Assembly: GCA_030590945.1 (NCBI GenBank)
Contig: JAUVBY010000001.1
Span: 167 to 64,166, forward strand
Direction of reading: 5' to 3'
From: Gammaproteobacteria bacterium
Lineage (GTDB): Bacteria; Pseudomonadota; Gammaproteobacteria; Arenicellales; Poriferihabitantaceae
DNA: 64,000 bases
In this document: one piece after another, positions 1 through 64,000 of the stretch
Layout of the letters: each line of letters opens with the position of its first letter
Numbering within the stretch: position 1 is the stretch's first letter
Program-made: the position numbers and the translations under genes
The notes under the pieces: model-generated
Database searches by the model: none
Seen by the model: only the letters and a program-made list of their open reading frames with translations
What the model was told of the DNA's origin: nothing

Positions 1-81
1 CTTGCAGTCTATTTCGTAATTCTATATTGGGGTTTGGGTAATAGTAATTGCGATAGAAATAGGCCAAAATAGATTCGCCCT

Positions 82-114
82 AAATTAAAAAAGGCCGTAT
101 ATAAATACGGCCTT
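82..114 (-). terminator. Rho-independent terminator-like hairpin after the binding-protein gene
   Basis: AAGGCCGTAT-ATAA-ATACGGCCTT forms a 10-bp stem at 91-114. Read on the minus strand it is followed by TTTTAATTT (90-82). It lies about 25 nt past the stop at 138. Confidence 0.6.
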
Positions 115-137
115 TTAATTTACATCTGACGAGAGAA

Positions 138-1163
138 CTAACTTTTAGGGTCAGATTTACCGTCATAACGAGACTGCCATTCCTCAAGGATGCGAGAACG
201 GTTGTTCGCTGACCATTCAAAATCACTTTCGAACATTCTCTCAATTAGCTCAGGAGGGAAGTTTTCCACCGGCTTGGCAACGCCTGGCATTCCAACAACA
301 GCATAGGCTACGTTATACATTTCATTGGCCTCTTTGGAAATTGACCATTCCATCAATACTTTAGCATCTTCCAGATTGTCCGTTCCTGCCATAATTGCCG
401 CAGCTTCCATTTCCCAACCTACGCCTTCCGAAGGCACAACTACCTTAAGTGGTGCACCTTTGGAAATTAAGCCAGCACCTTTGTTAGCGAAAGAAATACC
501 AATTGCAATTTCACCTGCACCAGCAAGCTTACAAGGTTTAGAGCCTGAGTGCGTATAGCGGGCAATGTTCTTATGTAGGCCGTCCATATATTCCCAACCG
601 GCATCTTCACCAAACATTTGTAACCATGTGTTGACGTCAAGGAAGCCCGTGCCGGAAGAGTTCGGGTTAGGCATAACAACATGGCCTTCATAGACTGGGT
701 CTAATAGATCCTTCCAGCTGCCAGGTATTGGCAGGTTATTCTTTTCAGCCTCTACTGTGTTCACACAAACAGAACCAACCCACGCATCCATGCCAACCCA
801 CTGTGGATTGTCGCTTTGATCTGCAAATTTAGGATCCAGCTTATCTGCGCCTGGTACTGCGTAAGTTTCAAGCATGCCTTCCGTTTTAAAAAGCAATAAA
901 GATGTACCCGCCAGGCCCCAAACCACATCCGCTTGTGGGTTGTTGCGCTCAGCAAGTATTTTTGCCGTGATAATACCCGTTGAATCACGAACAAAATCGA
1001 TATCAATATCTGGATGCGCTGTTTCAAATTGCGCCTCATATCTGGCCAGGTCTTCCGCTTCAATTGCGGTGTACACCGTTAGCTGACCTGCCAACGCTGC
1101 AGAAGTTAATCCTGCACCGAGCATGGTTACGATGGTGACGTCTCTCATTTTTTTTAGAGTCAT
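138..1163 (-). CDS. Periplasmic ABC-transporter substrate-binding protein, Fe3+/2-aminoethylphosphonate (PhnS-like) family
   Basis: 341-aa ORF with an N-terminal signal peptide (..GAGLTSAALAG). Motifs LTVYTA, NPQADVVWG, PNPNSSGTGF and HSGSKPC are typical of this binding-protein family. The substrate call is recall-based inference. Confidence 0.7.
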   Translation of the reverse strand: MTLKKMRDVTIVTMLGAGLTSAALAGQLTVYTAIEAEDLARYEAQFETAHPDIDIDFVRDSTGIITAKILAERNNPQADVVWGLAGTSLLLFKTEGMLETYAVPGADKLDPKFADQSDNPQWVGMDAWVGSVCVNTVEAEKNNLPIPGSWKDLLDPVYEGHVVMPNPNSSGTGFLDVNTWLQMFGEDAGWEYMDGLHKNIARYTHSGSKPCKLAGAGEIAIGISFANKGAGLISKGAPLKVVVPSEGVGWEMEAAAIMAGTDNLEDAKVLMEWSISKEANEMYNVAYAVVGMPGVAKPVENFPPELIERMFESDFEWSANNRSRILEEWQSRYDGKSDPKS

Positions 1164-1387
1164 GTATTTTCTCCTCTTATCCTGAATTATTAAAATTCGC
1201 TAAAGTCTAGCTGTCGTCGCCTTTAAAACAAAAGCACTGTTTCACGACAAAAGCCTTCTATGACGAAGCCACAATTATTTGCAAATTACAACCGCGTCTT
1301 CAAAACAATATTAAGTTGTTCCAGTCATAAAATATACCATAAAATTGACCAAACAGGATAGCCGATCTGGTTCGTTTTCAGAGGTGA

Positions 1388-1609
1388 GTTCCGGTAGGCG
1401 GTCTGACTATCCTCGCCGGAGTTGTCATTTTTGATGCCGAGCAAATGGCGGCTACCAGGGCGATGAATGCTAGTGCCGAACAGAGTATCGTATTAGCCGA
1501 TTGCTCAAAATTTAACCGAGACGGTATTACCCATCGGTACGCCGCCAGCGAAGGTAATGGTATCGATAGATCAAAACTTGACTCTCGTTTTTTAAAGTTC
1601 GTAGACTAA
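1388..1609 (+). pseudogene. Remnant of a DeoR-family regulator C-terminal (DeoRC) domain
   Basis: This is a 73-codon open frame with no start codon, preceded by an in-frame TGA. It reads ..GLTILAGVVIFDAEQMAATRAMNASAEQSIVLADCSKFNRDG.., which resembles the conserved DeoR C-terminal VLADxSKFxR region. No HTH-encoding part lies upstream. Confidence 0.4.
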
Positions 1610-2487
1610 TCCAGTCCCGTTTCCAGTATCTCCAGAAACGCCGTCACAATCCGCATCGATCGCGTCTTCTCAAGGCAAACCACGTACTCATCGTGTACTA
1701 AGCGGGCATTTTTAACCGTCAATGCGTGCAGGCGGTTATCGTTACCGAATTCGTTTTCAGAGACGACACCAATCCCGAGCCCGGCGGCAACGGCTTCGCG
1801 TACGCCTTCTCTGCCGCTAATTTCCAGGGTGTTATTTAAAGGTACGTTGGCCTTTTGCATCGCGGTTTCAAATATGGCGCGTGTAGTCGAGCCCTGTTCG
1901 CGCAATACAATGCGTTCTCCTGCAAGTTCTTCAATACGGATGCTGCGCCGATCAGCCCAGGCATGAGATTTATTGGTAAATACCACCAGTTTATCCGGAG
2001 CCAGGGCAATCGCGTGCAGGCGTTCATCGTCCACCGGAACATTGGGTAATACCGCGATCTCGCAGCGGTGAGTTTCCAGAGCCCTCATTAATTCACGGGA
2101 GTTACCGGTAATAATGGACAGGTGTATGCCCGGGTAACGGCGATGAAATTGTGCGAGCAGGGGGGTGATGAAGTAGGGTGAGTCGGCGCCAACCCTGAGA
2201 TTGCCCGAGATTAATTCTCGAGCCGACAGAAATAACTGTTCGACTTCATCTTCATGGCGGAATAACTGACGGGTGATGGCGAGTGCCGCTTCACCGAACT
2301 CGGTGAGTTCAATTCCGTGACCCCGGCGTTCAAATAATTTGACACCATAACGTTCTTCCAGTGCTTTGACCTGCCCGGACAGGGTAGGTTGGGTGACGTG
2401 TAACATTTGTGCAGCATGGGTAAAGCTACCGTGCGTAGCGACGCCATGAAAGGCACGCAGGTGTGCATGTATCATTGACATAAACAA
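1606..2487 (-). CDS. LysR-family transcriptional regulator
   Basis: 293 aa. The N-terminal wHTH reads HLRAFHGVATHGSFTHAAQMLHVTQPTLSGQVKALEERYGVKLFER and is followed by a LysR substrate-binding fold. It resembles LysR regulators associated with aminoethylphosphonate catabolism (recall). Confidence 0.85.
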   Translation of the reverse strand: MFMSMIHAHLRAFHGVATHGSFTHAAQMLHVTQPTLSGQVKALEERYGVKLFERRGHGIELTEFGEAALAITRQLFRHEDEVEQLFLSARELISGNLRVGADSPYFITPLLAQFHRRYPGIHLSIITGNSRELMRALETHRCEIAVLPNVPVDDERLHAIALAPDKLVVFTNKSHAWADRRSIRIEELAGERIVLREQGSTTRAIFETAMQKANVPLNNTLEISGREGVREAVAAGLGIGVVSENEFGNDNRLHALTVKNARLVHDEYVVCLEKTRSMRIVTAFLEILETGLD

Positions 2488-2591
2488 TATTCCTTATCAA
2501 TAGTATCGATTTGATGGATAATAGTTTAAGCAGATATAGCGTAGCAATACATTTATACTTGTCGCATCATTTTTGTCGGAAATAACTGAAA

Positions 2592-3431
2592 ATGGACCTG
2601 CTCGTTACACTGGCGGTGCTAAGTGCGGCGTTTTTACATGCAATATGGAATGCCTTTGTTAAAACTGGTGATGATCAGCTAATCTCGATCACCGGCATTG
2701 CGGCGGGTTCTACGATAGTTGCTCTGTTTGTTTTTCCGTTTGTGGTAGCGCCCGATATGCAAAGTTGGCCGTATATCTTTGCGTCCATTTTGTTGCACGT
2801 GGGGTATATGATTTTCCTGAGTCAGGCATATCGATACAGCGATTTTTCTTCCGCGTATCCCATTGCTCGCGGGACGGCACCCGTGTTAATTACCGCATGG
2901 AGTTTCATATTTCTGCACAACGTTTTATCAACCCGGGAAATGCTGGCAGTACTTGGTATTCTGGTAGGTATTATGGTCTTTTCTACGCGCAAACTCGGTG
3001 CCGTGGTGAACGATCGAAAGGCGCTCATGTATGCGCTGCTGACGGCATTATTCATCGCTTCTTACACCGTCGTGGATGGCATAGGGGTTCGCCTGTCCGG
3101 CAGTATAGGTGGCTATATGGTGTGGATGACCGCCTTTGAAATAGTACCGCTCTTTATTTATACCTATGCCAGGCGAGGCCCGAAAGTTTTTACCGCGCTG
3201 GCACACAATGCCCCGAAAATGTTGTTTGCGAGCATGATGGCTGTGGGAGGATACTGGATCATCCTCTGGGCGATGACCCAGGCGCCGATTGCCCTGGTGG
3301 CAGCTTTACGCGAAACGTCGATCATTATCGCAGCTCTAATTGGTGCGTTTTACTTTAAGGAACCTTCGGGGAAAAGGCGGATTGTGGCAGCGATCATTGT
3401 GTGTATCAGCGTGGTGATACTGCGCCTGTAA
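2592..3431 (+). CDS. EamA/DMT-superfamily permease
   Basis: 279 aa and highly hydrophobic, with about 10 predicted TM segments in the two-EamA-repeat architecture. Confidence 0.75.
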   Translation: MDLLVTLAVLSAAFLHAIWNAFVKTGDDQLISITGIAAGSTIVALFVFPFVVAPDMQSWPYIFASILLHVGYMIFLSQAYRYSDFSSAYPIARGTAPVLITAWSFIFLHNVLSTREMLAVLGILVGIMVFSTRKLGAVVNDRKALMYALLTALFIASYTVVDGIGVRLSGSIGGYMVWMTAFEIVPLFIYTYARRGPKVFTALAHNAPKMLFASMMAVGGYWIILWAMTQAPIALVAALRETSIIIAALIGAFYFKEPSGKRRIVAAIIVCISVVILRL

Positions 3432-3435
3432 TTCC

Positions 3436-3490
3436 GGAATTATCGGAATTATCGGAATTATCGGAATTATCGGAATTATTTAGGAATTAT
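3436..3490. repeat. 9-bp tandem repeat (CGGAATTAT)x5 plus one degenerate copy
   Basis: Five perfect head-to-tail copies occupy 3436-3480, followed by TAGGAATTAT at 3481-3490. The repeat fills the spacer between the EamA stop (3431) and the Nudix start (3505). Confidence 0.95.
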
Positions 3491-3504
3491 GGGATCTAAA
3501 TATT

Positions 3505-3990
3505 ATGTCTGAAGAAATTGTTGCCCTGGTTGATGCAAATGATCGCGTGATCGGTGAAGCCTTGCGCTCTCGCGTTCGTAAAGAAGGCCTGGTGCATCGT
3601 GTGACCTATATTTTTGTGTTTTGTGTAGAAGGACAGCTCTTATTACAAAAACGTACCGCGATTAAAGACCTGTATCCAGGATACTATGATGCGGCTGCGG
3701 GAGGCGTTTTGCTGGCTGGTGAAACGTACGAGCAATCTGCGAACCGGGAATTACAGGAAGAACTGGGAATCCATGCCCCGCTAAAAACGCATTTTGACCA
3801 CTATTTTGATGATGGGTTTAACCGTTACTGGGGCCGGGTGTTTTCCTGTGAACACGAAGGCCCGTTTACGCTTCAGGCTTCAGAGGTTCAAAGCGTTGAA
3901 TTTGTTGATGTAGAGCGTATAGTCGGTGGCGAATATTCTCCTTTAACGCCTGATACTCTTGAGGTTTTGCATAAATGGTTAGATCGATGA
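3505..3990 (+). CDS. Nudix hydrolase
   Basis: 161 aa with a Nudix box GGVLLAGETYEQSANRELQEELGI (GX5EX7REUXEEXGU). Confidence 0.85.
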   Translation: MSEEIVALVDANDRVIGEALRSRVRKEGLVHRVTYIFVFCVEGQLLLQKRTAIKDLYPGYYDAAAGGVLLAGETYEQSANRELQEELGIHAPLKTHFDHYFDDGFNRYWGRVFSCEHEGPFTLQASEVQSVEFVDVERIVGGEYSPLTPDTLEVLHKWLDR

Positions 3991-4535
3991 TGCCGGGCCC
4001 CGGCAGAATAGTACGGTCACTGCTTGTTTTTAGTTTGCTGGTTTCAAACTATTTTGTTGAACGAGTTTACGCTGATGAGGCCACGCTGGATGTTTTGTTT
4101 CTGGCTTTAAAATATGCACCGGATGAAGCAACATCGAGGGTATATGAACATGAAATATGGCAGGAGTGGTTCCAGTCCGGGGACGAGCGTACAGACAGCT
4201 CGATGCAGGAAGCCGTGCAAAAACGCGGAAACTATGATTTTGCGGGTGCGGTGGAGATATTGAGCAGGATAATTGAGTTAAATCCGGATTACCCGGAAGC
4301 CTGGAACCAGCGTGCGACCGTATATTATTACCAGGAAAAATACGAGGCATCGCTTGAGGATATTGCCAGAACACTTGAGCTTGAACCACGTCATTTCGGT
4401 GCATTGAGCGGGCGCGCCATGATACGTTTATATCAGTCTAAACCGGCGCTGGCTCGTCAGAATATATTGAAAGCATCCGAAATTCATCCTTATTTGAAAG
4501 AGCGTAATTTGTTTCCTGATAGCGCTAATCAGTAG
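3975..4535 (+). CDS. Secreted TPR-repeat protein
   Basis: 186 aa with an N-terminal hydrophobic signal-like segment. TPR-like helical repeats are present (AWNQRATVYYYQEKYEASLEDIARTLELEPRHFGAL). The start could be one of the nearby Met codons at 3987/3990. Confidence 0.6.
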   Translation: MVRSMMPGPGRIVRSLLVFSLLVSNYFVERVYADEATLDVLFLALKYAPDEATSRVYEHEIWQEWFQSGDERTDSSMQEAVQKRGNYDFAGAVEILSRIIELNPDYPEAWNQRATVYYYQEKYEASLEDIARTLELEPRHFGALSGRAMIRLYQSKPALARQNILKASEIHPYLKERNLFPDSANQ

Positions 4536-4654
4536 CTCACCAGTTTGTCTATTCCAGGAATTGATCAGAGTTTTGTTTTATACTCGCCTCCTTATTTGTT
4601 TGCCTTCGTCGGCATTTAAGTTGAGTTAACGACGTCTACTAATCATTATTTTAA

Positions 4655-5986
<1,332 letters not shown>

Positions 5987-6048
5987 CCAAAGTACGATCT
6001 AAGGCGATAGATGCATTATATAATTAACGGCTGGGTGCGGCAGCAGCA

Positions 6049-7347
6049 TCAGGGAACATCCCAACGAACCCCCACGGTATAGGTGTTCCCAGGGCGCGTA
6101 CCATCTGTACTCAGGCTGTTATCAAGGCGTATTTCAGAATAAACCATTTCACGAAATTTATCGAAAGAATAGCGTAAACCCAGTACACCATAACGTAGTC
6201 GGTAGTCACCTGCTAAAGGTTGCCTGCTATCAGGTTCCAGAACATTCCAGCCTCCGACGACCCACCAGCGGTTGGAGAAATTATAGGAGCCAAAAAATTC
6301 CCAGCCCCAGCCATCAAAGTAGATTCCGGTATTGGTTGTTTCCTGATTTTCAAGCCGGGATATAGTCATTCCGGCATAGTATTTATCGCCAAAGCGGCGT
6401 GTGCCGATGATCAAAGCCCTGGAGTCGCCATCCATGCCCTGATTTCTTAAGGCGGGTAAATCCTTTTCGTCAATTAGCGCGTGGTTATACGCAATACCAA
6501 TCATCTTTTTGCCAGTGGATTCCAATATAGCGCTGATGCCGAATGCCTGTTTATAGTTGGCGCCATCAACCTGGGGAATATCTTCGCCATTTTGTATCTG
6601 AACATTCAATTTAAACGGCTTTAACTTCCATTTCTCCGGCATTCCTTTTATTGAAAACCTTCCCTGAAAAACATTGTTTGCGCGACCTGTACCGGTTTCA
6701 CCACCATCGGTAAGCGCGTTGAATGTGCCGCTTGCTTCGCCGCCAAATGATTCAAAGCGATCCGTAATACCGGATACCCGGTAATAACTTGACCAGTTCT
6801 TTCCGTAGGTTAGTGTAGTAGATGTAGTTTGCAGACCGACGTACAACAGACGACGCGAGGCCTTTTTATCTGGATCATCCTGGCGGTTGGATGCGCTCAG
6901 TAATTGTTCCAGCGCATCAAACAGATTAATGCCAATTTCGGCACGGCCCAGCAGCCAAAATCGAGGGCGAAACTGAAATTCAGCGTTTGCACCAACGCGG
7001 CTACCGCCGTCATTCCAGTTATTTTCAGATTCTGAATCGGTATAGCGAAAACGCGCACTCCCGTAGAGTTTGAACGTGGTATGGTCTCCATACTTGAAAA
7101 AGGGTTTTTCCTGAAGTTCAGATATGGTTGATTCCAGAGGGTCCTGGTCCGCTTCCATTTCCCTTTCGACAGTTTCCTCTTTGACTTCTATTGGTTTAAC
7201 GTCTTTTTCATCGTTACTCACGGGGGCGGGAGTGAGATCGGGTTCGGCTGCATTCAGACATGGAATGCTACCTAAGAAAAGCAGTATGATATAAAAGGCT
7301 TGATGGCCAATATATCTCGACACGCGCTTTGTGATCGTTCGATTCAA
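6049..7347 (-). CDS. Outer-membrane porin (beta-barrel)
   Basis: 432 aa with a signal peptide (..IPCLNA|AEP) and an acidic N-terminal linker. The remainder shows alternating amphipathic beta-strand patterning rich in G/Y/N/R, typical of porins. Confidence 0.6.
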   Translation of the reverse strand: MNRTITKRVSRYIGHQAFYIILLFLGSIPCLNAAEPDLTPAPVSNDEKDVKPIEVKEETVEREMEADQDPLESTISELQEKPFFKYGDHTTFKLYGSARFRYTDSESENNWNDGGSRVGANAEFQFRPRFWLLGRAEIGINLFDALEQLLSASNRQDDPDKKASRRLLYVGLQTTSTTLTYGKNWSSYYRVSGITDRFESFGGEASGTFNALTDGGETGTGRANNVFQGRFSIKGMPEKWKLKPFKLNVQIQNGEDIPQVDGANYKQAFGISAILESTGKKMIGIAYNHALIDEKDLPALRNQGMDGDSRALIIGTRRFGDKYYAGMTISRLENQETTNTGIYFDGWGWEFFGSYNFSNRWWVVGGWNVLEPDSRQPLAGDYRLRYGVLGLRYSFDKFREMVYSEIRLDNSLSTDGTRPGNTYTVGVRWDVP

Positions 7348-7370
7348 GCGATCAGTGCCATGAATCGAGA

Positions 7371-7865
7371 CTAAAATTGCCTGCCGATCGCGATCCCGTA
7401 CACCTCTTCGTTTTCATGGCCTTCAATGAAATCCAGGTTCGCCTGCGGCTCTATGACCCAGCCTCCGCCGAGTTCAAACTCGTAGCCGATCGAAGCTCGA
7501 AAAGTGTTCTCCCGCTCATTGCCCGGGTCTTTTCGGCCGACACCCGCACCGATGAACCATTCTTTATAGGGCCACCAGTGGGCAAATACGATTGCAAGCG
7601 TAGAATCTTTTTCTCGTTCAGCGCGTTCGATTACGCCCCCGAAAGACCAGGACTGGTTATAACGGTAGGAGTATTCGATTCCCAGCGTTTCATGATATTC
7701 ACCGTCTTCACGCGTAGCACCGGCAAACAGGCCCAGGATATGTTTGGCGTGTTCTTCTTCTGCGTTGTGCACTTCCTTAGCGTCGTGTTCGGCGGCGACC
7801 GCCCCGGTCGAGCTAAAACATAGCCAGATGGCAAAAAATACTTTAGCAAAGTTGTGATTTATCAA
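7371..7865 (-). CDS. Small outer-membrane beta-barrel-like protein with a His/Glu-rich N-terminus
   Basis: 164 aa with a signal peptide (..STGAVA|AEH) and a HDAKEVHNAEEEHAKH segment. Beta-strand patterning is present and the sequence ends in ..GRQF, a terminal aromatic residue as in OMPs. Confidence 0.45.
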   Translation of the reverse strand: MINHNFAKVFFAIWLCFSSTGAVAAEHDAKEVHNAEEEHAKHILGLFAGATREDGEYHETLGIEYSYRYNQSWSFGGVIERAEREKDSTLAIVFAHWWPYKEWFIGAGVGRKDPGNERENTFRASIGYEFELGGGWVIEPQANLDFIEGHENEEVYGIAIGRQF

Positions 7866-7988
7866 GATATTCCTGTCTGTTTATGGTGGCCAAAAGGTTA
7901 TTTTATACTGTTCCCGATCTTTTTTGTGGGTTCATTAGCCGTTTGTTCACAGTTAACACAGGGCGCGTAAAAAATAGCTAATATTGAT

Positions 7989-8654
7989 TCAAGGCTGATC
8001 AGGAAAAGTAGCTTCGAAGGCTTTTAAAAAGGCTTTTTTCTGCGCAGATGTCATACCGCTGCCTTGTAGATATTCGCGAATAAACGGATCAAGACCATAG
8101 CGCTCTAACAGTGCATAATCCTGCGCATAGTGAAGCATGTTCTTCAGGTTCTTTAGGCGCCTATTGACTGAGACAGGCATTTTGTAAAATTTTGTAGAGT
8201 GAAAATCTATCAGGGCAAATGATCCATCCCGCTGTACGATGATATTTCCCAGATGCAGGGCTTTAAAATAAACGCCGTTTTGGTGCAATTTAGCCAGATA
8301 AACAGCCAGGCGCCCTAGAATTTTATCGGTTGATGGTTCGTGCTCCCCCAGTTCACGAATACTCGGGCCGGGCACCAATGCATAGATCACGAGGTGCATC
8401 CCCGGGTCGCGGCACCGCATTATTTTTTCGACAACGACCGAATCAAAACCAAGTTGTGAGAGTCGCCGCGCGCAGCGTGCAAACCTGAGTCCGTAAGGCA
8501 CTATTCTGTCAGAGGAAAACAGTTTTTTGGGCCAGAATACTTTGACTATGGTCTGGTCGGGAGTCAAGTAAACGCGCGGTCCATCAGGGCTGTTCGAGAG
8601 CACACTGGCATTTTTAACCAGCTGTTCAAATTCGTTCCGGGAGCAGCTTTCCAT
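7989..8654 (-). CDS. Lipopolysaccharide kinase (Kdo/WaaP/InaA)-family protein
   Basis: 221 aa. The kinase-like catalytic region reads LHLGNIIVQRDGSFALIDFH. The family assignment is from recall. Confidence 0.5.
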   Translation of the reverse strand: MESCSRNEFEQLVKNASVLSNSPDGPRVYLTPDQTIVKVFWPKKLFSSDRIVPYGLRFARCARRLSQLGFDSVVVEKIMRCRDPGMHLVIYALVPGPSIRELGEHEPSTDKILGRLAVYLAKLHQNGVYFKALHLGNIIVQRDGSFALIDFHSTKFYKMPVSVNRRLKNLKNMLHYAQDYALLERYGLDPFIREYLQGSGMTSAQKKAFLKAFEATFPDQP

Positions 8655-8784
8655 GATGATTTAAATAAAATTTGTGCTGGAGAATGGATTCAGTTTTATA
8701 GGGCGCCAATAAACTGATTAAATGTTAACGCATCCTGTTCAGGTATAAAAGATCAGGGGAAAAATAGATGCCTATATCAGAAAA

Positions 8785-11244
8785 TCAACCGCGCATTTTT
8801 TCCGCTTTAGGATCGTACATCGCGCTGAGGCTTGCTTTGGCAGGGATACGTTTGCCGGCGACATCGATCTCAAACTGACTGGCATCGATGGCTTTTTTAT
8901 CGATGATGTCTTCACTATAGATATAACCCAGGCCTACCGAGCCCCCCAGGGTATGGCCGTAGTTGCCGGAGGTTAAATGCCCGACCAGTTTTCCGTTCTG
9001 TAAAATCGGTTCATGATGATAAAGCATCGCTTCGGGGTCCTGTAGCAGAAACTGAACCAGGCGTTTTTTCATCCAGCTTTTGCTTTCTTTCTGGGCGGCG
9101 ATGGCCTCGTGGCCGATAAAACCGCCAGCTTTATTCATATCGCAGACGAATCCCAGCCCCGCTTCTAAAGGTGTATCTTCATTGGCGACGTCATGCCCGT
9201 AATGTACGAATTTCTTTTCCATTCGACAGGAATCCAGCGCATGCAGGCCGGCGGGTTTTAGGCCGAATGACTCACCGAATTGCCACAAATAGTCAAAGGC
9301 ATGACGCGCCTGATCAACTGGAATATATAACTCCCATCCCAGTTCTCCAACAAAGGAAACGCGAAACGCACGACCGATGGCCGCGCCGACTTCCACATCC
9401 TGCCAGCTGCCGAATGGGAACGCCTCACTGGATAAATCAAGTTTTAAAACTTCGCTTAGTAATTTACGGCTGTGAGGCCCCATCACGCCAAACACCGCCC
9501 AGCTGTTGGTAATGTCGCTTACGAAACAATGCGCTTCATCAGGAATATGTTGCTGTAACCAATGCAAATCTTTGTGCGTCGTGGCCGTTCCACTAACTAC
9601 CCAGAATTGTGTCGGGGAAATTCGCGTCACTGTCAAGTCCGCCTCAATGCCGCCGTTTTCATTTAACCAGTGGGTGTACACTATTTTCCCCGGTGGTACG
9701 TCGATGTTCGCACTGCTGATACGTTGCAGACAGGCGCAGGCGTCGCGCCCTTCCACCTGGTATTTGGAAAAACCACTTTGATCAAACAAAACCACATTTT
9801 CGCGTGCCGCCCGGTGTTCATCAGCTGAATACTCAAACCAGTTCTGCTTGCCAAAGCTGTATTTGTAAACGGGCTCTATGCCTTCGGGGGCAAACCAGTT
9901 GGGCCGCTCCCAGCCCGCGGTTTCGCCAAAACAGGCATTTAGCGATTCCAGGCGTTCATGTATAGGAGAGTGGCGCACGTTGCGGGCGCTTTCATACTGA
10001 CGGAAAGGATAGTGGCGCGCATACAGCAGGCCCAGGGTCTCGCTGACCCGGTCCTGCAGGTAATGCTGTGTATTTTGCACAGGAAACATGCGGCGAATAT
10101 CGTTTCCCCACAAATCCATGGTGGCCTGACCGTGTTCCATCCATTCAGCCAACGCCAATCCCAGCCCGCCGGAGGTTTGAATGCCAACAGAATTCAGGCC
10201 GCAGGCTACGTAGAAATTCTTCAGTTCGGGGGCCTCGCCCACATGAAACTGATCGTCCGGTGTGAAGCTTTCCGGGCCACAAAAAAAGGTGCGCCAGCCC
10301 GCTTCCTGCAGCATTGGAACGCGCTGCATCGCATCTTCCAGTATGGGCATGAGTTGTTCTTCCATGTGGCCTTCGAGTTCATCGAAACAAAAATCTTCGG
10401 GAATGCCGTTTTGCCCCCAGGGAATCGCTTTTTGCTCGAAAGCGCCGACCATAATACTACCCGCATCTTCGCGATAGTAGGCGCATTTATCATGGTCTCG
10501 CAATACCGGCAGGGTCTCTGGTAGCCCCGGTAGCTTTTCGGTTACCGCATAATAGTGTTCGCAGGCATGCAGTGGGACCTTGACACCCGCCATTTGCCCT
10601 ATTTTTCGTCCCCACAGGCCACCACAGTTAACGACGAAATCAGCCTGAATATCGCCCTGGTCAGTCTCTACACCCGTGACTTTGCCCGCCTTGGTCTGGA
10701 TTCCCGTGACGTTGATACCCTCAATACATTTGGCGCCGCGCAGGCGCGCGCCTTTCATAAATGCCATCGTGGTGTCTATGGGGCTGGCGGTGCCGTCCTG
10801 TGCGACCCAGCTGGCGCCCAGCAAATCCTCCGTGCTTAGATAGGGGTAGCGTTCTTTGGCTTCCTGCGGGCTGATAATATCAACCTGTGTCACACCAAAG
10901 GCGTTGTTCATGGCCGCGACGCGCTTTAATTCTTCAAATCGATCCTGAGAATGCGCAATACTGAGCGATCCGACCTGCCTGAATCCGGTGGATTGGCCTG
11001 TTTCCTTTTCCAGTTCCGGCAACAGAGACATGGAATACTCACACAGGCGGGCATGGGTTTCATTGGCACGCATGGTGCCGACCAGGCCGGCAGCGTGCCA
11101 GGTGGTGCCGCAGCTAAATTGCTTACGCTCAAGCAGAACCACATCCTGCCAGCCCTGTTTTGCCAGATGATAAGCGACGCTGGCACCGATAACGCCACCG
11201 CCGATGATTACGGCCGAAGCCCGGGAAGGAAGGCTGGAAGTCAT
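8785..11244 (-). CDS. FAD-dependent oxidoreductase fused to a GcvT-like folate-binding domain (dimethylglycine/sarcosine dehydrogenase family)
   Basis: 819 aa. The N-terminal dinucleotide fold is VIIGGGVIGASVAYHLA and the flavinylation-type motif is TTWHAAG. The C-terminal half is aminomethyltransferase-like (FVGELGWELY). Confidence 0.85.
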   Translation of the reverse strand: MTSSLPSRASAVIIGGGVIGASVAYHLAKQGWQDVVLLERKQFSCGTTWHAAGLVGTMRANETHARLCEYSMSLLPELEKETGQSTGFRQVGSLSIAHSQDRFEELKRVAAMNNAFGVTQVDIISPQEAKERYPYLSTEDLLGASWVAQDGTASPIDTTMAFMKGARLRGAKCIEGINVTGIQTKAGKVTGVETDQGDIQADFVVNCGGLWGRKIGQMAGVKVPLHACEHYYAVTEKLPGLPETLPVLRDHDKCAYYREDAGSIMVGAFEQKAIPWGQNGIPEDFCFDELEGHMEEQLMPILEDAMQRVPMLQEAGWRTFFCGPESFTPDDQFHVGEAPELKNFYVACGLNSVGIQTSGGLGLALAEWMEHGQATMDLWGNDIRRMFPVQNTQHYLQDRVSETLGLLYARHYPFRQYESARNVRHSPIHERLESLNACFGETAGWERPNWFAPEGIEPVYKYSFGKQNWFEYSADEHRAARENVVLFDQSGFSKYQVEGRDACACLQRISSANIDVPPGKIVYTHWLNENGGIEADLTVTRISPTQFWVVSGTATTHKDLHWLQQHIPDEAHCFVSDITNSWAVFGVMGPHSRKLLSEVLKLDLSSEAFPFGSWQDVEVGAAIGRAFRVSFVGELGWELYIPVDQARHAFDYLWQFGESFGLKPAGLHALDSCRMEKKFVHYGHDVANEDTPLEAGLGFVCDMNKAGGFIGHEAIAAQKESKSWMKKRLVQFLLQDPEAMLYHHEPILQNGKLVGHLTSGNYGHTLGGSVGLGYIYSEDIIDKKAIDASQFEIDVAGKRIPAKASLSAMYDPKAEKMRG

Positions 11245-11544
11245 TATTTCTCCTGATGGTTGGAGGTTACTGAGTGCATGAATAATAGGCTAAAGCCTGG
11301 TTGAATCAAAGTAATGCCAAATTGGTTTTGTCAATACTAGCTATTTGTTTCAGATCAATATGGATTTTTCCCGACTGTGGGAAGCATCCTCGATGGCATG
11401 GTGGTTCTGGATATCTACCCATCTGGCGTTATAAATAGCCATGCGCTGGTACTATATAAACACGCGCTGAATTCCTACATTCAACCCTCGCAGAGTGCGC
11501 TTATTTTAACTGCCATAATCGAGGCAAAACCCGGAGATAAAGAG

Positions 11545-12663
11545 ATGTTGATCGGTGTCCCTAAAGAAATTAAGAATCACGAATATCGTGTTGGTATGAC
11601 CCCCGCCAGTGTGCGCGAAATGGTACATCATGGCCACGATGTGCTGGTGGAAACCAATGCTGGAGTAGGTATTGGTGCCAGTGATGATGATTATCATCAG
11701 GCAGGGGCCACGATTATTGCTACGCCCGAAGAAATTTTCGCTAAGGCCGGGATGATCATTAAGGTAAAAGAGCCGCAGGCGGTAGAGCGTGCAATGTTGC
11801 GTGAAGATCAAATTTTGTACACCTATTTACACCTTGCCCCGGACCCTGAGCAAACCAAAGATTTGGTGGACAGCGGCGCGGTTTGTGTTGCTTACGAGAC
11901 GGTGACTTCACCGCATGGTGGTTTGCCATTGTTAGCGCCGATGTCCAAAGTGGCCGGGCGGTTGGCCGTGCAGGCGGGAGCGCATTGCCTGGAGCAACCC
12001 AATGGCGGTCTGGGCATGCTAATCGGTGGAGTGCCGGGTGTGGCTCCCGCAAAAGTGACCATCATCGGTGGTGGTGTGGTGGGAACCCATGCTGCGCAGA
12101 TCGCGGTTGGTATGGGCGCTGACGTTTGGGTGCTGGATCGTAATCCGGAAGTGCTCGAAGCACACTGGCGACAGTTTGGCCGTGCAACCAATGCGGTATA
12201 TTCAACCCAGGATGCACTTGAAGAACATGTAACCAGCTCAGAGCTGGTGATCGGTGGTGTGCTGGTTCCGGGTGCTGAAGCACCCAAACTGGTAACCCGT
12301 GAAATGCTCACGCGCATGCAAAAAGGTTCTGTCATTGTCGATGTCGCAATCGATCAGGGTGGTTGTTTTGAAACTTCGCACGCTACCACACATGCAGACC
12401 CAACCTATGTAGTGGAAGATGTAGTGCACTATTGCGTGGCGAATATGCCGGGCGCGGTGCCTAAAACATCAACCTATGCGCTGAACAATGTAACCCTGCC
12501 TCATGCTTTGGCGCTGGCAGATAAGGGTTATAAGCAGGCGTTGGCGGATGATGTGCATCTTAGAGCCGGGCTCAACGTGATCCACGGCAAGGTGGTTTAT
12601 GAGCAGGTCGCACACGACCTGGGTTATGATTTTGTACCGGCTGAGACAGCGTTGGGGATTTAG
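11545..12663 (+). CDS. ald: Alanine dehydrogenase
   Basis: Starting at the ATG at 11545 (GGAGA 8 nt upstream) gives 372 aa beginning MLIGVPKEIKNHEYRVGMTP, with the NAD fold IIGGGVVGTHAA. The tracked ORF start at 11377 (GTG) adds 56 residues that look non-homologous. Confidence 0.92.
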   Translation: MLIGVPKEIKNHEYRVGMTPASVREMVHHGHDVLVETNAGVGIGASDDDYHQAGATIIATPEEIFAKAGMIIKVKEPQAVERAMLREDQILYTYLHLAPDPEQTKDLVDSGAVCVAYETVTSPHGGLPLLAPMSKVAGRLAVQAGAHCLEQPNGGLGMLIGGVPGVAPAKVTIIGGGVVGTHAAQIAVGMGADVWVLDRNPEVLEAHWRQFGRATNAVYSTQDALEEHVTSSELVIGGVLVPGAEAPKLVTREMLTRMQKGSVIVDVAIDQGGCFETSHATTHADPTYVVEDVVHYCVANMPGAVPKTSTYALNNVTLPHALALADKGYKQALADDVHLRAGLNVIHGKVVYEQVAHDLGYDFVPAETALGI

Positions 12664-12715
12664 GAATACTTCTGGCTTAACATGGATTGTTCGAAATGGC
12701 TAAACCCGAAAGGTG

Positions 12716-13483
12716 CTAGCGTATTTCTCGTTTATAGCTAAACAGGTCCGCACGGCCCTTGGTTGTGCGGACTTCTACAATTTTCTCGTTGACGGTGTAA
12801 GTTGAGCGATTCAGGACAACCACCGGCGTGCGAGGTTCTATATCCAGTTTGTTGGCCGTAATCTCATCACAGGCTTCTGCGGTGAGCGTTTCTTCTGCGC
12901 GAACAATCGGGATATCGTATTGATCAACGATTAATGCATAGAATAAATCAGGGATGTGGGTCTCTTCTTTTTCCAGACCCGGTACGAGTTCGGCTATCCA
13001 CCACGAATATTCTATAAATGTGGGTAGTTGTTGAGTGTATCCAATGCGCTCGATGTAAAGTAATTCGGTTCCTTCTTCGACTTCCAGTCGATGATAAATT
13101 TCTACTGGTGCCGTTCCAAGTCGTCGATCTGTGGTGACTTTACGGATCCTGACGTCTTCACCCTTTTCGTTCCCATAGGAAAAGAATCGAAACAAACTAT
13201 TATTAAAATCGATGCGTGATACGAATGTCCCTTTGCCCTGGTGGCGAAATAACAGGCCTTGCCATGCCAGGTTGTCGATTGCTTTTTTCACCGTGCCCTG
13301 GCTGACATTCAGCTCCTTTGAAAGGCGTGGTTCAGAAGGAATCAGATCGCCTGGCACGAGCTTGCCGCGCGTTATTAAATCACGAATATAATTTTCCACG
13401 CGCAAATATAACGGTTCCGTGCGGCGTTGACGAATGTTGCCGGAATTGAGGTAGCGCTCTGTTTCGAGTGGGTTTAATGACAT
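12716..13483 (-). CDS. GntR-family (HutC/UTRA-type) transcriptional regulator
   Basis: 255 aa. It has an N-terminal wHTH (PSEPRLSKELNVSQGTVKKAIDNLAWQGLL) and a C-terminal UTRA-like effector domain. It is divergent from the tct-xsc cluster. Confidence 0.85.
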   Translation of the reverse strand: MSLNPLETERYLNSGNIRQRRTEPLYLRVENYIRDLITRGKLVPGDLIPSEPRLSKELNVSQGTVKKAIDNLAWQGLLFRHQGKGTFVSRIDFNNSLFRFFSYGNEKGEDVRIRKVTTDRRLGTAPVEIYHRLEVEEGTELLYIERIGYTQQLPTFIEYSWWIAELVPGLEKEETHIPDLFYALIVDQYDIPIVRAEETLTAEACDEITANKLDIEPRTPVVVLNRSTYTVNEKIVEVRTTKGRADLFSYKREIR

Positions 13484-13502
13484 CGTTGTCCTGATTTTTG
13501 TG

Positions 13503-13531
13503 TTGACAGGCGTATTATACTGAATTATGAT
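13503..13531 (+). promoter_or_regulatory. Sigma70-type promoter for the tctA operon
   Basis: TTGACA (13503-13508), a 17-nt spacer, then TATGAT (13526-13531). A perfect 16-bp palindrome ACTCATATATATGAGT (13539-13554) lies immediately downstream and is a candidate operator. Confidence 0.55.
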
Positions 13532-13632
13532 TCGGTTTACTCATATATATGAGTTATATGATGTATCGCATATACGCGTATTATTTTTATCTTAAAGTGG
13601 CAGCAAACACTATATTGAATGAGATGTTGTAA

Positions 13633-15138
13633 TTGGATTTCCTGAACTACTTTGGCAACGTTTTTACGGTCTATCACATATCATTGTTGATAGGGGGTAC
13701 CTTTGCGGGGTTGGTTCTGGGAGCCTTGCCTGGCCTGAGCCCGACCATGGCCGTGGCTTTGATGATCCCCTTTACGTTTCACATGGAGCCAGCAGCAGGC
13801 CTGATTTTGCTGGGTGCTATGTACACCGCAACGGTTGCCGGAGGGGCGATTAGCGCAATCCTGGTTAATGTGCCTGGAGCACCGGCAAATATTGCGACCG
13901 CAATGGATGGTCACCAGCTTGCGAAACAGGGCCGTGCTGCCGAAGCGTTATATTATTGTTTTACGAGTTCTTTCATTGGGGGTGTGCTCGGAATATTTGT
14001 CCTCATATTTTTCACCCCTCCTTTAGCCGATCTGGCGCTTAAATTTGGCCCCACTGAATTATTCTGGATCGCTATCCTGGGTATTACCATCATAGGCACC
14101 ATAGGCAGCAGGTCTGTCATTAAAGGCTTGTTGTCGGGTCTGTTTGGCATTGCGTTGTCAACGATTGGGGCGAATCCGATGCTTGGTGAAGATCGTTTTG
14201 TATATAGTGAACACCTCGAGAGTGGTATTCATATCGTAGCAGCGCTTATAGGCCTGTTTGCGGTTCCTCAAATACTGACGCTAATTGAGGAGGCACGTAA
14301 AGACAAAAATACCTCTGTTCATGCGCTCGGAGAGTCAAAACTAGTTCGAAGCGTGGTTTATAACCTAAAGCGCTTCAAGGCTCTTACCATTGGTTCCCTG
14401 GTAGGCATTATTGTAGGAATAATTCCCGGAGCGGGGGGGCAAATCGCAGGGCTGGTAGCCTATGACCAGGCCAGAAAACTGAGCCGTAATCCTGAAAACT
14501 TCGGCAAAGGCGAACCCGATGGGGTCATCGCTGCAGAATCGGCGAATAATGCGATGGTTGGCCCCTCTTTGGTCCCATTGTTAACTTTGAGCATCCCCGG
14601 CAGCCCGACGGCGGCTGTATTATTGGGAGGGTTATTGATTCATGGCCTGTTTCCCGGGCCAGATTTATTCACCATCCATGCGGAAGTTACCTGGACGTTT
14701 ATTGATTCCCTGCTTGTGGCGCAAGTATTCATGCTGGTTATCGGGCTGATTTTGAGTCGCCACAGTGGCTGGATAATGAAAATACCCGGCCACTATATGG
14801 CAGCCACAATTTTTATACTCGCGGCATTTGGGACCTACAGTATTCAATCAAGCTACTCAGATGTGGTGGTGATGGCTACGCTGGGGGTGTTTATGTACTT
14901 TGCAGCCAAACTAGGATTTAGTCCGGCTCCTGTAGTTCTGGGCATAATTCTTGGTCCCATTGCCGAAGACAATTTTCTTCAGGGCAAGCTGATTGGTGAG
15001 AGTGGCGATGGTGTCTTTAGTTATTTTACGTCAGGCATGCTTAATATCACGATGATTATTTTGTGTGCTGCTTCTATTGCTTACAGCGTCTATACGGAAA
15101 CAAAGGCGCGTAAGATGCGAGCTTCGTTGATAAAATGA
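13633..15138 (+). CDS. tctA: Tripartite tricarboxylate transporter (TTT) large permease
   Basis: 501 aa polytopic membrane protein with a TTG start. TctA-like motifs are present (GALPGLSPT, IPGAGG). It is followed by small-subunit and Bug/TctC genes. Confidence 0.85.
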   Translation: MDFLNYFGNVFTVYHISLLIGGTFAGLVLGALPGLSPTMAVALMIPFTFHMEPAAGLILLGAMYTATVAGGAISAILVNVPGAPANIATAMDGHQLAKQGRAAEALYYCFTSSFIGGVLGIFVLIFFTPPLADLALKFGPTELFWIAILGITIIGTIGSRSVIKGLLSGLFGIALSTIGANPMLGEDRFVYSEHLESGIHIVAALIGLFAVPQILTLIEEARKDKNTSVHALGESKLVRSVVYNLKRFKALTIGSLVGIIVGIIPGAGGQIAGLVAYDQARKLSRNPENFGKGEPDGVIAAESANNAMVGPSLVPLLTLSIPGSPTAAVLLGGLLIHGLFPGPDLFTIHAEVTWTFIDSLLVAQVFMLVIGLILSRHSGWIMKIPGHYMAATIFILAAFGTYSIQSSYSDVVVMATLGVFMYFAAKLGFSPAPVVLGIILGPIAEDNFLQGKLIGESGDGVFSYFTSGMLNITMIILCAASIAYSVYTETKARKMRASLIK

Positions 15139-15596
15139 AAACATTTATATCAAGGGAGCGCCTGGCCGCTATTTATGCGCTTGTTGTCGGGCTTATATTA
15201 TTAGTCGCCTCATTTTACGGAACCGACCCTGAGGTCTATTTGTTTCCACGCATTACTGCGGCTTTTATAGCCGTGCTCGCCCTAATTCTCAGTTATGACG
15301 CTTTCACGCACGGTGGTGCTGGAGATAAACAGGAGCCCGCGCTGGTGGAATGGAAGGTCTTGTTGCCCGGCCTCGCTGTTGGCGCCATTTACGTGTTATT
15401 ACTTGAACGAGTAGGTTTTTACACCTGTTCGTTTTTTGCGTTTTTTGCGATTTGCATGATTTACGGAAAACGTAGTTTGTTTGATCCACAGGCATTTGCT
15501 TTAAAGCTAGTGGTCACAGTTGTTACCATGATTGTACTGTACGTACTGTTCTGGAAACTTCTAAACGTGCGCACGCCAACGGGTATTTTATTTTAG
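15135..15596 (+). CDS. tctB: TTT small membrane subunit
   Basis: 153 aa with four hydrophobic segments. It overlaps the tctA stop by 4 nt (ATGA). Confidence 0.75.
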   Translation: MKTFISRERLAAIYALVVGLILLVASFYGTDPEVYLFPRITAAFIAVLALILSYDAFTHGGAGDKQEPALVEWKVLLPGLAVGAIYVLLLERVGFYTCSFFAFFAICMIYGKRSLFDPQAFALKLVVTVVTMIVLYVLFWKLLNVRTPTGILF

Positions 15597-15654
15597 TGAT
15601 GCTGGGTCTACCCATAGGCTTTATTTTATAACCACAATACAGAGGAGAAAACCA

Positions 15655-16650
15655 ATGAGTCTACTAACTCAAAAATTTACTAAAGCTGGAATTACCATCG
15701 GAACCGGGCTATTGATGCTAGGCGTTTCGGTCGCCAATGCGGAGAGCTATCCGGACAGACCAATCGGCGTTATGGTGGCCTATAATCCAGGTGGAGCGAC
15801 CGATTTCCAGGCGCGCATTGCAACCCTGGCGTCCGCCAAGTTAGATAAAGACGAGAAGCCGATTTCCGTCGGCCAGCCAATCTATGTGACGAATAAACCA
15901 GGTGCGGGAGGACGCAAAGGCTGGAACTGGTTTGCATCAAAGGCGCCTCAAGATGGCTATATGCTGGCAGCCTATAATGTGCCGCATTTTATTGCCCAGT
16001 CAATTGTGTTTGATACCAAGTACAGTGTAGACAATCTTGAGCCAGTAGGTAATTGGGGTGCAGATCCGGCGGTATTGATTGTGGGTAAAGATAGCCAGTT
16101 CAATAGTGCAACCGAGTTGGTTGAATTCGCTAAAGCGAACCCTGATAAAGTAACAGTAAGCGGGGCGGGTAAATTTGTCGGTCATCATATTGCCTTCCTT
16201 CAACTTGAAAAAGCAGCTGGAATCGACCTCAAGTACGTTCCTGGAAAGGGAGGGGTTGGAGCAATGAAGCTCGTAAAAGGAGGTCAGGTCAAGGCAGGTT
16301 TTAACAATTTGTCCGACGCCGCACGAACAGCGGGTGATATAAAAATCCTGGCGGTGGCAGACCTGGAGCGACATGCTTTTCTTCCAGACGTGCCGACGCT
16401 CAAGGAATTGGGAATTGATGTCGATAATTCGAGTGTAAATTTTCGTGGCTTGATGGTTCCTAAGGGAACGCCTCAGGCTGTGATCGATCATCTTGCTACG
16501 ACAGTCCCGATTATGTTTAACGACAAAAAGACCCTGGGTAAAATGAAGCAAACCAACTCGCCCGTACACATCATGAACCGCGATGAAGTCCTCAAGATGT
16601 GGGCAGAGCGTCAAGCTGCGTTAACCGAGTTGCTGGCTGAATTGAAGTAG
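15655..16650 (+). CDS. tctC: TTT periplasmic substrate-binding protein (Bug/TctC family)
   Basis: 331 aa with a signal peptide (..VSVANA|ES) and the motif YPDRPIGVMVAYNPGGATD, typical of Bug-family receptors. Confidence 0.85.
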   Translation: MSLLTQKFTKAGITIGTGLLMLGVSVANAESYPDRPIGVMVAYNPGGATDFQARIATLASAKLDKDEKPISVGQPIYVTNKPGAGGRKGWNWFASKAPQDGYMLAAYNVPHFIAQSIVFDTKYSVDNLEPVGNWGADPAVLIVGKDSQFNSATELVEFAKANPDKVTVSGAGKFVGHHIAFLQLEKAAGIDLKYVPGKGGVGAMKLVKGGQVKAGFNNLSDAARTAGDIKILAVADLERHAFLPDVPTLKELGIDVDNSSVNFRGLMVPKGTPQAVIDHLATTVPIMFNDKKTLGKMKQTNSPVHIMNRDEVLKMWAERQAALTELLAELK

Positions 16651-16685
16651 AACTAAGCCCGGAACCTAACCTCCTTCAGTGCCTG

Positions 16686-18161
16686 GTGTACCAATCGGTG
16701 CGCCAGGCTGATCTCTCCTTATTGACCTGTATGGATCGCCTTATGCAAAGATCAACGATAGACGCGGTGAATGAAGTCGTTGCACGCGCGCGTACTGCAC
16801 AAAAGCATTACGCTGAATATACGCAGGTACAGGTAGATGAGGTAGTAACGGCATTAGGCTGGAGCATTATCAATCCTGATAATAATACTGCGCTAGCCAA
16901 AATGGCAGTAGAGGACACCGGGCTTGGGAATGTCAAAGATAAAATCACTAAAAACCATCGTAAAACGCTGGGGCTATTAAGAGATTTAAAAGGAGCGAAG
17001 TCAGTAGGTATTATCGCTGAGTATCCTGACCGCGGGCTCATCGAGATCGCACGCCCGGTGGGCGTAGTTGGCGCCATCGTGCCGTCAACGAACCCCGCTG
17101 CAACGCCAGCCAATAAGGCCATCAATGCACTCAAGGGCCGTAATGCGATCATCCTTGCGCCTTCTCCGAAGGGAGCAAACAGCTGTAGTCAGCTGGTTAA
17201 GTTGATGCAAGCGGAGCTGGAGCGCGTTGGCGCACCACCGGAATTGGTGCAGCGATTGCCATCACCTATTTCAAAGGAAGCGACGCAAGCAATGATGCAG
17301 GAAGTTGATCTGGTTGTTGCAACCGGCTCACAAAATAATGTGCGTGCGGCCTATGCCAGCGGCACACCCGCCATTGGGGTTGGTGCGGGAAATGTTGTCT
17401 CCATCGTAGACGAAAGCGCGGATATTAATTCGGCGGCAGAGAAGATTGTTATTTCCAAATCTTTCGATAATGCGACCAGTTGTTCTTCTGAGAACAACCT
17501 GATTATTGTTGATGCGGTTTATGATCTAACCATGCGGGCTCTGGCTGATAATGGAGCGGTGCTATTGAGTGACGAGGATCGCCAGCGCCTGCGCGATATG
17601 CTCTGGCAAGAAGGTAAGTTGAATCAGGATCTGATCGCCAAAAAGGCGCATCAAATGGCCGAGCTAAGTGGATTAAAGACCGCGGGGTTGTCCTCTGCAC
17701 GCATACTGCTGGTAGGAGCAACAGGTGTGGGGCCGGAACATCCATTTTCCGGAGAGAAATTGTCACCCGTTTTGACAGTTTATCGCGTGAAAGATTTTAA
17801 TGCCGCGACCAAAACAGCAAACAGGATCATGGACTATCAGGGTAAAGGGCACTCGATCAGTATCCATACTTCTCTGGATGAAAGAGCCTTGTACCTGGGG
17901 CTGAATCTGCCAATTTGCCGTGTCATCGTCAACCAGATCCATTGTTATGCAACGGGCGGTAGTTTTGATAACGGCCTGCCTTTTTCCTTGTCGATGGGTT
18001 GTGGAACCTGGGGCAAGAACAATATTTCCGAAAATCTAAACTATCGACACTATTTGAACACGACGCGCATCGTGCGTGAAATAAAACCACAAAAACCGTC
18101 ATTGGCGGAGATATTTGGTGCGTACTGGGAAGCGCACGCCATAGAACCGGTTATCGATTGA
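16686..18161 (+). CDS. CoA-acylating aldehyde dehydrogenase (AdhE-N/EutE-type ALDH); SauS-like candidate sulfoacetaldehyde dehydrogenase
   Basis: 491 aa. AdhE-type ALDH motifs are present (AVEDTGLGNVKDKITKNH; catalytic region SFDNATSCSSENNLI). The start is ambiguous: GTG at 16686 or ATG at 16731. The SauS assignment is inferred from context with the CoA ligase and xsc. Confidence 0.75.
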   Translation: MYQSVRQADLSLLTCMDRLMQRSTIDAVNEVVARARTAQKHYAEYTQVQVDEVVTALGWSIINPDNNTALAKMAVEDTGLGNVKDKITKNHRKTLGLLRDLKGAKSVGIIAEYPDRGLIEIARPVGVVGAIVPSTNPAATPANKAINALKGRNAIILAPSPKGANSCSQLVKLMQAELERVGAPPELVQRLPSPISKEATQAMMQEVDLVVATGSQNNVRAAYASGTPAIGVGAGNVVSIVDESADINSAAEKIVISKSFDNATSCSSENNLIIVDAVYDLTMRALADNGAVLLSDEDRQRLRDMLWQEGKLNQDLIAKKAHQMAELSGLKTAGLSSARILLVGATGVGPEHPFSGEKLSPVLTVYRVKDFNAATKTANRIMDYQGKGHSISIHTSLDERALYLGLNLPICRVIVNQIHCYATGGSFDNGLPFSLSMGCGTWGKNNISENLNYRHYLNTTRIVREIKPQKPSLAEIFGAYWEAHAIEPVID

Positions 18162-19684
18162 TGTCCTCTATGGGAACAGTTCGGGAGATTATCAATAAAG
18201 GTGCTGTCGCGCATCCTGATAAGACCTTTCTATGTATTGCGGAGAGTGGGCAGTTGCTCAGCTGGGCACAGCTTCATGCGCGCTGTACTGAGGTTGGTGC
18301 ATTACTTGATGAACAAAATGTCGCGCCGGGCGCAACCATCGCCTTTCTGCTGGATAATGGCTATTGGAGCACGCTGCTATTTCTGGGGGTGATGTATAGC
18401 GGGCGCGTCGTATTATCACTGAATGCGCTTAGTGGTAAGCAATCATTGTCGTATGTGATAAACCATTCAGACGCAAAACTGTTGTTTATTAATACTGCTT
18501 ATCAACAACAGTATTCGGAGGTGCTATCTTCGTTAGAGGCGCCAATTTCTATAATTGAAACGGATGAAAATCTGGGGCCGGTTTTGCCCTCATCCGCCCA
18601 TCTGGAGCCAAAGTTGCCGCAGATCAATTTACATGATATCGCCTTGCTCATGTATACCTCTGGTACAACGGGTCAGCCGAAAGGTGTGTTGCTTTCGCAT
18701 AAAAATGTGCTTGCCGGAGGGCGAAATACCATGCAGGCTCATCAGTTGAGTGACAAAGATATTGGATTATGCGTGCTACCGCTTTATCACATCAACGCGC
18801 AGATGGTATCTGTCATGGGGGCGCTAGTGAGTTATAGCCAGCTTGTTATGGCACGAAAATTTAGTGCGCGGCAATTCTGGCACGACATCGCCAACTACAA
18901 TTGCACCTGGTTTAGTATAGTGCCGACGATAATATCGTACCTGATTGAGCATGATGCCGAGGGGGTCGATGAGCTTACTATGCAAAAAATCAGAAAAAAA
19001 GTACGCTTTGGACGGTCCGCTTCAGCCGCACTGTCACCCACGAAACATCAGCAATTTGAAAAACATTTTGGCATTCATATCATTGAAACGATGGGCTTGA
19101 CCGAAACAGCTGCACAAATACTATCCAACCCCATGCCGCCAGAGAAAATTAAATATGGTTCACCCGGTATTGCTGTCGGAAATCAGGCCAGGATTATTAA
19201 TGAGGCGGGTAAAGAGGCAGATAAGGGTGTTATTGGCGAATTAATGGTTCGAGGCGATAACGTGATGTGCGGGTATTATAAAAATAAAGCCGCAACGAAT
19301 GAAGCGTTGGAAGCAGATGGCTGGTTACATACGGGTGACCTGGCATACTGTGATGATCAGGGGTTCTTTTTTATTACCGGGCGCCTCAAAGAGTTGATTA
19401 TTAAGGGCGGAGAAAATGTAGCACCGCGTGAGATAGATGACGTTTTATATCGGCACCCCGCCGTGCTTGAAGCCGCTGCTTTTGGGGTGGACGATGAGCA
19501 CTATGGTCAGGAGATTATGGCATGTGTGGCTTTGTGCCCGGGGATGCAGGCAACCGAGCAGGAATTACTTGAACTGTGTGAAGCCAATCTTGGCTCGTAT
19601 AAAACGCCTAAACGGGTACTGATTAGGGATGCCTTACCTAAAGGTCCATCCGGGAAAATTCAGCGGTTGAAGATAAGTGCATGA
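18158..19684 (+). CDS. AMP-forming acyl-CoA ligase; SauT-like candidate sulfoacetate-CoA ligase
   Basis: 508 aa with the AMP-binding signature MYTSGTTGQPKGVLLSH and a C-terminal ..GKIQR. It overlaps the upstream stop by 4 nt (ATGA). Confidence 0.8.
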   Translation: MMSSMGTVREIINKGAVAHPDKTFLCIAESGQLLSWAQLHARCTEVGALLDEQNVAPGATIAFLLDNGYWSTLLFLGVMYSGRVVLSLNALSGKQSLSYVINHSDAKLLFINTAYQQQYSEVLSSLEAPISIIETDENLGPVLPSSAHLEPKLPQINLHDIALLMYTSGTTGQPKGVLLSHKNVLAGGRNTMQAHQLSDKDIGLCVLPLYHINAQMVSVMGALVSYSQLVMARKFSARQFWHDIANYNCTWFSIVPTIISYLIEHDAEGVDELTMQKIRKKVRFGRSASAALSPTKHQQFEKHFGIHIIETMGLTETAAQILSNPMPPEKIKYGSPGIAVGNQARIINEAGKEADKGVIGELMVRGDNVMCGYYKNKAATNEALEADGWLHTGDLAYCDDQGFFFITGRLKELIIKGGENVAPREIDDVLYRHPAVLEAAAFGVDDEHYGQEIMACVALCPGMQATEQELLELCEANLGSYKTPKRVLIRDALPKGPSGKIQRLKISA

Positions 19685-19831
19685 ATGTATCGCTCACAAT
19701 TGGATGGAATTTGTCAGTGTGGCAGGTCCCGCATGTAAAGCATTTCAGGCATGCTGATGATCTGGTATGCCGAATAAAAGCTGGCTGGTACTATGGTGCC
19801 GAAAGGCATATCTATAAGCTCGGTTCCCGGT

Positions 19832-19851
19832 TTATTCTGCATGCAGAATAA
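19832..19851. promoter_or_regulatory. Perfect 20-bp palindrome upstream of xsc (candidate operator)
   Basis: TTATTCTGCA|TGCAGAATAA sits in the 290-bp spacer between the ligase gene and xsc, about 125 nt upstream of the xsc ATG. Confidence 0.35.
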
Positions 19852-19974
19852 TTATGACCTGGAATTCAAGTTCAACGAGTTGGGGTTTGCTCGGCCAAAA
19901 GCCCGAGCAGTAATGCATTTTGTTTGTACCCGCTCAGGTTTAATTATATACAACTTAGTTTTGGAGAAGTAACC

Positions 19975-21756
19975 ATGAAAATGACAACAGAAGAAGCCTT
20001 CATCAAGGTACTGCAAATGCACGGCATCGATCAGGCGTTTGGGATTATCGGCTCTGCGATGATGCCGATTTCCGATTTATTCCCCTCCGCGGGCATCCAC
20101 TTCTGGGATTGCGCGCACGAGTGTAATGCGGGGATGACCGCCGATGGTTATACGCGCGCGACCGGTAAGATGAGCATGGCGATTGCACAAAATGGCCCGG
20201 GTATTACTAATTTTGTAACGCCAATCAAAACCGCCTACTGGAACCATACCCCCTTACTATTGGTGACGCCTCAGGCGGCCAACAAGACCATCGAACAGGG
20301 CGGTTTTCAGGAAATCAAACAGATGTCGTTATTTGAAGACATGGTATGTTATCAGGAAGAAGTGCGTGATCCGAGCCGTGTGGCAGAAGTGCTCAATCGA
20401 GTGATCGAGAATGCGCGGCGTGGTTCCGCTCCGGCACAAATCAATTTCCCCAGGGATTTCTGGACCCAGGTGATTGATATTGAGTTGCCACAGATTGTGA
20501 AACTGGAGCGTTCACCAGGCGGTGAGAACGCGATTACGGCTGCGGCTGCGTTGTTATCTGATGCCAAATTTCCGGTGATCCTCAATGGCGCCGGCGTGGT
20601 GTTGGCTAACGGTATCGAAGCATCCCAGGCATTGGCTGAGCGTCTGTCCGCGCCAGTGTGCTGCAATTATCAGCACAACGACGCGTTCCCGGGCTCTCAC
20701 CCGTTGGCTGCGGGCCCGCTGGGTTACAACGGCTCCAAAGCAGCAATGGAACTCATCGCTAACGCGGATGTGGTTCTGGCATTGGGCAATCGACTCAATC
20801 CGTTCTCGACGTTGCCGGGTTATGGCATAGATTACTGGCCTGTCAACGCGAGCATCATCCAGGTGGATATCAATGCGGATCGCATTGGCCTGACAAAGAA
20901 AGTAGATGTGGCCATCCAGGGCGATGCGCGCCGCGTCGCGGAGCAAATCCTGGAGCAGTTGTCGGATACGGCTGGGGACGCAGGTCGTCAGACCCGCCTG
21001 GATATAATTGAAGGCACCAAATCCAGCTGGAAACATGAACTGGCCGCGATGGTGCATGAAGAAGACAATGATGAAGGGATTACCTGGAATCAGCGCTGTC
21101 GTGACAAGCATCCGGATCGCATGTCACCTCGGCATGCCTGGCAGGCGATTATGAAAGTGTTGCCTAAAGAGGCCATGATTTCATCTGATATTGGGAACAA
21201 CTGCGCGATTGGTAACGCTTATCCAAGTTTTGAAACGGGCAGGAAATATTTCTCACCGGGTTTGTTTGGTCCATGCGGCTATGGTTTCCCCGCCATTCTG
21301 GGCGCAAAAATTGGTCGCCCCGATATGCCGGCAGTAGGTTTTGCCGGCGATGGTGCCTTTGGCATTTCGATGAATGAAATGACCTCATGCGGCCGTGATG
21401 ACTGGCCTGCTATTACCATGGTGATTTTTCGCAATTATCAATGGGGCGCAGAAAAGCGCAATACCACGCTGTGGTACGATGATAATTTTGTAGGTACTGA
21501 GCTTGACCTCGATGTTCGCTACGATGAAATTGCTAAGGCCTGTGGCGTCAAAGGGGTTCAGGTTCAAACCATGGATCAGCTAAGCGACACGCTTGAAACC
21601 GCCGTGGCGGAACAGATGAACGATAATGTAACGACCTTTATTGAAGTTATATTAACCCAGGAACTGGGTGAGCCGTTCCGTCGTGATGCGATGAAAGCCC
21701 CGGTTGCGGTGGCGGGGATCGACCCGGCAGATATGCAACCACAGAAAATGGCCTGA
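19975..21756 (+). CDS. xsc: Sulfoacetaldehyde acetyltransferase (ThDP-dependent)
   Basis: 593 aa from the ATG at 19975 (GGAGAAG 8 nt upstream). The N-terminus MKMTTEEAFIKVLQMHGIDQAFGIIGSAMMPISDLF and the motifs AYWNHTPLLLVTPQAANKT and MVCYQEEVRDPSR match my recollection of Xsc. A ThDP motif is present (GDGAFGISMNE). Confidence 0.88.
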   Translation: MKMTTEEAFIKVLQMHGIDQAFGIIGSAMMPISDLFPSAGIHFWDCAHECNAGMTADGYTRATGKMSMAIAQNGPGITNFVTPIKTAYWNHTPLLLVTPQAANKTIEQGGFQEIKQMSLFEDMVCYQEEVRDPSRVAEVLNRVIENARRGSAPAQINFPRDFWTQVIDIELPQIVKLERSPGGENAITAAAALLSDAKFPVILNGAGVVLANGIEASQALAERLSAPVCCNYQHNDAFPGSHPLAAGPLGYNGSKAAMELIANADVVLALGNRLNPFSTLPGYGIDYWPVNASIIQVDINADRIGLTKKVDVAIQGDARRVAEQILEQLSDTAGDAGRQTRLDIIEGTKSSWKHELAAMVHEEDNDEGITWNQRCRDKHPDRMSPRHAWQAIMKVLPKEAMISSDIGNNCAIGNAYPSFETGRKYFSPGLFGPCGYGFPAILGAKIGRPDMPAVGFAGDGAFGISMNEMTSCGRDDWPAITMVIFRNYQWGAEKRNTTLWYDDNFVGTELDLDVRYDEIAKACGVKGVQVQTMDQLSDTLETAVAEQMNDNVTTFIEVILTQELGEPFRRDAMKAPVAVAGIDPADMQPQKMA

Positions 21757-21783
21757 CCGTATTCTTCTCGTTATATCCTACTT

Positions 21784-21808
21784 GCCGGGGCTTGCCCCGG
21801 CTTTTTTT
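21784..21808 (+). terminator. Rho-independent terminator of xsc
   Basis: GCCGGGG-CTTG-CCCCGGC followed by TTTTTTT (21802-21808). Confidence 0.85.
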
Positions 21809-21926
21809 GTTTCAGTCCGGCAGGAGCTTCCAAATTCATTTCTAGCCTGATAGCCCAGAGGCTGGCGCTCTGTTTTTTATCATTATGGTGTTGTGTGCTA
21901 TACTTGTATAGCAAATTAATTATATA

Positions 21927-22160
21927 GTGGCTACAATGTTGGCAATACGATTACCCGAAGCCCTGGAAAAGCGTCTGGATGCTCTAGCGAAAGCAACGGG
22001 CAGAACAAAGTCTTACTATGCCCGTGAGGCGATTGAAGAGCACCTGGATGATCTGGAAGATATTTATATTGCAGAAAAAGCGCTTGAGGATATTCGAGCT
22101 GGACGCGCAGAGGTGATTGATTCAGAAGAGATGTGGAAACGCCTTGGTCTGGAAGATTAA
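21927..22160 (+). CDS. Type II antitoxin, ribbon-helix-helix (RelB/ParD-like)
   Basis: 77 aa from a GTG start; an alternative ATG lies at 21936. The RHH-type N-terminus reads LAIRLPEALEKRLDALAKATGRTKSYYAREAIEEHL. It is followed by an overlapping RelE/ParE-like ORF. Confidence 0.8.
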   Translation: MATMLAIRLPEALEKRLDALAKATGRTKSYYAREAIEEHLDDLEDIYIAEKALEDIRAGRAEVIDSEEMWKRLGLED

Positions 22161-22413
22161 ATTTGATGCCCGTGTTGAGAGGGCGCTGAAAAAGCTAGAC
22201 AAGCAACAGCTGCAGCGCATCAGGCGTTTTTTAGACGACAGGATCGCGAAATCTGATGATCCTCGCCAATTTGGAAAAGCTTTAACAGGTGCGCTATCTA
22301 CGTACTGGCGTTACAGAGTAGGGAACTATCGGATTCTCTGTGACATTCAAGATCAAGAGATTACTATTCTGGTGGTTGATATTGATCATCGGTCAAAGGT
22401 ATATCGAAAATAA
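22144..22413 (+). CDS. Type II toxin, RelE/ParE family
   Basis: The homologous part begins (V)WKIKFDARVERALKKLDKQ.. and ends ..YRILCDIQDQEITILVVDIDHRSKVYRK. The likely TTG start at 22144 overlaps the antitoxin 3' end. The tracked ORF start at 22117 (ATG) is also possible. Confidence 0.75.
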   Translation: MVWKIKFDARVERALKKLDKQQLQRIRRFLDDRIAKSDDPRQFGKALTGALSTYWRYRVGNYRILCDIQDQEITILVVDIDHRSKVYRK

Positions 22414-22422
22414 TCTTCCTGC

Positions 22423-22812
22423 CTATCCGTCGTAGCCCTGAGCGTTTACATCCGCCAGGTTGTTTGCGGGCAGTAACCAGTTGTTTTGTTCCGACAGTTC
22501 TGCTCGGTAAATGACATCCTCCAGACCACGAACGTAACCGACGATATTGATTCGGGACAGGCTGGGGCATTCGTAACTAAGCATGGCGCGCACTGTGTCG
22601 CCTATAGCCTGAAGTTGCGTCGCATCGGGCCCATATATTTCGGGTCGTGACGTATCGATTGATATTTGCGGTACGCTATAACAATCCAGGCTGCGAGTCA
22701 GGCTAACAGTCTGGTCAATATCGTTGATGAGAAAGCGATCCGCCAGGACAGTTGTGGAAGTAAAGGCTAGCATTACCAGCGCGATCATAGACTTGTAGTT
22801 CATGGTTTTCAT
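22423..22812 (-). CDS. Secreted hypothetical protein
   Basis: 129 aa with a signal peptide (..TSTTVLA|DR) and no recognisable motif. Its ATG overlaps the upstream stop (TAATG). Confidence 0.5.
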   Translation of the reverse strand: MKTMNYKSMIALVMLAFTSTTVLADRFLINDIDQTVSLTRSLDCYSVPQISIDTSRPEIYGPDATQLQAIGDTVRAMLSYECPSLSRINIVGYVRGLEDVIYRAELSEQNNWLLPANNLADVNAQGYDG

Positions 22813-23564
22813 TATATTTTTACCCAGTTCCCATTTGCTTGCTGGCAGGCTTGAAATGTGCGCGCTTCGCGATAGTCATTATCCGCATGGGCTGGCAGTG
22901 TGATGGTCCGGCAAGCGGGGCTTTGCGAGGCGACCCGGTGAAATTGTGCCCCGTACGAAGCATCGCGTATGGCATTGCTTTGTGCCGATTGTTGAAAATC
23001 AATGGCCATTAAGGGTGCGTACAAAAACCCAGACGCCTTACCCTGTTCCGCAATTAAATACCAATTGCTGTCAACGACTCGGCCTGCTACTGGTACGCGC
23101 TTTCCCTGCGGTATGGTATGCGTGACAACATAATCAGTACCGGGCCCACCGCGAACATTTATATTAGTGGTCGGATGGTAGTAGGCGTTTACCAGTTCGA
23201 TCGGAGGTAAGCGATTGAGTGCAGGCTTTAAAGCATGACGGTATGGCCTCGCGGCATGCCGGTTAGTGCGGGACGGCTTTGCAGAATGTCTGCTATTGTG
23301 GGATGGCTTTGGCGTTGCTTGCTGTGTTTCAGTAAAATGTTGGCCGACCTTACCACCTGCCCAATACCCTGCGAGGGTACCCGCTGCAATGGCTGCGGTA
23401 CGCCCGCGCCCTCCGCCTATATTAGAGCCAATCACAGCGCCAGTGATAGCACCCACGCCTTTCCCGACATTTTCTTTGGTGAGTTCGGGCCAGTTTTCTG
23501 CATGGCCTGGCAACGCGGTTAACGATAAGAGGGTTAGGGCAGCGATTGCGTGACGTTTACTCAT
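22812..23564 (-). CDS. Secreted glycine-zipper / SH3b-domain protein
   Basis: 250 aa from the ATG at 23564 (AGGAGA 5 nt upstream) with a signal peptide (..ALPGHA|EN). A glycine-zipper segment (GAITGAVIGSNIGGGRGRTAAIAAGTLAGYWAGG) is followed by a basic linker. A bacterial SH3-like segment follows (NVRGGPGTDYVVTHTIPQGKRVPVAGRVVDSNWYLI). Confidence 0.6.
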   Translation of the reverse strand: MSKRHAIAALTLLSLTALPGHAENWPELTKENVGKGVGAITGAVIGSNIGGGRGRTAAIAAGTLAGYWAGGKVGQHFTETQQATPKPSHNSRHSAKPSRTNRHAARPYRHALKPALNRLPPIELVNAYYHPTTNINVRGGPGTDYVVTHTIPQGKRVPVAGRVVDSNWYLIAEQGKASGFLYAPLMAIDFQQSAQSNAIRDASYGAQFHRVASQSPACRTITLPAHADNDYREARTFQACQQANGNWVKI

Positions 23565-23723
23565 CTTGGTCTCCTGTATTTGCATGTTGTTGTTGGTATG
23601 CAAATACTAAGCTACACTAGATGAACGCGGTTTGAATTTTAACCAAACAGTTGCTGAACGCTGCAATTAGTTACCTTCAGTGTGCGCTTAAATCAGGTAA
23701 CAACCGGCTAAAAACTATATTTC

Positions 23724-23880
23724 GATACTACTGTCCGGTTTAATTTTCGTAGGATCACGATAAACGGCAGTACAACAATGTTTGCAGAAGACACTTATGT
23801 TTAGAGACTTAAAACCTAAATCCCGTTTTATCGTCATTCCCGCGAAGGCGGGAATGACGCTTTAACCGGACAGTAGTATC
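23724..23880. mobile_element. Palindromic MITE-like element
   Basis: The 20-bp terminal inverted repeats GATACTACTGTCCGGTTTAA (23724-23743) and TTTAACCGGACAGTAGTATC (23861-23880) match at 19/20. A nested imperfect inverted repeat is present (ACGATAAACGG / CCGTTTTATCGT). An internal 12-bp-stem hairpin CGTCATTCCCGC-GAAG-GCGGGAATGACG lies at 23832-23859. There is no ORF. Confidence 0.5.
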
Positions 23881-24004
23881 TCTGATTAAAAAATTTGGCC
23901 GTTTATATACGTTAAAGCTCATATAAATATGTCAGGGTATTGTAATTCGCTGTTTTGTTCTGTATCTTGGCGCGGTAATTAATTCGCCTGAAATAAAAAG
24001 TAAA

Positions 24005-24349
24005 ATGATTAAAAAAATCTCCTCAGTTGTGCTAATTGCGGCAAGCTTGTTTTTATCGGCTTGTGCGAGCCAAAATCATGGTGCAGCCCTGATTCAGTCG
24101 CAACCTGACGGTGCCGAAGTAGTCAACACTAAAACGGGCGCTGTTCTGGGTGTAACGCCAGTCAAGGTTTGGTGGCGCGAAGACGGTGAGTCTCGGCTGT
24201 TTGTGAATATTCGAGTGCAAAAACCGGGCTATCAGGACAAAACCAATTCTTTCTGGGTGACGCTGCGGTATAAGAATCGCGAAGACGCACTGACCAACCC
24301 TCAATCCGTAAAAATGATACTGGACGAAAAAGCTAACCAGGCTGATTGA
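24005..24349 (+). CDS. Lipoprotein with a PEGA-like domain
   Basis: 114 aa with lipobox LSAC. The sequence IQSQPDGAEVVNTKTGAVLGVTPVKV...VQKPGYQD fits the PEGA pattern. Confidence 0.6.
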   Translation: MIKKISSVVLIAASLFLSACASQNHGAALIQSQPDGAEVVNTKTGAVLGVTPVKVWWREDGESRLFVNIRVQKPGYQDKTNSFWVTLRYKNREDALTNPQSVKMILDEKANQAD

Positions 24350-24395
24350 GTCGTTCATCGTGCACGGATAAAATTTCAACTGTGGTAGACAAGCA

Positions 24396-24770
24396 ATGAT
24401 AAAACAAATAGTTTCAACATCCCGTTATGGTTTGGCGCTGGGAGCGCTGGCCGTATTGGCAGGCTGCGCGAGCAGTGAATCCGTACCCTTTTCAATTCAA
24501 TCTGACCCGCTGGGTGGTCATGTCATCTATCAGGTGAGTACCAAGGGAAAAGATGGTTCCACAGACTGGATTTATCTGGGTAAAACGCCGATAGACATTA
24601 AGCGCCAAATCAGTCGACACGATCTTAATAAAGCCGAAGCATTTCGTATCAAAGTATTCAAAAACGGTTATCACGATCAGATTCGTGACTGGAATGGTGA
24701 TGAAATCAAAGAAGGCATTGATGAAAAAGGTTATTTGTTCTGGAACCCGAAACTGGTTCCTGACAGCTAA
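24396..24770 (+). CDS. Lipoprotein with a PEGA-like domain (paralogue of 24005..24349)
   Basis: 124 aa with lipobox LAGC. The sequence reads IQSDPLGGHVIYQV...YLGKTPIDIK...VFKNGYHD. Confidence 0.6.
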   Translation: MIKQIVSTSRYGLALGALAVLAGCASSESVPFSIQSDPLGGHVIYQVSTKGKDGSTDWIYLGKTPIDIKRQISRHDLNKAEAFRIKVFKNGYHDQIRDWNGDEIKEGIDEKGYLFWNPKLVPDS

Positions 24771-24788
24771 TAGTAACAACCAGGCATC

Positions 24789-24818
24789 AAAAAAAGCCGT
24801 CCCCGTGACGGTTTTTTT
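24789..24818 (+). terminator. Rho-independent terminator
   Basis: AAAAAAGCCGTC-CCCGT-GACGGTTTTTTT lies directly after the lipoprotein gene. Confidence 0.8.
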
Positions 24819-24882
24819 GTACGTCTCTTGCCCTGTATTGAAGATCTGGTGGCGGCGCAGATGATGTCGATCCGAGGCTAAA

Positions 24883-25719
24883 TCAATAGACCCCCAGATC
24901 TTCACCACAAACCACTTCCCCGGCGTAGGTTTCTTTGATTTCGGCCACCAGTTCATCTTCAGTCGTACCCCATAAAAGCAAATGGGTCAGCACCAGCTTT
25001 TTAGGCTGAACCTGATTGGCAATAGCGGCAAGCTGTTTGGTGGAGGTATGCATGTGCGCATGATAATACTGCCATTTAGAGGGTCGATTCTGGTAGGCCT
25101 TGTGCGAATACACCTCGTGTACCAGCACGTCGCACCCACGCCAGAGGTCGATCAGTGAATCCATCGGTGTGGTATCACCCGAGATGACAATGCGCCGGTC
25201 GGCCGTGGTAAATTGATAACCAAGTGCAAGCCAGTTTTCACCATGATCGACCCCGAAGGCGTCGACTTTGACGTGTTCATCCTCGTATACCGGGCCGGGC
25301 CCGATTTCATGGCAAACCGCACCGTATGCATCCGGATTAATCAACTCAAAACCACATACCCTGGTTTTGCGATCCATCGCATAGGCCGCCAGAATGTGTC
25401 GGGTCATATCGGCCAGGCCAGGCGGGCCGTAGACTTCCAGCGGATGTTTACGGCCCAGCACCCAGGGCGTAAAGATGAGGTCGGCATAGCCGGTGGTGTG
25501 GTCCGAATGCAAGTGTGTTAAAAAAGCGGTATTTAAGTTTTCCATCGCCAGCGCCGTGATGCCATTTTGTTCGGCGGCTGCCGCGCGCCGCACTACGCCC
25601 GGACCGAAATCAACAATATACGGTACATCATCGACCACAATGGCGAGCGACGGCCCCATCCGCTGCGGGTCGGCATTTGGGGTGCCTGTTCCCAGTAAAA
25701 CCACTTTCGTATTTTGCAT
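24883..25719 (-). CDS. MBL-fold metallo-hydrolase (RNase Z-like)
   Basis: 278 aa with the HxHxDH motif (THLHSDHTTG) and downstream His/Asp ligands. Confidence 0.75.
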   Translation of the reverse strand: MQNTKVVLLGTGTPNADPQRMGPSLAIVVDDVPYIVDFGPGVVRRAAAAEQNGITALAMENLNTAFLTHLHSDHTTGYADLIFTPWVLGRKHPLEVYGPPGLADMTRHILAAYAMDRKTRVCGFELINPDAYGAVCHEIGPGPVYEDEHVKVDAFGVDHGENWLALGYQFTTADRRIVISGDTTPMDSLIDLWRGCDVLVHEVYSHKAYQNRPSKWQYYHAHMHTSTKQLAAIANQVQPKKLVLTHLLLWGTTEDELVAEIKETYAGEVVCGEDLGVY

Positions 25720-25878
25720 TGAGTATTTTTATCGTGCCTCAAGGTGGGGTTCAATTATAGAATCTTGTGCGGGCAAGTGCGAATACGTACGCCGGGCGAG
25801 GGTAAAGCTGCACCTGCTCTTCTATGTTTCGATAGATTATAATGTCGGCCACATTATATTCCAGAAAACGAGCCTTTT

Positions 25879-27228
25879 ATGAAAACAGGTATTCTTGCGC
25901 CACTTATATGCTTTGTCGTATCGCTCACTGCATACGCCCAGGTGCAGCCGCTCTCAGAAGAGGGTAAGTTGCTATTGGAATCAGCCAATAAGGAAATTCA
26001 GAATATTGATACAGAACAACTGCAGCAGCAAATTTTAGATCAGCCCGATACCGTGCTTATTGATGTGCGTACTGCGGAAGAGATCAAACAGGTAGGGACG
26101 ATTGGTTTATATCAGAACATAAACATTCCACGTGGCTGGATTGAGTTTCGTATCGCCGATTCCGCCCGGGCTAAAGACAGGCCAATTGTGGTTTATTGCG
26201 GTATCAATGCGCGCAGTCCCATGGCTGCGAAAACCTTGATGGAGATGGGTTACAGCGACGTCAAAAATTACGCGTCCGGTTATTTTGAATGGAAAAGCCA
26301 GGGTCTTGATGTCAATCTGAGCGATATGGATACCAGTTCGATACTCTATCGCCGGCCCGAAGAAGTAATTGAGGGTGTGTATTCGGCTATTGGCGCTACC
26401 CAGCCGGCAACCTATGAAAACTCGGGGCACAATAACAATCTGTCGTTTGTTATTGCCGAAGATGCGGTGGTGGTATTCAATGCCGGGGGCAGCTACCTGC
26501 TGGCTGAATCCATGCACGAAGAAATCAAAAAGCTAACCTCATTGCCGGTCAAATATGTGGTGCTGGAGAACGCCCAGGGTCATGCCATATTGGGCGCAAA
26601 TTACTGGAAAGCGCAGGGCGCAGAAATCATTGCACATGAGCATACGGCCGAAATCATCGCCGAAGAATTGAGCGCGGTGGTTGTCGTGGAAGGTGAACCC
26701 GGGATTTATGAGCGCGCCGCAATGGTCTTGAACGACAAGCTTTTTAAGTCTCAAATCATCATGCCGGATCGCACCTTTAAAGACAAATTGAGCCTGTCGC
26801 TTAAGGGACGCACCATTGAATTGCTGCACCTTGGTCCTTCCCATAGCCCGGATGATATTCAACTCTGGCTGCCGGAAGATGGCCTGTTGATTTCAGGTGA
26901 TTTCACCTTTAACGAGCGCCTGTTACCCATACTGGATCATACCGATATCCGCGGCTGGATAGAAAGCTGGGACAAACTCGATGAACTCAATCCAAAAATC
27001 ATTATCCCCGGGCACGGAGGCGTCACGGACCTCGAAACCGTCCGGTATTTCACCAAAGACTACCTGGTCTATATGCTCGATCAGATCGTAACACTGGTAG
27101 ACGAAGGCGGTGATTTATTTGACGCTTACGAAATTGATCAATCGGCCTTTCGTCAATGGAAAACGTTTCGAGAGCTGTCGATACAAAATACGGACCGATT
27201 GTTCAGACAGCTTGAGTTTGAGTTTTGA
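25879..27228 (+). CDS. Periplasmic rhodanese-domain / MBL-fold fusion protein
   Basis: 449 aa with a signal peptide (..LTAYA|QV). The rhodanese module has the active-site loop VVYCGINARS. The C-terminal MBL-like fold carries a variant metal motif (LGPSHSPDD ... PGHGG). Confidence 0.65.
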   Translation: MKTGILAPLICFVVSLTAYAQVQPLSEEGKLLLESANKEIQNIDTEQLQQQILDQPDTVLIDVRTAEEIKQVGTIGLYQNINIPRGWIEFRIADSARAKDRPIVVYCGINARSPMAAKTLMEMGYSDVKNYASGYFEWKSQGLDVNLSDMDTSSILYRRPEEVIEGVYSAIGATQPATYENSGHNNNLSFVIAEDAVVVFNAGGSYLLAESMHEEIKKLTSLPVKYVVLENAQGHAILGANYWKAQGAEIIAHEHTAEIIAEELSAVVVVEGEPGIYERAAMVLNDKLFKSQIIMPDRTFKDKLSLSLKGRTIELLHLGPSHSPDDIQLWLPEDGLLISGDFTFNERLLPILDHTDIRGWIESWDKLDELNPKIIIPGHGGVTDLETVRYFTKDYLVYMLDQIVTLVDEGGDLFDAYEIDQSAFRQWKTFRELSIQNTDRLFRQLEFEF

Positions 27229-27314
27229 TCTGGTCGGTTTGTTTGATTTCAGAGCACTCGTATTTAGCGATATATTGCAGTTAATCTGGTGGTTCCTGAT
27301 GGCTTATTGTTCGC

Positions 27315-29177
27315 TTAGGCTGATGCCCGGGCGGGTACTGCAGCGTTAAAGTTCGCTTTGTCTGCGATTAACTTATGTACCGCCTCGACTGCCAGTGGTG
27401 CATTCTCGCCGTATCCATCTGCTTTAATGACCTCTGCAAATTCTTCGGTAACCGGTGCTCCCCCAACAATCACAGGAAACTTCGAACCCACTTTCTTAAA
27501 CAGGTCAACCGTCTTTTGCATCGATGGCATCGAAGTAGTCAGCAAGGCAGAAAGTCCCACTACATCCGGGTTGATCTCGTTGGCACGCTCCAGGATTTCT
27601 TCCGGTTTTTTATTGACGCCCAGATCGATAACTTCGTAACCTGCACCTTCGAGCATCATGCCCACCAGGTTTTTTCCGATGTCGTGGACATCGCCCTGAA
27701 CCGTAGCAAGCATGATAGTGCCTTTTACCGGTTCTCCGGTTTCGGTCAAAATCGGGCGAACCACTTCCAACCCTGCTTTCATTGCGCGTGCGGACATCAG
27801 CATTTCAGGCACAAAGATCGTGCCATCGGCAAAATCATCGCCTATTTCATCCATGGCAGCGATCAAGGCATCGTTGAGGATGGTATGAACGTTAATGTCT
27901 TTTTCGAGGGCTTCTTTGACCAATGCCTCTGTATCGACATCATCTGCGTCCATGACGGCGTCGAAGATATCATCCAGCATTAACTCTTCCGGAGTGTCCG
28001 GGCTGTCGCTGACCGTTACGGGCTTAGCGGCCTTGGTCTTGGTGGCTTTTTTGCCGGTTTCTCCGCGAGCCTCGGGGGTGCCAGCGTTTGGTTGGCCCGC
28101 CCAGGGGCGATCACCGGCCCGAAAATTCTTGCAGGCCTCGATGGCAATGCGCACGTTTTGTGCGGGTGTAACGGCTGAAAGTGAACATAGGTAAAGTGCT
28201 CCTTTGCCGACCGTTTCAATCGCTTCCATGTATTCATGAATACGCATGCGAATTTCTTTTTCTGTCCCGTTTTGAAAAACATTATTGTCGACCCCCAGGA
28301 CGATCGGTATATTGTGTTCCCTGCCGTAGTCGATAACGGGCTGTACTCCCAGTTTATAAAGATCAGGATCTTGCACCTTAAGATAGTCTGGCGTTGCGCG
28401 GCGTTTCTGCGCCCAGAATTCTGGTAGATCAGGCGCATAGGAATCCCCCCACCAATTGTCACAAAAGGCCGGTCGTGTCACTTGCTTTTGCAATCGCTCG
28501 AGGGGTTGCAAGGCAAATTCCTCGAGCATGCCCTGAGTGATGAATGGTAGGGAAGCGACGGCATCAGAGCCTTCGACCGCAACAATATCCGGAAACTCTT
28601 TGATCAATGCATTCATGTAAGGTGCGATGACCTCGTCAACCAGAAAATTCATCAGCTTATGTACGAAACCGGGGTTTTGTTTGATTTGCACAATGAGGTT
28701 TTCAAAGGTCATGACGTGCGAAGCCAGCGTGAAAGGCGCGCAGAAACAGGGGGCTGGTATCATGCCGGCCTGGGCTTTCATTTCGTGCATGATCTCAAAC
28801 ACCATTGGCATGCGCCCTGAGGAATATGGGTCGGGTGCTTTTAATGTCGCGATGTCGGCTTCACAGGCGACTAGAGGTGAAACATTTTCAATGGCAGGCG
28901 CCATGTCTTCGAAGGTGACAAAGCTACAGCCCAGGGCCTGTGCTTCAACATTGTATACGTCCCAGACAAATGAAGGGCTATCAAAATCGAAGCGCTCACA
29001 TACCTCAAGCGTACCGCGTACGAATTTTTTCGCGTCGGTATAAAACTGGTCCCCCGGAATGCCGCTTTCGCGCATTGCGAATTCGTGCATTTGAGCAATG
29101 AACGGAACCTCTGTCGTGCCGCTGGTCATGGCGTCACCTAAGAGTTTGATGTTTTTAGAGAAATCGAATTTTGCCAC
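27315..29177 (-). CDS. Fusion of a URO-D-like (MtaA/CmuA-family) methyltransferase domain and a cobalamin-binding (corrinoid) domain
   Basis: 620 aa. About 370 aa at the N-terminus form a URO-D-like fold, followed by a Lys/Thr/Ala/Pro-rich linker and a B12-binding cap. A Rossmann-like B12 domain follows, with DxHxxG (GDVHDIGKN), SxL (GLSALLTT) and GG (VIVGGAPV). Confidence 0.8.
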   Translation of the reverse strand: MAKFDFSKNIKLLGDAMTSGTTEVPFIAQMHEFAMRESGIPGDQFYTDAKKFVRGTLEVCERFDFDSPSFVWDVYNVEAQALGCSFVTFEDMAPAIENVSPLVACEADIATLKAPDPYSSGRMPMVFEIMHEMKAQAGMIPAPCFCAPFTLASHVMTFENLIVQIKQNPGFVHKLMNFLVDEVIAPYMNALIKEFPDIVAVEGSDAVASLPFITQGMLEEFALQPLERLQKQVTRPAFCDNWWGDSYAPDLPEFWAQKRRATPDYLKVQDPDLYKLGVQPVIDYGREHNIPIVLGVDNNVFQNGTEKEIRMRIHEYMEAIETVGKGALYLCSLSAVTPAQNVRIAIEACKNFRAGDRPWAGQPNAGTPEARGETGKKATKTKAAKPVTVSDSPDTPEELMLDDIFDAVMDADDVDTEALVKEALEKDINVHTILNDALIAAMDEIGDDFADGTIFVPEMLMSARAMKAGLEVVRPILTETGEPVKGTIMLATVQGDVHDIGKNLVGMMLEGAGYEVIDLGVNKKPEEILERANEINPDVVGLSALLTTSMPSMQKTVDLFKKVGSKFPVIVGGAPVTEEFAEVIKADGYGENAPLAVEAVHKLIADKANFNAAVPARASA

Positions 29178-29281
29178 GTCTAGAAAACCCCCGCCTAAAG
29201 TTGAATGGATTCAAGCGAGCCTGATTCCGTTGAAAAATTACGTTTAGAAATCAAATGTAATGATATGATTGGATCATAGAA

Positions 29282-29313
29282 ATACCCATTTATTCGAAAA
29301 TGGTATACCCAAT
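29282..29313. promoter_or_regulatory. Direct repeat ATACCCA(T/A)T x2, a candidate MocR operator
   Basis: ATACCCAT at 29282-29289 and ATACCCAAT at 29305-29313 are spaced 23 bp start to start. They lie in the 159-bp divergent spacer between the corrinoid-fusion gene and the MocR gene. Confidence 0.3.
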
Positions 29314-29336
29314 TGACAATCTGAGGGGGTGAGAGC

Positions 29337-30839
29337 GTGGTAAAGAAAACGGGTGGTGCGTTATTTTCGACGCTTAACATTAATGTATCAAGCGACACGC
29401 CATTGTACAGGCAGCTGGAGACGAAACTTCGCCGGCTCATTCTGGATGGTGAGCTGGTCGCAAAAACAAGGATGCCAGCGACTCGCCAATTGGCAGCGGA
29501 TCTGGGCATATCACGCCTGACGGTTAAAAACGTTTACGAGCAGTTGATTGCCGAAGGATTTTTGTGCGCAAAACAGGGGTCGGGAACTTACGTTGAACCA
29601 GTGCAGAGTAGTGAATTGCACTCCGGGGTTGTCGCCAGGAAACAGCGCAAAGTTTCGCCAATCGCTGCTTTATCACCTCGCACGGTATCGATAGGAGCGT
29701 CTAAAGCGACTACACGGCTTGACCGGGTGCGTGCATTTCGCCCCGGCATTCCGGCCCTGGATCTGTTTCCTCGTCGCGCCTGGCTGGATGCCTGCTCACG
29801 AGTGTTGCGGACCAGCAGCGATGATTTTCTGGGTTACGGCCCCTCCAGTGGGCTTGAAGATTTGAAGCAGGCGATTGCAGAACATGTGCTCGATCACCGC
29901 GGCATTAAATGCTCGAGCAAACAGATTATTATTACTTCAGGCGCGCAACAGGCTTTTTCATTAATTGCGATAACGCTATTGGAGGCCGAAGATGTCGTCT
30001 GGATGGAAGACCCGGGGCATATTGCTATACGCGATTCGATGCGTTTGCTGGGGATCAACGTTCGATCTGTGCCGATTGATGATGAAGGCTTTTCTATTGA
30101 TGATGCTATCAGGCATCATCCGCCAGGCAGTGCATTGTTTACCACGCCATCTCACCAGCATCCCCTGGGTGTGGTGATGAGTTTACAGCGCCGCCTCAGC
30201 CTGCTTGATTACGCCAGCCAAACTGGAAGCTGGATCGTGGAAGATGATTATGACAGTGAGTTTCACTACACCGACAGAGCCTTGCCTGCCCTGCAGGCGC
30301 TGGATAATGACGGCCGTGTATTGTATGTCGGCAGTTTTTCTAAATCCCTGTTTCCAGCCCTGCGCCTGGGGTACCTGATTTGCCCGCTCGGGCTTGCTCA
30401 GTCTTTTGCAGCGGCTCAGACTTTATTGTCGCAGAACGTGTCTTTGCTTCAGCAAAAGGCGCTGGCCAATTTTATGCTCGATGGTAATTTTAATGCGCAC
30501 ATTCGCAAGATGCGAGTGGCCTACCGCCGGCGAAGAGACAAACTAATCCTGACCCTTGAACAGCATGCATCGGATCTGTTTGAGCAGGAACCCTGCCATG
30601 CAGGAATGCACCTGGTCGCCTGGATAAAAGCATCAGGGGTATCCGATAGTGAAGTGGCTGAATGTGTCTGGGCCACAGGCGTCGATTGCCTGCCGCTGTC
30701 TATATTTTGCGACACGCAACGGTTGCGGCCAGGATTAATACTCGGATTTGCCTGTGCGGTAGATGAGAAAATTGAACCTTATGTGATTCGTCTGGCAGAA
30801 GCGGTTCGGCACTTTCTGACTGATCAGGCCGTTAGCTGA
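29337..30839 (+). CDS. MocR-subfamily GntR regulator (wHTH + PLP-aminotransferase-like domain)
   Basis: 500 aa with a GTG start. The N-terminal wHTH reads PLYRQLETKLRRLILDGELVAKTRMPATRQLAADLGISRLTVKNVYEQLIAEGFL. A fold-type-I aminotransferase-like domain follows (SFSKSLFPALRLGY). Confidence 0.85.
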   Translation: MVKKTGGALFSTLNINVSSDTPLYRQLETKLRRLILDGELVAKTRMPATRQLAADLGISRLTVKNVYEQLIAEGFLCAKQGSGTYVEPVQSSELHSGVVARKQRKVSPIAALSPRTVSIGASKATTRLDRVRAFRPGIPALDLFPRRAWLDACSRVLRTSSDDFLGYGPSSGLEDLKQAIAEHVLDHRGIKCSSKQIIITSGAQQAFSLIAITLLEAEDVVWMEDPGHIAIRDSMRLLGINVRSVPIDDEGFSIDDAIRHHPPGSALFTTPSHQHPLGVVMSLQRRLSLLDYASQTGSWIVEDDYDSEFHYTDRALPALQALDNDGRVLYVGSFSKSLFPALRLGYLICPLGLAQSFAAAQTLLSQNVSLLQQKALANFMLDGNFNAHIRKMRVAYRRRRDKLILTLEQHASDLFEQEPCHAGMHLVAWIKASGVSDSEVAECVWATGVDCLPLSIFCDTQRLRPGLILGFACAVDEKIEPYVIRLAEAVRHFLTDQAVS

Positions 30840-30865
30840 TCAGCGCTATCGGTGTTTAACCTGAA

Positions 30866-31096
30866 TTCCTCAGTTGGACAGGGTATAGGGCGCTTGTGTG
30901 GTGGCGTATGGCAAGGCGTACCTGCGCGGAATGGTCATTCCCTTTCAAGCAGTTACAACGCGGCCATACGCCACCACAGGAGTGCAATATACTCTGTAGC
31001 GCCTTAAACCCATAGAGTGAAAAGGATGAAATACAATTCCCTAATGAATTCATGTGCTTATTCATATCTCGTAGCGGTCAACTGAGGATTTTAGGT
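30866..31096 (+). repeat. Copy A of a roughly 230-bp structured repeat (unclassified; ncRNA or non-autonomous mobile element)
   Basis: It is about 90% identical to 57431..57660 over the first roughly 150 nt and over the last roughly 25 nt. Its termini are complementary (CCTCAGTTG / CAACTGAGG). It carries a perfect 16-bp long-range helix (30897-30912 with 30963-30978) and nested hairpins. The strand shown is arbitrary. Confidence 0.7.
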
Positions 31097-33544
31097 TTAA
31101 GCATCGGTTCTTGAGCGAATCGATTCCGGGTCCCAGACCGGGTTGTTTATTACCAGGGCGCGGTATTGTTTGCCCAGTAACTCGACGAATAATTGCGTTC
31201 CGGCTTGCGCATATTTTGCTGCGACATACGCAAAACCGAGGCTTTTTCGGGTGGTATGGCCATAACCACCTGAGGTTGTGACGCCCACGGGGTTTCCATC
31301 GGCAAACACCGGTTCACCCCCGGCGATATCGCAGTCACTGGAATCCACTTCCAGGTAAACTATTTGTTCAGCAATACTATTTTCGAGCACGTTTAACGTA
31401 GCCTCTTTACCAGTAAAGTGATCTTTTTTATCTGCAAAAAATCGCATCAGGTCAGCTTCCACCATGGTGATTTCGTTGGTTAGTTCACTGCCCCAGCCTT
31501 TGTAGGCTTTCTCCATGCGCATCGAGTTGACCGCGTAGGTACCAAAGTTGGTGATATTAAACTCCTGTCCGGCAGCCCACAGCGCATCGTAAACATGCAG
31601 CAGATCCGCCATTGGTACGTGTAGTTCCCAACCCAGTTCTCCGACATAATTGACCCGCAGGGCGCGTACCTGGCAGCCTGCTACGGTTATTTCCTTGCCC
31701 GTCAGCCAACGAAAATTCAGGTTATCCAGCCCGGCACCCGTCAATTTACTGAGTACATTGCGTGAGTGTGGTCCCGCCAGTACCAGCACACCATAATCGT
31801 CGCTTACATTTTTAAGCTGTACGTCTTCACCATCCAGAATGCCTTGTTTAAGTGTATCGAAATCCCGGTCTTCAGCGACTGCGCCGGACAGGACGTAATA
31901 TTGTTCTTCATTTAAGCGAGTGATGGTCGATTCGCCGCTGATACGGCCGGTTGGAGATAGATAGTGTGTCAAACAGATCCCACCATTGCGCGACGATATA
32001 GTGTTAGCGCTTATCCGGTTGAGCAGCGACCGCGCATCTTTGCCGGCCACATCATACTTGGCAAAGCTAGACAGATCCAGCAGGCCAACTCGCTCCCGCA
32101 CCGCCTTACATTCATCGCCTATGACGTCAAAGATGTTGTTGTGCCGAAAGCCTGCCTGTTCCTGCCTGCCATCAGGGGAAAACCATTTAGGCCGCTCCCA
32201 GCCATTGGCCTCAGTGTAGACGCATCCCTGTTCCAACAGGCGATCATATAGAGGTGTGATTCTTGCCTTACGTGCGGCAGGGCGTTCCTCGCCGGGCAGA
32301 TGTAAGGCATACATGTGTTCGTAGTCCTGATGTGATCTGCTTTTGGTAAAGCAGCCGGGTGCAAATCGGCCAAAGCGTCGCGGGTCGACCCCCGCCATGT
32401 TGATTTCGGCATCACCGTAAATCATCCATTGCGCGAGATACTTACCGGAGCCCGCGCCCGCCGCAATGCCAATCGAAGCACCATTGCAATGCCAGAAATT
32501 GCGTAATCCGGCAGCCGGACCCAGACAGGGGTTCCCGTCTGGCGTATGTGGAATGGCACCGCAGACCACGCGTTTGATGCTCAGATCTTCCCACATGGGT
32601 ATGCGTTGCATGACGCGTTCGATAAAGGGCAGTAGATTATCGAAATCAGGGTTGAACAGTTCGTTTTCAGATTTCCACTCCGGCCAGCCATCCCGGTGAG
32701 TCCAGCATTCTTCTGAGTTGGCGGTTTCGTATATCCCGATCAGGGCAGATTTTTGTTCCTGACGATAATACGCGGAGGGGTAGGGATCTCGCATGACCGG
32801 CATTTCTTCATCGCATTCCAGAAATTCGGGCACAGATTCTGTGACGACGTAAGTATGTTTCATATTGGTGATGGGGGAATCCGTACCCACCATCTGGCTG
32901 ACCTGTCGAGCGTAGCATCCCGCGGCATTCACCACCATCTCGCAATGAATATTTCCCTCTTCTGTAACGATCTCCCAGTCACCGGATTTTTTCTGATTGA
33001 TATCAATGACCCGGTTTCCGGTAATGATTTTGGCACCTAAGTTCCTTGCTCCTATAGCCATCGCCTGGGTAATACCCGCTGGATCAACGTGCCCGTCATT
33101 GATCGTCCAGGCACCCGCAATCACCCCGTCGGTATTTACATGCGGGTTAAGCTGGCGTATTTTGGCCGGGTCAATGATCTCGCAGTCAAACCCAATCAGT
33201 TTGCCCACACTGGCAACGCGGTGAAACCAGTCTACTTCGGATTGCTTAAGCGCAAAACGGATACCCCCGCAGCCATGCCAGCTGACATACTGACCGGTTA
33301 GTTCCTCGAGTTTGGGGTATAGTTGGATGCCGTGGTCGTGTATCTTCGCCATATTGTAATCAGCGATAAAACTGGGGCATTGCCCGGCCGCATGCCAGGT
33401 TGAGCCCGATGTGAGTTCACCTTTTTCGATCAACAGAATATCTGTCCAGCCCTCCAGTGCGAGATGGTATAACAGGCTAACGCCCATGACGCCACCGCCT
33501 ACGATGACTACTTTGGCCTGCGAAGGGAGGGCAGTATCACTCAT
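31097..33544 (-). CDS. FAD-dependent oxidoreductase + GcvT-like domain (dimethylglycine dehydrogenase-like), second paralogue
   Basis: 815 aa with VIVGGGVMGVSLLYHLA, STWHAAG, and a C-terminal aminomethyltransferase-like domain (YVGELGWELHVP). Its ATG overlaps the MttB-like gene stop (ATGA). Confidence 0.85.
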   Translation of the reverse strand: MSDTALPSQAKVVIVGGGVMGVSLLYHLALEGWTDILLIEKGELTSGSTWHAAGQCPSFIADYNMAKIHDHGIQLYPKLEELTGQYVSWHGCGGIRFALKQSEVDWFHRVASVGKLIGFDCEIIDPAKIRQLNPHVNTDGVIAGAWTINDGHVDPAGITQAMAIGARNLGAKIITGNRVIDINQKKSGDWEIVTEEGNIHCEMVVNAAGCYARQVSQMVGTDSPITNMKHTYVVTESVPEFLECDEEMPVMRDPYPSAYYRQEQKSALIGIYETANSEECWTHRDGWPEWKSENELFNPDFDNLLPFIERVMQRIPMWEDLSIKRVVCGAIPHTPDGNPCLGPAAGLRNFWHCNGASIGIAAGAGSGKYLAQWMIYGDAEINMAGVDPRRFGRFAPGCFTKSRSHQDYEHMYALHLPGEERPAARKARITPLYDRLLEQGCVYTEANGWERPKWFSPDGRQEQAGFRHNNIFDVIGDECKAVRERVGLLDLSSFAKYDVAGKDARSLLNRISANTISSRNGGICLTHYLSPTGRISGESTITRLNEEQYYVLSGAVAEDRDFDTLKQGILDGEDVQLKNVSDDYGVLVLAGPHSRNVLSKLTGAGLDNLNFRWLTGKEITVAGCQVRALRVNYVGELGWELHVPMADLLHVYDALWAAGQEFNITNFGTYAVNSMRMEKAYKGWGSELTNEITMVEADLMRFFADKKDHFTGKEATLNVLENSIAEQIVYLEVDSSDCDIAGGEPVFADGNPVGVTTSGGYGHTTRKSLGFAYVAAKYAQAGTQLFVELLGKQYRALVINNPVWDPESIRSRTDA

Positions 33545-35112
33545 GGTTTCATTTGTTCGCGGGGCAGGCGAATATCAAAGTTGGCGCGAAGGCGGGCATC
33601 GAGTTTTTCGCTGATATGTTGCGGAAAATGGCTGGCCAGAATTTCCCGGGTTTTTACTCTGGCTGGCACGTTTATCGGTTGAGAACCCATTTCCTTCCAA
33701 AGGTCTGGCGGAAATCGATTACCCACCTCCGGGTAAACGTAATCTTTTAACATTCTTGATAAGGTGGATTCATGCGAGAGAAAATGCTCGGGACCATTGA
33801 GGCAAACATCTTCGATAGTTTTGAGCGCCAGCGTGTCGTCGTCAATTTCAATGCCACGTACGCTGCGATTAATGGCGCCAAGCATATCATTGTCCAGCGT
33901 GCAACCTTCAAAGCTGAAGCCCAGCAGGCTCGCTTGCATGCCTGCCGCTTCATAGACCATATTGGCACCGCTGTGCCCGGCCAGAGCGAGGGTATAACCC
34001 TTCTCAAAGCCTGACTGCGCATCTGGAATTTTGGAATCGGCCATGCCGGCTGCGATGCCGGTCGGTAAATCATAATAACGTCCCATCTGGCCACAGGCCG
34101 CCATTAATATAGCCTGCTCTCCGCTACCACCACTCATGGCGCCGGTTCTCAAATCAGAGACGAATGGCCAGGGGCCGGCAACACAAGGGTGGCCGGGGAC
34201 CATGCTATTTACATAGGCCAGTGCGCCCAGCACTTCGGCCATTTCCTGAACAACTGCACCGGCGAGTGTGGCCGGACTGGTTGCCCCGGCCTGCCCGGCA
34301 GCAAGTAACAGTACGGGCATGCCACCATGCACTACAACCTCTAATACACGACAGGCATCTTCAGCAAATCGCAGGGGGGGGACCACAAAGCAGGACGACA
34401 TGCTAACAAACGGTCGCTCGCGCCATTTTTTTTCACTGCCCGCGATTTCGTGTAACATTTTGAGTGTTTGCTGTGCGTGTTCGGGTTCGACATAACTTAC
34501 CCCGACATGCTTCGTGGTACCTGATACCGAAGCGTAGGTAGTATTGAGATCCATCGCAGCGGGTTGCACAATATCTCTTGCCACCAGAGGGCGTTGAAAA
34601 AAGTGAATGTGATCCAGGCTGTCAACTAACCGTGCCGCGTCGTACAAATCCTGAATGGTCGAATCACGATAGGCACTCGCGTTTGGATAATCAGCATGGG
34701 TTTTCCAGTCATCGACAATATGCACGGCCGCGCCTGCGGTTCCAAAGTAGACTTTATTTCCACTCAAATGCAGGTCGTGTTTTTCTTCCTGGCCGTATAA
34801 GGTAATATTTCTTGCGGCAATATCGAGTGTTTTTAAAATTAGATCGCGCGGAAAGAGTAAACGGCCATCATCTGTATATTTTCCACCGGCCGCGGTCACT
34901 GTTTTAATACACGAGGGAATTACGCGGGAAAAGCCGACGTTCTCCAGCAAATCCAGAATGGCTTCATGGATGCGCTGCATATCTGCTTCAGTCAGAGGAT
35001 GAAAACGCCCCCCCGACTGGCCCGGATGAACGGCTTTATCTTCTTCGGCCAGTGGTGCTGCACGCAATGCACGACGGGCGACCCTACCGCCTGCTCTTTT
35101 AGATGCCATCAA
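33541..35112 (-). CDS. MttB-superfamily methyltransferase, non-pyrrolysine type (quaternary amine:corrinoid methyltransferase candidate)
   Basis: 523 aa with an uninterrupted frame and no in-frame TAG. The Arg-rich N-terminus is followed by ..PLTEADMQRIHEAILDLLENVGF.., with TIM-barrel-like MttB family resemblance throughout (recall). Confidence 0.75.
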   Translation of the reverse strand: MMASKRAGGRVARRALRAAPLAEEDKAVHPGQSGGRFHPLTEADMQRIHEAILDLLENVGFSRVIPSCIKTVTAAGGKYTDDGRLLFPRDLILKTLDIAARNITLYGQEEKHDLHLSGNKVYFGTAGAAVHIVDDWKTHADYPNASAYRDSTIQDLYDAARLVDSLDHIHFFQRPLVARDIVQPAAMDLNTTYASVSGTTKHVGVSYVEPEHAQQTLKMLHEIAGSEKKWRERPFVSMSSCFVVPPLRFAEDACRVLEVVVHGGMPVLLLAAGQAGATSPATLAGAVVQEMAEVLGALAYVNSMVPGHPCVAGPWPFVSDLRTGAMSGGSGEQAILMAACGQMGRYYDLPTGIAAGMADSKIPDAQSGFEKGYTLALAGHSGANMVYEAAGMQASLLGFSFEGCTLDNDMLGAINRSVRGIEIDDDTLALKTIEDVCLNGPEHFLSHESTLSRMLKDYVYPEVGNRFPPDLWKEMGSQPINVPARVKTREILASHFPQHISEKLDARLRANFDIRLPREQMKP

Positions 35113-35193
35113 TATTCATGATCCGTTTGTATAAAGAGCAGTATCTATTAATTTCTTTACGTGAGATTTAGTATTAGCGACGTGAAGTTAAGT

Positions 35194-35700
35194 TTACGCG
35201 GCGCCCTTGCTGCGAGCGAGCCCAGGCGAATGTCCGTACCGCGATTGGTAACAGGTGCAGAAATGGCTCGATGATTTAAACCCGCAGGCTAGCGCGGCCT
35301 CAATTATCTTTAGGTTGCTGTTTTGCAACAATTCATGTGCGGCATCGAGACGCAGTCCCAGGTAGTATCGGCCGGGCGTTATTTTAAGGTGGCGTTGAAA
35401 TAACCGTTCCATCTGACGTTTTGAGCTATGTATTAACCTGGCCAGTTCGTCCGGCATCAGAGGTTCTTCGATATTAGCCTCCATCAGCTCAACGCATTCC
35501 AGCAGTGCTGAGTGATTTGTGCCGATACGCGATTGTAAATTCATTCGCTGTGGTTCATGCGGTGTTCGTATTTGGGAGTGAATCATGCTGTCCGCAACCG
35601 AAGCTGCCAGTTCATGACCATGTTGTTGTTCAATCAGATACAGCATCATATCCATAGAAGCACTGCCCCCTGCACAGGTAATACGATTGCCCCTCTTTAG
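35194..35700 (-). pseudogene. 5'-truncated GlxA/GbdR/CdhR-type AraC regulator (only the tail of the DJ-1/GATase1-like domain plus the HTH domain remain)
   Basis: The frame opens just after a TGA at 35701-35703, only 12 nt from the betA stop. It reads LKRGNRITCAGGSASMDMMLYLIEQQHGHELAASVA.., which is the end of a GATase1-like domain, followed by a complete AraC HTH (..SSHFCTCYQSRYGHSP). About 170 N-terminal residues expected for the family are absent. A 153-aa product from the ATG at 35655 remains possible. Confidence 0.6.
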
Positions 35701-35715
35701 TCAATTGAATATAGT

Positions 35716-37380
35716 CTAGCGCTGGCAACTTTGATAATCCAGGTGATACCAGACCGGAACTTTTGTGGCAGGCAGGGGGGGCTTACCGAGAATCAGGTCA
35801 GCCGCTTTTTCTGCCACCATTATGGTCGGGGCATTGAGGTTGCCATTAGTGATGCTGGGAAAAATTGAAGAATCCACCACGCGTAAGGCGTCGATTCCAC
35901 GAACCCGACATTCACTGTCAAGCACGGCCATAACATCTTCGTCTGCCCCCATTTTGCAGGTGCACGAAGGGTGGTAGGCACTTTCTACGTTTTGTCTCAC
36001 CCAGGCATCAATGTCGTCATCGCTTTCGATATTTTCCCCCGGCTGAATCTCACCATTGTCAAAGGCCTGAAATGCGCTTTGTGACAGGATCTCGCGGGTC
36101 AGGCGAATGCAGGCCCGCCAGTCTTCGATGTCCTGCTGACTTGATAGATAGTTGAATTTTATTTCCGGGTGATCGTTTGGATTTGAAGAGTGAATACGTA
36201 CGTGTCCCCGACTGCCTGGTGTATTGGGTCCGACGTGGACCTGATAACCATGTCCTTTTACCGCCGCCTGCCCGTCATAGCGCATGGCTGCGGGCAGAAA
36301 ATGATATTGAATGTTCGGGGCTTTGAGGCCCGCACGAGAGCGAATAAAAGCGCACGATTCAAAATGATTGGTAGCCCCTAAGCCCGATTTAAATAACAGC
36401 CATTGTGCGCCGATCAGCGCTTTACTGAACAAACCCAGCTTGCTGTTGAGGGTGACGGGTTTTTTACATTGTATCTGAAAGTACACTTCCAGGTGATCCT
36501 GCAAATTTTCGCCTACCCCGGGTAGCTCCTTACGCACCTCAATGCCGGCTGCTTCCAGCACCGAACGCGGGCCGATACCCGATAGTTGCAGAAGCTGAGG
36601 AGACCCGATTGACCCTGCTGACAGGATAACTTCTTTAGTTGCTGTCGCTTGCTTAATTTTACCTTCGTGTTGAAACTCAATACCAGTAGCAGTATTTCCT
36701 TTGAACAAAATTTGTCGGCTGTGTACGTCCGTTTTCAGGTTTAGATTGGGCCGCTTTAGCGCAAGCCTGAGATGCGCAGAACTGGTGTTGGCGCGCACTC
36801 CGTCCTTGACGGTCATATGCATCGGACCAAAGCCTTCCTGCTGATAGCCGTTATAATCCTCAGTGAGAGGGTAACCTGCCTGGTGTCCGGCATGAATAAA
36901 GGCCTGGTAAAGCGGGTTGAGTTTCATGTGATTACCATTGCAGGTACCCACCGGGCCACTACCACCACGATACACATCTTCTCCGCCTTCCCAGGTTTCC
37001 GATTTTTTAAAGTAGGGCAGGCAGTCCTCATAGCTCCAGCCTTTTGCTCCCTGAGCTTCCCATTGATCAAAATCATCCGCATGGCCACGCACGTATACCA
37101 TACCATTTATGGATGAACTGCCCCCCAGCACTTTTCCGCGAGGGCAATGCAATGATCGATTGTTAATGCCCGGCTCGGGCTGGCTGTAAAACTGCCAGGT
37201 GAAACGGTCCATGTTCATCGGGTAGGACAAAGCCGTCGGCATACGGATGAGAATGTGCTTATCCGAGCCTCCTTTTTCGAGCAGCAATACGCTGTGTTCA
37301 CCGCTTTCGGTCAGGCGATTCGCAAGGATGCAACCCGCTGAGCCCGCACCGACGATGATGTAGTCATATTGTTCAGACAT
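35716..37380 (-). CDS. betA: Choline dehydrogenase (GMC oxidoreductase)
   Basis: 554 aa. The N-terminus is [24 protein letters not shown] signatures are present, and the ORF shows full-length BetA-like sequence. It is adjacent to betB. Confidence 0.9.
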
Positions 37381-37391
37381 AACCGCATGAA

Positions 37392-37512
37392 CCTCCCCCT
37401 TTAATAAAGGGGGATAGAGGGGGATTTGCGCGAAGTTGGTAATCTGTATTCAATTTTATTAATTAGATAAACCTGCAAATCTCCCCCAACCCCTCTTTGT
37501 TAAAGAGGGGAG
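37392..37512 (-). mobile_element. MITE-like element X (inverted orientation relative to 53714..53831)
   Basis: Its reverse complement shares both roughly 37-bp termini with element Y, with 1-2 mismatches each (CTCCCCTCTTTAACAAAGAGGGGTTGGGGGAGATTTG ... CAAATCCCCCTCTATCCCCCTTTATTAAAGGGGGAGG). The cores are unrelated. Each terminus contains a hairpin. The element sits 11 nt upstream of the betA ATG. Confidence 0.75.
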
Positions 37513-37559
37513 CTTAACAGCTAGTTCATGATTCAAGAGGTAACCCGCTGCGACAGTCA

Positions 37560-39017
37560 TCAATATGGCCGCTCCATCGGTTCCAACTGCACGTAAACAC
37601 TCTTGGTTTGCGTGTATTTGTACAAAGTCTGAATACCATTCTCGCGCCCAATGCCCGATTCTTTGTAACCCCCAACCGGCATTTCGGCGGGCGATGCCCC
37701 CCAGGCGTTGATCCAGCAAATGCCCGATTCCAATTCGGCGATAACCCGGTGCGCGCGGCTGATATCGCGCGTAAAGACGCCCGCTGCAAGGCCATATTTA
37801 GTGTCATTGGCTCGTTTTAGAACCTCAGTTTCATCACTGAAGCGTAACACCGCCATCACCGGGCCGAAGATTTCATCTCTTACATTTGGCATGTCATCGT
37901 GGCAGTCTATAAATACGGTAGGCTGCACGAACGCACCTCTATCAAGGCCATGATCCAGTACGCGTTTTCCACCGCACAACAGGCGTGCCCCGGCCGCTTT
38001 CGCTGCATCGATATAACCTAGCACTTTTTCCATATGTGCCTGCGAAATCAGAGCGCCGACCTGCGTATTAATATCCAGCGGGTCACCGATGATCATCGCT
38101 TCGGTGCGGATTTTTAATTCAGCACAAAATTCGTCGTAGAGTGCGTCCTGTACGAATACCCGGGTGCCGTTCGTACACACTTCGCCCTGAGTATAAAAAT
38201 TGGCCAGCATTGCAGCAGAAACTGCGCTATCGAGGGGTGTATCATCAAAAATAATCAGCGCGGATTTTCCGCCCAGTTCGACGGTTACTTCCTTGAGGTT
38301 TACTGAGGCAGCAGCCATTACTTTTTTACCGGTTTCACACTCTCCGGTAAACGAGATTTTAGCAATGCCCGGGTGTGCAGTCAGCATCTGCCCGACGAGC
38401 GCATCGCCCTGCACAATATTAAATACACCGTCCGGAACGCCTGCTTCGGTATATATCTCAGCGAGTTTTAATGCTGTTAAAGGTGTTTCTTCAGAGGGTT
38501 TAAATACCATAGCGTTACCCGCCGCCAGTGCAGGGGCCGATTTCCACATCGCGATTTGCATAGGATAGTTCCAGGCACCAATGCCGGCGCATACGCCCAA
38601 TGGTTCCTGGCGCGTATAGAAAAAATCACCATTACCCAGGTCCTGGTAGCTGCCTTCAATTTTTCCAGCCAGGCCAGCATAATATTCGATTACGTCGGCG
38701 CCGGTCTGGATATCCACGCAGTTGGCTTCCTGCAAAGGCTTGCCGGTGTCCCTGACTTCAAGTTCAGCCAGTTCATCATTGCGATCACGCAAAAGTTCTA
38801 CAGCCCTGCCCAGGATACGACCACGTTCCGCGCCCGGCATTGCAGCCCAGATTTTCTGTCCCCGATGGGCAGATTCAACCGCCATATCGACATCTGCCTG
38901 TGAAGCGAGTTGTACCTCGGCCAGGATCTCCCCGGTGGCGGGATTGGTACTGCGAAAAATCTCGCCTGAAGTGGCATTGACATTCCTGCCATTGATATAC
39001 AGCTTCACGTTTATCAT
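37560..39017 (-). CDS. betB: Betaine aldehyde dehydrogenase
   Basis: 485 aa ALDH-superfamily protein with VELGGKSA and the catalytic region [10 protein letters not shown]. It is BetB-like across its full length and sits immediately upstream of betA. Confidence 0.9.
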
Positions 39018-39190
39018 AAATTAATTAGGGGTGCCCATGTGTCCAGGCAGGAACAGGGTTTGATTGCTTCATTTGCTTGCAGACGCGAGGCCAATTCCGA
39101 AAAGTACAAACATGCTGCCACCAGCACGCCGGGTCCCGGGCTCAATATGGTTGCCGTTGCGATCACTATAAATAGAAGATATGGTTCCAT
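39014..39190 (-). pseudogene. 58-codon remnant resembling the N-terminus of a LysE/RhtB-family exporter
   Basis: My own translation is MEPYLLFIVIATATILSPGPGVLVAACLYF.., which carries the LysE-type SPGP motif, followed by unrelated sequence. Its TGA overlaps the betB ATG (ATGA). It is below the ORF-track length cut-off. Confidence 0.3.
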
Positions 39191-39464
39191 TTTATTTTGA
39201 GCCCTGGTGTTGCCTTGATGTCACGGACAAAAGATTCTATCACCGTAAGCATGGCGAGAAAAGTGTGGTTGCAGTTATGGTGACACCGTATGCGGTATAC
39301 ACAACCAAAAAACCGGGTGGACTGTTCTATGTATTTAAAACGCTTTTACCGGGTGATTTCCCTTTTGACGACGAATGGGCACACCGGGCCTGCCGCGCGG
39401 ACATGAATACATTTTGAAGGGGTTGCACTTTTCGCGCCTCTGGCCCCGCTGCAACGTTAGTTCG

Positions 39465-41222
39465 TTACACGAATAAAACATAACCCCCAACCACGATTAG
39501 CCCAATTCTTAATAAAATGGCTTTGGGTGCGATTATGCCAAAAGAAATCATTGCCAGCGCGATTGCCATTTTTACGCCGCTTATTAATGCTGGTATCGCT
39601 GCGCTCTCCAGCTCTATGAGCGTCGGATTGGCAATCATACCCAGGGGGATCAAATAAAGGCCAATGCCCAATGCCATGGCTGTGCCCGCCACTTTTAGCC
39701 AGTTTTCTTCCACCATGCCGGCGGCGATAAACACCGCACCGCACACCGGGGGGGTAATGGTGCTCAACAGGGCGAACCAGAAAATAAACAGGTGCGCTTG
39801 CAAGGGGGCTAATCCCAGATTAATTAACGCCGGGCCTGCAACCGAAACACAGATCACGTAGGCCGCAGTGGTGGGTACTTCCATCCCCAGAATCAGGCAG
39901 GCGAATGCGGTCAGTAGCAGTGCCGGCCATAGCTGGCCGCCCGAACCGGATAGTATCAGCGAAGTAATTTTTACGCCCAGGCCGGTAATGCCCAATACCC
40001 CGATAATGATTGAGGCGCACAGGATGATTGAGGCAATAGTGGCAATCTGCAAACCGCTGTTGATGCAGACGGTTTTCAGCCGCATCAGACTACGTTCTGT
40101 ATCAAAGCTAAACTGGCTGTCAACCAATAATAGAACTGCGCCTGCAATGATTGCCAGACTGGCGGCATATTGTGGCGTCAAACCGGCTACGAACATCCCC
40201 CAGAGCAATACTGAGAACGGCAACAGGAAAAAACCGGAGGTGACCAGTACATCCCGTAATCCGGGTTGTTGATCTGAAGGTATGGCCTTGAGATCATATC
40301 GCCCGGCATAAGCATCAATGCCAACCCAGACCGCGAAAAAATAAAGCAGGGCGGGTAGCAGTGCTGCCATCATAATGCTGGTATAGGGAACGCCGGTAAG
40401 CTCTACCATCACAAAGGCGCCTGCCCCCATTAGTGGCGGCATAATCTGGCCTCCTGAAGAAGCGACTGCCTCTACCGCCCCGGCCAGCGACCGGGGATAA
40501 CCCAGCCGCGTCATAGCGGGCAGTGTAATCGCGCCCGTCGAAGCGACGTTGGCAGAAGCAGAGCCCGAAATGGAACCAAACAGCGCAGATGAAATGACCG
40601 ATACTTTTGCGGCACCGCCGCGTAATCGTCCTGCCGCTGCCGCCGCTACATTCATAAACCCCTGTCCGGCTTCACCGCCATTCAGAACGGCGCCAAAGAT
40701 CACGAAAATAGCCACGATACTGACGGAAATACCGGTTAGCTTTCCCCATATCCCACCTTCAGCAATAGTTAGTGTTCCGAGGAAACTCGCGATGGGTGTG
40801 CCCGGGTGGCCGAATTCGCCCGGGATATACTGCCCCCACAAGCCATACGCCAACGCGATGAGTGCGACCAGCGGCAGAGGCCAGCTGATGGCGCGCCGTG
40901 CCATCTCCAGGGTGATTAACAACAGCGCAATTGCAATTACATGCTGATAAGCGTCTGCCAGATATCCATACTGGTCGCCCAGCATAGACTGATTGAAGAC
41001 GATCCAGAGGCAGGCCGCCAGCCCGGTAATGCACAGCAGAATTCCGGTCAGATACTGCGTTCGAGTTGTCGCGATATATATCAGCACCCAGGGCAAGGCC
41101 AGGGCCATGTGCAGAGGCCGGCTGACCAGGTTGGGAACCAGGCCGGAGAAAATCAGCCAGAGGTGGAACACGATTGAGATAAGGCCAAGTAGTGGCCAGC
41201 CCCATCGTGAAAACTGAATCAT
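39465..41222 (-). CDS. TRAP transporter fused permease (TAXI-type)
   Basis: 585 aa polytopic membrane protein, immediately downstream of a TAXI-family binding protein gene. Confidence 0.8.
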   Translation of the reverse strand: MIQFSRWGWPLLGLISIVFHLWLIFSGLVPNLVSRPLHMALALPWVLIYIATTRTQYLTGILLCITGLAACLWIVFNQSMLGDQYGYLADAYQHVIAIALLLITLEMARRAISWPLPLVALIALAYGLWGQYIPGEFGHPGTPIASFLGTLTIAEGGIWGKLTGISVSIVAIFVIFGAVLNGGEAGQGFMNVAAAAAGRLRGGAAKVSVISSALFGSISGSASANVASTGAITLPAMTRLGYPRSLAGAVEAVASSGGQIMPPLMGAGAFVMVELTGVPYTSIMMAALLPALLYFFAVWVGIDAYAGRYDLKAIPSDQQPGLRDVLVTSGFFLLPFSVLLWGMFVAGLTPQYAASLAIIAGAVLLLVDSQFSFDTERSLMRLKTVCINSGLQIATIASIILCASIIIGVLGITGLGVKITSLILSGSGGQLWPALLLTAFACLILGMEVPTTAAYVICVSVAGPALINLGLAPLQAHLFIFWFALLSTITPPVCGAVFIAAGMVEENWLKVAGTAMALGIGLYLIPLGMIANPTLIELESAAIPALISGVKMAIALAMISFGIIAPKAILLRIGLIVVGGYVLFV

Positions 41223-41283
41223 TGTGAAATGGCCAACGGCCGGACTTGCACTGCCTGAGTGATGTCCGACCGCGCGACGGGTT

Positions 41284-42237
41284 TTACATTTGATCTGCTG
41301 TTAAGCTAAATCCCGCTTCTTGGTAATACTTCGCAGCGCCTGGATGAATCTTCCCTTTGATATTCACCATCAGGTCTTTATCAACCGCGTTCCACCAGGC
41401 AGCGGCTTCGCCCATACTTGCCTTTTGAGACCAGTAGGTTTTAGTCAGTGCGTAAGCGGTATCGTCATCCATCTGGGTGGTTGTGTAAGCCACCACGGGT
41501 AAAGACGTGGTTGTAATGTCTTCGCTCTGCCCCGCGTAGGTGCCTGCAGGTATGATCAGACGAGTACGCTTGCTCGCTGTGATTTGCTCGTCATTCAGCG
41601 ATAGCACGCGGACGCCGGTTCCGGCAGCTGCCTCGATTACGTTCGGAGCCGGATAGGATCCGGCGGTGACAAAACCATCGATCTGACCATTTTTAAGTGC
41701 TGGCCCGGCATTTGAAAGCTCAACTTCGGCCAGTGTTACCTTGCCTTCAAGACCGAACAGCTTAAGGTATTTTGCGCCTTCTTTGGCGCCGAAAGAGCCT
41801 TTGCCCAGCAGTATTGTCTTGCCTTCCAGCCCTGCAAAATCAGTTACGCCGCTTTTCTCGCTCATGACAAAATGCATGGTCAGAGAAGGAATAGGGAACA
41901 AAGCTCGAATATCTGCAAATTTTGGGTTTTGCTTGTCCTTGAACATGGCTTTACCGGCCTTTGCAAGCTTCACCAATACCGGGGGTGTGGTAAACACATA
42001 GTTTCCAGGTCGAACTGCGGACTCCATGACGTTTTGCACCGAGCCCTGGCTTTCCTCTACCGTCACGATGATACCGCCTGATGAACCTGCCTTCATGGCC
42101 TCGGCAATTTGTACCGCCATTTGATAGTAGGATGAGGTGGTTTTGGCTGATTTATACGTCACGCGTGTTTCAGCAGAACTCGTATTGACCATCAACAAGC
42201 CGATAGTTATCAACCCAATTAGTTTAAATCGTTTCAT
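41284..42237 (-). CDS. TAXI-family TRAP transporter solute-binding protein
   Basis: 317 aa with a signal peptide (..NTSSA|ET). Its TAXI/immunogenic-protein-like sequence includes a C-terminal ..IHPGAAKYYQEAG. Confidence 0.8.
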   Translation of the reverse strand: MKRFKLIGLITIGLLMVNTSSAETRVTYKSAKTTSSYYQMAVQIAEAMKAGSSGGIIVTVEESQGSVQNVMESAVRPGNYVFTTPPVLVKLAKAGKAMFKDKQNPKFADIRALFPIPSLTMHFVMSEKSGVTDFAGLEGKTILLGKGSFGAKEGAKYLKLFGLEGKVTLAEVELSNAGPALKNGQIDGFVTAGSYPAPNVIEAAAGTGVRVLSLNDEQITASKRTRLIIPAGTYAGQSEDITTTSLPVVAYTTTQMDDDTAYALTKTYWSQKASMGEAAAWWNAVDKDLMVNIKGKIHPGAAKYYQEAGFSLTADQM

Positions 42238-42367
42238 TTTTACTCCTCTGGAACAAATAGTTTTAAGTGTTGTTTAAGCTGTTGCTAAATTTAGCGGTGC
42301 TAGTATTACACATACTGAGCAGCCTTGCGCTGGTTGTGCGCTTGCGTAGCACTCTTTTTCAAGAGCC

Positions 42368-43213
42368 TTAGCTATCCGGGGGAAATTCTCCGTTTTGAAT
42401 TTCTCGCCAGGTCTGTGCGATCTCTTCCCGGGTATTCATCACGAAAGGCCCTGATCTTACGATGGGTTCGTTATTGGGCTGCCCGGCTGCGAGCAGTACG
42501 CGCGCGTGGCCATCTGATTGCAAAAGTAATTGTTCACCTGGCGTGAGCACAGCGAGTGAGGGTGCCGGGATAGGGGTTGTGCTGCCCGTGTCGTTGATGA
42601 GTTCAAGCTTGCCGGAGTAGACATATATAAAGGCGTTATATTCCGGGGGCAGAGAAAGCTCGAGTTGCCCTGCGCCCATGGCGATGTCAGCATAAATGGG
42701 TTGGGTGCTGACGTGGCTGATTGTGCCTTGCTGGTCAAGCAGTTCGCCGCTTATCAGACGGATAAAGTGGCCGGCGTGCCCAAATATTTTTATTTCACTC
42801 GCGGGGTACTCCTGGTATTCAGCCTTCTTCATCTTGTCTTTGGCCGGCAGGTTTACCCATAGCTGAAAACCATCAAGTTTACCGTCGGCCACTTCAGGCA
42901 TTTCTTCGTGCATGATGCCGCGGCCTGCGCTCATCCATTGCACGTCCCCTGCTTCAATAGTACCACTGTGCCCGGTACTGTCTTTATGACGAATGCGGCC
43001 TTCCAGCATATAGGTGACGGTCTCGATACCACGATGCGGATGTAAAGGAAAACCTGCAATAAAGTCATCGGGATTGTCTGAGCCAAAATGATCCAGCAGC
43101 ACAAAAGGATCAATGTTATCCAGGCCGGCAACCGGAAAGTAGCGTTTGAGTTTTACCCCTGCACCATCCTGTGCGATGGTGGGGGGGTGAATGGATTGTA
43201 TGTCACGGTTCAT
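42368..43213 (-). CDS. Pirin-family protein
   Basis: 281 aa bicupin with the metal motif GFPLHPHRGIETVTYMLEG. Confidence 0.85.
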   Translation of the reverse strand: MNRDIQSIHPPTIAQDGAGVKLKRYFPVAGLDNIDPFVLLDHFGSDNPDDFIAGFPLHPHRGIETVTYMLEGRIRHKDSTGHSGTIEAGDVQWMSAGRGIMHEEMPEVADGKLDGFQLWVNLPAKDKMKKAEYQEYPASEIKIFGHAGHFIRLISGELLDQQGTISHVSTQPIYADIAMGAGQLELSLPPEYNAFIYVYSGKLELINDTGSTTPIPAPSLAVLTPGEQLLLQSDGHARVLLAAGQPNNEPIVRSGPFVMNTREEIAQTWREIQNGEFPPDS

Positions 43214-44205
43214 GGCTTACCTCCAGTAGTGATTCGGGTTCGATTATGCGGGGCCAGCCAGTCCTGGTCAGGCCCCAGGGGTACGATACCAAAAGGGTTG
43301 AGCGAGAGGTGGCTGGCATAGTAGTGTCGCTTGATGTGTGCCAAATTCACCGTCCTGGCAATATCCGCATGCTGATACAGTTCCAGCATATAATGGTAGA
43401 GAGCGTCATATTCTTTTAGCTGTCGGATATTACATTTGAAGTGAGTATGGTAAACCGCATCAAAGCGAATCAGGGTGGTGAACAATCGCCAATCGGCTTC
43501 GGTGATTTGATTACCTGCTAGATAACGTTGATGGCTCAACCGTTGTTCCATGGCATCCAGTGTAGAAAATAGTGTACCGCAGTTTTTCTCATAGGCCTGC
43601 TGAGTGGTGGCAAAACCGGTTTTGTATACGCCGTTGTTAATGAAACGATATACCTGCGTATTTATTTCATCGATCTCGTCGCGTAATCGCTCAGGATAAA
43701 AATCCAGGGTGTTGCCGGTAATGTCATTGAAGGCCGTATTGAACATACGAATGATCTCAGATGATTCATTGTTCACAATGCGTTTCTGCAGCTTATCCCA
43801 CAACACCGGCACCGTGATGTTGCCAGCATATACGGATGAGCTTTGTGCGTAGCATTCGCTCAAATAGTCGCTGGCATACAGCGTATCACCGGTGGTGCCG
43901 TAGAGTCTGGCCGTCTCGCTGGTGTGCGTAAAGGACCAGCCTTTCTCTAACATGTCAGGATGAACCACACTTACCGAAACCAACTCCTCCAGTCCCTTGA
44001 GCTTGCGAAAAATAAGTGTGCGATGCGCCCAGGGGCAAGCCAGCGAGACGTAAAGGTGGTAACGGCCTGCTTGTGCCTCAAAACCAGGTTCACCGCTTGG
44101 GCCTGCTCTACCATCAACCGTTACCCAATGGCGAAATTCTGAGTCTTTACGCTGGTATTCGCCTTTGTTTATGCTGGTTTTCCAGCTGGAAGTTACGCTT
44201 TGCAT
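43210..44205 (-). CDS. yqjG: Glutathionyl-hydroquinone reductase (Xi-class GST, YqjG-like)
   Basis: 331 aa with the motif YHLYVSLACPWAHRTLI (CPWA active site). It overlaps the pirin gene start by 4 nt. Confidence 0.85.
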   Translation of the reverse strand: MQSVTSSWKTSINKGEYQRKDSEFRHWVTVDGRAGPSGEPGFEAQAGRYHLYVSLACPWAHRTLIFRKLKGLEELVSVSVVHPDMLEKGWSFTHTSETARLYGTTGDTLYASDYLSECYAQSSSVYAGNITVPVLWDKLQKRIVNNESSEIIRMFNTAFNDITGNTLDFYPERLRDEIDEINTQVYRFINNGVYKTGFATTQQAYEKNCGTLFSTLDAMEQRLSHQRYLAGNQITEADWRLFTTLIRFDAVYHTHFKCNIRQLKEYDALYHYMLELYQHADIARTVNLAHIKRHYYASHLSLNPFGIVPLGPDQDWLAPHNRTRITTGGKP

Positions 44206-44234
44206 GGGGTGGTCGCTTCTATTAAATTGTTGAT

Positions 44235-44630
44235 CTATGCTGTCGTAAGCTTGTTATCCAGGCTGATTTTTCCAGCGCCGGTAGACGCTAATACCAGGAA
44301 GCTACCTGCCAGCGCTATATTTTTCATGAACAATATCATTTGCATCTGATCATCGGGCTGGTAGTGAAAAATAAAGGCTGATACTGCACAGAATCCGGCT
44401 AATGCCAGGGCGGTCCAGCGCATCTTAAAACCAATGATAAGTGCAATGCCGCCGCCAATCTCAAGCAGGATGACCAGGGGAAGAAGGCCTCCGGGTATGC
44501 CCATCGCTTCCATATATCCTTGCGTGCCAGCATAAGCGCCAATTTTTTGTATTCCGGCGGGTAAAAATAAACTCGCCAGTAAAAGCCGACCGATCAGGTT
44601 GAATAGATTGTTTGTGGTCTGGTTAAACAT
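44235..44630 (-). CDS. DoxX-family membrane protein
   Basis: 131 aa from the ATG at 44630 (GAGGA upstream) with four TM segments. The 16-aa N-terminal extension in the tracked ORF is unlikely. Confidence 0.75.
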   Translation of the reverse strand: MFNQTTNNLFNLIGRLLLASLFLPAGIQKIGAYAGTQGYMEAMGIPGGLLPLVILLEIGGGIALIIGFKMRWTALALAGFCAVSAFIFHYQPDDQMQMILFMKNIALAGSFLVLASTGAGKISLDNKLTTA

Positions 44631-44764
44631 AGTTTTTCCTCGTTGTTTAGGTGGATGTTCAGTGCATTTATCAGGCAAATCTGGATAGAAGACACTTTAC
44701 AACATCAAGTATACGTGCAATATATAGAATGAATACTGAAATATATGGCATTAATCATTCGAAT

Positions 44765-45655
44765 ATGACGAACATTAAATTGGAGCAAATCAACGCCTTT
44801 GTGGCTGTATCTGAATATGGAGGCGTGAATGCGGCGGCAGAGAAGCTGTTTAAAAGCCCCTCTACTATCAGCCATGCGTTGAATAGATTGCAAGAGGCTT
44901 TGGGTCTAGCCCTGTTTGAGCAACAGGGGCGCCGGTTACACCTGACAGAACAAGGATCCACTTTGCTCAAGCAAGCCAGGGTTCTGCTTGATGAGAAGCA
45001 AACTTTGTTGAATATCGCGCAACATCTGCAACAGGACCATCGCGGTGAAATTGCGCTCGCGGTGGATGCCATTTTCCCGCATGGTCTATTATTAGACGCC
45101 TTGCAGGAATTTGCTGCCCGGTTCCCGCTTTGCCAGATTAAATTGCATGAAGGCGTATTGTCGGGTTCAGAAGAGCAATTGCTTAATGGTCAGGCGGATA
45201 TTTGTGTTGCGTACCGAGTTCCGCAGGGCTTTCTGGGGGAGCGGCTTATCGAAATTCCCTTTGTGCCGGTCGTCCATGCCGGTCATCCCCTGGCTCATGA
45301 ATCGTCTATTTCTTCTCGCACCCTAATGGCGCAGCGGCAGGTTGTCATCAGTGATTCGGGTAGCCAGGACAAGGTTGATTCGGGCTGGTTAAAAGCGACA
45401 CAACGCTGGAGCGTCTCCAGCATGCATACGGCGATTGAGATTATTAACAGCGGCATGGCCTTTGGGTGGGTTCCCCTGCATTTGATAAACAGGGAAATTA
45501 ACTCTGGAGAATTAATTCAATTACAACTCAAATCAGGCGGAGAAAAATCGGGATCCCTGTTTATAACCCTGGCAGATGAGTCCTGTGCGATGTCTCAGGC
45601 CCTGGCGGGGATGTTGAAATCCAGGATTACGGCCATTCCTTCACAGGCAGGCTGA
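44765..45655 (+). CDS. LysR-family transcriptional regulator
   Basis: 296 aa from the ATG at 44765 (MTNIKLEQINAFVAVSEYGG..). The wHTH reads FKSPSTISHALNRLQEALGLALFEQ. It is divergent from doxX-yqjG-pirin. The tracked GTG start at 44651 is probably too far upstream. Confidence 0.8.
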   Translation: MTNIKLEQINAFVAVSEYGGVNAAAEKLFKSPSTISHALNRLQEALGLALFEQQGRRLHLTEQGSTLLKQARVLLDEKQTLLNIAQHLQQDHRGEIALAVDAIFPHGLLLDALQEFAARFPLCQIKLHEGVLSGSEEQLLNGQADICVAYRVPQGFLGERLIEIPFVPVVHAGHPLAHESSISSRTLMAQRQVVISDSGSQDKVDSGWLKATQRWSVSSMHTAIEIINSGMAFGWVPLHLINREINSGELIQLQLKSGGEKSGSLFITLADESCAMSQALAGMLKSRITAIPSQAG

Positions 45656-45698
45656 ATCCTCTCAATAAAGAGGAGAGTGGTGCCTTATGTGCGATGCT

Positions 45699-45914
45699 TT
45701 AATTACGCGGCATGTAAGCCGCAACAAGCAGCGACAGACCAATCGCTCCGAACAACAGGGGATGGGTTGTCAGAGTATGTAATATCCCGCTCAAAGTATC
45801 GTGCTGCATGTGGCTATGGCCGGTATGGGCGAGCACGCCTGATGAAAACAGTGCGGTGGCTGCCGTAATCGAAAGGGTGCCTAAGGTTTTTTTCCAGACG
45901 TTTTTGTAGATCAT
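45699..45914 (-). CDS. Small His-rich membrane protein resembling the N-terminus of HupE/UreJ nickel transporters
   Basis: 71 aa from the ATG at 45914. It has a signal-like segment ending ..GVLA|HTGHSHMQHD, then SGILHTLTTHP, and one TM helix. Full-length HupE/UreJ proteins are much longer (recall), so it may be a truncated remnant. Confidence 0.35.
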   Translation of the reverse strand: MIYKNVWKKTLGTLSITAATALFSSGVLAHTGHSHMQHDTLSGILHTLTTHPLLFGAIGLSLLVAAYMPRN

Positions 45915-45924
45915 AATAAACTCG

Positions 45925-47646
45925 CTATTTAATTTTGACTTTGACCAGTTCTTCACCTTCCGGATCGGTCACGTGCACCGCGCAGGCGATGCAGGGGTCG
46001 AAACTATGGATGGTGCGAAGGATCTCGATGGGCTGTTTTGGATCGTACAGGGTATGGTTATCCTCCAGTGCTGCCTCGTAAGCCCCTGGAACACCTGCCG
46101 GATCACGCGGACCGGCGTTCCAGGTACTTGGAACCACGGCCTGGTAGTTATCTATTTTCCTGTCTTTGATCACGATGTAGTGCGCAAGGCCTCCGCGCGG
46201 GGCTTCCATAATACCTACACCACGGGCTTCAGCGGGCCATGAAGAGGGGTCCCACTGTTTTTCATTGAAAGTTTTGGTATCACCCGCCTTAATGTTGGCA
46301 ACCAGATTGTCGAACCAGCCCTGCATGTTATCCGCAATAATCTTGGTTTCCAGAGTGCGCGCAGCTGTTCGTCCCAGGGTTGAAAACAACGCGGTGACTG
46401 GAACATCCAGGGTGCGTAATGTCATGTCGACCAATTCTTTGGTTTGCTCGTGCCCTTTGGCATACAGCATTAATACACGCGCCAGCGGACCGACTTCCAT
46501 GGAGTGGCCTTTCCAGCGGGGTGATTTCAGCCAGGAATAGGATTGCTCGACGTCCAGATGTTCGTAAGGGGGTTTGGGGCCGGTATAATTAAGGTTAGTT
46601 TCACCGTCATAAGGGTGCAAACCTTTTTCTTTGCCGCCGCTGTAGTCATACCATGAGTGTGCGACATATTCCTGAATCTGATCGGCGGCATTCATATCGA
46701 TATCGTGAATCGTGGACAGGTCACGATTGAGGATAACACCGCTGGGGATTAGGAAACTGGAGGGGTCGTCCATGCCTTTTTCCGGGAAATCCCCAAAAGT
46801 CATGAAATTGCCCAGGCCTTCTCCGCGCGTGGTCCAGTCTTTGTAAAAACCCGCGATAGCCAGGGTGTCAGGTACGTAGACCTGATCTACGAAAGTTTTC
46901 ATTTCGCTGATGATTCCCTGTACCTGTGCCAGGCGTTTGGCATTGATCGCTGAATCCGAATTGAGATCGATCGGGCTGGGTACGCCGCCCACAACAAAAT
47001 TGGGGTGTGGATTTTTGCCGCCGAATATAGCGTGCAATTTGGCTACGTCGCGTTGCCAGGCTAAGGCTTCAAGATAGTGCGAGACCGCCATCAGGTTGGC
47101 TTCAGCAGGAAGTTTGTAAGCCGGGTGCCCCCAATAGGCTTTGGCAAAAATACCCAGTTGTCCTGATTCAACAAAGCCCTTGAGTTTTTTCTTCATGTCG
47201 GCGAAATAGCCAGGGGAAGATTTAGGGTAGGAACTGATAGATTGTGCCAGCTCCGAGGTGGCTTTAGGGTCTGCGTCCAGAGCGGAAACGACGTCCACCC
47301 AGTCCAGTGCATGCAGGTGATAAAAGTGCATGACGTGATCATGTACGTATTGCGCGCCGATCATAAGGTTACGGATTAACTGGGCATTCGGCGGAATGCT
47401 GTAATTCAGTGCGTTCTCCACAGAGCGCACCGAGGCAATACCATGCACCAGCGTGCACACGCCGCAGATCCGCTGCGCAAAGGCCCAGGCATCACGTGGG
47501 TCACGGCCCTTGAGGATGGTCTCGATGCCGCGCACCATGGTGCCGGCAGAATAGGCCTGGGCAATTTTATTCCCTTCCATTTGCGCTTCGATGCGCAGGT
47601 GGCCTTCGATACGGGTGATCGGATCAACGACGACGCGTTTGCTCAT
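45925..47646 (-). CDS. hynL: [NiFe] hydrogenase large subunit (group 1, Isp-type)
   Basis: 573 aa. The N-terminal motif is RIEGHLRIE ... RICGVCT. The C-terminal motif is DPCIACAVH, followed by a 17-aa extension that serves as the maturation-protease substrate. Confidence 0.93.
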   Translation of the reverse strand: MSKRVVVDPITRIEGHLRIEAQMEGNKIAQAYSAGTMVRGIETILKGRDPRDAWAFAQRICGVCTLVHGIASVRSVENALNYSIPPNAQLIRNLMIGAQYVHDHVMHFYHLHALDWVDVVSALDADPKATSELAQSISSYPKSSPGYFADMKKKLKGFVESGQLGIFAKAYWGHPAYKLPAEANLMAVSHYLEALAWQRDVAKLHAIFGGKNPHPNFVVGGVPSPIDLNSDSAINAKRLAQVQGIISEMKTFVDQVYVPDTLAIAGFYKDWTTRGEGLGNFMTFGDFPEKGMDDPSSFLIPSGVILNRDLSTIHDIDMNAADQIQEYVAHSWYDYSGGKEKGLHPYDGETNLNYTGPKPPYEHLDVEQSYSWLKSPRWKGHSMEVGPLARVLMLYAKGHEQTKELVDMTLRTLDVPVTALFSTLGRTAARTLETKIIADNMQGWFDNLVANIKAGDTKTFNEKQWDPSSWPAEARGVGIMEAPRGGLAHYIVIKDRKIDNYQAVVPSTWNAGPRDPAGVPGAYEAALEDNHTLYDPKQPIEILRTIHSFDPCIACAVHVTDPEGEELVKVKIK

Positions 47647-48107
47647 GATAGACCTCGCTTGCTTAAGAAATTGTTAAGAATTTGATATTGCGCTTCTCGT
47701 TCACCGGTTTCGCTGCCGTCATCGGTATCGATTGACCAGGCGGTTCTGGCCATGCGCGCTGAGGTAGCAGCCTGTAGTGCAGGGCCGGCTTTTTTATATC
47801 CTTCCGGCATTAACGCGGCTTCGCAGGCGCGTGCGACAAAATACGCAGCCTGGGCTTTCCAGTCTCCTTCCGAGCCGCAACGTGTATGGCTTTCGATGGC
47901 GGCGGCTTTGACGGTTTTGAAACTGGCGGCCAGTTCAGATGGGGTCGCACCGGGGTCGGATGCCACGCCCACATTGTTGGCGATTCGACTATCGTCCGTC
48001 AGTTCAAGCACGTGCTCGGTAAATTGCGCGGCTAACTGGCGCTGTAAATTGCCATCCAGCGTTCCAGCCACTTCTCTGAATTGAGTTTCATTATTAATCG
48101 TGGTCAT
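47643..48107 (-). CDS. Hypothetical acidic, Ala-rich protein inserted between isp2 and hynL
   Basis: 154 aa with no motif I recognise. Its stop overlaps the hynL ATG (ATGA) and its start lies 2 nt after the isp2 stop, so it is translationally embedded in the operon. Confidence 0.55.
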   Translation of the reverse strand: MTTINNETQFREVAGTLDGNLQRQLAAQFTEHVLELTDDSRIANNVGVASDPGATPSELAASFKTVKAAAIESHTRCGSEGDWKAQAAYFVARACEAALMPEGYKKAGPALQAATSARMARTAWSIDTDDGSETGEREAQYQILNNFLSKRGLS

Positions 48108-48109
48108 GC

Positions 48110-49378
48110 TTATGTCTCCACAGAATCGTCTAAATGTTCGGCCAGTGTCTCGGTCAGGCTGAGTACCGGTAATTCCATATGGTATTCCTCAAGGCCATCT
48201 TCGATATGAATTCGGCAGTTGGAACAGGCCGATACCAGCGCATCCGGATTGACTGCATCAATCTGATCTTTCTTGCGCTGAAATACCTTGATGCGTATTT
48301 CATCTGCACGCTCGTTGGAGCTGACGCCACCTCCGGCGCCACAGCACCAGTTCATGGCTCCGGCATCGGGCATCTCGACGAAATTATCAGAAAATTCCCT
48401 GATCAGCTTGCGCGGCTGCTCAAGTACCCCGCCACGGCGTGCAATCTGGCAGGGGTCGTGATATGTCAGGCGTTCGCTCATCTTGTCTTTGGTTTTAATC
48501 TTACCGGCGGCGCGCAATTCGTCCAGCACTTCCAGGATGTGCTTGACTTCAAAATCAAAGCGTTTACCAACAAGGTTGGGGCCCTCCCAGCGCAGCGCAG
48601 TATAGGCGTGTCCGCATTCCGGGCTGATGACGGTATTAACTTTCAGTTTCTCTGCGGCGTCCACGATGCGTTGCACCAGCTCTGCGGCAATCTCGGAGAC
48701 ACCAATTTGTATACCGCTGTTGGTGGCCTCAAAGGCTTCGCTTGAAAGCGTCCAGCTCACGCCTGCGTGTTTGAAAATTTTGGCAATCGCACCGATGTAT
48801 TCCGGGAAGTTCATGATTTCCATTGAAGACAGCATGCACAGATACTCCACGCCTTTCACATCCATGGGAATGCTCAGACCGGTATCTTCTTCCAGATGGC
48901 GAATCTGGGCTTGCAACGCCGGCAACTTGACCCCCATCGGGCTGCCAATTTCGACCGCGCGCCGTGTGGCGCCAACCAGGCTTTCCGGTGCGTGGCCGCT
49001 GGCCGCAAAGCCTTCACGCATTTTACGAATCATGTAGGCGATATCATTGCCGACCGGGCACACCATCGAACAGCGACCGCACATGGTACAGCTGTCGTAA
49101 ACCAGTTCTTCCCAGTCCGTCAGGTCCTGATCAGTGAGTGGTTTGCTGATTCCGGCCAGTTTGAGTAGTTTTCCCGTCAGGGTGTATTCCTGAAACCAGA
49201 CCTTACGCAGCGGTGCGAGCTTGTTGATCGGGGTATATTTTGGATCGCCGGTCTCGGTATAAAACAAACAGGCATCCGCACACATACCGCAGCTAACACA
49301 GCTACTGAAAAAAGCCGCGGTGGGTGCGTCGATCTGTTCTTTAAAAACCTGGGTGGCTCGTTCGGTTGCTTTACTCAT
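48110..49378 (-). CDS. isp2: Isp2: HdrD/DsrK-like Fe-S protein with CCG domains
   Basis: 422 aa with two ferredoxin-type clusters (CVSCGMCADAC, CTMCGRCSMVCP) and CCG-type Cys motifs (NWCCGAGGG, HDPC). Confidence 0.85.
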   Translation of the reverse strand: MSKATERATQVFKEQIDAPTAAFFSSCVSCGMCADACLFYTETGDPKYTPINKLAPLRKVWFQEYTLTGKLLKLAGISKPLTDQDLTDWEELVYDSCTMCGRCSMVCPVGNDIAYMIRKMREGFAASGHAPESLVGATRRAVEIGSPMGVKLPALQAQIRHLEEDTGLSIPMDVKGVEYLCMLSSMEIMNFPEYIGAIAKIFKHAGVSWTLSSEAFEATNSGIQIGVSEIAAELVQRIVDAAEKLKVNTVISPECGHAYTALRWEGPNLVGKRFDFEVKHILEVLDELRAAGKIKTKDKMSERLTYHDPCQIARRGGVLEQPRKLIREFSDNFVEMPDAGAMNWCCGAGGGVSSNERADEIRIKVFQRKKDQIDAVNPDALVSACSNCRIHIEDGLEEYHMELPVLSLTETLAEHLDDSVET

Positions 49379-50034
49379 GACTGGACCCCTTTGATGCCTG
49401 TCACAGCACCGTTATAAAAACGCGCCAGGAACAAGGTGAACGCATGGCTAAGTTTGGTGAATGGGATTGCGATCATCAGTAATTCGACGCTCATAATGTG
49501 CAGGGCGATTAACATCGGCCCGGAGAAACCGATTCGGTGAAACGCCATATAACCCGTGATCAGTGGCAAGGTGGTGAGCGCCCAGACAATATAGTCCATG
49601 GGCCCGGACAAATAACGCTTCACTTTATTGTTCAGGCGATTAATCAATACCGCGATCAAGGCCAGTATCGTTATTACTGCAAAGGCGTCTACGATGGTGG
49701 TCGGCAGCGCCGGCCAGCTCAGCCCGGTCAGTTTGCTGAATACGAGGATATGGGGCGCTAGCAGGAAGATCACTACGAACAGGCCTATATGAAATATATA
49801 ACCCGCCACAATGGTAAAGGTTGAGCGTTGGAAGGTTCCCGAATCCGGAACGGAACGGCTCACGATGGTGCGTAAGCCGCCCGTGGTAGCCGAGCCTTTG
49901 GGAGCTGCAAGATTTTCTTTTCGCCCCAACATCAGAATTTCGATGAGGCGCACAATTATGCCCATCACCAGAATGACGGTGGCAATTTCAAAAGCAGGGC
50001 CACGCGCCCATAATAACCATTCAGTAGCTGTCAT
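49375..50034 (-). CDS. isp1: Isp1: integral membrane b-type cytochrome-like subunit (NarI/DsrM-like)
   Basis: 219 aa with 5 TM segments and conserved His in the helices. It overlaps the isp2 start (ATGA). Confidence 0.75.
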   Translation of the reverse strand: MTATEWLLWARGPAFEIATVILVMGIIVRLIEILMLGRKENLAAPKGSATTGGLRTIVSRSVPDSGTFQRSTFTIVAGYIFHIGLFVVIFLLAPHILVFSKLTGLSWPALPTTIVDAFAVITILALIAVLINRLNNKVKRYLSGPMDYIVWALTTLPLITGYMAFHRIGFSGPMLIALHIMSVELLMIAIPFTKLSHAFTLFLARFYNGAVTGIKGVQS

Positions 50035-50047
50035 GATTGTTCCTCGT

Positions 50048-51190
50048 TTATGTCCCGGGGCTTAAATCGTCCAGGGTAGTGGTTTGATGTTCGCTCAACG
50101 CGCGTTTTTTATTCGCCTTGTTAAGCGCCCCTGCTGCGACACCCGCGGCCGCACCCGCCGCGACCGCGTACACAGCGGTTCGTGCGATATCTGTAGTTGG
50201 AGTAGACAGAGCTTCATAAAAACCACCGGCATCCCAGAATTTAGGTTCCGAGCAGCCCAGACAGGGGTGTCCCGCCTCGATCGGGAAGCTGGTTCCATCA
50301 TTCCACTTGGTTACCGCGCAGGCGTTGTAGGTAGTGGGCCCCTTGCAACCCAGTTTGTACAGGCACCAGCCTTTCCTGGCGCCTTCATCGTCGAAGGTTT
50401 CCGCGAATAAGCCCTTGTCATAGAAGGGTCGGCGATAGCAGCGATCATGAATACTCTGCCCGTAGAAAGCGACGGGACGCCCGAGTTGATCCAGTTCAGG
50501 CAGGCCGCCAAAGGTTAGAAAGTGCGCGAGTACGCCGGTGATTACCACCGGAATTGGTGGGCAACCTGGCACATTAACCACCGGCTTATCGGTAATGATC
50601 TCCTGTACGGAGACAGCGCCTGTCGGGTTTGGATCTGCGTTTGGCAGCCCGCCAAACGCCGAGCAGCTGCCCACGGCGATAATGGCTGCGGCGCCCGCGG
50701 CCGCCTCTTTGAGCATATCTTCATTACTGACACCGGCGATGGTTGAATAGCCCGGATTACCCAGGGGAATGGAGCCATCGACGACCAGCACGTAGTTGCC
50801 GTAATTTTCTTTCATCGCCTCTTCGCGTGCGGCTTCGGCAGCGTCACCGGCTGCGGCCTGCAAGGTGTGATGATAATCGAGTGAAATAGCATCAAATATC
50901 AGCCCCTCGATTGTGGGCGCGTGCGAACGTGTTAGCGACTCTGTGCAACCCGTACATTCCTGAAAAGATAACCATATCACCGATGGCCGGCGCGCGTTCT
51001 CCAGTGCTTCAGCGATGCGCGGAATCATTGTGGGAGGCAGGGCCATGAGCGAGGCTGTGGTGGCGCAGAATTTCAGAAAACCGCGCCGGCTAATGCCCTG
51101 GCGACGCAATGCTTCACCAACGGTTTCTCCTTGTGCCCCGGTGCTTTTAACTGCTGGGTTTAAGTCCATCGGGGATTTAACTGGTTCCAT
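50048..51190 (-). CDS. hynS: [NiFe] hydrogenase small subunit with a Tat signal
   Basis: The Tat motif is ISRRGFLKF and Fe-S ligands include ECTGCTES, GSCSAFGG and PGCPP. A hydrophobic C-terminal anchor is present. The ATG at 51190 has GGAGA 6 nt upstream; the tracked start at 51196 is also possible. Confidence 0.92.
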   Translation of the reverse strand: MEPVKSPMDLNPAVKSTGAQGETVGEALRRQGISRRGFLKFCATTASLMALPPTMIPRIAEALENARRPSVIWLSFQECTGCTESLTRSHAPTIEGLIFDAISLDYHHTLQAAAGDAAEAAREEAMKENYGNYVLVVDGSIPLGNPGYSTIAGVSNEDMLKEAAAGAAAIIAVGSCSAFGGLPNADPNPTGAVSVQEIITDKPVVNVPGCPPIPVVITGVLAHFLTFGGLPELDQLGRPVAFYGQSIHDRCYRRPFYDKGLFAETFDDEGARKGWCLYKLGCKGPTTYNACAVTKWNDGTSFPIEAGHPCLGCSEPKFWDAGGFYEALSTPTTDIARTAVYAVAAGAAAGVAAGALNKANKKRALSEHQTTTLDDLSPGT

Positions 51191-51623
51191 TATCATTCTC
51201 CGTAGAGGTCGTTTTTAGAGTATCGCCAAGTTGTTCGAGGCCGGCCTGAATGTCGCCTTCCTGAGCCTGCAAAATATCGGGGATCAGGGCAATTTCAATG
51301 TACTTTCCAAGTATCGTGCCGTCGGTATTGCTATGCGTAATCAGCCACACGCCGGGGTATTGAGTTTCTATGATGTCGCTACGCCCGAGTGCGTTGAGTT
51401 CAACCCTGACTTCGCCCTGGCCCAGTGCGGTTTCAATATGGGCTTCTTCACCCGGGGCCAATGGCATGCTACGCAGGTCGATGATGGTTTGTTCGCCTTT
51501 GTCCAGCAAGGCGCCGAGAGCATGGCGAACTTCATGCAGCAGGGGCGTGACGTTGCCCGTGAACTCTTCGGTTACCCTGACAGGAATGTCAAAATTGGCG
51601 GGCAGGGCATCGCCGCGATTCAT
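51177..51623 (-). CDS. hupH: HupH/HyaF-like hydrogenase expression/formation protein
   Basis: 148 aa. The pattern ..GNVTPLLHEVRHAL...IDLRSMPLAPGEEAHIETALGQGEVRV..GVWLI fits the HupH C-terminal domain family (recall). Confidence 0.6.
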   Translation of the reverse strand: MNRGDALPANFDIPVRVTEEFTGNVTPLLHEVRHALGALLDKGEQTIIDLRSMPLAPGEEAHIETALGQGEVRVELNALGRSDIIETQYPGVWLITHSNTDGTILGKYIEIALIPDILQAQEGDIQAGLEQLGDTLKTTSTENDNGTS

Positions 51624-52165
51624 GGCGAAATTTCCTCAAGATGGCTCGCAGGGAGCAATGTTTGGCCAACTGTGGGTAGTTGTTTCCAGTCTCTCAATAT
51701 TTTTTCAATTTCCTCGATGGCCTGCGGGATCGCAGCGGCAACGACAGGGCTGGGAAATTCACCCCAGTCGATTTTCTCAGCCTGAATGCCGACCAGTACG
51801 CGTGGTTCGGGCAGGCACTCAGTTAAACGGGCGATATCCAGTAAATCCAGCAGACTGACTTCATGTACGCTGCGTCTTGGCAGGCCGAGAAAACGATCCA
51901 TTTCCTCGTTGTGAAGGCAGCAGACGGTGCCGGGGGCCTGGTGGAAATTTGCTGCATCAATTACGATCAGCCGGCCGGCTTTTTCAATCCAGCTGGCGAG
52001 CGAAAAGCTCAAGGTGCCGCCATCAATATATTCAACACCGTCGATATCAGGATATTTGTCCTGCAGCGCATTTAATACATGAATGCCAATTCCCTCGTCC
52101 GAGAGCAGTGTGTTTCCAACCGCAAGTATTAAGGTATTTTTAGAACGCATTTTTATCTTTTCCAT
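51620..52165 (-). CDS. Hydrogenase maturation endopeptidase (HyaD/HupD/HynD family)
   Basis: 181 aa with the motif LILAVGNTLLSDEGIGIHV and a later His. The start may be the internal Met (MRSKN..). Confidence 0.85.
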   Translation of the reverse strand: MEKIKMRSKNTLILAVGNTLLSDEGIGIHVLNALQDKYPDIDGVEYIDGGTLSFSLASWIEKAGRLIVIDAANFHQAPGTVCCLHNEEMDRFLGLPRRSVHEVSLLDLLDIARLTECLPEPRVLVGIQAEKIDWGEFPSPVVAAAIPQAIEEIEKILRDWKQLPTVGQTLLPASHLEEISP

Positions 52166-52272
52166 ACCTTAATATATTAAGGGTTTTATGATTTTATTAT
52201 TTGACGAGCATCAAGGTTAGACGGGAAATGGTTTATTAGAATAGCTTCACCAAAAAAAAGAGGAATTAGTCT

Positions 52273-52536
52273 ATGTGCCTGGGTATCCCGATGCAGGTAA
52301 AGTCGATCGATCAGTATCAGGCGATTTGCGAGGCCAAAGGCATCGAGCGTGACGTAAGCCTGTTTATGCTACAGGATGAGGACATCAGGCCCGGTGATTT
52401 TGTGGTGGTGCATGTGGGTTACGCGATCCAGAAGATTTCTCAGCAGGAAGCACAATCAGCATGGGAAGTTTATGATCAGATGCTCGCAGCCGAAGATGCG
52501 CTGGCCGAAGAGCTGGTAGACGCTCCCGGCGCGTGA
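52273..52536 (+). CDS. hypC: Hydrogenase assembly chaperone HypC
   Basis: 87 aa beginning MCLGIPMQV. Confidence 0.92.
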   Translation: MCLGIPMQVKSIDQYQAICEAKGIERDVSLFMLQDEDIRPGDFVVVHVGYAIQKISQQEAQSAWEVYDQMLAAEDALAEELVDAPGA

Positions 52537-52543
52537 CACGCCC

Positions 52544-52909
52544 ATGCATGAGCTAGCGATTTGCCAGGCGCTAATGGATCAGGTCGATCAGATTGTTCTT
52601 GAGCAGCATGCGACAGGGGTGGCGAAAATTATTTTACAGATTGGGCCTTTGTCGGGTGTTGAGCCGCACTTGCTGAAGCAGGCCTTTCCTCTGGCCAGTG
52701 CGGGTACACTGGCGGAGCATAGCCTGTTGGAGATTAAACCACAGGCGATCGAGGTTGAATGCTCAAAGTGTAGCCAGCGTACGCTTGCGAAACCCAATCG
52801 ACTGGTGTGTGGGGCCTGTGGCGACTGGAAAACCCGTTTGATTAGCGGCGATGAAATGTTGCTGGAAAGTGTTGAACTTATTTGCGAAGAGGAGATGAAT
52901 CATGTGTGA
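52544..52909 (+). CDS. hypA: Hydrogenase nickel-insertion protein HypA
   Basis: 121 aa beginning MHELAICQ, with a zinc site CSKC...CGAC. Confidence 0.92.
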   Translation: MHELAICQALMDQVDQIVLEQHATGVAKIILQIGPLSGVEPHLLKQAFPLASAGTLAEHSLLEIKPQAIEVECSKCSQRTLAKPNRLVCGACGDWKTRLISGDEMLLESVELICEEEMNHV

Positions 52910-53726
52910 TACCTGTGGCTGTAACATTACAGATGGCAATGCGCACCTGGTAAAGCCGGGTGGTAAGTTGTCTTTGACCGCGTCGGGCAATGAAGCCGTA
53001 TCAGTGTTGCGTAGCTTGCTTCATGAAAACGATCATGCCGCCGCGCATAACCGCAGCCATTTTGACGAACATGGTGTACTGGCAATCAACCTGATGTCTT
53101 CGCCCGGAGCCGGGAAAACAGCCCTGCTGGAAGCGACGATACAAGCTCTGGGTGACCGTTATCGTTTTGCGGTGGTGGAAGGTGATCTTGAAACCGAGAA
53201 TGATGCTGAGCGTATACGGCGCCATGGAATTCCAGCGGTACAAATCACCACTGGCAGTGCCTGTCATCTGGATGCTCACATGGTGCATGATGCCCTGCAT
53301 GAACTGAATCTCGATGATATCGATGTATTATTTATAGAGAACGTGGGTAATCTGGTATGCCCGGCCAGTTTCGATCTGGGCCAACACTTAAATGTGACCT
53401 TATTGTCCGTGCCGGAAGGCGATGACAAGCCCGCCAAGTACCCGGTAATATTTCGCGTAGCGGATCTGGTGCTGCTGACCAAGGCCGACCTGTTGCCTGT
53501 ACTGGACGATTTCAGCCCCGAGAAAGCCGAACAAAATCTGCGTAACCTGGCTTCTGAGGCGCCTTTGTATACGGTGACCGTTAAATCAGTCCTCGCGCTT
53601 GAAAGCTGGTTGAACTGGCTGAAGGCTGAAGTTAAAGCTCAACGGGCGCGCGTTGCGAAAGGGGAGACATCGCAACCGGCGATCCAGCCGGAAGGTGCGG
53701 CATTGCATGAAAGCTCCCCTCTTTAA
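52902..53726 (+). CDS. hypB: Hydrogenase nickel-incorporation GTPase HypB
   Basis: 274 aa. The N-terminus is MCDTCGC, the P-loop is SSPGAGKT, and ENVGNLVCP is present. The last four codons and the stop lie inside MITE-like element Y. Confidence 0.92.
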   Translation: MCDTCGCNITDGNAHLVKPGGKLSLTASGNEAVSVLRSLLHENDHAAAHNRSHFDEHGVLAINLMSSPGAGKTALLEATIQALGDRYRFAVVEGDLETENDAERIRRHGIPAVQITTGSACHLDAHMVHDALHELNLDDIDVLFIENVGNLVCPASFDLGQHLNVTLLSVPEGDDKPAKYPVIFRVADLVLLTKADLLPVLDDFSPEKAEQNLRNLASEAPLYTVTVKSVLALESWLNWLKAEVKAQRARVAKGETSQPAIQPEGAALHESSPL

Positions 53727-53831
53727 CAAAGAAGGGTTGGGGGAGATTTGGGTGTTGCAAGCAGTTTTGGAATATCAATACCTTGTCTTCCGCTCAAATC
53801 CCCCTCTATCCCCCTTTAATAAAGGGGGAGG
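53714..53831 (+). mobile_element. MITE-like element Y (same family as 37392..37512)
   Basis: Both roughly 37-bp hairpin-containing termini match the reverse complement of element X. It spans the hypB 3' end and the hypB-hypD spacer. Confidence 0.75.
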
Positions 53832-53852
53832 TAATTCTGGAGCATTAAACCC

Positions 53853-54953
53853 ATGACCACTACCGCAAAAAAATGGCTGGAGCGTATTCATGCCTTGCCG
53901 CTTGAAGGCGTCACCAAAATTATGAATGTTTGCGGCGGGCATGAGCGTTCAATCACCATGGCTGGTTTACGAAAGGTTTTACCGGACGAAATTGAACTGG
54001 TGCCGGGGCCGGGTTGTCCGGTGTGTATTTGCCCGGAAGAGGACGTGTTTGAAGCGATCCAGCTGGCGCTGAATGAAGACATAATCCTGATTGCTTTTGG
54101 TGATATGCTGCGTGTGCCGGTAAACGTATCTAAAACTCGGGCACGTACGCTTGAACAGGCCAAAGCAGCCGGCGCCGATATTCGGCCGATCGCGACTCCC
54201 CGGGAGGCCGTTGATATTGCCGCTCAGAATCCGGATAAAGCCGTCGTATTTTTCGCCGCAGGATTTGAAACCACCACTGCACCAGTGGCGTCTATGTTAG
54301 TGCAGGGGGTGCCGAAAAATCTCTTCATACTGTTATCCGGCAGGCTCACCTGGCCCGCGGTGGCCATGTTACTCGATTCCGGCCAGGCCGCCTTTCAAAC
54401 GCTGATTGCACCGGGGCATGTCGCCACAGTAATGGGTCCCGAAGAATGGCAGTTTGTACCGGAGGAGCATAAAATGCCGGCAGCCGTTGCTGGATTCAGT
54501 CCGGAATCGCTGTTGGCAGCGATGTATTCGGTATTGCGTCAGAGGGTTGAAGGCAAGGCCTTCCTTGATAATTGTTATCCGGAGCTGGTTCGCGCCGGGG
54601 GCAACCCGACGGCGCAGGCCCAGCTAAAAACCTCGATGGACGTGGTGGATGCTAACTGGCGGGGAATCGGGGTAATTCCACAATCAGGCTTTGCTTTGAG
54701 TGAGGCGTATGCGCAACACAATGCGCGGAAGCAATTTCCCAGTTACGCCGAAGATGCGCGTAAACGCGCCGGCGAAATGCCGCCCGGTTGCGATTGCGCG
54801 AAAGTGGTGCTGGGCCAGATTTATCCGGATCAGTGTCGTTTGTATGCCAACGCCTGTGTCCCCAGGAATCCGGTGGGGCCGTGCATGGTGTCTGATGAAG
54901 GCGCTTGCCGGATATGGTGGTCGGGTGGTGTACGCAAAAACGCTGTTTCGTAG
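53853..54953 (+). CDS. hypD: Hydrogenase maturation protein HypD
   Basis: 366 aa with the motifs CGGHE, GPGCPVC and a C-terminal Cys cluster. Confidence 0.92.
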   Translation: MTTTAKKWLERIHALPLEGVTKIMNVCGGHERSITMAGLRKVLPDEIELVPGPGCPVCICPEEDVFEAIQLALNEDIILIAFGDMLRVPVNVSKTRARTLEQAKAAGADIRPIATPREAVDIAAQNPDKAVVFFAAGFETTTAPVASMLVQGVPKNLFILLSGRLTWPAVAMLLDSGQAAFQTLIAPGHVATVMGPEEWQFVPEEHKMPAAVAGFSPESLLAAMYSVLRQRVEGKAFLDNCYPELVRAGGNPTAQAQLKTSMDVVDANWRGIGVIPQSGFALSEAYAQHNARKQFPSYAEDARKRAGEMPPGCDCAKVVLGQIYPDQCRLYANACVPRNPVGPCMVSDEGACRIWWSGGVRKNAVS

Positions 54954-54992
54954 TTCTGGAAGCAATGGAGTTATCGATCAGCCCCGTCGACA

Positions 54993-55104
54993 GGATTGCG
55001 TCATTGAGGAAGAAAGTGACGTGGCAAATTACATGGATGACGTATTATGCAAACCACGAGAAAGGCATAAAACATCTGGATTGTCGCGCTACGCGCGCAA
55101 TGAC
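54993..55104. repeat. Short TIR-bearing MITE-like element in the hypD-hypF spacer
   Basis: GTCATTGAGGAAGAAAGTGACGTGGCAA (55000-55027) faces GGATTGTCGCGCTACGCGCGCAATGAC (55078-55104), giving GTCATTG...CAATGAC ends. The element is preceded by GGATTGC (54993-54999). Only a single copy is present in this window. Confidence 0.35.
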
Positions 55105-55112
55105 ATTGCAAA

Positions 55113-57419
55113 ATGAAAGATAAATCGGTTGCCCGGAAAATCTACGTAAGCGGTCGGGTTCAGGGCGTTGGCTTCAGGCCATATATTTACCGCCTCGCTG
55201 ATCACTGCCAGCTGACCGGTAGTGTGTGTAATCGCATGGGCCAGGTCGAAATTGTTGTGCAGGGCAGGGCTGAGCAGGTAGATCAGTTTGGCGCTGTTCT
55301 GGTCGAACTATCACCGCGGATTGCAAAACCATTTATTGTGTCCAGCAAAGCCGTGCCCCCGAAAGAGCGGGATAAATTTGAAATCTTGCCGAGTGAAGCA
55401 AAGGGCGAGGCCTCAATACATGTGCCGCCTGATTTTTTCACTTGCCCCGATTGCCTGGCGGAGCTGCGTGATCCGAAAAATAGGCGATACGCTTACCCCT
55501 TTATTAACTGCACCCAATGCGGGCCACGTTATACCCTGATCGAAGGCTTGCCATACGATCGGCCTAATACCAGCATGGCCGGTTTTAAACTGTGTGATGA
55601 TTGCAGGAAAGAATACGAGGCACCGCTGAATCGTCGTTTTCACGCGGAACCGATCGCCTGCCCGACGTGCGGGCCGGCACTTTGTTATGAATCGGCTGCG
55701 CTGAAAACAGGTACTGATCTGGCGCCGCTGAGGCAGGCTGTAAAGGCTTTACGTAATGGTCAGATTGTGGCGGTAAAAGGAATTGGTGGTTACCACCTGA
55801 TATGTGATGCGCGTAATAAAGCTGTGGTTGATCGCCTGCGCGCATCCAAGCATCGTCCGCATAAGCCCCTTGCGGTGATGTTCGTGGCGGAAGCTTATCG
55901 GGAAGATTCTGAATTAAACCGCGCAGTGATTGTGCCGGATGCGCAGTGGGACCGACTTAATCAGCCGGATCGGCCAATAGTATTGTTGCGCAAGCAAGGC
56001 GATTGCGGGCTGGCTGAATCAATAGCGCCCGGGCTAAATGAAATAGGAGTGATGCTGGCGTACAGCCCGTTACACGATGTGTTGCTGCGTGAATTTGGCG
56101 GGCCAGTGGTGGCCACTTCCGGGAACCTGAGTGGTGAGCCGGTAATTACTTCAAGTGCTATGGCTGCGCGCCGACTTGCGGGAGTGGCGGATGCCTTTTT
56201 GCATCACAACCGACCCATTGTTCGCCCGGCAGATGATTCTGTACTGCGTTTTATCGCCGGCCGTCCGCGGACAATGCGTTTAGGGCGCGGTTTGGCACCG
56301 CTGGAGCTGACCTTGCCCTTTAGCTTGCCGGAACCCGTTCTGGCGCTTGGGGGGCATATGAAAGTGACAGTTGCACTCGCGTGGGGCCGGCGAATAGTGG
56401 TTTCTCCGCATATTGGTGAAATGGAGTCGCCACGTAGCCTTAGGGTTTTTGAGCAGGTGCTGGGTGATCTTCAGGCTTTGTACGGCGTTGTTGCGAAGCG
56501 ACTGATTTGTGATGCCCACCCTGCGTATGCCAGTCATCGATGGGCGTTGAAACAGGATTTACCCGTCAATACTGTGTGGCATCATCACGCGCATGCTTCA
56601 TCGCTGGTTTTAGAGCCCATGTCCACATTTTCCGGGCAGGAAAAAATGCTGGCTTTCACTTGGGACGGAGTCGGCTGGGGGCCGGATGAAACACTTTGGG
56701 GTGGAGAGGCCTTGCTGGGTACCCCGGGGAACTGGCAGAGATTTGCGCATTGGCGGCCTTTTAATGTGCCCGGAGGTGATCGGGCCGGCCGCGAGCCGTG
56801 GCGCAGTGCGGCGGCTTTGTGTTGGGCCCTGGGGATTAATTATTCGCGGTCCGAAGCGCTGCGGGAAAATACTATAGAACTGCTGCACACCGCCTGGGAG
56901 AAAAGGATTAACGCCCCGCAAACGAGCGCAGTGGGGCGCCTGTTTGATGGTGCCTCTGCGCTGTTGGGTCTTGTCGAGCAGGCGAGTTTTGAGGGGCAGG
57001 GGCCAATGTATCTCGAAGCACTTGCCGAAGGGATTCGTGGTTCGACGATATTATTGCCCATCCATGTTTTACCGGACAAGTCAGGTTTAAAGGGCAAGGG
57101 GTACCAAATCGACTGGGCGCCGCTGGTCAGGCATATGCTGGATGACGAACTAAGCCCCGGACAGCGCGCGGCAGACTGGCATGAATCGATGGCGAAAGCC
57201 TTGCTGGTGGTTTCCGAGCTGGCAAGGAAAGAACACGCAATAGAGCGTATCGGTCTGTCAGGGGGTGTGTTTCAGAATCGCGTTCTGAGTGAGCGGGTGA
57301 TCCAGCTGTTAAAGAAACAGGGATTCGATTATCAGTTTCCCGGGCAGGTTCCAGTGAATGATGGTGGCTTATGCGTGGGGCAGATCGTGGAATATTTATA
57401 TCAACAAAATTCAGGTTAA
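55113..57419 (+). CDS. hypF: Carbamoyltransferase HypF
   Basis: 768 aa. It carries an acylphosphatase domain (VSGRVQGVGFRPYIYRLA), two CxxC-x18-CxxC zinc fingers, and YrdC-like and Kae1-like domains. Confidence 0.93.
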   Translation: MKDKSVARKIYVSGRVQGVGFRPYIYRLADHCQLTGSVCNRMGQVEIVVQGRAEQVDQFGAVLVELSPRIAKPFIVSSKAVPPKERDKFEILPSEAKGEASIHVPPDFFTCPDCLAELRDPKNRRYAYPFINCTQCGPRYTLIEGLPYDRPNTSMAGFKLCDDCRKEYEAPLNRRFHAEPIACPTCGPALCYESAALKTGTDLAPLRQAVKALRNGQIVAVKGIGGYHLICDARNKAVVDRLRASKHRPHKPLAVMFVAEAYREDSELNRAVIVPDAQWDRLNQPDRPIVLLRKQGDCGLAESIAPGLNEIGVMLAYSPLHDVLLREFGGPVVATSGNLSGEPVITSSAMAARRLAGVADAFLHHNRPIVRPADDSVLRFIAGRPRTMRLGRGLAPLELTLPFSLPEPVLALGGHMKVTVALAWGRRIVVSPHIGEMESPRSLRVFEQVLGDLQALYGVVAKRLICDAHPAYASHRWALKQDLPVNTVWHHHAHASSLVLEPMSTFSGQEKMLAFTWDGVGWGPDETLWGGEALLGTPGNWQRFAHWRPFNVPGGDRAGREPWRSAAALCWALGINYSRSEALRENTIELLHTAWEKRINAPQTSAVGRLFDGASALLGLVEQASFEGQGPMYLEALAEGIRGSTILLPIHVLPDKSGLKGKGYQIDWAPLVRHMLDDELSPGQRAADWHESMAKALLVVSELARKEHAIERIGLSGGVFQNRVLSERVIQLLKKQGFDYQFPGQVPVNDGGLCVGQIVEYLYQQNSG

Positions 57420-57430
57420 ATGATCCTAAT

Positions 57431-57660
57431 TTCCCCAGTTGGACAGGGTATAGTGTGCTTCTGTGGTGGTGCAGGGCAAGGCGTAACTGCGCGGAATGGT
57501 CATTCCCTTTCAAGCCGTTACAACGTGGCCATACGCCAGCACAGGGGTGCAATATACCCTGTAGCGCCTTTAACCCATACAGTGAAAAGAAAAAACACAC
57601 CCTTTTTAATTGATTCATATGCTTATCCATCTTTCATAGCGGTCAACTGAGGATTTTAGG
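57431..57660 (+). repeat. Copy B of the roughly 230-bp structured repeat, located inside the hyp operon
   Basis: It is homologous to 30866..31096 and fills almost the whole hypF-hypE spacer. Its conserved 3' tail TAGCGGTCAACTGAGGATTTTAGG supplies the only SD-like GAGGA (57649-57653), 10 nt before the hypE ATG. Confidence 0.7.
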
Positions 57661-57663
57661 ATT

Positions 57664-58668
57664 ATGCGAGACAAATATATATCTCTGGCACATGGTAACG
57701 GTGGCATCTATATGCGTGAGCTCATTGAGCAGCTTTTCGCGCGTTACCTGGGCAATCCGGATCTCGATGTTCAGGCAGATGCCGCACATTTGCAGTTAAG
57801 CTCCAGCGATATCCTGTTCACTACCGACGGGTTCACCGTGCAGCCGCTGGAGTTCCCTGGCGGTGATATTGGATCATTAGCAGTGCATGGCACCACCAAT
57901 GATCTGGCGGTTTCGGGGGCTAAGCCCGTGTATCTGAGCCTGAATGCGTTTATCGAAGAGGGTCTGGAGATCTCGGTGCTTGAGCGTATTATTCAGAGCC
58001 TGGCGAGAGCCGCAAAGCAGGCAGGTGTCGTAGTCGCAGCGGGTGATACTAAGGTGCTGCCACGCGGTGAAGGTGGCGGACTGTATCTTGCGACCACGGG
58101 CATTGGTATACGCCAGAACCCGTACCCGCTGGGGCTGGACCAGATTCAGGCCGGGGATAAGATGCTGGTCAGCGGTTCGGTCGGTGATCACGGTATTGCG
58201 GTGATGCTGGCGCGCGAGCAATTTGGTCTGCGTGGTGATTTACAATCCGATTCGGCCAGCGTACTGCCCTTTACAGAGTGCCTTCTGGACCTGCCCGGCT
58301 TGCATTTTATGCGTGATCCGACTCGAGGTGGTCTGGCGACGGTTTGCCACGAGTTGAATCGTGCTACCGGCCTGGGAATCCGACTAAAACAGGATGACAT
58401 ACCGGTTAATGAGCCCGTGCAGTCGGTCTGTGATATGTTGGGATATGATCCGCTCTATCTGGCCTGTGAAGGGCGCGTAGTTGCGGTGCTTGCCGCTGCG
58501 GATGCCGATGAGGCGCTGCAACGCTGGGCGGAGTTACCCGGCGGAGAGTCAGCTTCGATATTTGCTGAGTTCGGTAATGATCATGACTCGGTCTTACTGG
58601 AAACCCATTTCGGGGGGGAGAGAATTCTGGAAGAACTTGAAGACGATCCCCTGCCACGCATTTGCTAG
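57664..58668 (+). CDS. hypE: Hydrogenase maturation protein HypE
   Basis: 334 aa with an AIR-synthase-like fold, ending in the conserved ..PRIC. Confidence 0.92.
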   Translation: MRDKYISLAHGNGGIYMRELIEQLFARYLGNPDLDVQADAAHLQLSSSDILFTTDGFTVQPLEFPGGDIGSLAVHGTTNDLAVSGAKPVYLSLNAFIEEGLEISVLERIIQSLARAAKQAGVVVAAGDTKVLPRGEGGGLYLATTGIGIRQNPYPLGLDQIQAGDKMLVSGSVGDHGIAVMLAREQFGLRGDLQSDSASVLPFTECLLDLPGLHFMRDPTRGGLATVCHELNRATGLGIRLKQDDIPVNEPVQSVCDMLGYDPLYLACEGRVVAVLAAADADEALQRWAELPGGESASIFAEFGNDHDSVLLETHFGGERILEELEDDPLPRIC

Positions 58669-58693
58669 TGCTCTTTCGGTGAAAGAGCACTAG
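58665..58693 (+). terminator. Strong hairpin at the hypE stop (possible terminator, no T-tract)
   Basis: CTAGTGCTCTTT-CGGTG-AAAGAGCACTAG forms a 12-bp stem that includes the TAG stop. Confidence 0.4.
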
Positions 58694-58843
58694 TAGCCGG
58701 ATAACAGGTATATCACACAGGTGATTCTCAGATTGACGCCCCCTAACAGCAGCCAGCCTTGAACGCGTAACCTGGTTATACTTTGTGCGATATACCAGAA
58801 ATCAGTTTTACTAAAAAATCAAACCCAATTGAGTATCGCTATA

Positions 58844-59809
58844 TTAAAACCCTCGTTTTTGCTGGGCGCGTATCAGGTAGTTCATGCGGTTTAGATCCCG
58901 TTCGTCCAGAGTCAACGCCGTTTCTACCCAGATGTCCACCACAGACATCAGTGATTCCCTTGATACCGGGTCAGCCACATTGATTGCACTGCGCAATGCG
59001 CGGGCCGCGTGGCCTGTTTTTTTGTGCTGTTCGATGTAATCATTGACCGCCGCTTCACCCTGGCCTTCATCGGCCAGCACGTCTACAATGCCCATGTCGA
59101 ACAGTTCTTCAGCGCCATAGGTTCGCCCGCTCAGGATAAATTTTTCGGCTTCGACCGGTGATAGTCTTCTGGCCAGAAACTGGTAGGCACCCATGCCTGG
59201 AAACATATTAAACAGTACTTCGGGCAGGCCCATGGTGGCTTGTCGTTCAGCTACCAGTACGTTTGCAGCTAATGCGGTTTCCATGCCCCCGCCCATAGCG
59301 CTACCCTTGACCAGCGCAATGGTGGTCATGGGCAGGCCCATGGCGATAGAGTTCTGGTAGATAAGCTCTACGCAGATGGTGGCGTATTCGGTCAGGCGTT
59401 TTCGATCGCCCTGCTTGATCAGTGAATAAAAGTAGGGCAGATCGCCGCCTAAGTTAAAGGTGTCGGCAATTTCCGAGTTGATCACCATGTAGGCCGGGTG
59501 TTTGGAATTTCTATCATTTTCAGTGCGGTTCTGATAATGATTGGCGAAATTTGACTGAAACGTGCGAAATGCCTGTATTAATTCCAGGGTGAATTTCGGA
59601 GGGCAATCCGGTCGTAAGCTCAGCCAGAACGTCGAAGAATCGACATCAAATCTCGTATCAAAAAACGGGTTGTCAGATTCAGGATTGCGACTGGTTGTCG
59701 AAAATAGTTGATGGACCGTAGATTTTGTTGCATAGTCGGTAGTGGGGTAGATTGCGTCATATTTTAGGTCACGCTTGGTTGTGTCTGTGTCTAGTGCTCG
59801 TACTAACAT
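58844..59809 (-). CDS. rpfF: RpfF-like crotonase (DSF-family signal synthase homologue)
   Basis: 321 aa. The motifs FNLGGDL, GGGMETALAANVLVAERQATMGLPEVLFNMFPGMGAY and the C-terminal ..IWVETALTLDERDLNRMNYLIRAQQKR closely parallel my recollection of Xanthomonas RpfF. Confidence 0.7.
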   Translation of the reverse strand: MLVRALDTDTTKRDLKYDAIYPTTDYATKSTVHQLFSTTSRNPESDNPFFDTRFDVDSSTFWLSLRPDCPPKFTLELIQAFRTFQSNFANHYQNRTENDRNSKHPAYMVINSEIADTFNLGGDLPYFYSLIKQGDRKRLTEYATICVELIYQNSIAMGLPMTTIALVKGSAMGGGMETALAANVLVAERQATMGLPEVLFNMFPGMGAYQFLARRLSPVEAEKFILSGRTYGAEELFDMGIVDVLADEGQGEAAVNDYIEQHKKTGHAARALRSAINVADPVSRESLMSVVDIWVETALTLDERDLNRMNYLIRAQQKRGF

Positions 59810-60034
59810 GGTATTACTCCTCTGAAGTTAAGGACACAAATGAAGGTTTTTCATCCGTGCCAAGGTTGGCTTAGTTGACAGAATACAATAGCAATAGACC
59901 AAAAACACTGTTTTGCCGCAATAATTTCACCGCTGTTCAGCTTGTGTATGGGTAGCAGATTTAAATTTATTTGCTGGTAAACAAGCTATAATGCCCCGCA
60001 TAAATCAATAAACCGCGAGACAAACTAACTGCTC

Positions 60035-60304
60035 ATGACTCAAACAAGCTACACCGCTGAAGAAATCCGCCAGAAAGTGTATTCAGTCGTATTTGAAGTA
60101 TCCGGGATTGAAACTTCGAAGCTGGATGATAAATTAACCGTTAACGATGATATTGCGCCCAGATCACTTGATCGTGTCACTCTGTTTATGGCGCTGGAAG
60201 ATGAGTTTTCTACGTCCGTTGCGGAAGAGGAATTGCAGGATATTGTAACGCTGGGAGATTTAATTAAATATGTGGAACGCAAGGCTGGAATAAGCCCGGA
60301 CTGA
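60035..60304 (+). CDS. Acyl carrier protein (stand-alone, atypical)
   Basis: 89 aa. The phosphopantetheine-site region IAPRSLDRVTLFMALEDEF corresponds to the canonical DSLDxVELVMALEEEF. Confidence 0.75.
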   Translation: MTQTSYTAEEIRQKVYSVVFEVSGIETSKLDDKLTVNDDIAPRSLDRVTLFMALEDEFSTSVAEEELQDIVTLGDLIKYVERKAGISPD

Positions 60305-60326
60305 GTTCTAAGATATTGTTTTAGCT

Positions 60327-61700
60327 ATGGAAAGCAAAAACAAAGTAGTCATTACCGGCATGGGCACACTCTGCCCGCTGGGATTATCAACAGCTGAATT
60401 CTGGCACGCCTGTCTGGAGGAAAAACAGGCGGTTTCGTCTATACCCGGTAAGTGGTTGGAATATGCTGACTATAGCTCCCGATATTGGGCACCCTTGCCC
60501 GAAATTGATTATTCTCAATTTGGTATTAACCGAATTGAAGCCCTGCGCCTGGATCCGGTCAGTAAACTGAGCCTTGCCGCGGCCGGACAAGCGCTCGACG
60601 ATGCCGGCGTCAAAGTTCGCCCTGTTAATCGTAAGCAAACTATCTTTGAGCTAGACGGTCTCGATCAGGAACGCTGTGGAGTAATCCTGGGAACAGGAAT
60701 AGGCGGTTTGAATACGACCCTTGACTCACATACGGTTCATCTTTTTACGCGATATCGCCAGGAGATTGAGAACCTGCTGGATACACGTGAACTGGGACCC
60801 GATACGCAACGAGAGTTGCAAACGCTATTAAAGCGCATGGACTACCCGCATCGCTATAATCCCTTCACCGTGTCGATGATCATGAATAATTCGATATCGG
60901 CGAATATTGCCATCCGATATCAATGTAAAGGGCCGAATAAAGTTATTTCCATTGCCTGTGCCTCAGGCACGGCCGCGCTGGGGCAGTCTTACGAAGAAAT
61001 TCAGAACGGACGCCTTGATTTTGTGATTTCGGGCGGTGCGGAGTACAAATACGATAAAACAGGAGCGGTGTTCAGGGGGTATGACATCGCGGGTACCCTG
61101 GCGCATGATTTTGCCTCGCCTCAGGACGCGAACCGACCTTTCGATAAAAATCGTAACGGGTTTTTATTTAGCGAAGGCGCAGCTGCGATCCTTATACTTG
61201 AGGAGAAACAACATGCGCTTGGGCGGGGGGCTAACATCATTGCGGAAATTAGTGGCTATTCAGAAAGTTTCGATGCGTATAGCATTATGAGTCCGGAGCC
61301 GGATGGAGTACAGATAGAGCGCATGATTCGAAGTGTATTGCAGCAGGCGGATGTGGCGCCGGATGAACTCGATTATATAAATGCACATGGTACCGGCACG
61401 GTGGCCAATGATGAAATCGAATGCCGTGTCATCGAACGGGTATTCGGTGACAAGCCCGTAGTGAATTCTACCAAGTCATGGGTTGGTCACACTATTGGCG
61501 CAAGTGGCGCCTTAGAGGCGCAAGTCGCCGCACTTAGTATCCGGGACCAGATTACGCATGGCAACGCCAATCTGGAAAATCCAATTTCAGATATCCGGCT
61601 ACTAAAAACACAGGAAAACCTTGATATTTCTTCAGCTTTGACGCATTCTTTCGCATTCGGTGGGCATAATTGCGCACTGATGCTTAGAAAATCGACCTGA
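60327..61700 (+). CDS. Beta-ketoacyl-ACP synthase (KAS I/II-like, Cys-His-His)
   Basis: 457 aa with the active-site Cys in SIACASGTAALG and the His motifs INAHGTGT and VGHTIGASGALE. An extra segment of about 35 aa (..TRYRQEIENLLDTRELGPDTQRELQTLLKRMDYPH..) is absent from FabF/FabB as I recall them. Confidence 0.8.
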   Translation: MESKNKVVITGMGTLCPLGLSTAEFWHACLEEKQAVSSIPGKWLEYADYSSRYWAPLPEIDYSQFGINRIEALRLDPVSKLSLAAAGQALDDAGVKVRPVNRKQTIFELDGLDQERCGVILGTGIGGLNTTLDSHTVHLFTRYRQEIENLLDTRELGPDTQRELQTLLKRMDYPHRYNPFTVSMIMNNSISANIAIRYQCKGPNKVISIACASGTAALGQSYEEIQNGRLDFVISGGAEYKYDKTGAVFRGYDIAGTLAHDFASPQDANRPFDKNRNGFLFSEGAAAILILEEKQHALGRGANIIAEISGYSESFDAYSIMSPEPDGVQIERMIRSVLQQADVAPDELDYINAHGTGTVANDEIECRVIERVFGDKPVVNSTKSWVGHTIGASGALEAQVAALSIRDQITHGNANLENPISDIRLLKTQENLDISSALTHSFAFGGHNCALMLRKST

Positions 61701-61732
61701 AGGAGACTCTGTAGCGAACAGATTTAAGCAAA

Positions 61733-63868
61733 ATGTTTGAACGAATTCGGCAAATTGTCAGTGACAAAATTCCATCTGAGGTGTCCTCGGAGTTGGAGCA
61801 GGCGCTGCTGCGTACTGCGCTCGGCACACTAGTCGTGATCTTTTTGCTTGCAACAAATGTACTAAGTGGGTTGCAGCTAAGCCTTATGTTGCCCGCTTAC
61901 CTGGGTGCCATTTACGCATTCCCGGTGCTGGTCATACAGCAGGGGTTTTCCAATATTATACGCAGAGTGCTGGGTATTTTGCTCGATATTGGTATGATCT
62001 CTCTGGCCATTCATCTGGCCGGGGAGCAGGGCGCACCGCTGTTGTTTTTGTATTTATGGATTACCATCGGTAACGGTTTTCGCTACGGCATACCATATTT
62101 ACTCGCCGCCATGGCCGTCAGTGTCCTCTGTTTTGCACTGGTAATATCCGGCAGTGATTACTGGCAGGAGCACATCATGGTTAGCATCGGCGTTCTGCTC
62201 GCTATGGTGGTTACGCCTCTGTACGCTGCGGGCCTGATAAGCCGGCTTGAAGAGGCCCGGGCTAAAGCGGAATCTGCTAACCAGGCGAAGAGTAATTTTG
62301 TCGCCAACATGAGTCACGAAATTCGCACGCCGCTCAATGGTGTCATCGGCTTGAGTGATTTGCTTGCGCAGACCAGCCTGAACAAGACACAGACTGAAAT
62401 GGTTGAAACCATTCAAAGTTCAGCACATTCGTTATTGTTCCTGGTCAACGACATCCTGGATTTTTCCAAAATTGAAGCCGGAGAATTCGAATCACACGCC
62501 AAGGAGTTTGATCTGCACGGCGTCGTCAATGCAACCGTGCGCATGTTGAGCCCACAGGCTGAATCAAAAGGTGTTTCACTTACCGCCGATATCGATTCCG
62601 GTATCCCGGACTATGTGATGGGCGATGATCAGCATATCAGGCAGGTGCTGATCAATCTGGTTGGCAATGCGGTTAAATTTACCGAAAAGGGCGAAATAGA
62701 CGTTCGTGTAACACTGGGCGAAGAACGTGAACGGAATTTGTCGGTTCGTTTTGAGATTATAGATACCGGGGTCGGTATCCCTTATGAAGATCAGGGGCGA
62801 ATTTTCGAAAGCTTCCAGCAGGCGGATAACTCCGAAGCTCGTAAGCATGATGGTACAGGTTTGGGTGTAACCATCAGCCGTGAATTGATACGAATTATGG
62901 GAGGTGACTTGCGGCTGCAAAGTACCCCCGGACAGGGCTCGCGTTTCTGGTTTACGCTGAATCTTCAGTTATGTGAAGAGGAAGAAATCCTGCTTCCGGA
63001 AGAGACTGCCGCTTCATTAAATAACACCATCATACCATTTGTCCGCCCGGGTGTTACTGCCACGGCCGACAACACAAACCTGGAAATACTGGTAGCAGAA
63101 GATAACGTCGTCAATCGAAAAGTTATCACCATGATTCTTGAAAATGCAGGGTTTAAGGTTCACACGGTTAATGATGGTGCCCAGGCGCTCGATGCGCTTG
63201 ACGATAATCGATATGACCTGGTCATTGTCGACATGCAAATGCCAATTATGGGTGGTATTGAAGCAATGAAAATGTACCGCATGGGGAATCCGCAGCATGT
63301 CAATACGATTCCTTTTCTTGTCTTGACGGCCAACGCGACCACCGACGCCCGGAAAATGTGTCTTGAAGCCGGTGCCGATGCATTTTTGACCAAACCGGTC
63401 GATTCAGGACGTTTGTTGCATTATGTGACAGCGTTGACCGGGATTGAGGAAGAATACAAGCAGGTGCGCAAGAGGGAAAATGAATCCCGCTCAAAGGTAT
63501 TTGACCCGGAGATTTTGCTCGAGCTTAAGATGATTCGAGAAACTGCGGGCGCATTGGAGGACATGATTGAAATTTTCCAGAGCAGCGCCAGCGAGCTTCG
63601 ACAATCAATGGCGGACGACCTGGCGAGTAATAACATCCAGTTGTTTAAGGATCATGCGCATGCAATGAAAGGTAGTGCGGCGAATGTGGGGGCCAACCGA
63701 ATTGCGGATGCCTGCCACCAGGCAAAAGCGCTGCTGCCGGGAAGCCTGCAATCTTCGGGGCGTGAACTGCTGGCCGTTCTAGCTAATGAATTCAGTCAAT
63801 TTGATAAAACGTTCGCCTCATTTTCCGCCGAACGGAATAACGACAGTAGCAATACAACGGATATTTAA
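61733..63868 (+). CDS. rpfC: RpfC-like hybrid sensor histidine kinase (TM sensor-HisKA-HATPase-REC-HPt)
   Basis: 711 aa. An N-terminal ..[12 protein letters not shown].. segment is followed by about 5 TM helices. The H-box is [14 protein letters not shown], and N/G boxes are present. The receiver contains [14 protein letters not shown] and the HPt contains [12 protein letters not shown]. Confidence 0.75.
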
Positions 63869-63917
63869 GTTTTGATTGTGGTGGTATTTAACCGGGGCAT
63901 TGCTTCGTGGTAAGGCT

Positions 63918-64000
63918 ATGAAAAAACTTGAAGTCACCTTACTCAAACCTTCGAAATACCGACTTGACGGTATGCTGGAACGTTTCGAATCGGGCTTTAT
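63918..64000 (+). CDS. 5' end of an unidentified ORF running off the window
   Basis: The ATG at 63918 opens a frame to the window edge (MKKLEVTLLKPSKYRLDGMLERFESGF). It is too short to assign. Confidence 0.3.
   Translation, partial: MKKLEVTLLKPSKYRLDGMLERFESGF

Follow-up and report, generated by a model that had tools for sequence, protein, structure and literature searches.

The window, which is the whole stretch of 64,000 nt analysed here, contains on its plus strand the gene row hypC-hypA-hypB-hypD-hypF-hypE, as recognised from the list of ORFs and their Pfam domains, with a [NiFe]-hydrogenase small subunit and a maturation protease encoded just 5′ of the row. The hypF gene (55113–57419, plus strand) encodes a protein of 768 aa with the Pfam domains HypF_C_2, Sua5_yciO_yrdC, zf-HYPF, HypF_C and Acylphosphatase, and it ends with a TAA stop codon at 57417–57419. 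The hypE gene (57664–58668, plus strand) encodes a protein of 334 aa with the domains AIRS and AIRS_C that is 91% identical to P0001; its ORF is intact, and the translation carries the C-terminal PRIC motif at its end. The boundaries given in a preliminary description of this DNA, with hypF ending at 57419 and hypE starting at 57664, agree with both the ORF coordinates and the Pfam domains. The spacer between the two genes spans 57420–57663 and is 244 nt long.

The hypF–hypE junction and its empty site

That a repeat occupies the hypF–hypE spacer had already been proposed from the sequence and holds true: the element and one 5-nt duplicate make up 241 of the 244 nt. The size of the repeat, previously put at 230 of the 244 nt, needs correction to exactly 236 nt (57425–57660). 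This element, copy B, lies on the plus strand and is a MITE with IS1380-type ends, recognised by its pair of TIRs, its membership of a multi-copy family and the existence of an IS with the same TIRs. It is flanked by a target-site duplication: the left copy (57420–57424, plus strand) now reads ATGAT and was ancestrally ATTAT according to the empty site in the relative L015 described below, and the right copy (57661–57665, plus strand) reads ATTAT, its final two bases being the first two of the hypE ATG. In the left duplicate, the change T>G gave rise to a new ATG directly 3′ of the hypF stop codon (TAAATG). The left TIR (57425–57444, plus strand; CCTAATTTCCCCAGTTGGAC) has two departures from the consensus that are specific to copy B, at position 6 (A>T) and position 11 (T>C); the right TIR (57642–57660, plus strand; GTCAACTGAGGATTTTAGG) is a perfect consensus and agrees with the right end of the IS found in L023. 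The interior consists of a long hairpin of ~120 nt (57443–57562, plus strand), delineated by self-complementarity, folds and covariation and stable on the hypE-sense strand, and of an A/T-rich 3′ half (57563–57641, plus strand) that is poorly conserved in the alignments and without strong structure. Two further features lie on the plus strand: the motif GAGGA (57649–57653), inside the right TIR, is the sole plausible SD of hypE, with a spacing of 10 nt, and a 76-codon ORF (57420–57650) runs from the new ATG across the whole element to a TGA stop codon (57648–57650) that overlaps GAGGA.

A second copy of the same MITE, copy A (30855–31100 with its duplications, element 30860–31095, plus strand), sits between convergent genes and has a perfect TTTAA/TTTAA duplication, the right duplicate of which contains the TAA stop codon of a minus-strand DAO/GCV_T gene. 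The two copies are 85% identical, and both fold far more stably than dinucleotide shuffles (z = -5.7 for copy B and z = -8.6 for copy A). Divergence from the subfamily consensus amounts to 12% in copy A and to 10%, uniformly distributed, in copy B. The two changes in the left TIR of copy B were considered as possible adaptations and are indistinguishable from neutral decay, in which ~2 of 20 nt are expected to differ at 10% divergence. A different delimitation of the insertion, with a 3-bp duplication and a TIR longer by 1 nt, was also discarded; it would need concerted changes at both tips of copy B and is opposed by perfect 5-nt cases in the family, e.g. TTCAG/TTCAG.

A comparison with relatives lacking the element, which the preliminary description had named as a check, provides the key to the history of the junction. 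HypE homologues with 80–91% identity were located on their contigs, yielding eight junctions; in all eight the two genes are 2–14 nt apart, the element is absent, and a GGG(G) in the final hypF codons, 6–9 nt 5′ of the hypE ATG, serves as the SD. The closest relative, L015, whose HypE is 91% identical, reads ...GGGTTAA ATT ATG CAGGAC, and the window minus 57425–57660 and one pentamer reads ...GGTTAA ATTAT GCGAGAC, which is the L015 junction; L015 thereby provides an exact empty site, TAA-ATT-ATG. Since taking the element and one of its duplicates out of the window leaves the junction of L015, the spacer originally measured 3 nt, and 241 of the present 244 nt stem from one event. The spacer is a single MITE insertion into an ATTAT that overlaps the hypE start codon, which the preliminary description had missed, and an inserted transposon, for which the exact empty site is at hand, explains the locus better than the account offered there. 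The four-fold sites of hypE differ from those of L015 at 46%, and the insertion is younger than the split from L015, since copy B is 10% diverged compared with 46% at these sites; no orthologous filled hypF–hypE site was found among the fetched loci. The insertion placed hypE 241 nt away from its old SD in the final hypF codons (GGG; the ancestral SD-like AGG lies at 57413–57415) and from the hypF stop codon, and the hypE start codon was spared because its first two bases were restored by the duplication.

A MITE family and its partner insertion sequence

The family was sampled in two ways. A search for exact matches to the hairpin apex in contigs from one genome per species, a sample biased by the apex requirement, revealed 13 further copies, all in Thiotrichaceae MAGs (large sulfur bacteria) and distributed over four of them; many of these copies are found at the ends of contigs, where a multi-copy repeat is expected to lie. 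One hit of the genome scan, L014, proved to be a chance 20-nt match and was removed from the family. The other sample relied on the TIR only, in metagenome contigs, and is independent of the hairpin: the TIR was present in at least 120 metagenome stretches, and the TIR pairs among them are mostly 232–239 nt apart with a peak at 235–236. The MITE family is abundant in Thiotrichaceae MAGs and in marine metagenomes.

The consensus TIRs are ~20 nt long (left CCTAAAATCCTCAGTTGGAC, right GTCAACTGAGGATTTTAGG), and the terminal stem is paired at 98.5% across 74 copies. The flanking pentamers match at five of five positions in 43 of 75 copies and at four of five in a further 22, compared with mostly one or two matching positions for the control pentamers next outward in these 75 copies. 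The duplications vary by copy yet agree between left and right (TTCAG/TTCAG, ATGAT/ATGAT, ATTAT/ATTAT, TTTAA/TTTAA), and the target consensus is W-T-N-A-W with a duplication of 5 bp. GAGGA is nearly invariant across the family. The family substitutions bear no coding signature, and the element is without a transposase of its own. By every criterion that could be tested, the element is a MITE. The orientation of the copies was set by a similarity graph, and in a crude ORF-based survey ~34 copies were antisense and ~17 sense to neighbouring genes (p = 0.02, on non-independent counts), which suggests that family copies are more often antisense than sense to their neighbours; copy B is in the minority (sense) orientation.

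Two TIR pairs (L023:240–1918 and L028) are 1,679 nt apart and enclose an ORF of 513 aa; homologues are present in L101 and L129, and the IS in L023 is flanked by ATTAT/ATTAT. The 513-aa protein matches the Pfam domain DDE_Tnp_1_4 (2e-24, 86 bits against a gathering cutoff of 34.7), and its best NCBIfam model is IS1380 (6e-42), with 143.7 bits below the curated equivalog cutoff of 180. The partner IS is best designated ‘IS1380-like’, an assignment short of certification, whereas the ends and duplication of the MITE fit the IS1380 family. The MITE uses IS1380-type ends, because element and IS have the terminal 20–30 nt, and only these, in common, in the same orientation as the transposase gene. 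With the same TIRs on the IS, an autonomous element with matching ends exists and is a candidate for mobilisation of the MITE in trans. The element differs from the ISs of the IS1380 family in its length of 236 nt and in having no transposase, and the covarying, strand-specific hairpin inside the MITE is absent from the partner IS.

The right tip, ...GGA(T/A)TTTAGG, resembles the IRR of ISEcp1, the most familiar IS1380 member. The left tip of the partner IS, which starts with CCTAGATTCCTCAG, is identical over 9 nt (CCTAGATTC...) to the IRL of ISEcp1, CCTAGATTCTACGT, and 5-bp A/T-rich direct repeats are common to both (PMC6061673). As far as the searched literature shows, an IS1380-type MITE family was previously undescribed; text searches returned no description of such a MITE in these bacteria, and a text search combining IS1380 and MITE returned no title or abstract describing such an element. 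Arrays of the heptamer TAACTGA, which are known from marine Beggiatoaceae (PMC4679880), do not occur in the window. A blastn comparison of the spacer with 5,426 E. coli genomes gave no match, and Rfam gave none for the element at gathering thresholds, the best sensitive-mode hit having an E-value of 0.14, far below gathering.

The long hairpin

In the long hairpin, double compensatory changes are found at 30 of the 49 consensus pairs, and 95.8% of the hairpin cells are paired, compared with 83% in column shuffles and 37–50% when the partners are slid; the covariation score of 0.402 is reached by none of 500 shuffles and stands against at most 0.117 for slid partners. Judged by these alignments, selection acts on the long hairpin. 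The hairpin is, moreover, strand-specific: each of the 74 copies folds more stably on the transposase-sense strand (median difference -18 kcal/mol), G·U and U·G cells outnumber A·C and C·A cells by 13:1 (458 vs 35), and RNAalifold predicts -48.0 kcal/mol and 50 pairs for the plus strand but -12.4 kcal/mol and 25 pairs for the reverse complement. This strand specificity suggests that the hairpin acts in single-stranded form, as RNA or as DNA.

The opposite strand has a peculiarity of its own, a minus-strand frame of at least 70 codons that is stop-free in 47% of copies compared with 8–9% of windowed shuffles, and the near full-length version of which reads the target T-N-A as a codon. A real small gene in the inserted copies was considered and rejected, since synonymous, non-synonymous and stop counts are neutral and without codon-position bias; by these counts, the open minus-strand frame is a property of the source sequences and is not preserved in inserted copies.

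The preliminary description had held that the long helix is perfect in copy A and that its erosion in copy B may reflect selection against a terminator-like structure inside an operon. Copy B does have one more non-pair than copy A (three vs two of 46 in a 12-copy alignment) and a less negative MFE, but with two non-pairs the helix of copy A is not perfect either, and its hairpin is the most stable of all 74. Within the family copy B is typical: two of 33 broken pairs in the 74-copy alignment are the family mode, and its hairpin of -61.6 kcal/mol ranks 21st in stability among 74 copies with a median of -46. Its terminal stem has two broken pairs, compared with none in 65 of 74 copies. The 10% divergence of copy B is similar to the 12% of copy A. 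An intrinsic terminator consists of a G+C-rich hairpin followed immediately by a U-run, and such a run 3′ of the hairpin is present in no copy, the sequence after the copy B hairpin being AGCGCCTTTAACCC; a simple scan of the element for terminator-like sites found none. The hairpin was never terminator-like, because the U-run is absent from every copy, and erosion by selection against termination is highly improbable.

Translation of hypE behind the element

The insertion brought its own ribosome-binding site. The only SD-like sequence for hypE had been recognised before as the GAGGA in the conserved 3′ tail of the repeat, and this tail is the right TIR. Within the right TIR, the sequence of which is dictated by its function as the end of a transposon, GAGGA lies 7 nt from the element tip; for an ATG beginning at duplication position 4 this gives a distance of 10 nt. 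Because GAGGA has this fixed place in the TIR, hypE acquired a new SD 10 nt upstream, a spacing at the long end of the usual range. Both tips of the element, read outward, are CTGAGGATTTTAGG. The same geometry recurs at other copies: in L076, L079 and L119_4446 the ATG of a long ORF is at position 4 of an ATTAT-type duplication, and many copies, including copy A, have the stop codon of a neighbour within the duplication. By its nature the T-N-A core of the target falls on TAA and TGA stop codons and on AT-rich start regions, and the duplication keeps whichever codon the insertion strikes. Since this geometry is found at other copies, the donation of an SD is a by-product of the design of the element and not an adaptation specific to hypE.

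The element is probably co-transcribed with hypF and hypE. Its transcription as part of the hyp operon, proposed from the start, is the natural reading in view of the spacing of 2–14 nt in all eight relatives, and a simple scan limited to sigma-70-type consensus sequences found no sigma-70-like promoter in the element. In the mRNA, the TIRs and the near-palindromic duplications would pair with each other and so mask the SD together with the first two bases of the start codon. The pairing of GAGGA with the 5′ end of the element, also foreseen, appears in both the MFE structure and the ensemble, with CCCCAGTTG as the partner. In the predicted ensemble of 57360–57705, the probability of being unpaired is ~0 for G57649, G57651, G57652, A57653, A57664 and U57665; the exception within the SD is A57650, which is not paired with the left TIR at equilibrium. 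The pairing partners of the SD and of the AU of the AUG are the left TIR and its duplicate (57420–57441), directly 3′ of the hypF stop codon. When 57403–57432 is held single-stranded as a mimic of a terminating ribosome, the probability of being unpaired rises to 0.56–0.95 for G57651–A57653 and A57664. It is important to point out that this fold is predicted for equilibrium and takes no account of co-transcriptional folding, helicases or RNases.

These predictions make it plausible, in silico, that folding modulates hypE translation as had been suggested, with an SD and AUG that are paired and become accessible at the hypF stop codon. The masking arm comprises the first ~22 nt past the hypF stop codon, so ribosomes finishing hypF would open it, as would ribosomes re-initiating at the new ATG at 57420. 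Translation of hypE is probably still coupled to that of hypF, now via RNA structure over 240 nt; the coupling would be retained because the masking arm lies where terminating ribosomes open it. The hypE gene appears to have remained functional and under purifying selection, and in a simulation of neutral copies with 10% substitutions ~4.6% stay stop-free. Taken as a whole, the explanation by MITE insertion, donated SD and structure-mediated coupling is one in which we place considerable confidence.

Two alternatives retain the insertion and give the transcript a different fate. In a translational relay, ribosomes would re-initiate at the ATG at 57420, translate the 76 codons, thereby melting the hairpin and the terminal stem, terminate at the UGA at 57648–57650, in the SD region and 14 nt 5′ of the hypE AUG, and then start anew on hypE; such a relay would represent an adaptation making up for the coupling that was lost. 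The ORF from 57420 to 57650 is there, the ancestral SD (AGG, 57413–57415) is now 4 nt 5′ of its ATG, the ancestral pentamer was ATTAT, plus-strand frames of at least 70 codons occur in only 9% of copies, and, where antisense copies lie between co-directional genes, ORFs that span the element also stop at the start codon downstream (TAATG, ATGA, TGAATG). The 9%, however, is the shuffled expectation, and the openness is mostly inherited, the hairpin half being stop-free in all B-type copies; since within the subfamilies there is neither a deficit of stop-creating substitutions nor a codon-position pattern, inserted copies were not selected to stay open. The relay is a single instance noticed post hoc, and we regard it as unlikely. 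In the other alternative, the ~46-bp hairpin or the TIR stem would be cut by a double-strand-specific nuclease, RNase III, as in the Correia elements of Neisseria, which would split the hypF and hypE messages, free the SD from its partner and alter mRNA half-lives. Correia and ERIC elements are precedents for such processing, and the helix on the transcribed strand is long and mostly made of Watson–Crick and G·U pairs; a sense-RNA function in host mRNAs would predict something other than the apparent excess of copies antisense to their neighbours, and processing as the main consequence of the insertion is doubtful, if worth bearing in mind.

The remaining readings fare less well. An outward promoter within the element would allow hypE to be transcribed independently of hypCABDF; ISEcp1, a member of the IS1380 family, is known to supply a promoter and to drive genes downstream, and the 3′ half of the element is A/T-rich. 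The role of ISEcp1 upstream of blaCMY-2 has been discussed (PMC6061673). The MITE, however, shares the IS termini (20–30 nt) and not the subterminal promoter region of the IS, and a sigma-70-like -35/-10 pair is missing from the plus strand of 57420–57663, so this reading is very unlikely. A cis-regulatory RNA (riboswitch, thermosensor or attenuator) evolved specifically for the control of hypE could account for a strong, covariation-supported structure that includes the SD; yet the element is absent from the junction in all eight relatives, occurs in either orientation and flanked by target-site duplications at dozens of unrelated loci, and matches no Rfam family. The empty sites and the multi-copy distribution effectively refute this reading, and its probability is close to negligible. 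The insertion might, instead, be mildly deleterious, leaving hypE under-expressed or under relaxed constraint in the window lineage. The predicted masking of the RBS would be in line with this, and so would the lineage-specific changes, which number 14 in HypE against 7 in L015 and 33 in HypF against 63 (Fisher p = 0.0125); the HypE counts hint at somewhat relaxed constraint or at weakened expression. Against this, the ORF is intact with its catalytic C-terminal PRIC, only ~4% of amino acids have changed in this lineage although the element gained ~10% substitutions, and the hydrogenase small subunit and maturation protease are encoded nearby, which makes a harmful insertion an improbable account of the locus. 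A more far-reaching idea, which we consider rather unlikely, is that the family may go beyond selfish DNA and be built for stop/start junctions of operons without polar damage: the MITE would restore stop and start codons, donate an SD and stay translatable or foldable, and the hairpin would serve as a single-stranded RNA or DNA signal, e.g. in transposition, or as a processed RNA. The idea derives from the strand-specific covarying hairpin, the stop-free frame on the other strand and the outward GAGGA at both tips.

A transposon insertion that changes the context of a neighbouring gene is a known kind of event; the hairpin of the present family is unusually well conserved and strand-specific. 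Correia elements, the MITEs of Neisseria, are small and TIR-bounded, lie beside or between genes and are co-transcribed with them, their TIRs pair in the mRNA, and they can influence how the gene downstream is expressed; both processing by RNase III and the creation of promoters have been documented in these elements. The element described here resembles them in being a small TIR-bounded element next to genes, with TIRs that are paired in the predicted mRNA. It differs in sequence and host, in its length of 236 nt compared with ~100–155 bp and in its 5-bp W-T-N-A-W duplication compared with TA, and Correia elements are not known to have a long internal hairpin separate from the TIRs. The ERIC/IRU elements of enterobacteria and Yersinia are transcribed intergenic repeats with a hairpin that acts on neighbouring mRNAs in a strand- or orientation-dependent fashion. 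In function the present element would be akin to both Correia and ERIC elements. ERIC elements are ~127 bp long, and neither a transposase nor a 5-bp duplication is known to go with them, whereas the present element has a transposase-bearing partner IS and a 5-bp duplication, and the spacer is without a match in E. coli.

For the predicted coupling, the closest parallels are rpmI-rplT in the IF3-L35-L20 operon of E. coli and the coat-replicase junction of phage MS2, where the downstream RBS is hidden by long-range pairing and ribosomes translating the upstream gene cross or cover one of the pairing segments. In both cases the pairing evolved in place and has been experimentally shown. The fold predicts the same arrangement at hypF–hypE, the difference being that the pairing partners here are the two ends of a transposon and that the mechanism is inferred. 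Closer in terms of host are the abundant hairpin-forming MITEs of Candidatus Thiomargarita nelsonii (Flood et al. 2016, PMC4853749), which belongs to the same bacterial family of large sulfur bacteria. One of these MITEs interrupts the hydrogenase gene hupL, with a 10-bp direct repeat, a 19-bp IR and a proposed PD-(D/E)XK origin, and another, in a dsrA intron, has TATAG repeats (PMC4853749). Their descriptions set both apart from the present family, as neither fits a 5-bp W-T-N-A-W duplication together with IS1380-type ends.

At the hypF–hypE junction a transposon landed exactly between translationally coupled genes without killing the downstream gene, and with matched empty-site relatives available, the locus offers a natural setting in which structure-mediated coupling across 240 nt can be put to the test. 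For those annotating genomes of Beggiatoaceae and Thiotrichaceae, the MITE is to be expected at gene boundaries and at contig breaks. Finally, the strand-specific covariation of the hairpin is of the kind normally read as evidence for a functional RNA, and it is a feature of the whole family that deserves attention.

Subfamilies and coding potential of the MITE

Within the family of the 236-nt MITE with IS1380-type ends, one subfamily, comprising the copies from the Bpl_19 MAG (L002, L009, L011 and L013), has 15 nt (GCCCACGAGAAATTG) inserted into the 3′ arm of its hairpin. Pairs of the terminal inverted repeats (TIRs) also occur at other spacings, namely 385 nt (L083:648-1032), 448 nt (L092:116-563) and 50-227 nt, with further such loci being L037, L040, L046, L064, L066, L075, L103 and L127; these spacings suggest deletion derivatives or composite forms of the element. 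In L101 and L129 the same TIR adjoins two more homologues of the transposase, at 81% and 65% identity.

In the alignment of MITE copies (A3), the minus strand carries a near full-length stop-free frame that leaves the element via the left TIR as ...QLRIL, the T-N-A core of the target being read as a codon (examples are L076:3417-3648 and L045:5196-5430). A minus-strand frame of at least 70 codons is present in 47% of MITE copies versus 8-9% of windowed shuffles, and the frame is stop-free in several diverged subfamilies. Within subfamilies, the substitutions in this frame look neutral and show no deficit of stops.

Orientation, the copy A target and its surroundings

Among 74 MITE copies (loci L003-L139), the long ORFs adjoining the element were compared with the strand on which the hairpin folds stably: the antisense arrangement (~34 events) is about twice as common as the sense one (17 events; p = 0.02, with non-independent counts and with neighbours defined as crude ORFs of at least 100 codons rather than real gene calls). 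Copy B, located between hypF and hypE, has the minority, sense orientation. Copy A struck the stop codon of a convergent DAO/GCV_T gene (31097-33544, minus strand), and the target-site duplication kept that codon: the TAA stop lies within the right duplicate, TTTAA (31096-31100).

An Rfam PYLIS_3 match (33945-34044, minus strand; 58 bits, gathering threshold 38) is enclosed by an uninterrupted 523-aa MttB-family ORF (33541-35112, minus strand), which belongs to a glycine-betaine catabolism cluster (with a GMC oxidoreductase, a DAO+GCV_T dehydrogenase and a GntR/aminotransferase regulator). Since this ORF contains no in-frame TAG, it probably encodes a non-pyrrolysine MttB homologue whose coding sequence resembles PYLIS_3.

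Spacers and divergence in the hyp operon

A second repeat of ~125 nt, unrelated to the MITE, occupies most of the hypB-hypD spacer (53711-53832, plus strand), and another copy lies inverted at 37391-37515. The former includes the final hypB codons and their TAA (53724-53726) and has the terminal sequence GGGGGAGGT, while the end of the latter directly abuts a minus-strand ATG (GGAGGTTCATG); this second family may therefore also be located at gene boundaries, with an SD-like end. The hypD-hypF spacer measures 159 nt in the window (54954-55112) versus 89 nt in the relative L016, where hypD ends at 616 and hypF starts at 706.

When compared with L016 and with L015, the closest relative, whose hypF-hypE site is empty, HypE (57664-58668) has 14 unique amino-acid changes in the window lineage versus seven in the empty-site relative, and HypF 33 versus 63 (Fisher p = 0.0125 for the HypE/HypF contrast). 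The constraint on hypE may have been mildly relaxed since the MITE inserted.

Follow-up and report, generated by a model that had tools for sequence, protein, structure and literature searches.

We propose, with rather more conviction than doubt, that the genes at one end of the window (by which we mean the whole 64-kb stretch of DNA that was analyzed) form a signaling locus of the DSF family (cis-2-unsaturated fatty acids), in which an RpfF-type synthase has a mini fatty-acid synthase to itself. In other words, this synthase would not be drawing on the general fatty-acid pool; the acyl chain of its signal would be built on a carrier of its own, an idea already put forward in the initial annotation and strengthened here by comparative data, and the products are probably new, tailored signal molecules. 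As judged from sequence, the module is not confined to the window but widespread. The variant is apparently undescribed: the initial annotation had been aware of no rpf locus of this composition, and a full-text search of the literature found no description of a DSF locus with this arrangement either.

The locus and its crotonase

Four intact open reading frames were translated from the window, each exactly where it had been placed: on the minus strand, an RpfF-family (DSF-synthase-like) crotonase of 321 aa (58844-59809) and, on the plus strand, a stand-alone acyl carrier protein (ACP) of 89 aa (60035-60304), a FabF-like elongating ketosynthase (KS) of 457 aa (60327-61700), and an RpfC-like hybrid sensor kinase of 711 aa (61733-63868). 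The strands, and the 225-bp region that separates the crotonase from the rest (59810-60034), agree with the divergent transcription described earlier. Within this region, a block made up of gCCAAGGTTGGCTt (59859-59872) and AGAATAC (59880-59886) is invariant in an alignment with three related loci (L001, L002, and L003); no promoter-like site stood above chance in these 225 bp. The plus-strand genes, which continue into a radical SAM gene, are separated by gaps of 22, 32, and 49 nt, no terminator-like sites were found between them, and the radical SAM gene is probably co-transcribed with those for the ACP, the KS, and the kinase. This fifth gene, which begins at 63918, belongs to the set and had escaped the initial annotation.

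The crotonase is a member of the RpfF family, much nearer in its sequence to RpfF and BCAM0581 than to ordinary hydratases. Its best matches in the PDB are RpfF of Xanthomonas campestris (Xcc; 3m6m, 196 bits, E 6e-57) and BCAM0581 (5fus, 144 bits), whereas ordinary enoyl-CoA hydratases reach no more than 54 bits and DspI reaches 53, so that the resemblance to RpfF first noticed in its motifs (FNLGGDL at residues 118-124 and GLPEVLFNMFPGMGAY at residues 194-209) holds up well. In Pfam, it matches ECH_1 (73 bits) and ECH_2; in NCBIfam, it scores 319.8 bits with PRK08788, “crotonase family protein,” where the cutoff is 177, and 222 bits with its second-best model, the RpfF equivalog NF053515, where the cutoff is 550. 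Scores on opposite sides of these two cutoffs mark it as a branch of its own within the RpfF-like family and not as an orthologue of RpfF, and here it differs from the Xcc enzyme.

In Xcc RpfF, Glu141 and Glu161 are catalytic and Gly86 and Gly138 are the oxyanion residues (PMC9040811). Their counterparts in the window are Glu177 and Glu197 and Gly122 and Gly174, and both pairs are invariant in all 98 aligned relatives, three solved RpfF proteins included; the two glutamates that the initial annotation had singled out for checking are thus in place. The window and the Xcc rpf cluster (rpfB-rpfF, rpfC-rpfH-rpfG) therefore have in common an RpfF-type crotonase with identical catalytic and oxyanion pairs. 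RpfF enzymes use 3-hydroxyacyl-ACP and not CoA substrates (PMC4504480 and PMC5941067), and an ACP partner is, for that reason, biochemically sensible. Activity on 3-hydroxyacyl-ACP has been shown for BCAM0581 (PMC4504480), the RpfF-family synthase (RpfF_Bc) that makes BDSF in Burkholderia cenocepacia.

The carrier, ketosynthase, and radical SAM genes and their recurrence

The ACP is atypical, as had been claimed. It is matched by ACPs in the PDB down to E 6e-12, and its Pfam PP-binding score is marginal (21.0 bits, where the cutoff is 20.8), with every NCBIfam ACP model falling short of its cutoff (the best gives 58.1 against 71). Its Ser44, which corresponds to the phosphopantetheine serine of Escherichia coli AcpP (Ser36), is invariant in all 14 aligned sequences, AcpP among them, and on this basis, the protein looks functional. 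Ser44 lies in the motif RSLD in place of the usual DSLD, the preceding Asp having been replaced by Arg, and the recognition helix is altered accordingly, to RSLDR where DSLDT would be expected. No gene for a ketoreductase, a malonyl transferase, or a phosphopantetheinyl transferase was found at the locus, so the housekeeping versions of these three enzymes would have to accept a carrier with this altered helix.

The KS has both the N and the C ketoacyl-synt domains of Pfam, and its Cys211, His354, His388, and Lys383 align with their counterparts in E. coli FabF, which supports the earlier reading of a Cys-His-His elongating enzyme; with this set complete, the KS looks functional. It scores 347.9 bits with the FabF equivalog TIGR03150, below the cutoff of 493.75, and it departs from FabF by two insertions, of ∼12 aa near residues 97-108 and ∼31 aa near residues 140-172, which an AF2 model (pLDDT 87.8) renders as a beta-hairpin and a helical hairpin. 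The best fold matches of that model are FabF structures of 408-431 residues, with a query-normalized TM of ∼0.8. Its relatives fill more than 120 clusters at 46-98% identity; KSs of the window type reach 48-50% identity, and ordinary FabF reaches at most 36%. From these comparisons, we take the KS to be a separate subfamily that is found with RpfF-like genes.

The radical SAM gene, which appears to be class-B-like and to encode roughly 503 aa in full, is cut by the end of the window, so that only its 5′ end (27 codons, 63918-64000, plus strand) can be read. Over these 27 codons, identity is 85% with the beginning of a protein of 503 aa that is encoded after the kinase in the syntenic locus L003 (4362-5873), and this full-length orthologue has a CxxxCxxC motif and a Radical_SAM domain. 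Its B12-binding match is weak (E 0.0075), and its best NCBIfam matches are B12-radical SAM families, all far below their cutoffs; the third best is TIGR04072, “lipid biosynthesis B12-binding/radical SAM protein,” at 82.6 bits against a cutoff of 360. Among solved structures, its two nearest relatives are AprD4 and a radical SAM protein without a name (9ccb); AprD4 is a diol dehydratase, not a methylase. Homologues occur within the same gene set in L006, L087, L090, L091, L170, L171, and L172. The lipid clusters of the TIGR04072 type, in which a B12-binding radical SAM enzyme accompanies an ACP and a KS, resemble the window in this respect, and a class-B-like radical SAM gene in such company suggests that radical chemistry tailors an acyl chain while it is bound to the ACP. 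The window-type enzyme is not itself a TIGR04072 member, as the score indicates, and those clusters, unlike the window, have neither an RpfF-type crotonase nor an RpfC-type kinase.

Are the ACP and the KS really dedicated, or have they strayed there from fatty-acid synthesis? Dedication was the earlier reading, and searches from either end of the gene set bear it out. Starting from the crotonase, we found the ACP in nine loci of relatives at 45-87% identity, with the KS in seven of the nine. The ACP, the KS, and the kinase are all present in L002 and L003 (crotonase 67% and 74% identical) and in L084-L087 (45-56%); the ACP sits at the contig end in L001 and L006; and L004 has the ACP and the kinase without the KS, which means that the KS is either not always needed or not always linked. 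ACP homologues occurred only adjoining the crotonase, in the window and in 11 of the first 83 loci, and further ones lie beside it in L084-L087, L090-L091, and L170-L172. Starting from relatives of the KS, chosen blind, we found the radical SAM gene, the ACP, and the KS with the crotonase and an RpfC-like kinase at five of five loci. L090 and L091, the only full-length window-type KS matches (48% identity) of a metagenome scan, carry radical SAM, ACP, KS, and crotonase genes on one strand, and L170, L171, and L172, selected on nothing but the length of their contigs, each have radical SAM-ACP-KS with the crotonase and an RpfC-like kinase. The crotonase accompanied ordinary FabF at none of 77 loci.

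The set occurs in at least four gene orders, and its recurrence in many independent contigs puts the arrangement far beyond chance. Some 70 of 80 RpfF-like loci in a genome scan have no ACP or KS, however, and the module is, therefore, an add-on and not a requirement. A separate crotonase clade (four loci) has ACP-KS followed by a cyclopropane-synthase-type methyltransferase, with a GGDEF-EAL protein in three of the four; this clade independently supports the view that tailoring of the acyl chain goes hand in hand with RpfF-type enzymes.

The sensor kinase and its output

The kinase looks RpfC-like in its architecture, in its input domain, and in its receiver, as the initial annotation had maintained. 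Its Pfam domains are HisKA, HATPase_c, Response_reg, and Hpt, and hydropathy shows a 24-residue N-terminal tail followed by five strongly hydrophobic segments. The receiver has as its best stand-alone match in the PDB the REC domain of RpfC (3m6m_D; 84.8 bits, E 4e-23), a domain that, in 3m6m, binds RpfF. What we take to be the N-terminal sequence of Xcc RpfC is 40% identical to the window input domain over 106 residues (E 3e-23), and this presumed sequence agrees with the residue numbering in PMC5391125. Searches that used the input domain alone returned matches that were all unnamed or generically named. An input domain of the window type is found in the kinases at 70 of 88 crotonase loci, and seven of its residues (Glu20, Arg77, Asp85, Gly113, Gly115, Arg117, and Gly119, the last four within GNGFRYG at residues 113-119) are kept in every kinase aligned at those positions, which for Glu20 means all 75, each of them adjoining an RpfF-like gene. 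Xcc RpfC itself has a short N-terminal tail and five transmembrane helices (PMC5391125), the same succession of HisKA, HATPase, REC, and HPt, and a glutamate (Glu19) that is conserved across all RpfC-type input domains (PMC6536496).

The initial annotation had remarked that no HD-GYP gene of the RpfG kind lies in the window, and indeed, none was found within its 64 kb, nor was a response regulator found next to the kinase in the window, L002, or L003. It went on to suggest that the output branch may differ, and here, the relatives say otherwise: a REC-HD-GYP (RpfG-like) regulator lies beside the kinase in L090, L170, and L172, as in the Xcc cluster, and a REC-PAS-GGDEF-EAL regulator adjoins it in others, so that the output would still be c-di-GMP turnover, here simply unlinked. 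Synthase and kinase are often convergent in relatives, as they are in Xcc (PMC4504480). The many REC-PAS-GGDEF-EAL regulators, and the GGDEF-EAL proteins of the methyltransferase clade, recall Burkholderia RpfR (PAS-GGDEF-EAL), but the sensor in the window is a membrane kinase of the RpfC type and not a soluble PAS receptor, and in Burkholderia, the system lacks an ACP, a KS, and a radical SAM enzyme of its own. Unlike the canonical rpf cluster, the window has neither rpfB (an acyl-CoA ligase) nor rpfG (REC-HD-GYP) adjoining the locus; the only AMP-binding ligase in the window is 40 kb away. Among other neighbors are chemotaxis genes, which adjoin the gene set in L090, L170, and L172, and FadL, an outer-membrane fatty-acid channel, upstream in L090.

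A proposed pathway and its rivals

How might such a locus work? What follows, from the individual reactions to the nature of the signal and the partner in the phosphorelay, is inferred. The dedicated ACP (ACP*) would be converted to its holo form by housekeeping AcpS and loaded with malonate by housekeeping FabD; the dedicated KS would form 3-oxoacyl-ACP* by condensing malonyl-ACP* with an acyl primer, and a housekeeping FabG-type reductase would turn this into 3-hydroxyacyl-ACP*. The radical SAM enzyme may then tailor the chain in one way or another; C-methylation is the commonest chemistry of its superfamily. Finally, the RpfF-like crotonase would dehydrate the 3-hydroxyacyl-ACP* to a cis-2-enoyl thioester and hydrolyze it, releasing a signal that the RpfC-like kinase would detect through its membrane input domain and pass, by a His-Asp-HPt phosphorelay, to an unlinked response regulator governing c-di-GMP. 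Several observations count against this picture: the locus lacks genes for the three housekeeping functions named above, the KS is missing from L004 and both ACP and KS from most RpfF-like loci, the crotonase stays under the RpfF equivalog cutoff, the radical SAM protein stays under the B12-radical SAM cutoffs and has AprD4 as a near relative, and no response regulator adjoins the kinase in the window, L002, or L003.

Both the length and the decoration of the chain would be fixed by a private carrier, which would also keep the promiscuous thioesterase of RpfF away from the acyl-ACPs of bulk synthesis, a shielding that fits the absence of a linked rpfB. The ACP, the KS, and the radical SAM enzyme probably share an operon with the receptor, which makes autoinduction plausible. 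In Photorhabdus, DarABC likewise devotes a ketosynthase (DarB) and an ACP (DarC) to its cell-cell signal, a dialkylresorcinol; this system, unrelated to RpfF/RpfC, differs from the window in forming a resorcinol ring, in having a LuxR-type receptor, and in having no crotonase. In Xcc, general fatty-acid synthesis supplies the 3-hydroxyacyl-ACP, and a leucine-derived primer supplies the methyl branch (PMC4504480 and PMC5941067), whereas the window locus brings along an ACP, a distinct FabF-like KS, and a radical SAM gene. Xanthomonas FabG2 (XCC0416), the long-chain 3-oxoacyl-ACP reductase for the DSF precursor, sets a precedent, being a paralogue from fatty-acid synthesis that serves DSF and not bulk lipid (PMC5941067). 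It is a single reductase working on the housekeeping ACP, whereas the window duplicates the carrier and the condensing enzyme and links both to the synthase.

We consider it unlikely, but deserving of a serious hearing, that the radical SAM, ACP, KS, and crotonase genes make a specialized lipid or secondary metabolite (such as a tailored fatty acid of the membrane or the surface) and no diffusible signal, with the crotonase acting as the dehydratase/thioesterase of that pathway and the RpfC-like kinase regulating it or sensing something else. Sets of radical SAM, ACP, and KS genes are characteristic of clusters for lipid biosynthesis, TIGR04072 is among the three best NCBIfam matches, the neighboring chemotaxis genes could be read in the same way, and that the product leaves the cell is itself something that we suppose from the genes. 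A diffusible signal nevertheless accounts better for the kinase with an RpfC-type input domain that accompanies the set at nearly every locus, for the RpfG-like HD-GYP or REC-GGDEF-EAL regulators that adjoin it, and for FadL in L090, and the free 2-enoic acids released by the characterized relatives of RpfF function as signals (PMC4504480).

Decidedly improbable, in our view, is a signal that is a beta-keto acid or, after decarboxylation, a methyl ketone, in which case the crotonase would be mainly a thioesterase on 3-oxoacyl-ACP* and no ketoreductase would be needed. None of the loci examined has a reductase gene, and RpfF enzymes do have broad thioesterase activity (PMC4504480), but strict conservation extends to both glutamates that dehydration requires, FabG is available universally as a housekeeping enzyme, and the route is without known precedent in the RpfF family; the Xanthomonas DSF precursor is supplied by a FabG-type reductase encoded elsewhere (PMC5941067).

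That the crotonase belongs with the ordinary CoA-dependent hydratases, or with the ECHs of polyketide beta-branching, and sits beside stray fatty-acid-synthesis paralogues that are chance neighbors of a two-component system, as the public annotations (“enoyl-CoA hydratase” and “3-oxoacyl-ACP synthase II”) and the missed RpfF equivalog cutoff might lead one to think, is scarcely credible given the gap in bit scores between RpfF and ordinary hydratases, the absence of an HMG-CoA synthase, and a KS subfamily with insertions of its own, and it is contradicted by the co-occurrence data, in which no ordinary FabF locus carries the crotonase and the gene set is kept over 42-87% crotonase identity, through all its gene orders and in both directions of search.

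The locus and its RpfF-like and RpfC-like proteins

At the right-hand end of the window, a crotonase gene on the reverse strand (58844-59809, 321 aa; Pfam ECH_1/ECH_2) is transcribed away from a forward-strand row that holds, in order, an acyl carrier protein (ACP; 60035-60304, 89 aa, a marginal Pfam PP-binding match), a FabF-like ketosynthase (KS; 60327-61700, 457 aa, with both Pfam ketoacyl-synthase domains) and a hybrid histidine kinase (61733-63868, 711 aa; Pfam HisKA, HATPase_c, Response_reg and Hpt). The initial annotation had placed four ORFs here, and ORF calling and Pfam return exactly its coordinates; to these we add the 5' end of a radical SAM gene, which starts at 63918 on the forward strand and runs past the end of the window, leaving 27 codons in view. 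The forward-strand genes are separated by 22 nt (ACP/KS), 32 nt (KS/kinase) and 49 nt (kinase stop to radical SAM start), a terminator scan of the locus found no terminator-like site between them, and promoter-like matches at the locus stayed at chance level in a promoter scan.

What kind of crotonase is this? In a PDB search it matches Xanthomonas RpfF (3m6m; 196 bits, E 6e-57), 7zq7 (196 bits), the RpfF structure 6dgn (145) and BCAM0581 (5fus; 144), as against ~54 bits for the top ordinary enoyl-CoA hydratases, so the RpfF-like character proposed for it at the outset stands. A DspI-type synthase was considered and rejected, DspI (5wyb) reaching just 53 bits. Among NCBIfam models, PRK08788 scores 319.8 bits, over its cutoff of 177, and the RpfF equivalog comes second with 222 bits, under its cutoff of 550, from which we place the protein on a branch of its own within the RpfF-like family rather than among the orthologues of Xanthomonas RpfF. 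Gly86 and Gly138 of RpfF are reported to have a part in its thioesterase activity, Glu141 and Glu161 to be crucial to catalysis (PMC9040811); their counterparts here are Gly122, Gly174, Glu177 and Glu197, and all four, including the two glutamates singled out early on for checking, are the same in all 98 aligned relatives, three solved RpfF proteins among them. Our crotonase trees are by neighbour-joining only, and hence we draw no claims of gain or loss from them.

The kinase had been called RpfC-like, and its Pfam domains, its membrane profile and its receiver bear this out. Five strongly hydrophobic segments follow a 24-residue N-terminal tail, a profile that matches the RpfC topology of a 22-residue sensor region and five helices, and S19-E20-x-x-Q23 parallels Ser18, Glu19 and Gln22, which are essential in RpfC (PMC5391125). 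The best stand-alone PDB match of the receiver is the RpfC REC domain 3m6m_D (84.8 bits), which was co-crystallised with RpfF. An iterative search with residues 1-175 found the same input domain in the kinases of 70 of the 88 loci with an RpfF-like gene; Glu20, Arg77, Asp85 and the Gly113, Gly115, Arg117 and Gly119 of a GNGFRYG motif (residues 113-119) occur in every kinase aligned at those positions. BLASTP against an approximate sequence of the Xcc RpfC N-terminus aligned 106 residues at 40% identity (E 3e-23), which we take as a supported lead. Searched alone, the input domain returned two unnamed fragments and nothing more from a large protein database, and only generically named matches by tblastn against plasmids; since these searches gave no named match, the link to Xcc RpfC rests on the residues known from the literature, the comparison with the approximate sequence and the PDB receiver domain.

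Two features lie on either side of the crotonase gene. Between 50 and 77 nt upstream of its start, at 59859-59886, gCCAAGGTTGGCTt is followed by AGAATAC, a block that is invariant in the related loci L001, L002 and L003, the remaining intergenic sequence having diverged; the block may serve as a promoter element or as the site of a regulator. On the other side, in the gap where hypE and the crotonase converge, there is a perfect inverted repeat of 13 bp around a 3-nt loop (58665-58693), which overlaps the stop codon of hypE.

The carrier, the ketosynthase and the radical SAM enzyme

The ACP matches housekeeping ACPs in the PDB at E 6e-12, and its Ser44, which aligns with the phosphopantetheine serine of E. 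coli AcpP (Ser36), is invariant in 14 of 14 sequences. It had been described as atypical, which agrees with a recognition motif that reads RSLDR where AcpP has DSLDT and with a score under every NCBIfam housekeeping ACP cutoff.

Cys211, His354 and His388 of the KS, together with Lys383, align with the matching residues of E. coli FabF, and the Cys-His-His ketosynthase of the initial annotation is thus upheld; against the FabF equivalog of NCBIfam it scores 347.9 bits, under the cutoff of 493.75. Relative to FabF it carries two insertions, of ~12 residues near 97-108 and of ~31 residues near 140-172, which are common to its relatives down to 41% identity; neither FabF nor the KSs of other RpfF-linked clades have them. 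An AlphaFold model (pLDDT 87.8, pTM 0.87) predicts the short insertion as a confident beta-hairpin and the long one, with moderate confidence, as a helical hairpin, after which a disordered loop is modelled at 175-185; structurally it comes closest to FabF enzymes 408-431 residues long (query-normalised TM ~0.8). Going by KAS structures, the long insertion probably belongs to the cap, the part that gives the acyl pocket its shape. Ketosynthases of the window's type are numerous, a database search giving more than 120 cluster representatives at 46-98% identity, mostly of 446-466 aa.

Over its 27 visible codons, the radical SAM gene shares 85% identity with the beginning of a radical SAM protein of 503 aa encoded after the kinase in L003, a syntenic locus from which we deduce the content beyond position 64000; the window's own crotonase and KS had no exact match on record. 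That full-length protein has a CxxxCxxC motif, a Radical_SAM domain and a weak B12-binding match (E 0.0075); its best NCBIfam models are PhpK, BchE, "lipid biosynthesis B12-binding/radical SAM protein", HpnJ and HpnR, all far under their cutoffs. Enzymes of this superfamily most commonly methylate an unactivated carbon. The closest solved relatives are the radical SAM protein 9ccb and AprD4 (46.9 bits each), and AprD4 is a dehydratase, not a methylase. Between L003, which belongs to the window's clade, and distant loci found through the KS, the radical SAM enzyme is the best conserved partner, at 55-57% identity, followed by the KS (48-50%), the crotonase (42-46%) and the ACP (28-34%).

A gene set that recurs from two starting points

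Does the company that this crotonase keeps extend beyond one genome? Starting from the crotonase, we find ACP-KS-kinase divergent from a crotonase 67% identical to the window's in L002, the same followed by the radical SAM gene in L003 (74%), and the L002 arrangement again in L084, L085 and L087 (49%, 56% and 45%). In L086 (48%), ACP-KS is divergent from the crotonase and the kinase adjoins on the opposite strand; L001 (87%) has the ACP and is interrupted there by a contig end, L006 (48%) has the ACP with a partial KS and a partial radical SAM gene, and L004 (50%) has ACP and kinase with no KS.

A scan of species-representative genomes with the crotonase alignment, which missed close relatives, gave 80 further loci, at 38-50% identity among the matches listed. 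In most of them the crotonase is convergent with an RpfC-like kinase only, often with a REC-PAS-GGDEF-EAL protein behind the kinase. Four (L008, L021, L046 and L050, at ~5000-9000 in each) have the crotonase divergent from ACP-KS and then a cyclopropane-synthase-type methyltransferase; a GGDEF-EAL protein adjoins in three of the four, and no RpfC-type kinase is found there. This clade looks like another tailoring enzyme and another receptor type on the same theme. Two further loci of the scan, L043 and L058, show yet other gene orders. An ACP profile found ACPs in the window and in 11 of the first 83 loci, always beside the crotonase.

The same set emerges when one starts from the KS. Three cluster representatives of the window's KS type (P0221, P0217 and P0222), picked solely for lying on long contigs, all turned out to sit in radical SAM-ACP-KS sets (loci L170, L171 and L172) that also include the RpfF-like crotonase and the RpfC-like kinase; in two of these loci, L170 and L172, there is a REC-HD-GYP regulator as well. 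A metagenome scan with the KS alignment, which doubled as a negative control, returned mostly ordinary FabF; among the matches listed, three of 80 loci were of the window's type, and the other 77, whose ordinary FabF had no more than 36% identity, all lacked the crotonase. Of the three of the window's type, L090 and L091 (KS 48% identical) have radical SAM-ACP-KS-crotonase on one strand, and the third, L148, only a partial KS fragment. The most complete example is L090, with FadL, radical SAM, ACP, KS and crotonase on one strand and, convergent on the other, a REC-HD-GYP protein, a GGDEF protein and an RpfC-like kinase. As a gene association, then, the dedicated ACP/KS pair that had been postulated holds, recurring beside the crotonase from both crotonase- and KS-based searches.

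Several of these loci have features of their own. In L004, from an Arenicellales MAG, the region at 4244-7674 has an ACP/kinase gap of ~590 nt with no KS match in it, and in L002, on a 3.38-Mb relative, a stand-alone 109-aa Hpt protein (5499-5828, forward strand) lies just past the kinase, in addition to the kinase's own HPt. Reverse-strand genes in L090 (11115-12263) and L172 (10598-11719), with the RpfC-like kinase on one side and the REC-HD-GYP regulator on the other, fuse an RpfC-type membrane input domain straight to a GGDEF domain. Such fusions recall RpfH and may sense the same signal as a second receptor, of one-component type. In three unrelated contigs (L090 932-3602, L170 1-4641, L172 409-3050), radical SAM-ACP-KS-crotonase is immediately preceded by chemotaxis genes: cheR, cheD and cheB in L170 and L172, cheW and an MCP besides in L170, and cheB in L090, where the FadL outer-membrane fatty-acid channel stands between cheB and the radical SAM gene.

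What the set may make, and where it sits

RpfF-family enzymes dehydrate 3-hydroxyacyl-ACP to a cis-2-enoyl thioester and then hydrolyse it; RpfF also cleaves other acyl-ACPs and so drains acyl-ACP pools, for which RpfB compensates in Xanthomonas (PMC4504480). Two further papers name 3-hydroxyacyl-ACPs from fatty-acid synthesis as the DSF precursors (PMC5941067, PMC4542539). Here, most likely, the dedicated ACP would take malonate, the dedicated KS would lengthen the chain on it, the 3-hydroxy intermediate would come from a housekeeping reductase, the radical SAM enzyme would tailor the acyl chain and the crotonase would release a cis-2-enoic acid. The private carrier would set the identity of the product and shield bulk acyl-ACPs, a role that the missing linked rpfB fits. 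The RpfC-like kinase would sense the product, and its REC and HPt domains would relay to a c-di-GMP-controlling regulator, presumably unlinked in this genome.

Put as a whole, and giving it somewhat less than an even chance, we suggest that the radical SAM-ACP-KS-RpfF cassette is a dedicated assembly line for structurally new cis-2-enoic acid signals of the DSF family, in which chain length and a radical-installed modification (a methyl branch or other change at an unactivated carbon) would be decided while the chain is bound to a private carrier, away from bulk lipid synthesis; in the sister clade the added group, methyl or cyclopropane, would come from a SAM methyltransferase. The assembly line would be in wide use by uncultured marine and sediment Proteobacteria, would be the first case of a fatty-acid quorum signal with a mini-FAS of its own, and would explain branched DSF-like signals in bacteria without branched-chain fatty-acid synthesis. 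Less probably, the product is a lipid that is no signal; less probably still, it is a methyl ketone or a beta-keto acid. That crotonase, ACP, KS and kinase are neighbours by coincidence is effectively excluded by their co-occurrence across loci in both search directions. Known cassettes were also considered: polyketide beta-branching was rejected, there being no HMG-CoA synthase and the KS having its active Cys, and OleABCD and aryl-polyene clusters were rejected on gene content.

How much of this is new? Each component has been described before, as has the logic of the signalling; an RpfF-type synthase coupled with a private ACP-KS-radical SAM (or methyltransferase) module is not known. A full-text literature search found no description of an RpfF/DSF synthase coupled with such an arrangement, in keeping with the initial remark, whose author was not aware of any described rpf locus of this composition. 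The accounts found place DSF-family signalling in plant and human pathogens, with the signal taken from general fatty-acid synthesis by RpfF alone, and a review knows only the RpfC/RpfG and RpfR routes, with FAS-derived substrates (PMC4504480); here, in contrast, an RpfF-type synthase is joined with a private ACP, a specialised KS and a radical SAM enzyme. The carriers of the set form a large group within the Proteobacteria, most of them uncultured (over 120 KS clusters); their sister group has a cyclopropane-synthase-type methyltransferase where the window's clade has the radical SAM enzyme, and RpfC/RpfG-type or GGDEF-EAL signalling partners go with the set. Public annotation is generic ("enoyl-CoA hydratase", "DSF synthase", "3-oxoacyl-ACP synthase II"). 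If the proposed assembly line is real, it predicts new signal structures, offers a natural answer to the draining of acyl-ACP pools by the RpfF thioesterase (the problem that RpfB meets in Xanthomonas) and provides a compact, portable set of four to five genes for heterologous expression, with which to find the molecules and their receptors.

The locus comes from an uncultured Pseudomonadota lineage with a GC content of ~50%, and the set has hydrogenase and betaine-catabolism genes as neighbours in the window. An Rfam scan of the window found no rRNA or other RNA gene. Between a pirin gene and the crotonase lies a block of ~15.5 kb (43211-58693) with a GST-like gene, a LysR regulator, an Isp-type [NiFe] hydrogenase (45925-51196, a CCG/Fer4 protein between its subunits), hypB, hypD, hypF and hypE; the block is missing from the otherwise syntenic L001 (81-85% identical), where the crotonase is ~270 nt from pirin. 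A second indel between the window and L001 is a TRAP transporter (39000-42291). The Rfam model PYLIS_3, for a pyrrolysine insertion element, matches at 33945-34044 on the reverse strand (58 bits), within an MttB-family ORF (33541-35112, reverse strand) that has no in-frame stop and is probably a non-pyrrolysine MttB homologue. This ORF sits in a choline/betaine/dimethylglycine catabolic cluster with BetA (35716-37380), BetB (37560-39017), two proteins like DMG dehydrogenase (31097-33544 and 8785-11244) and a fusion of URO-D with a B12-binding domain (27315-29177).
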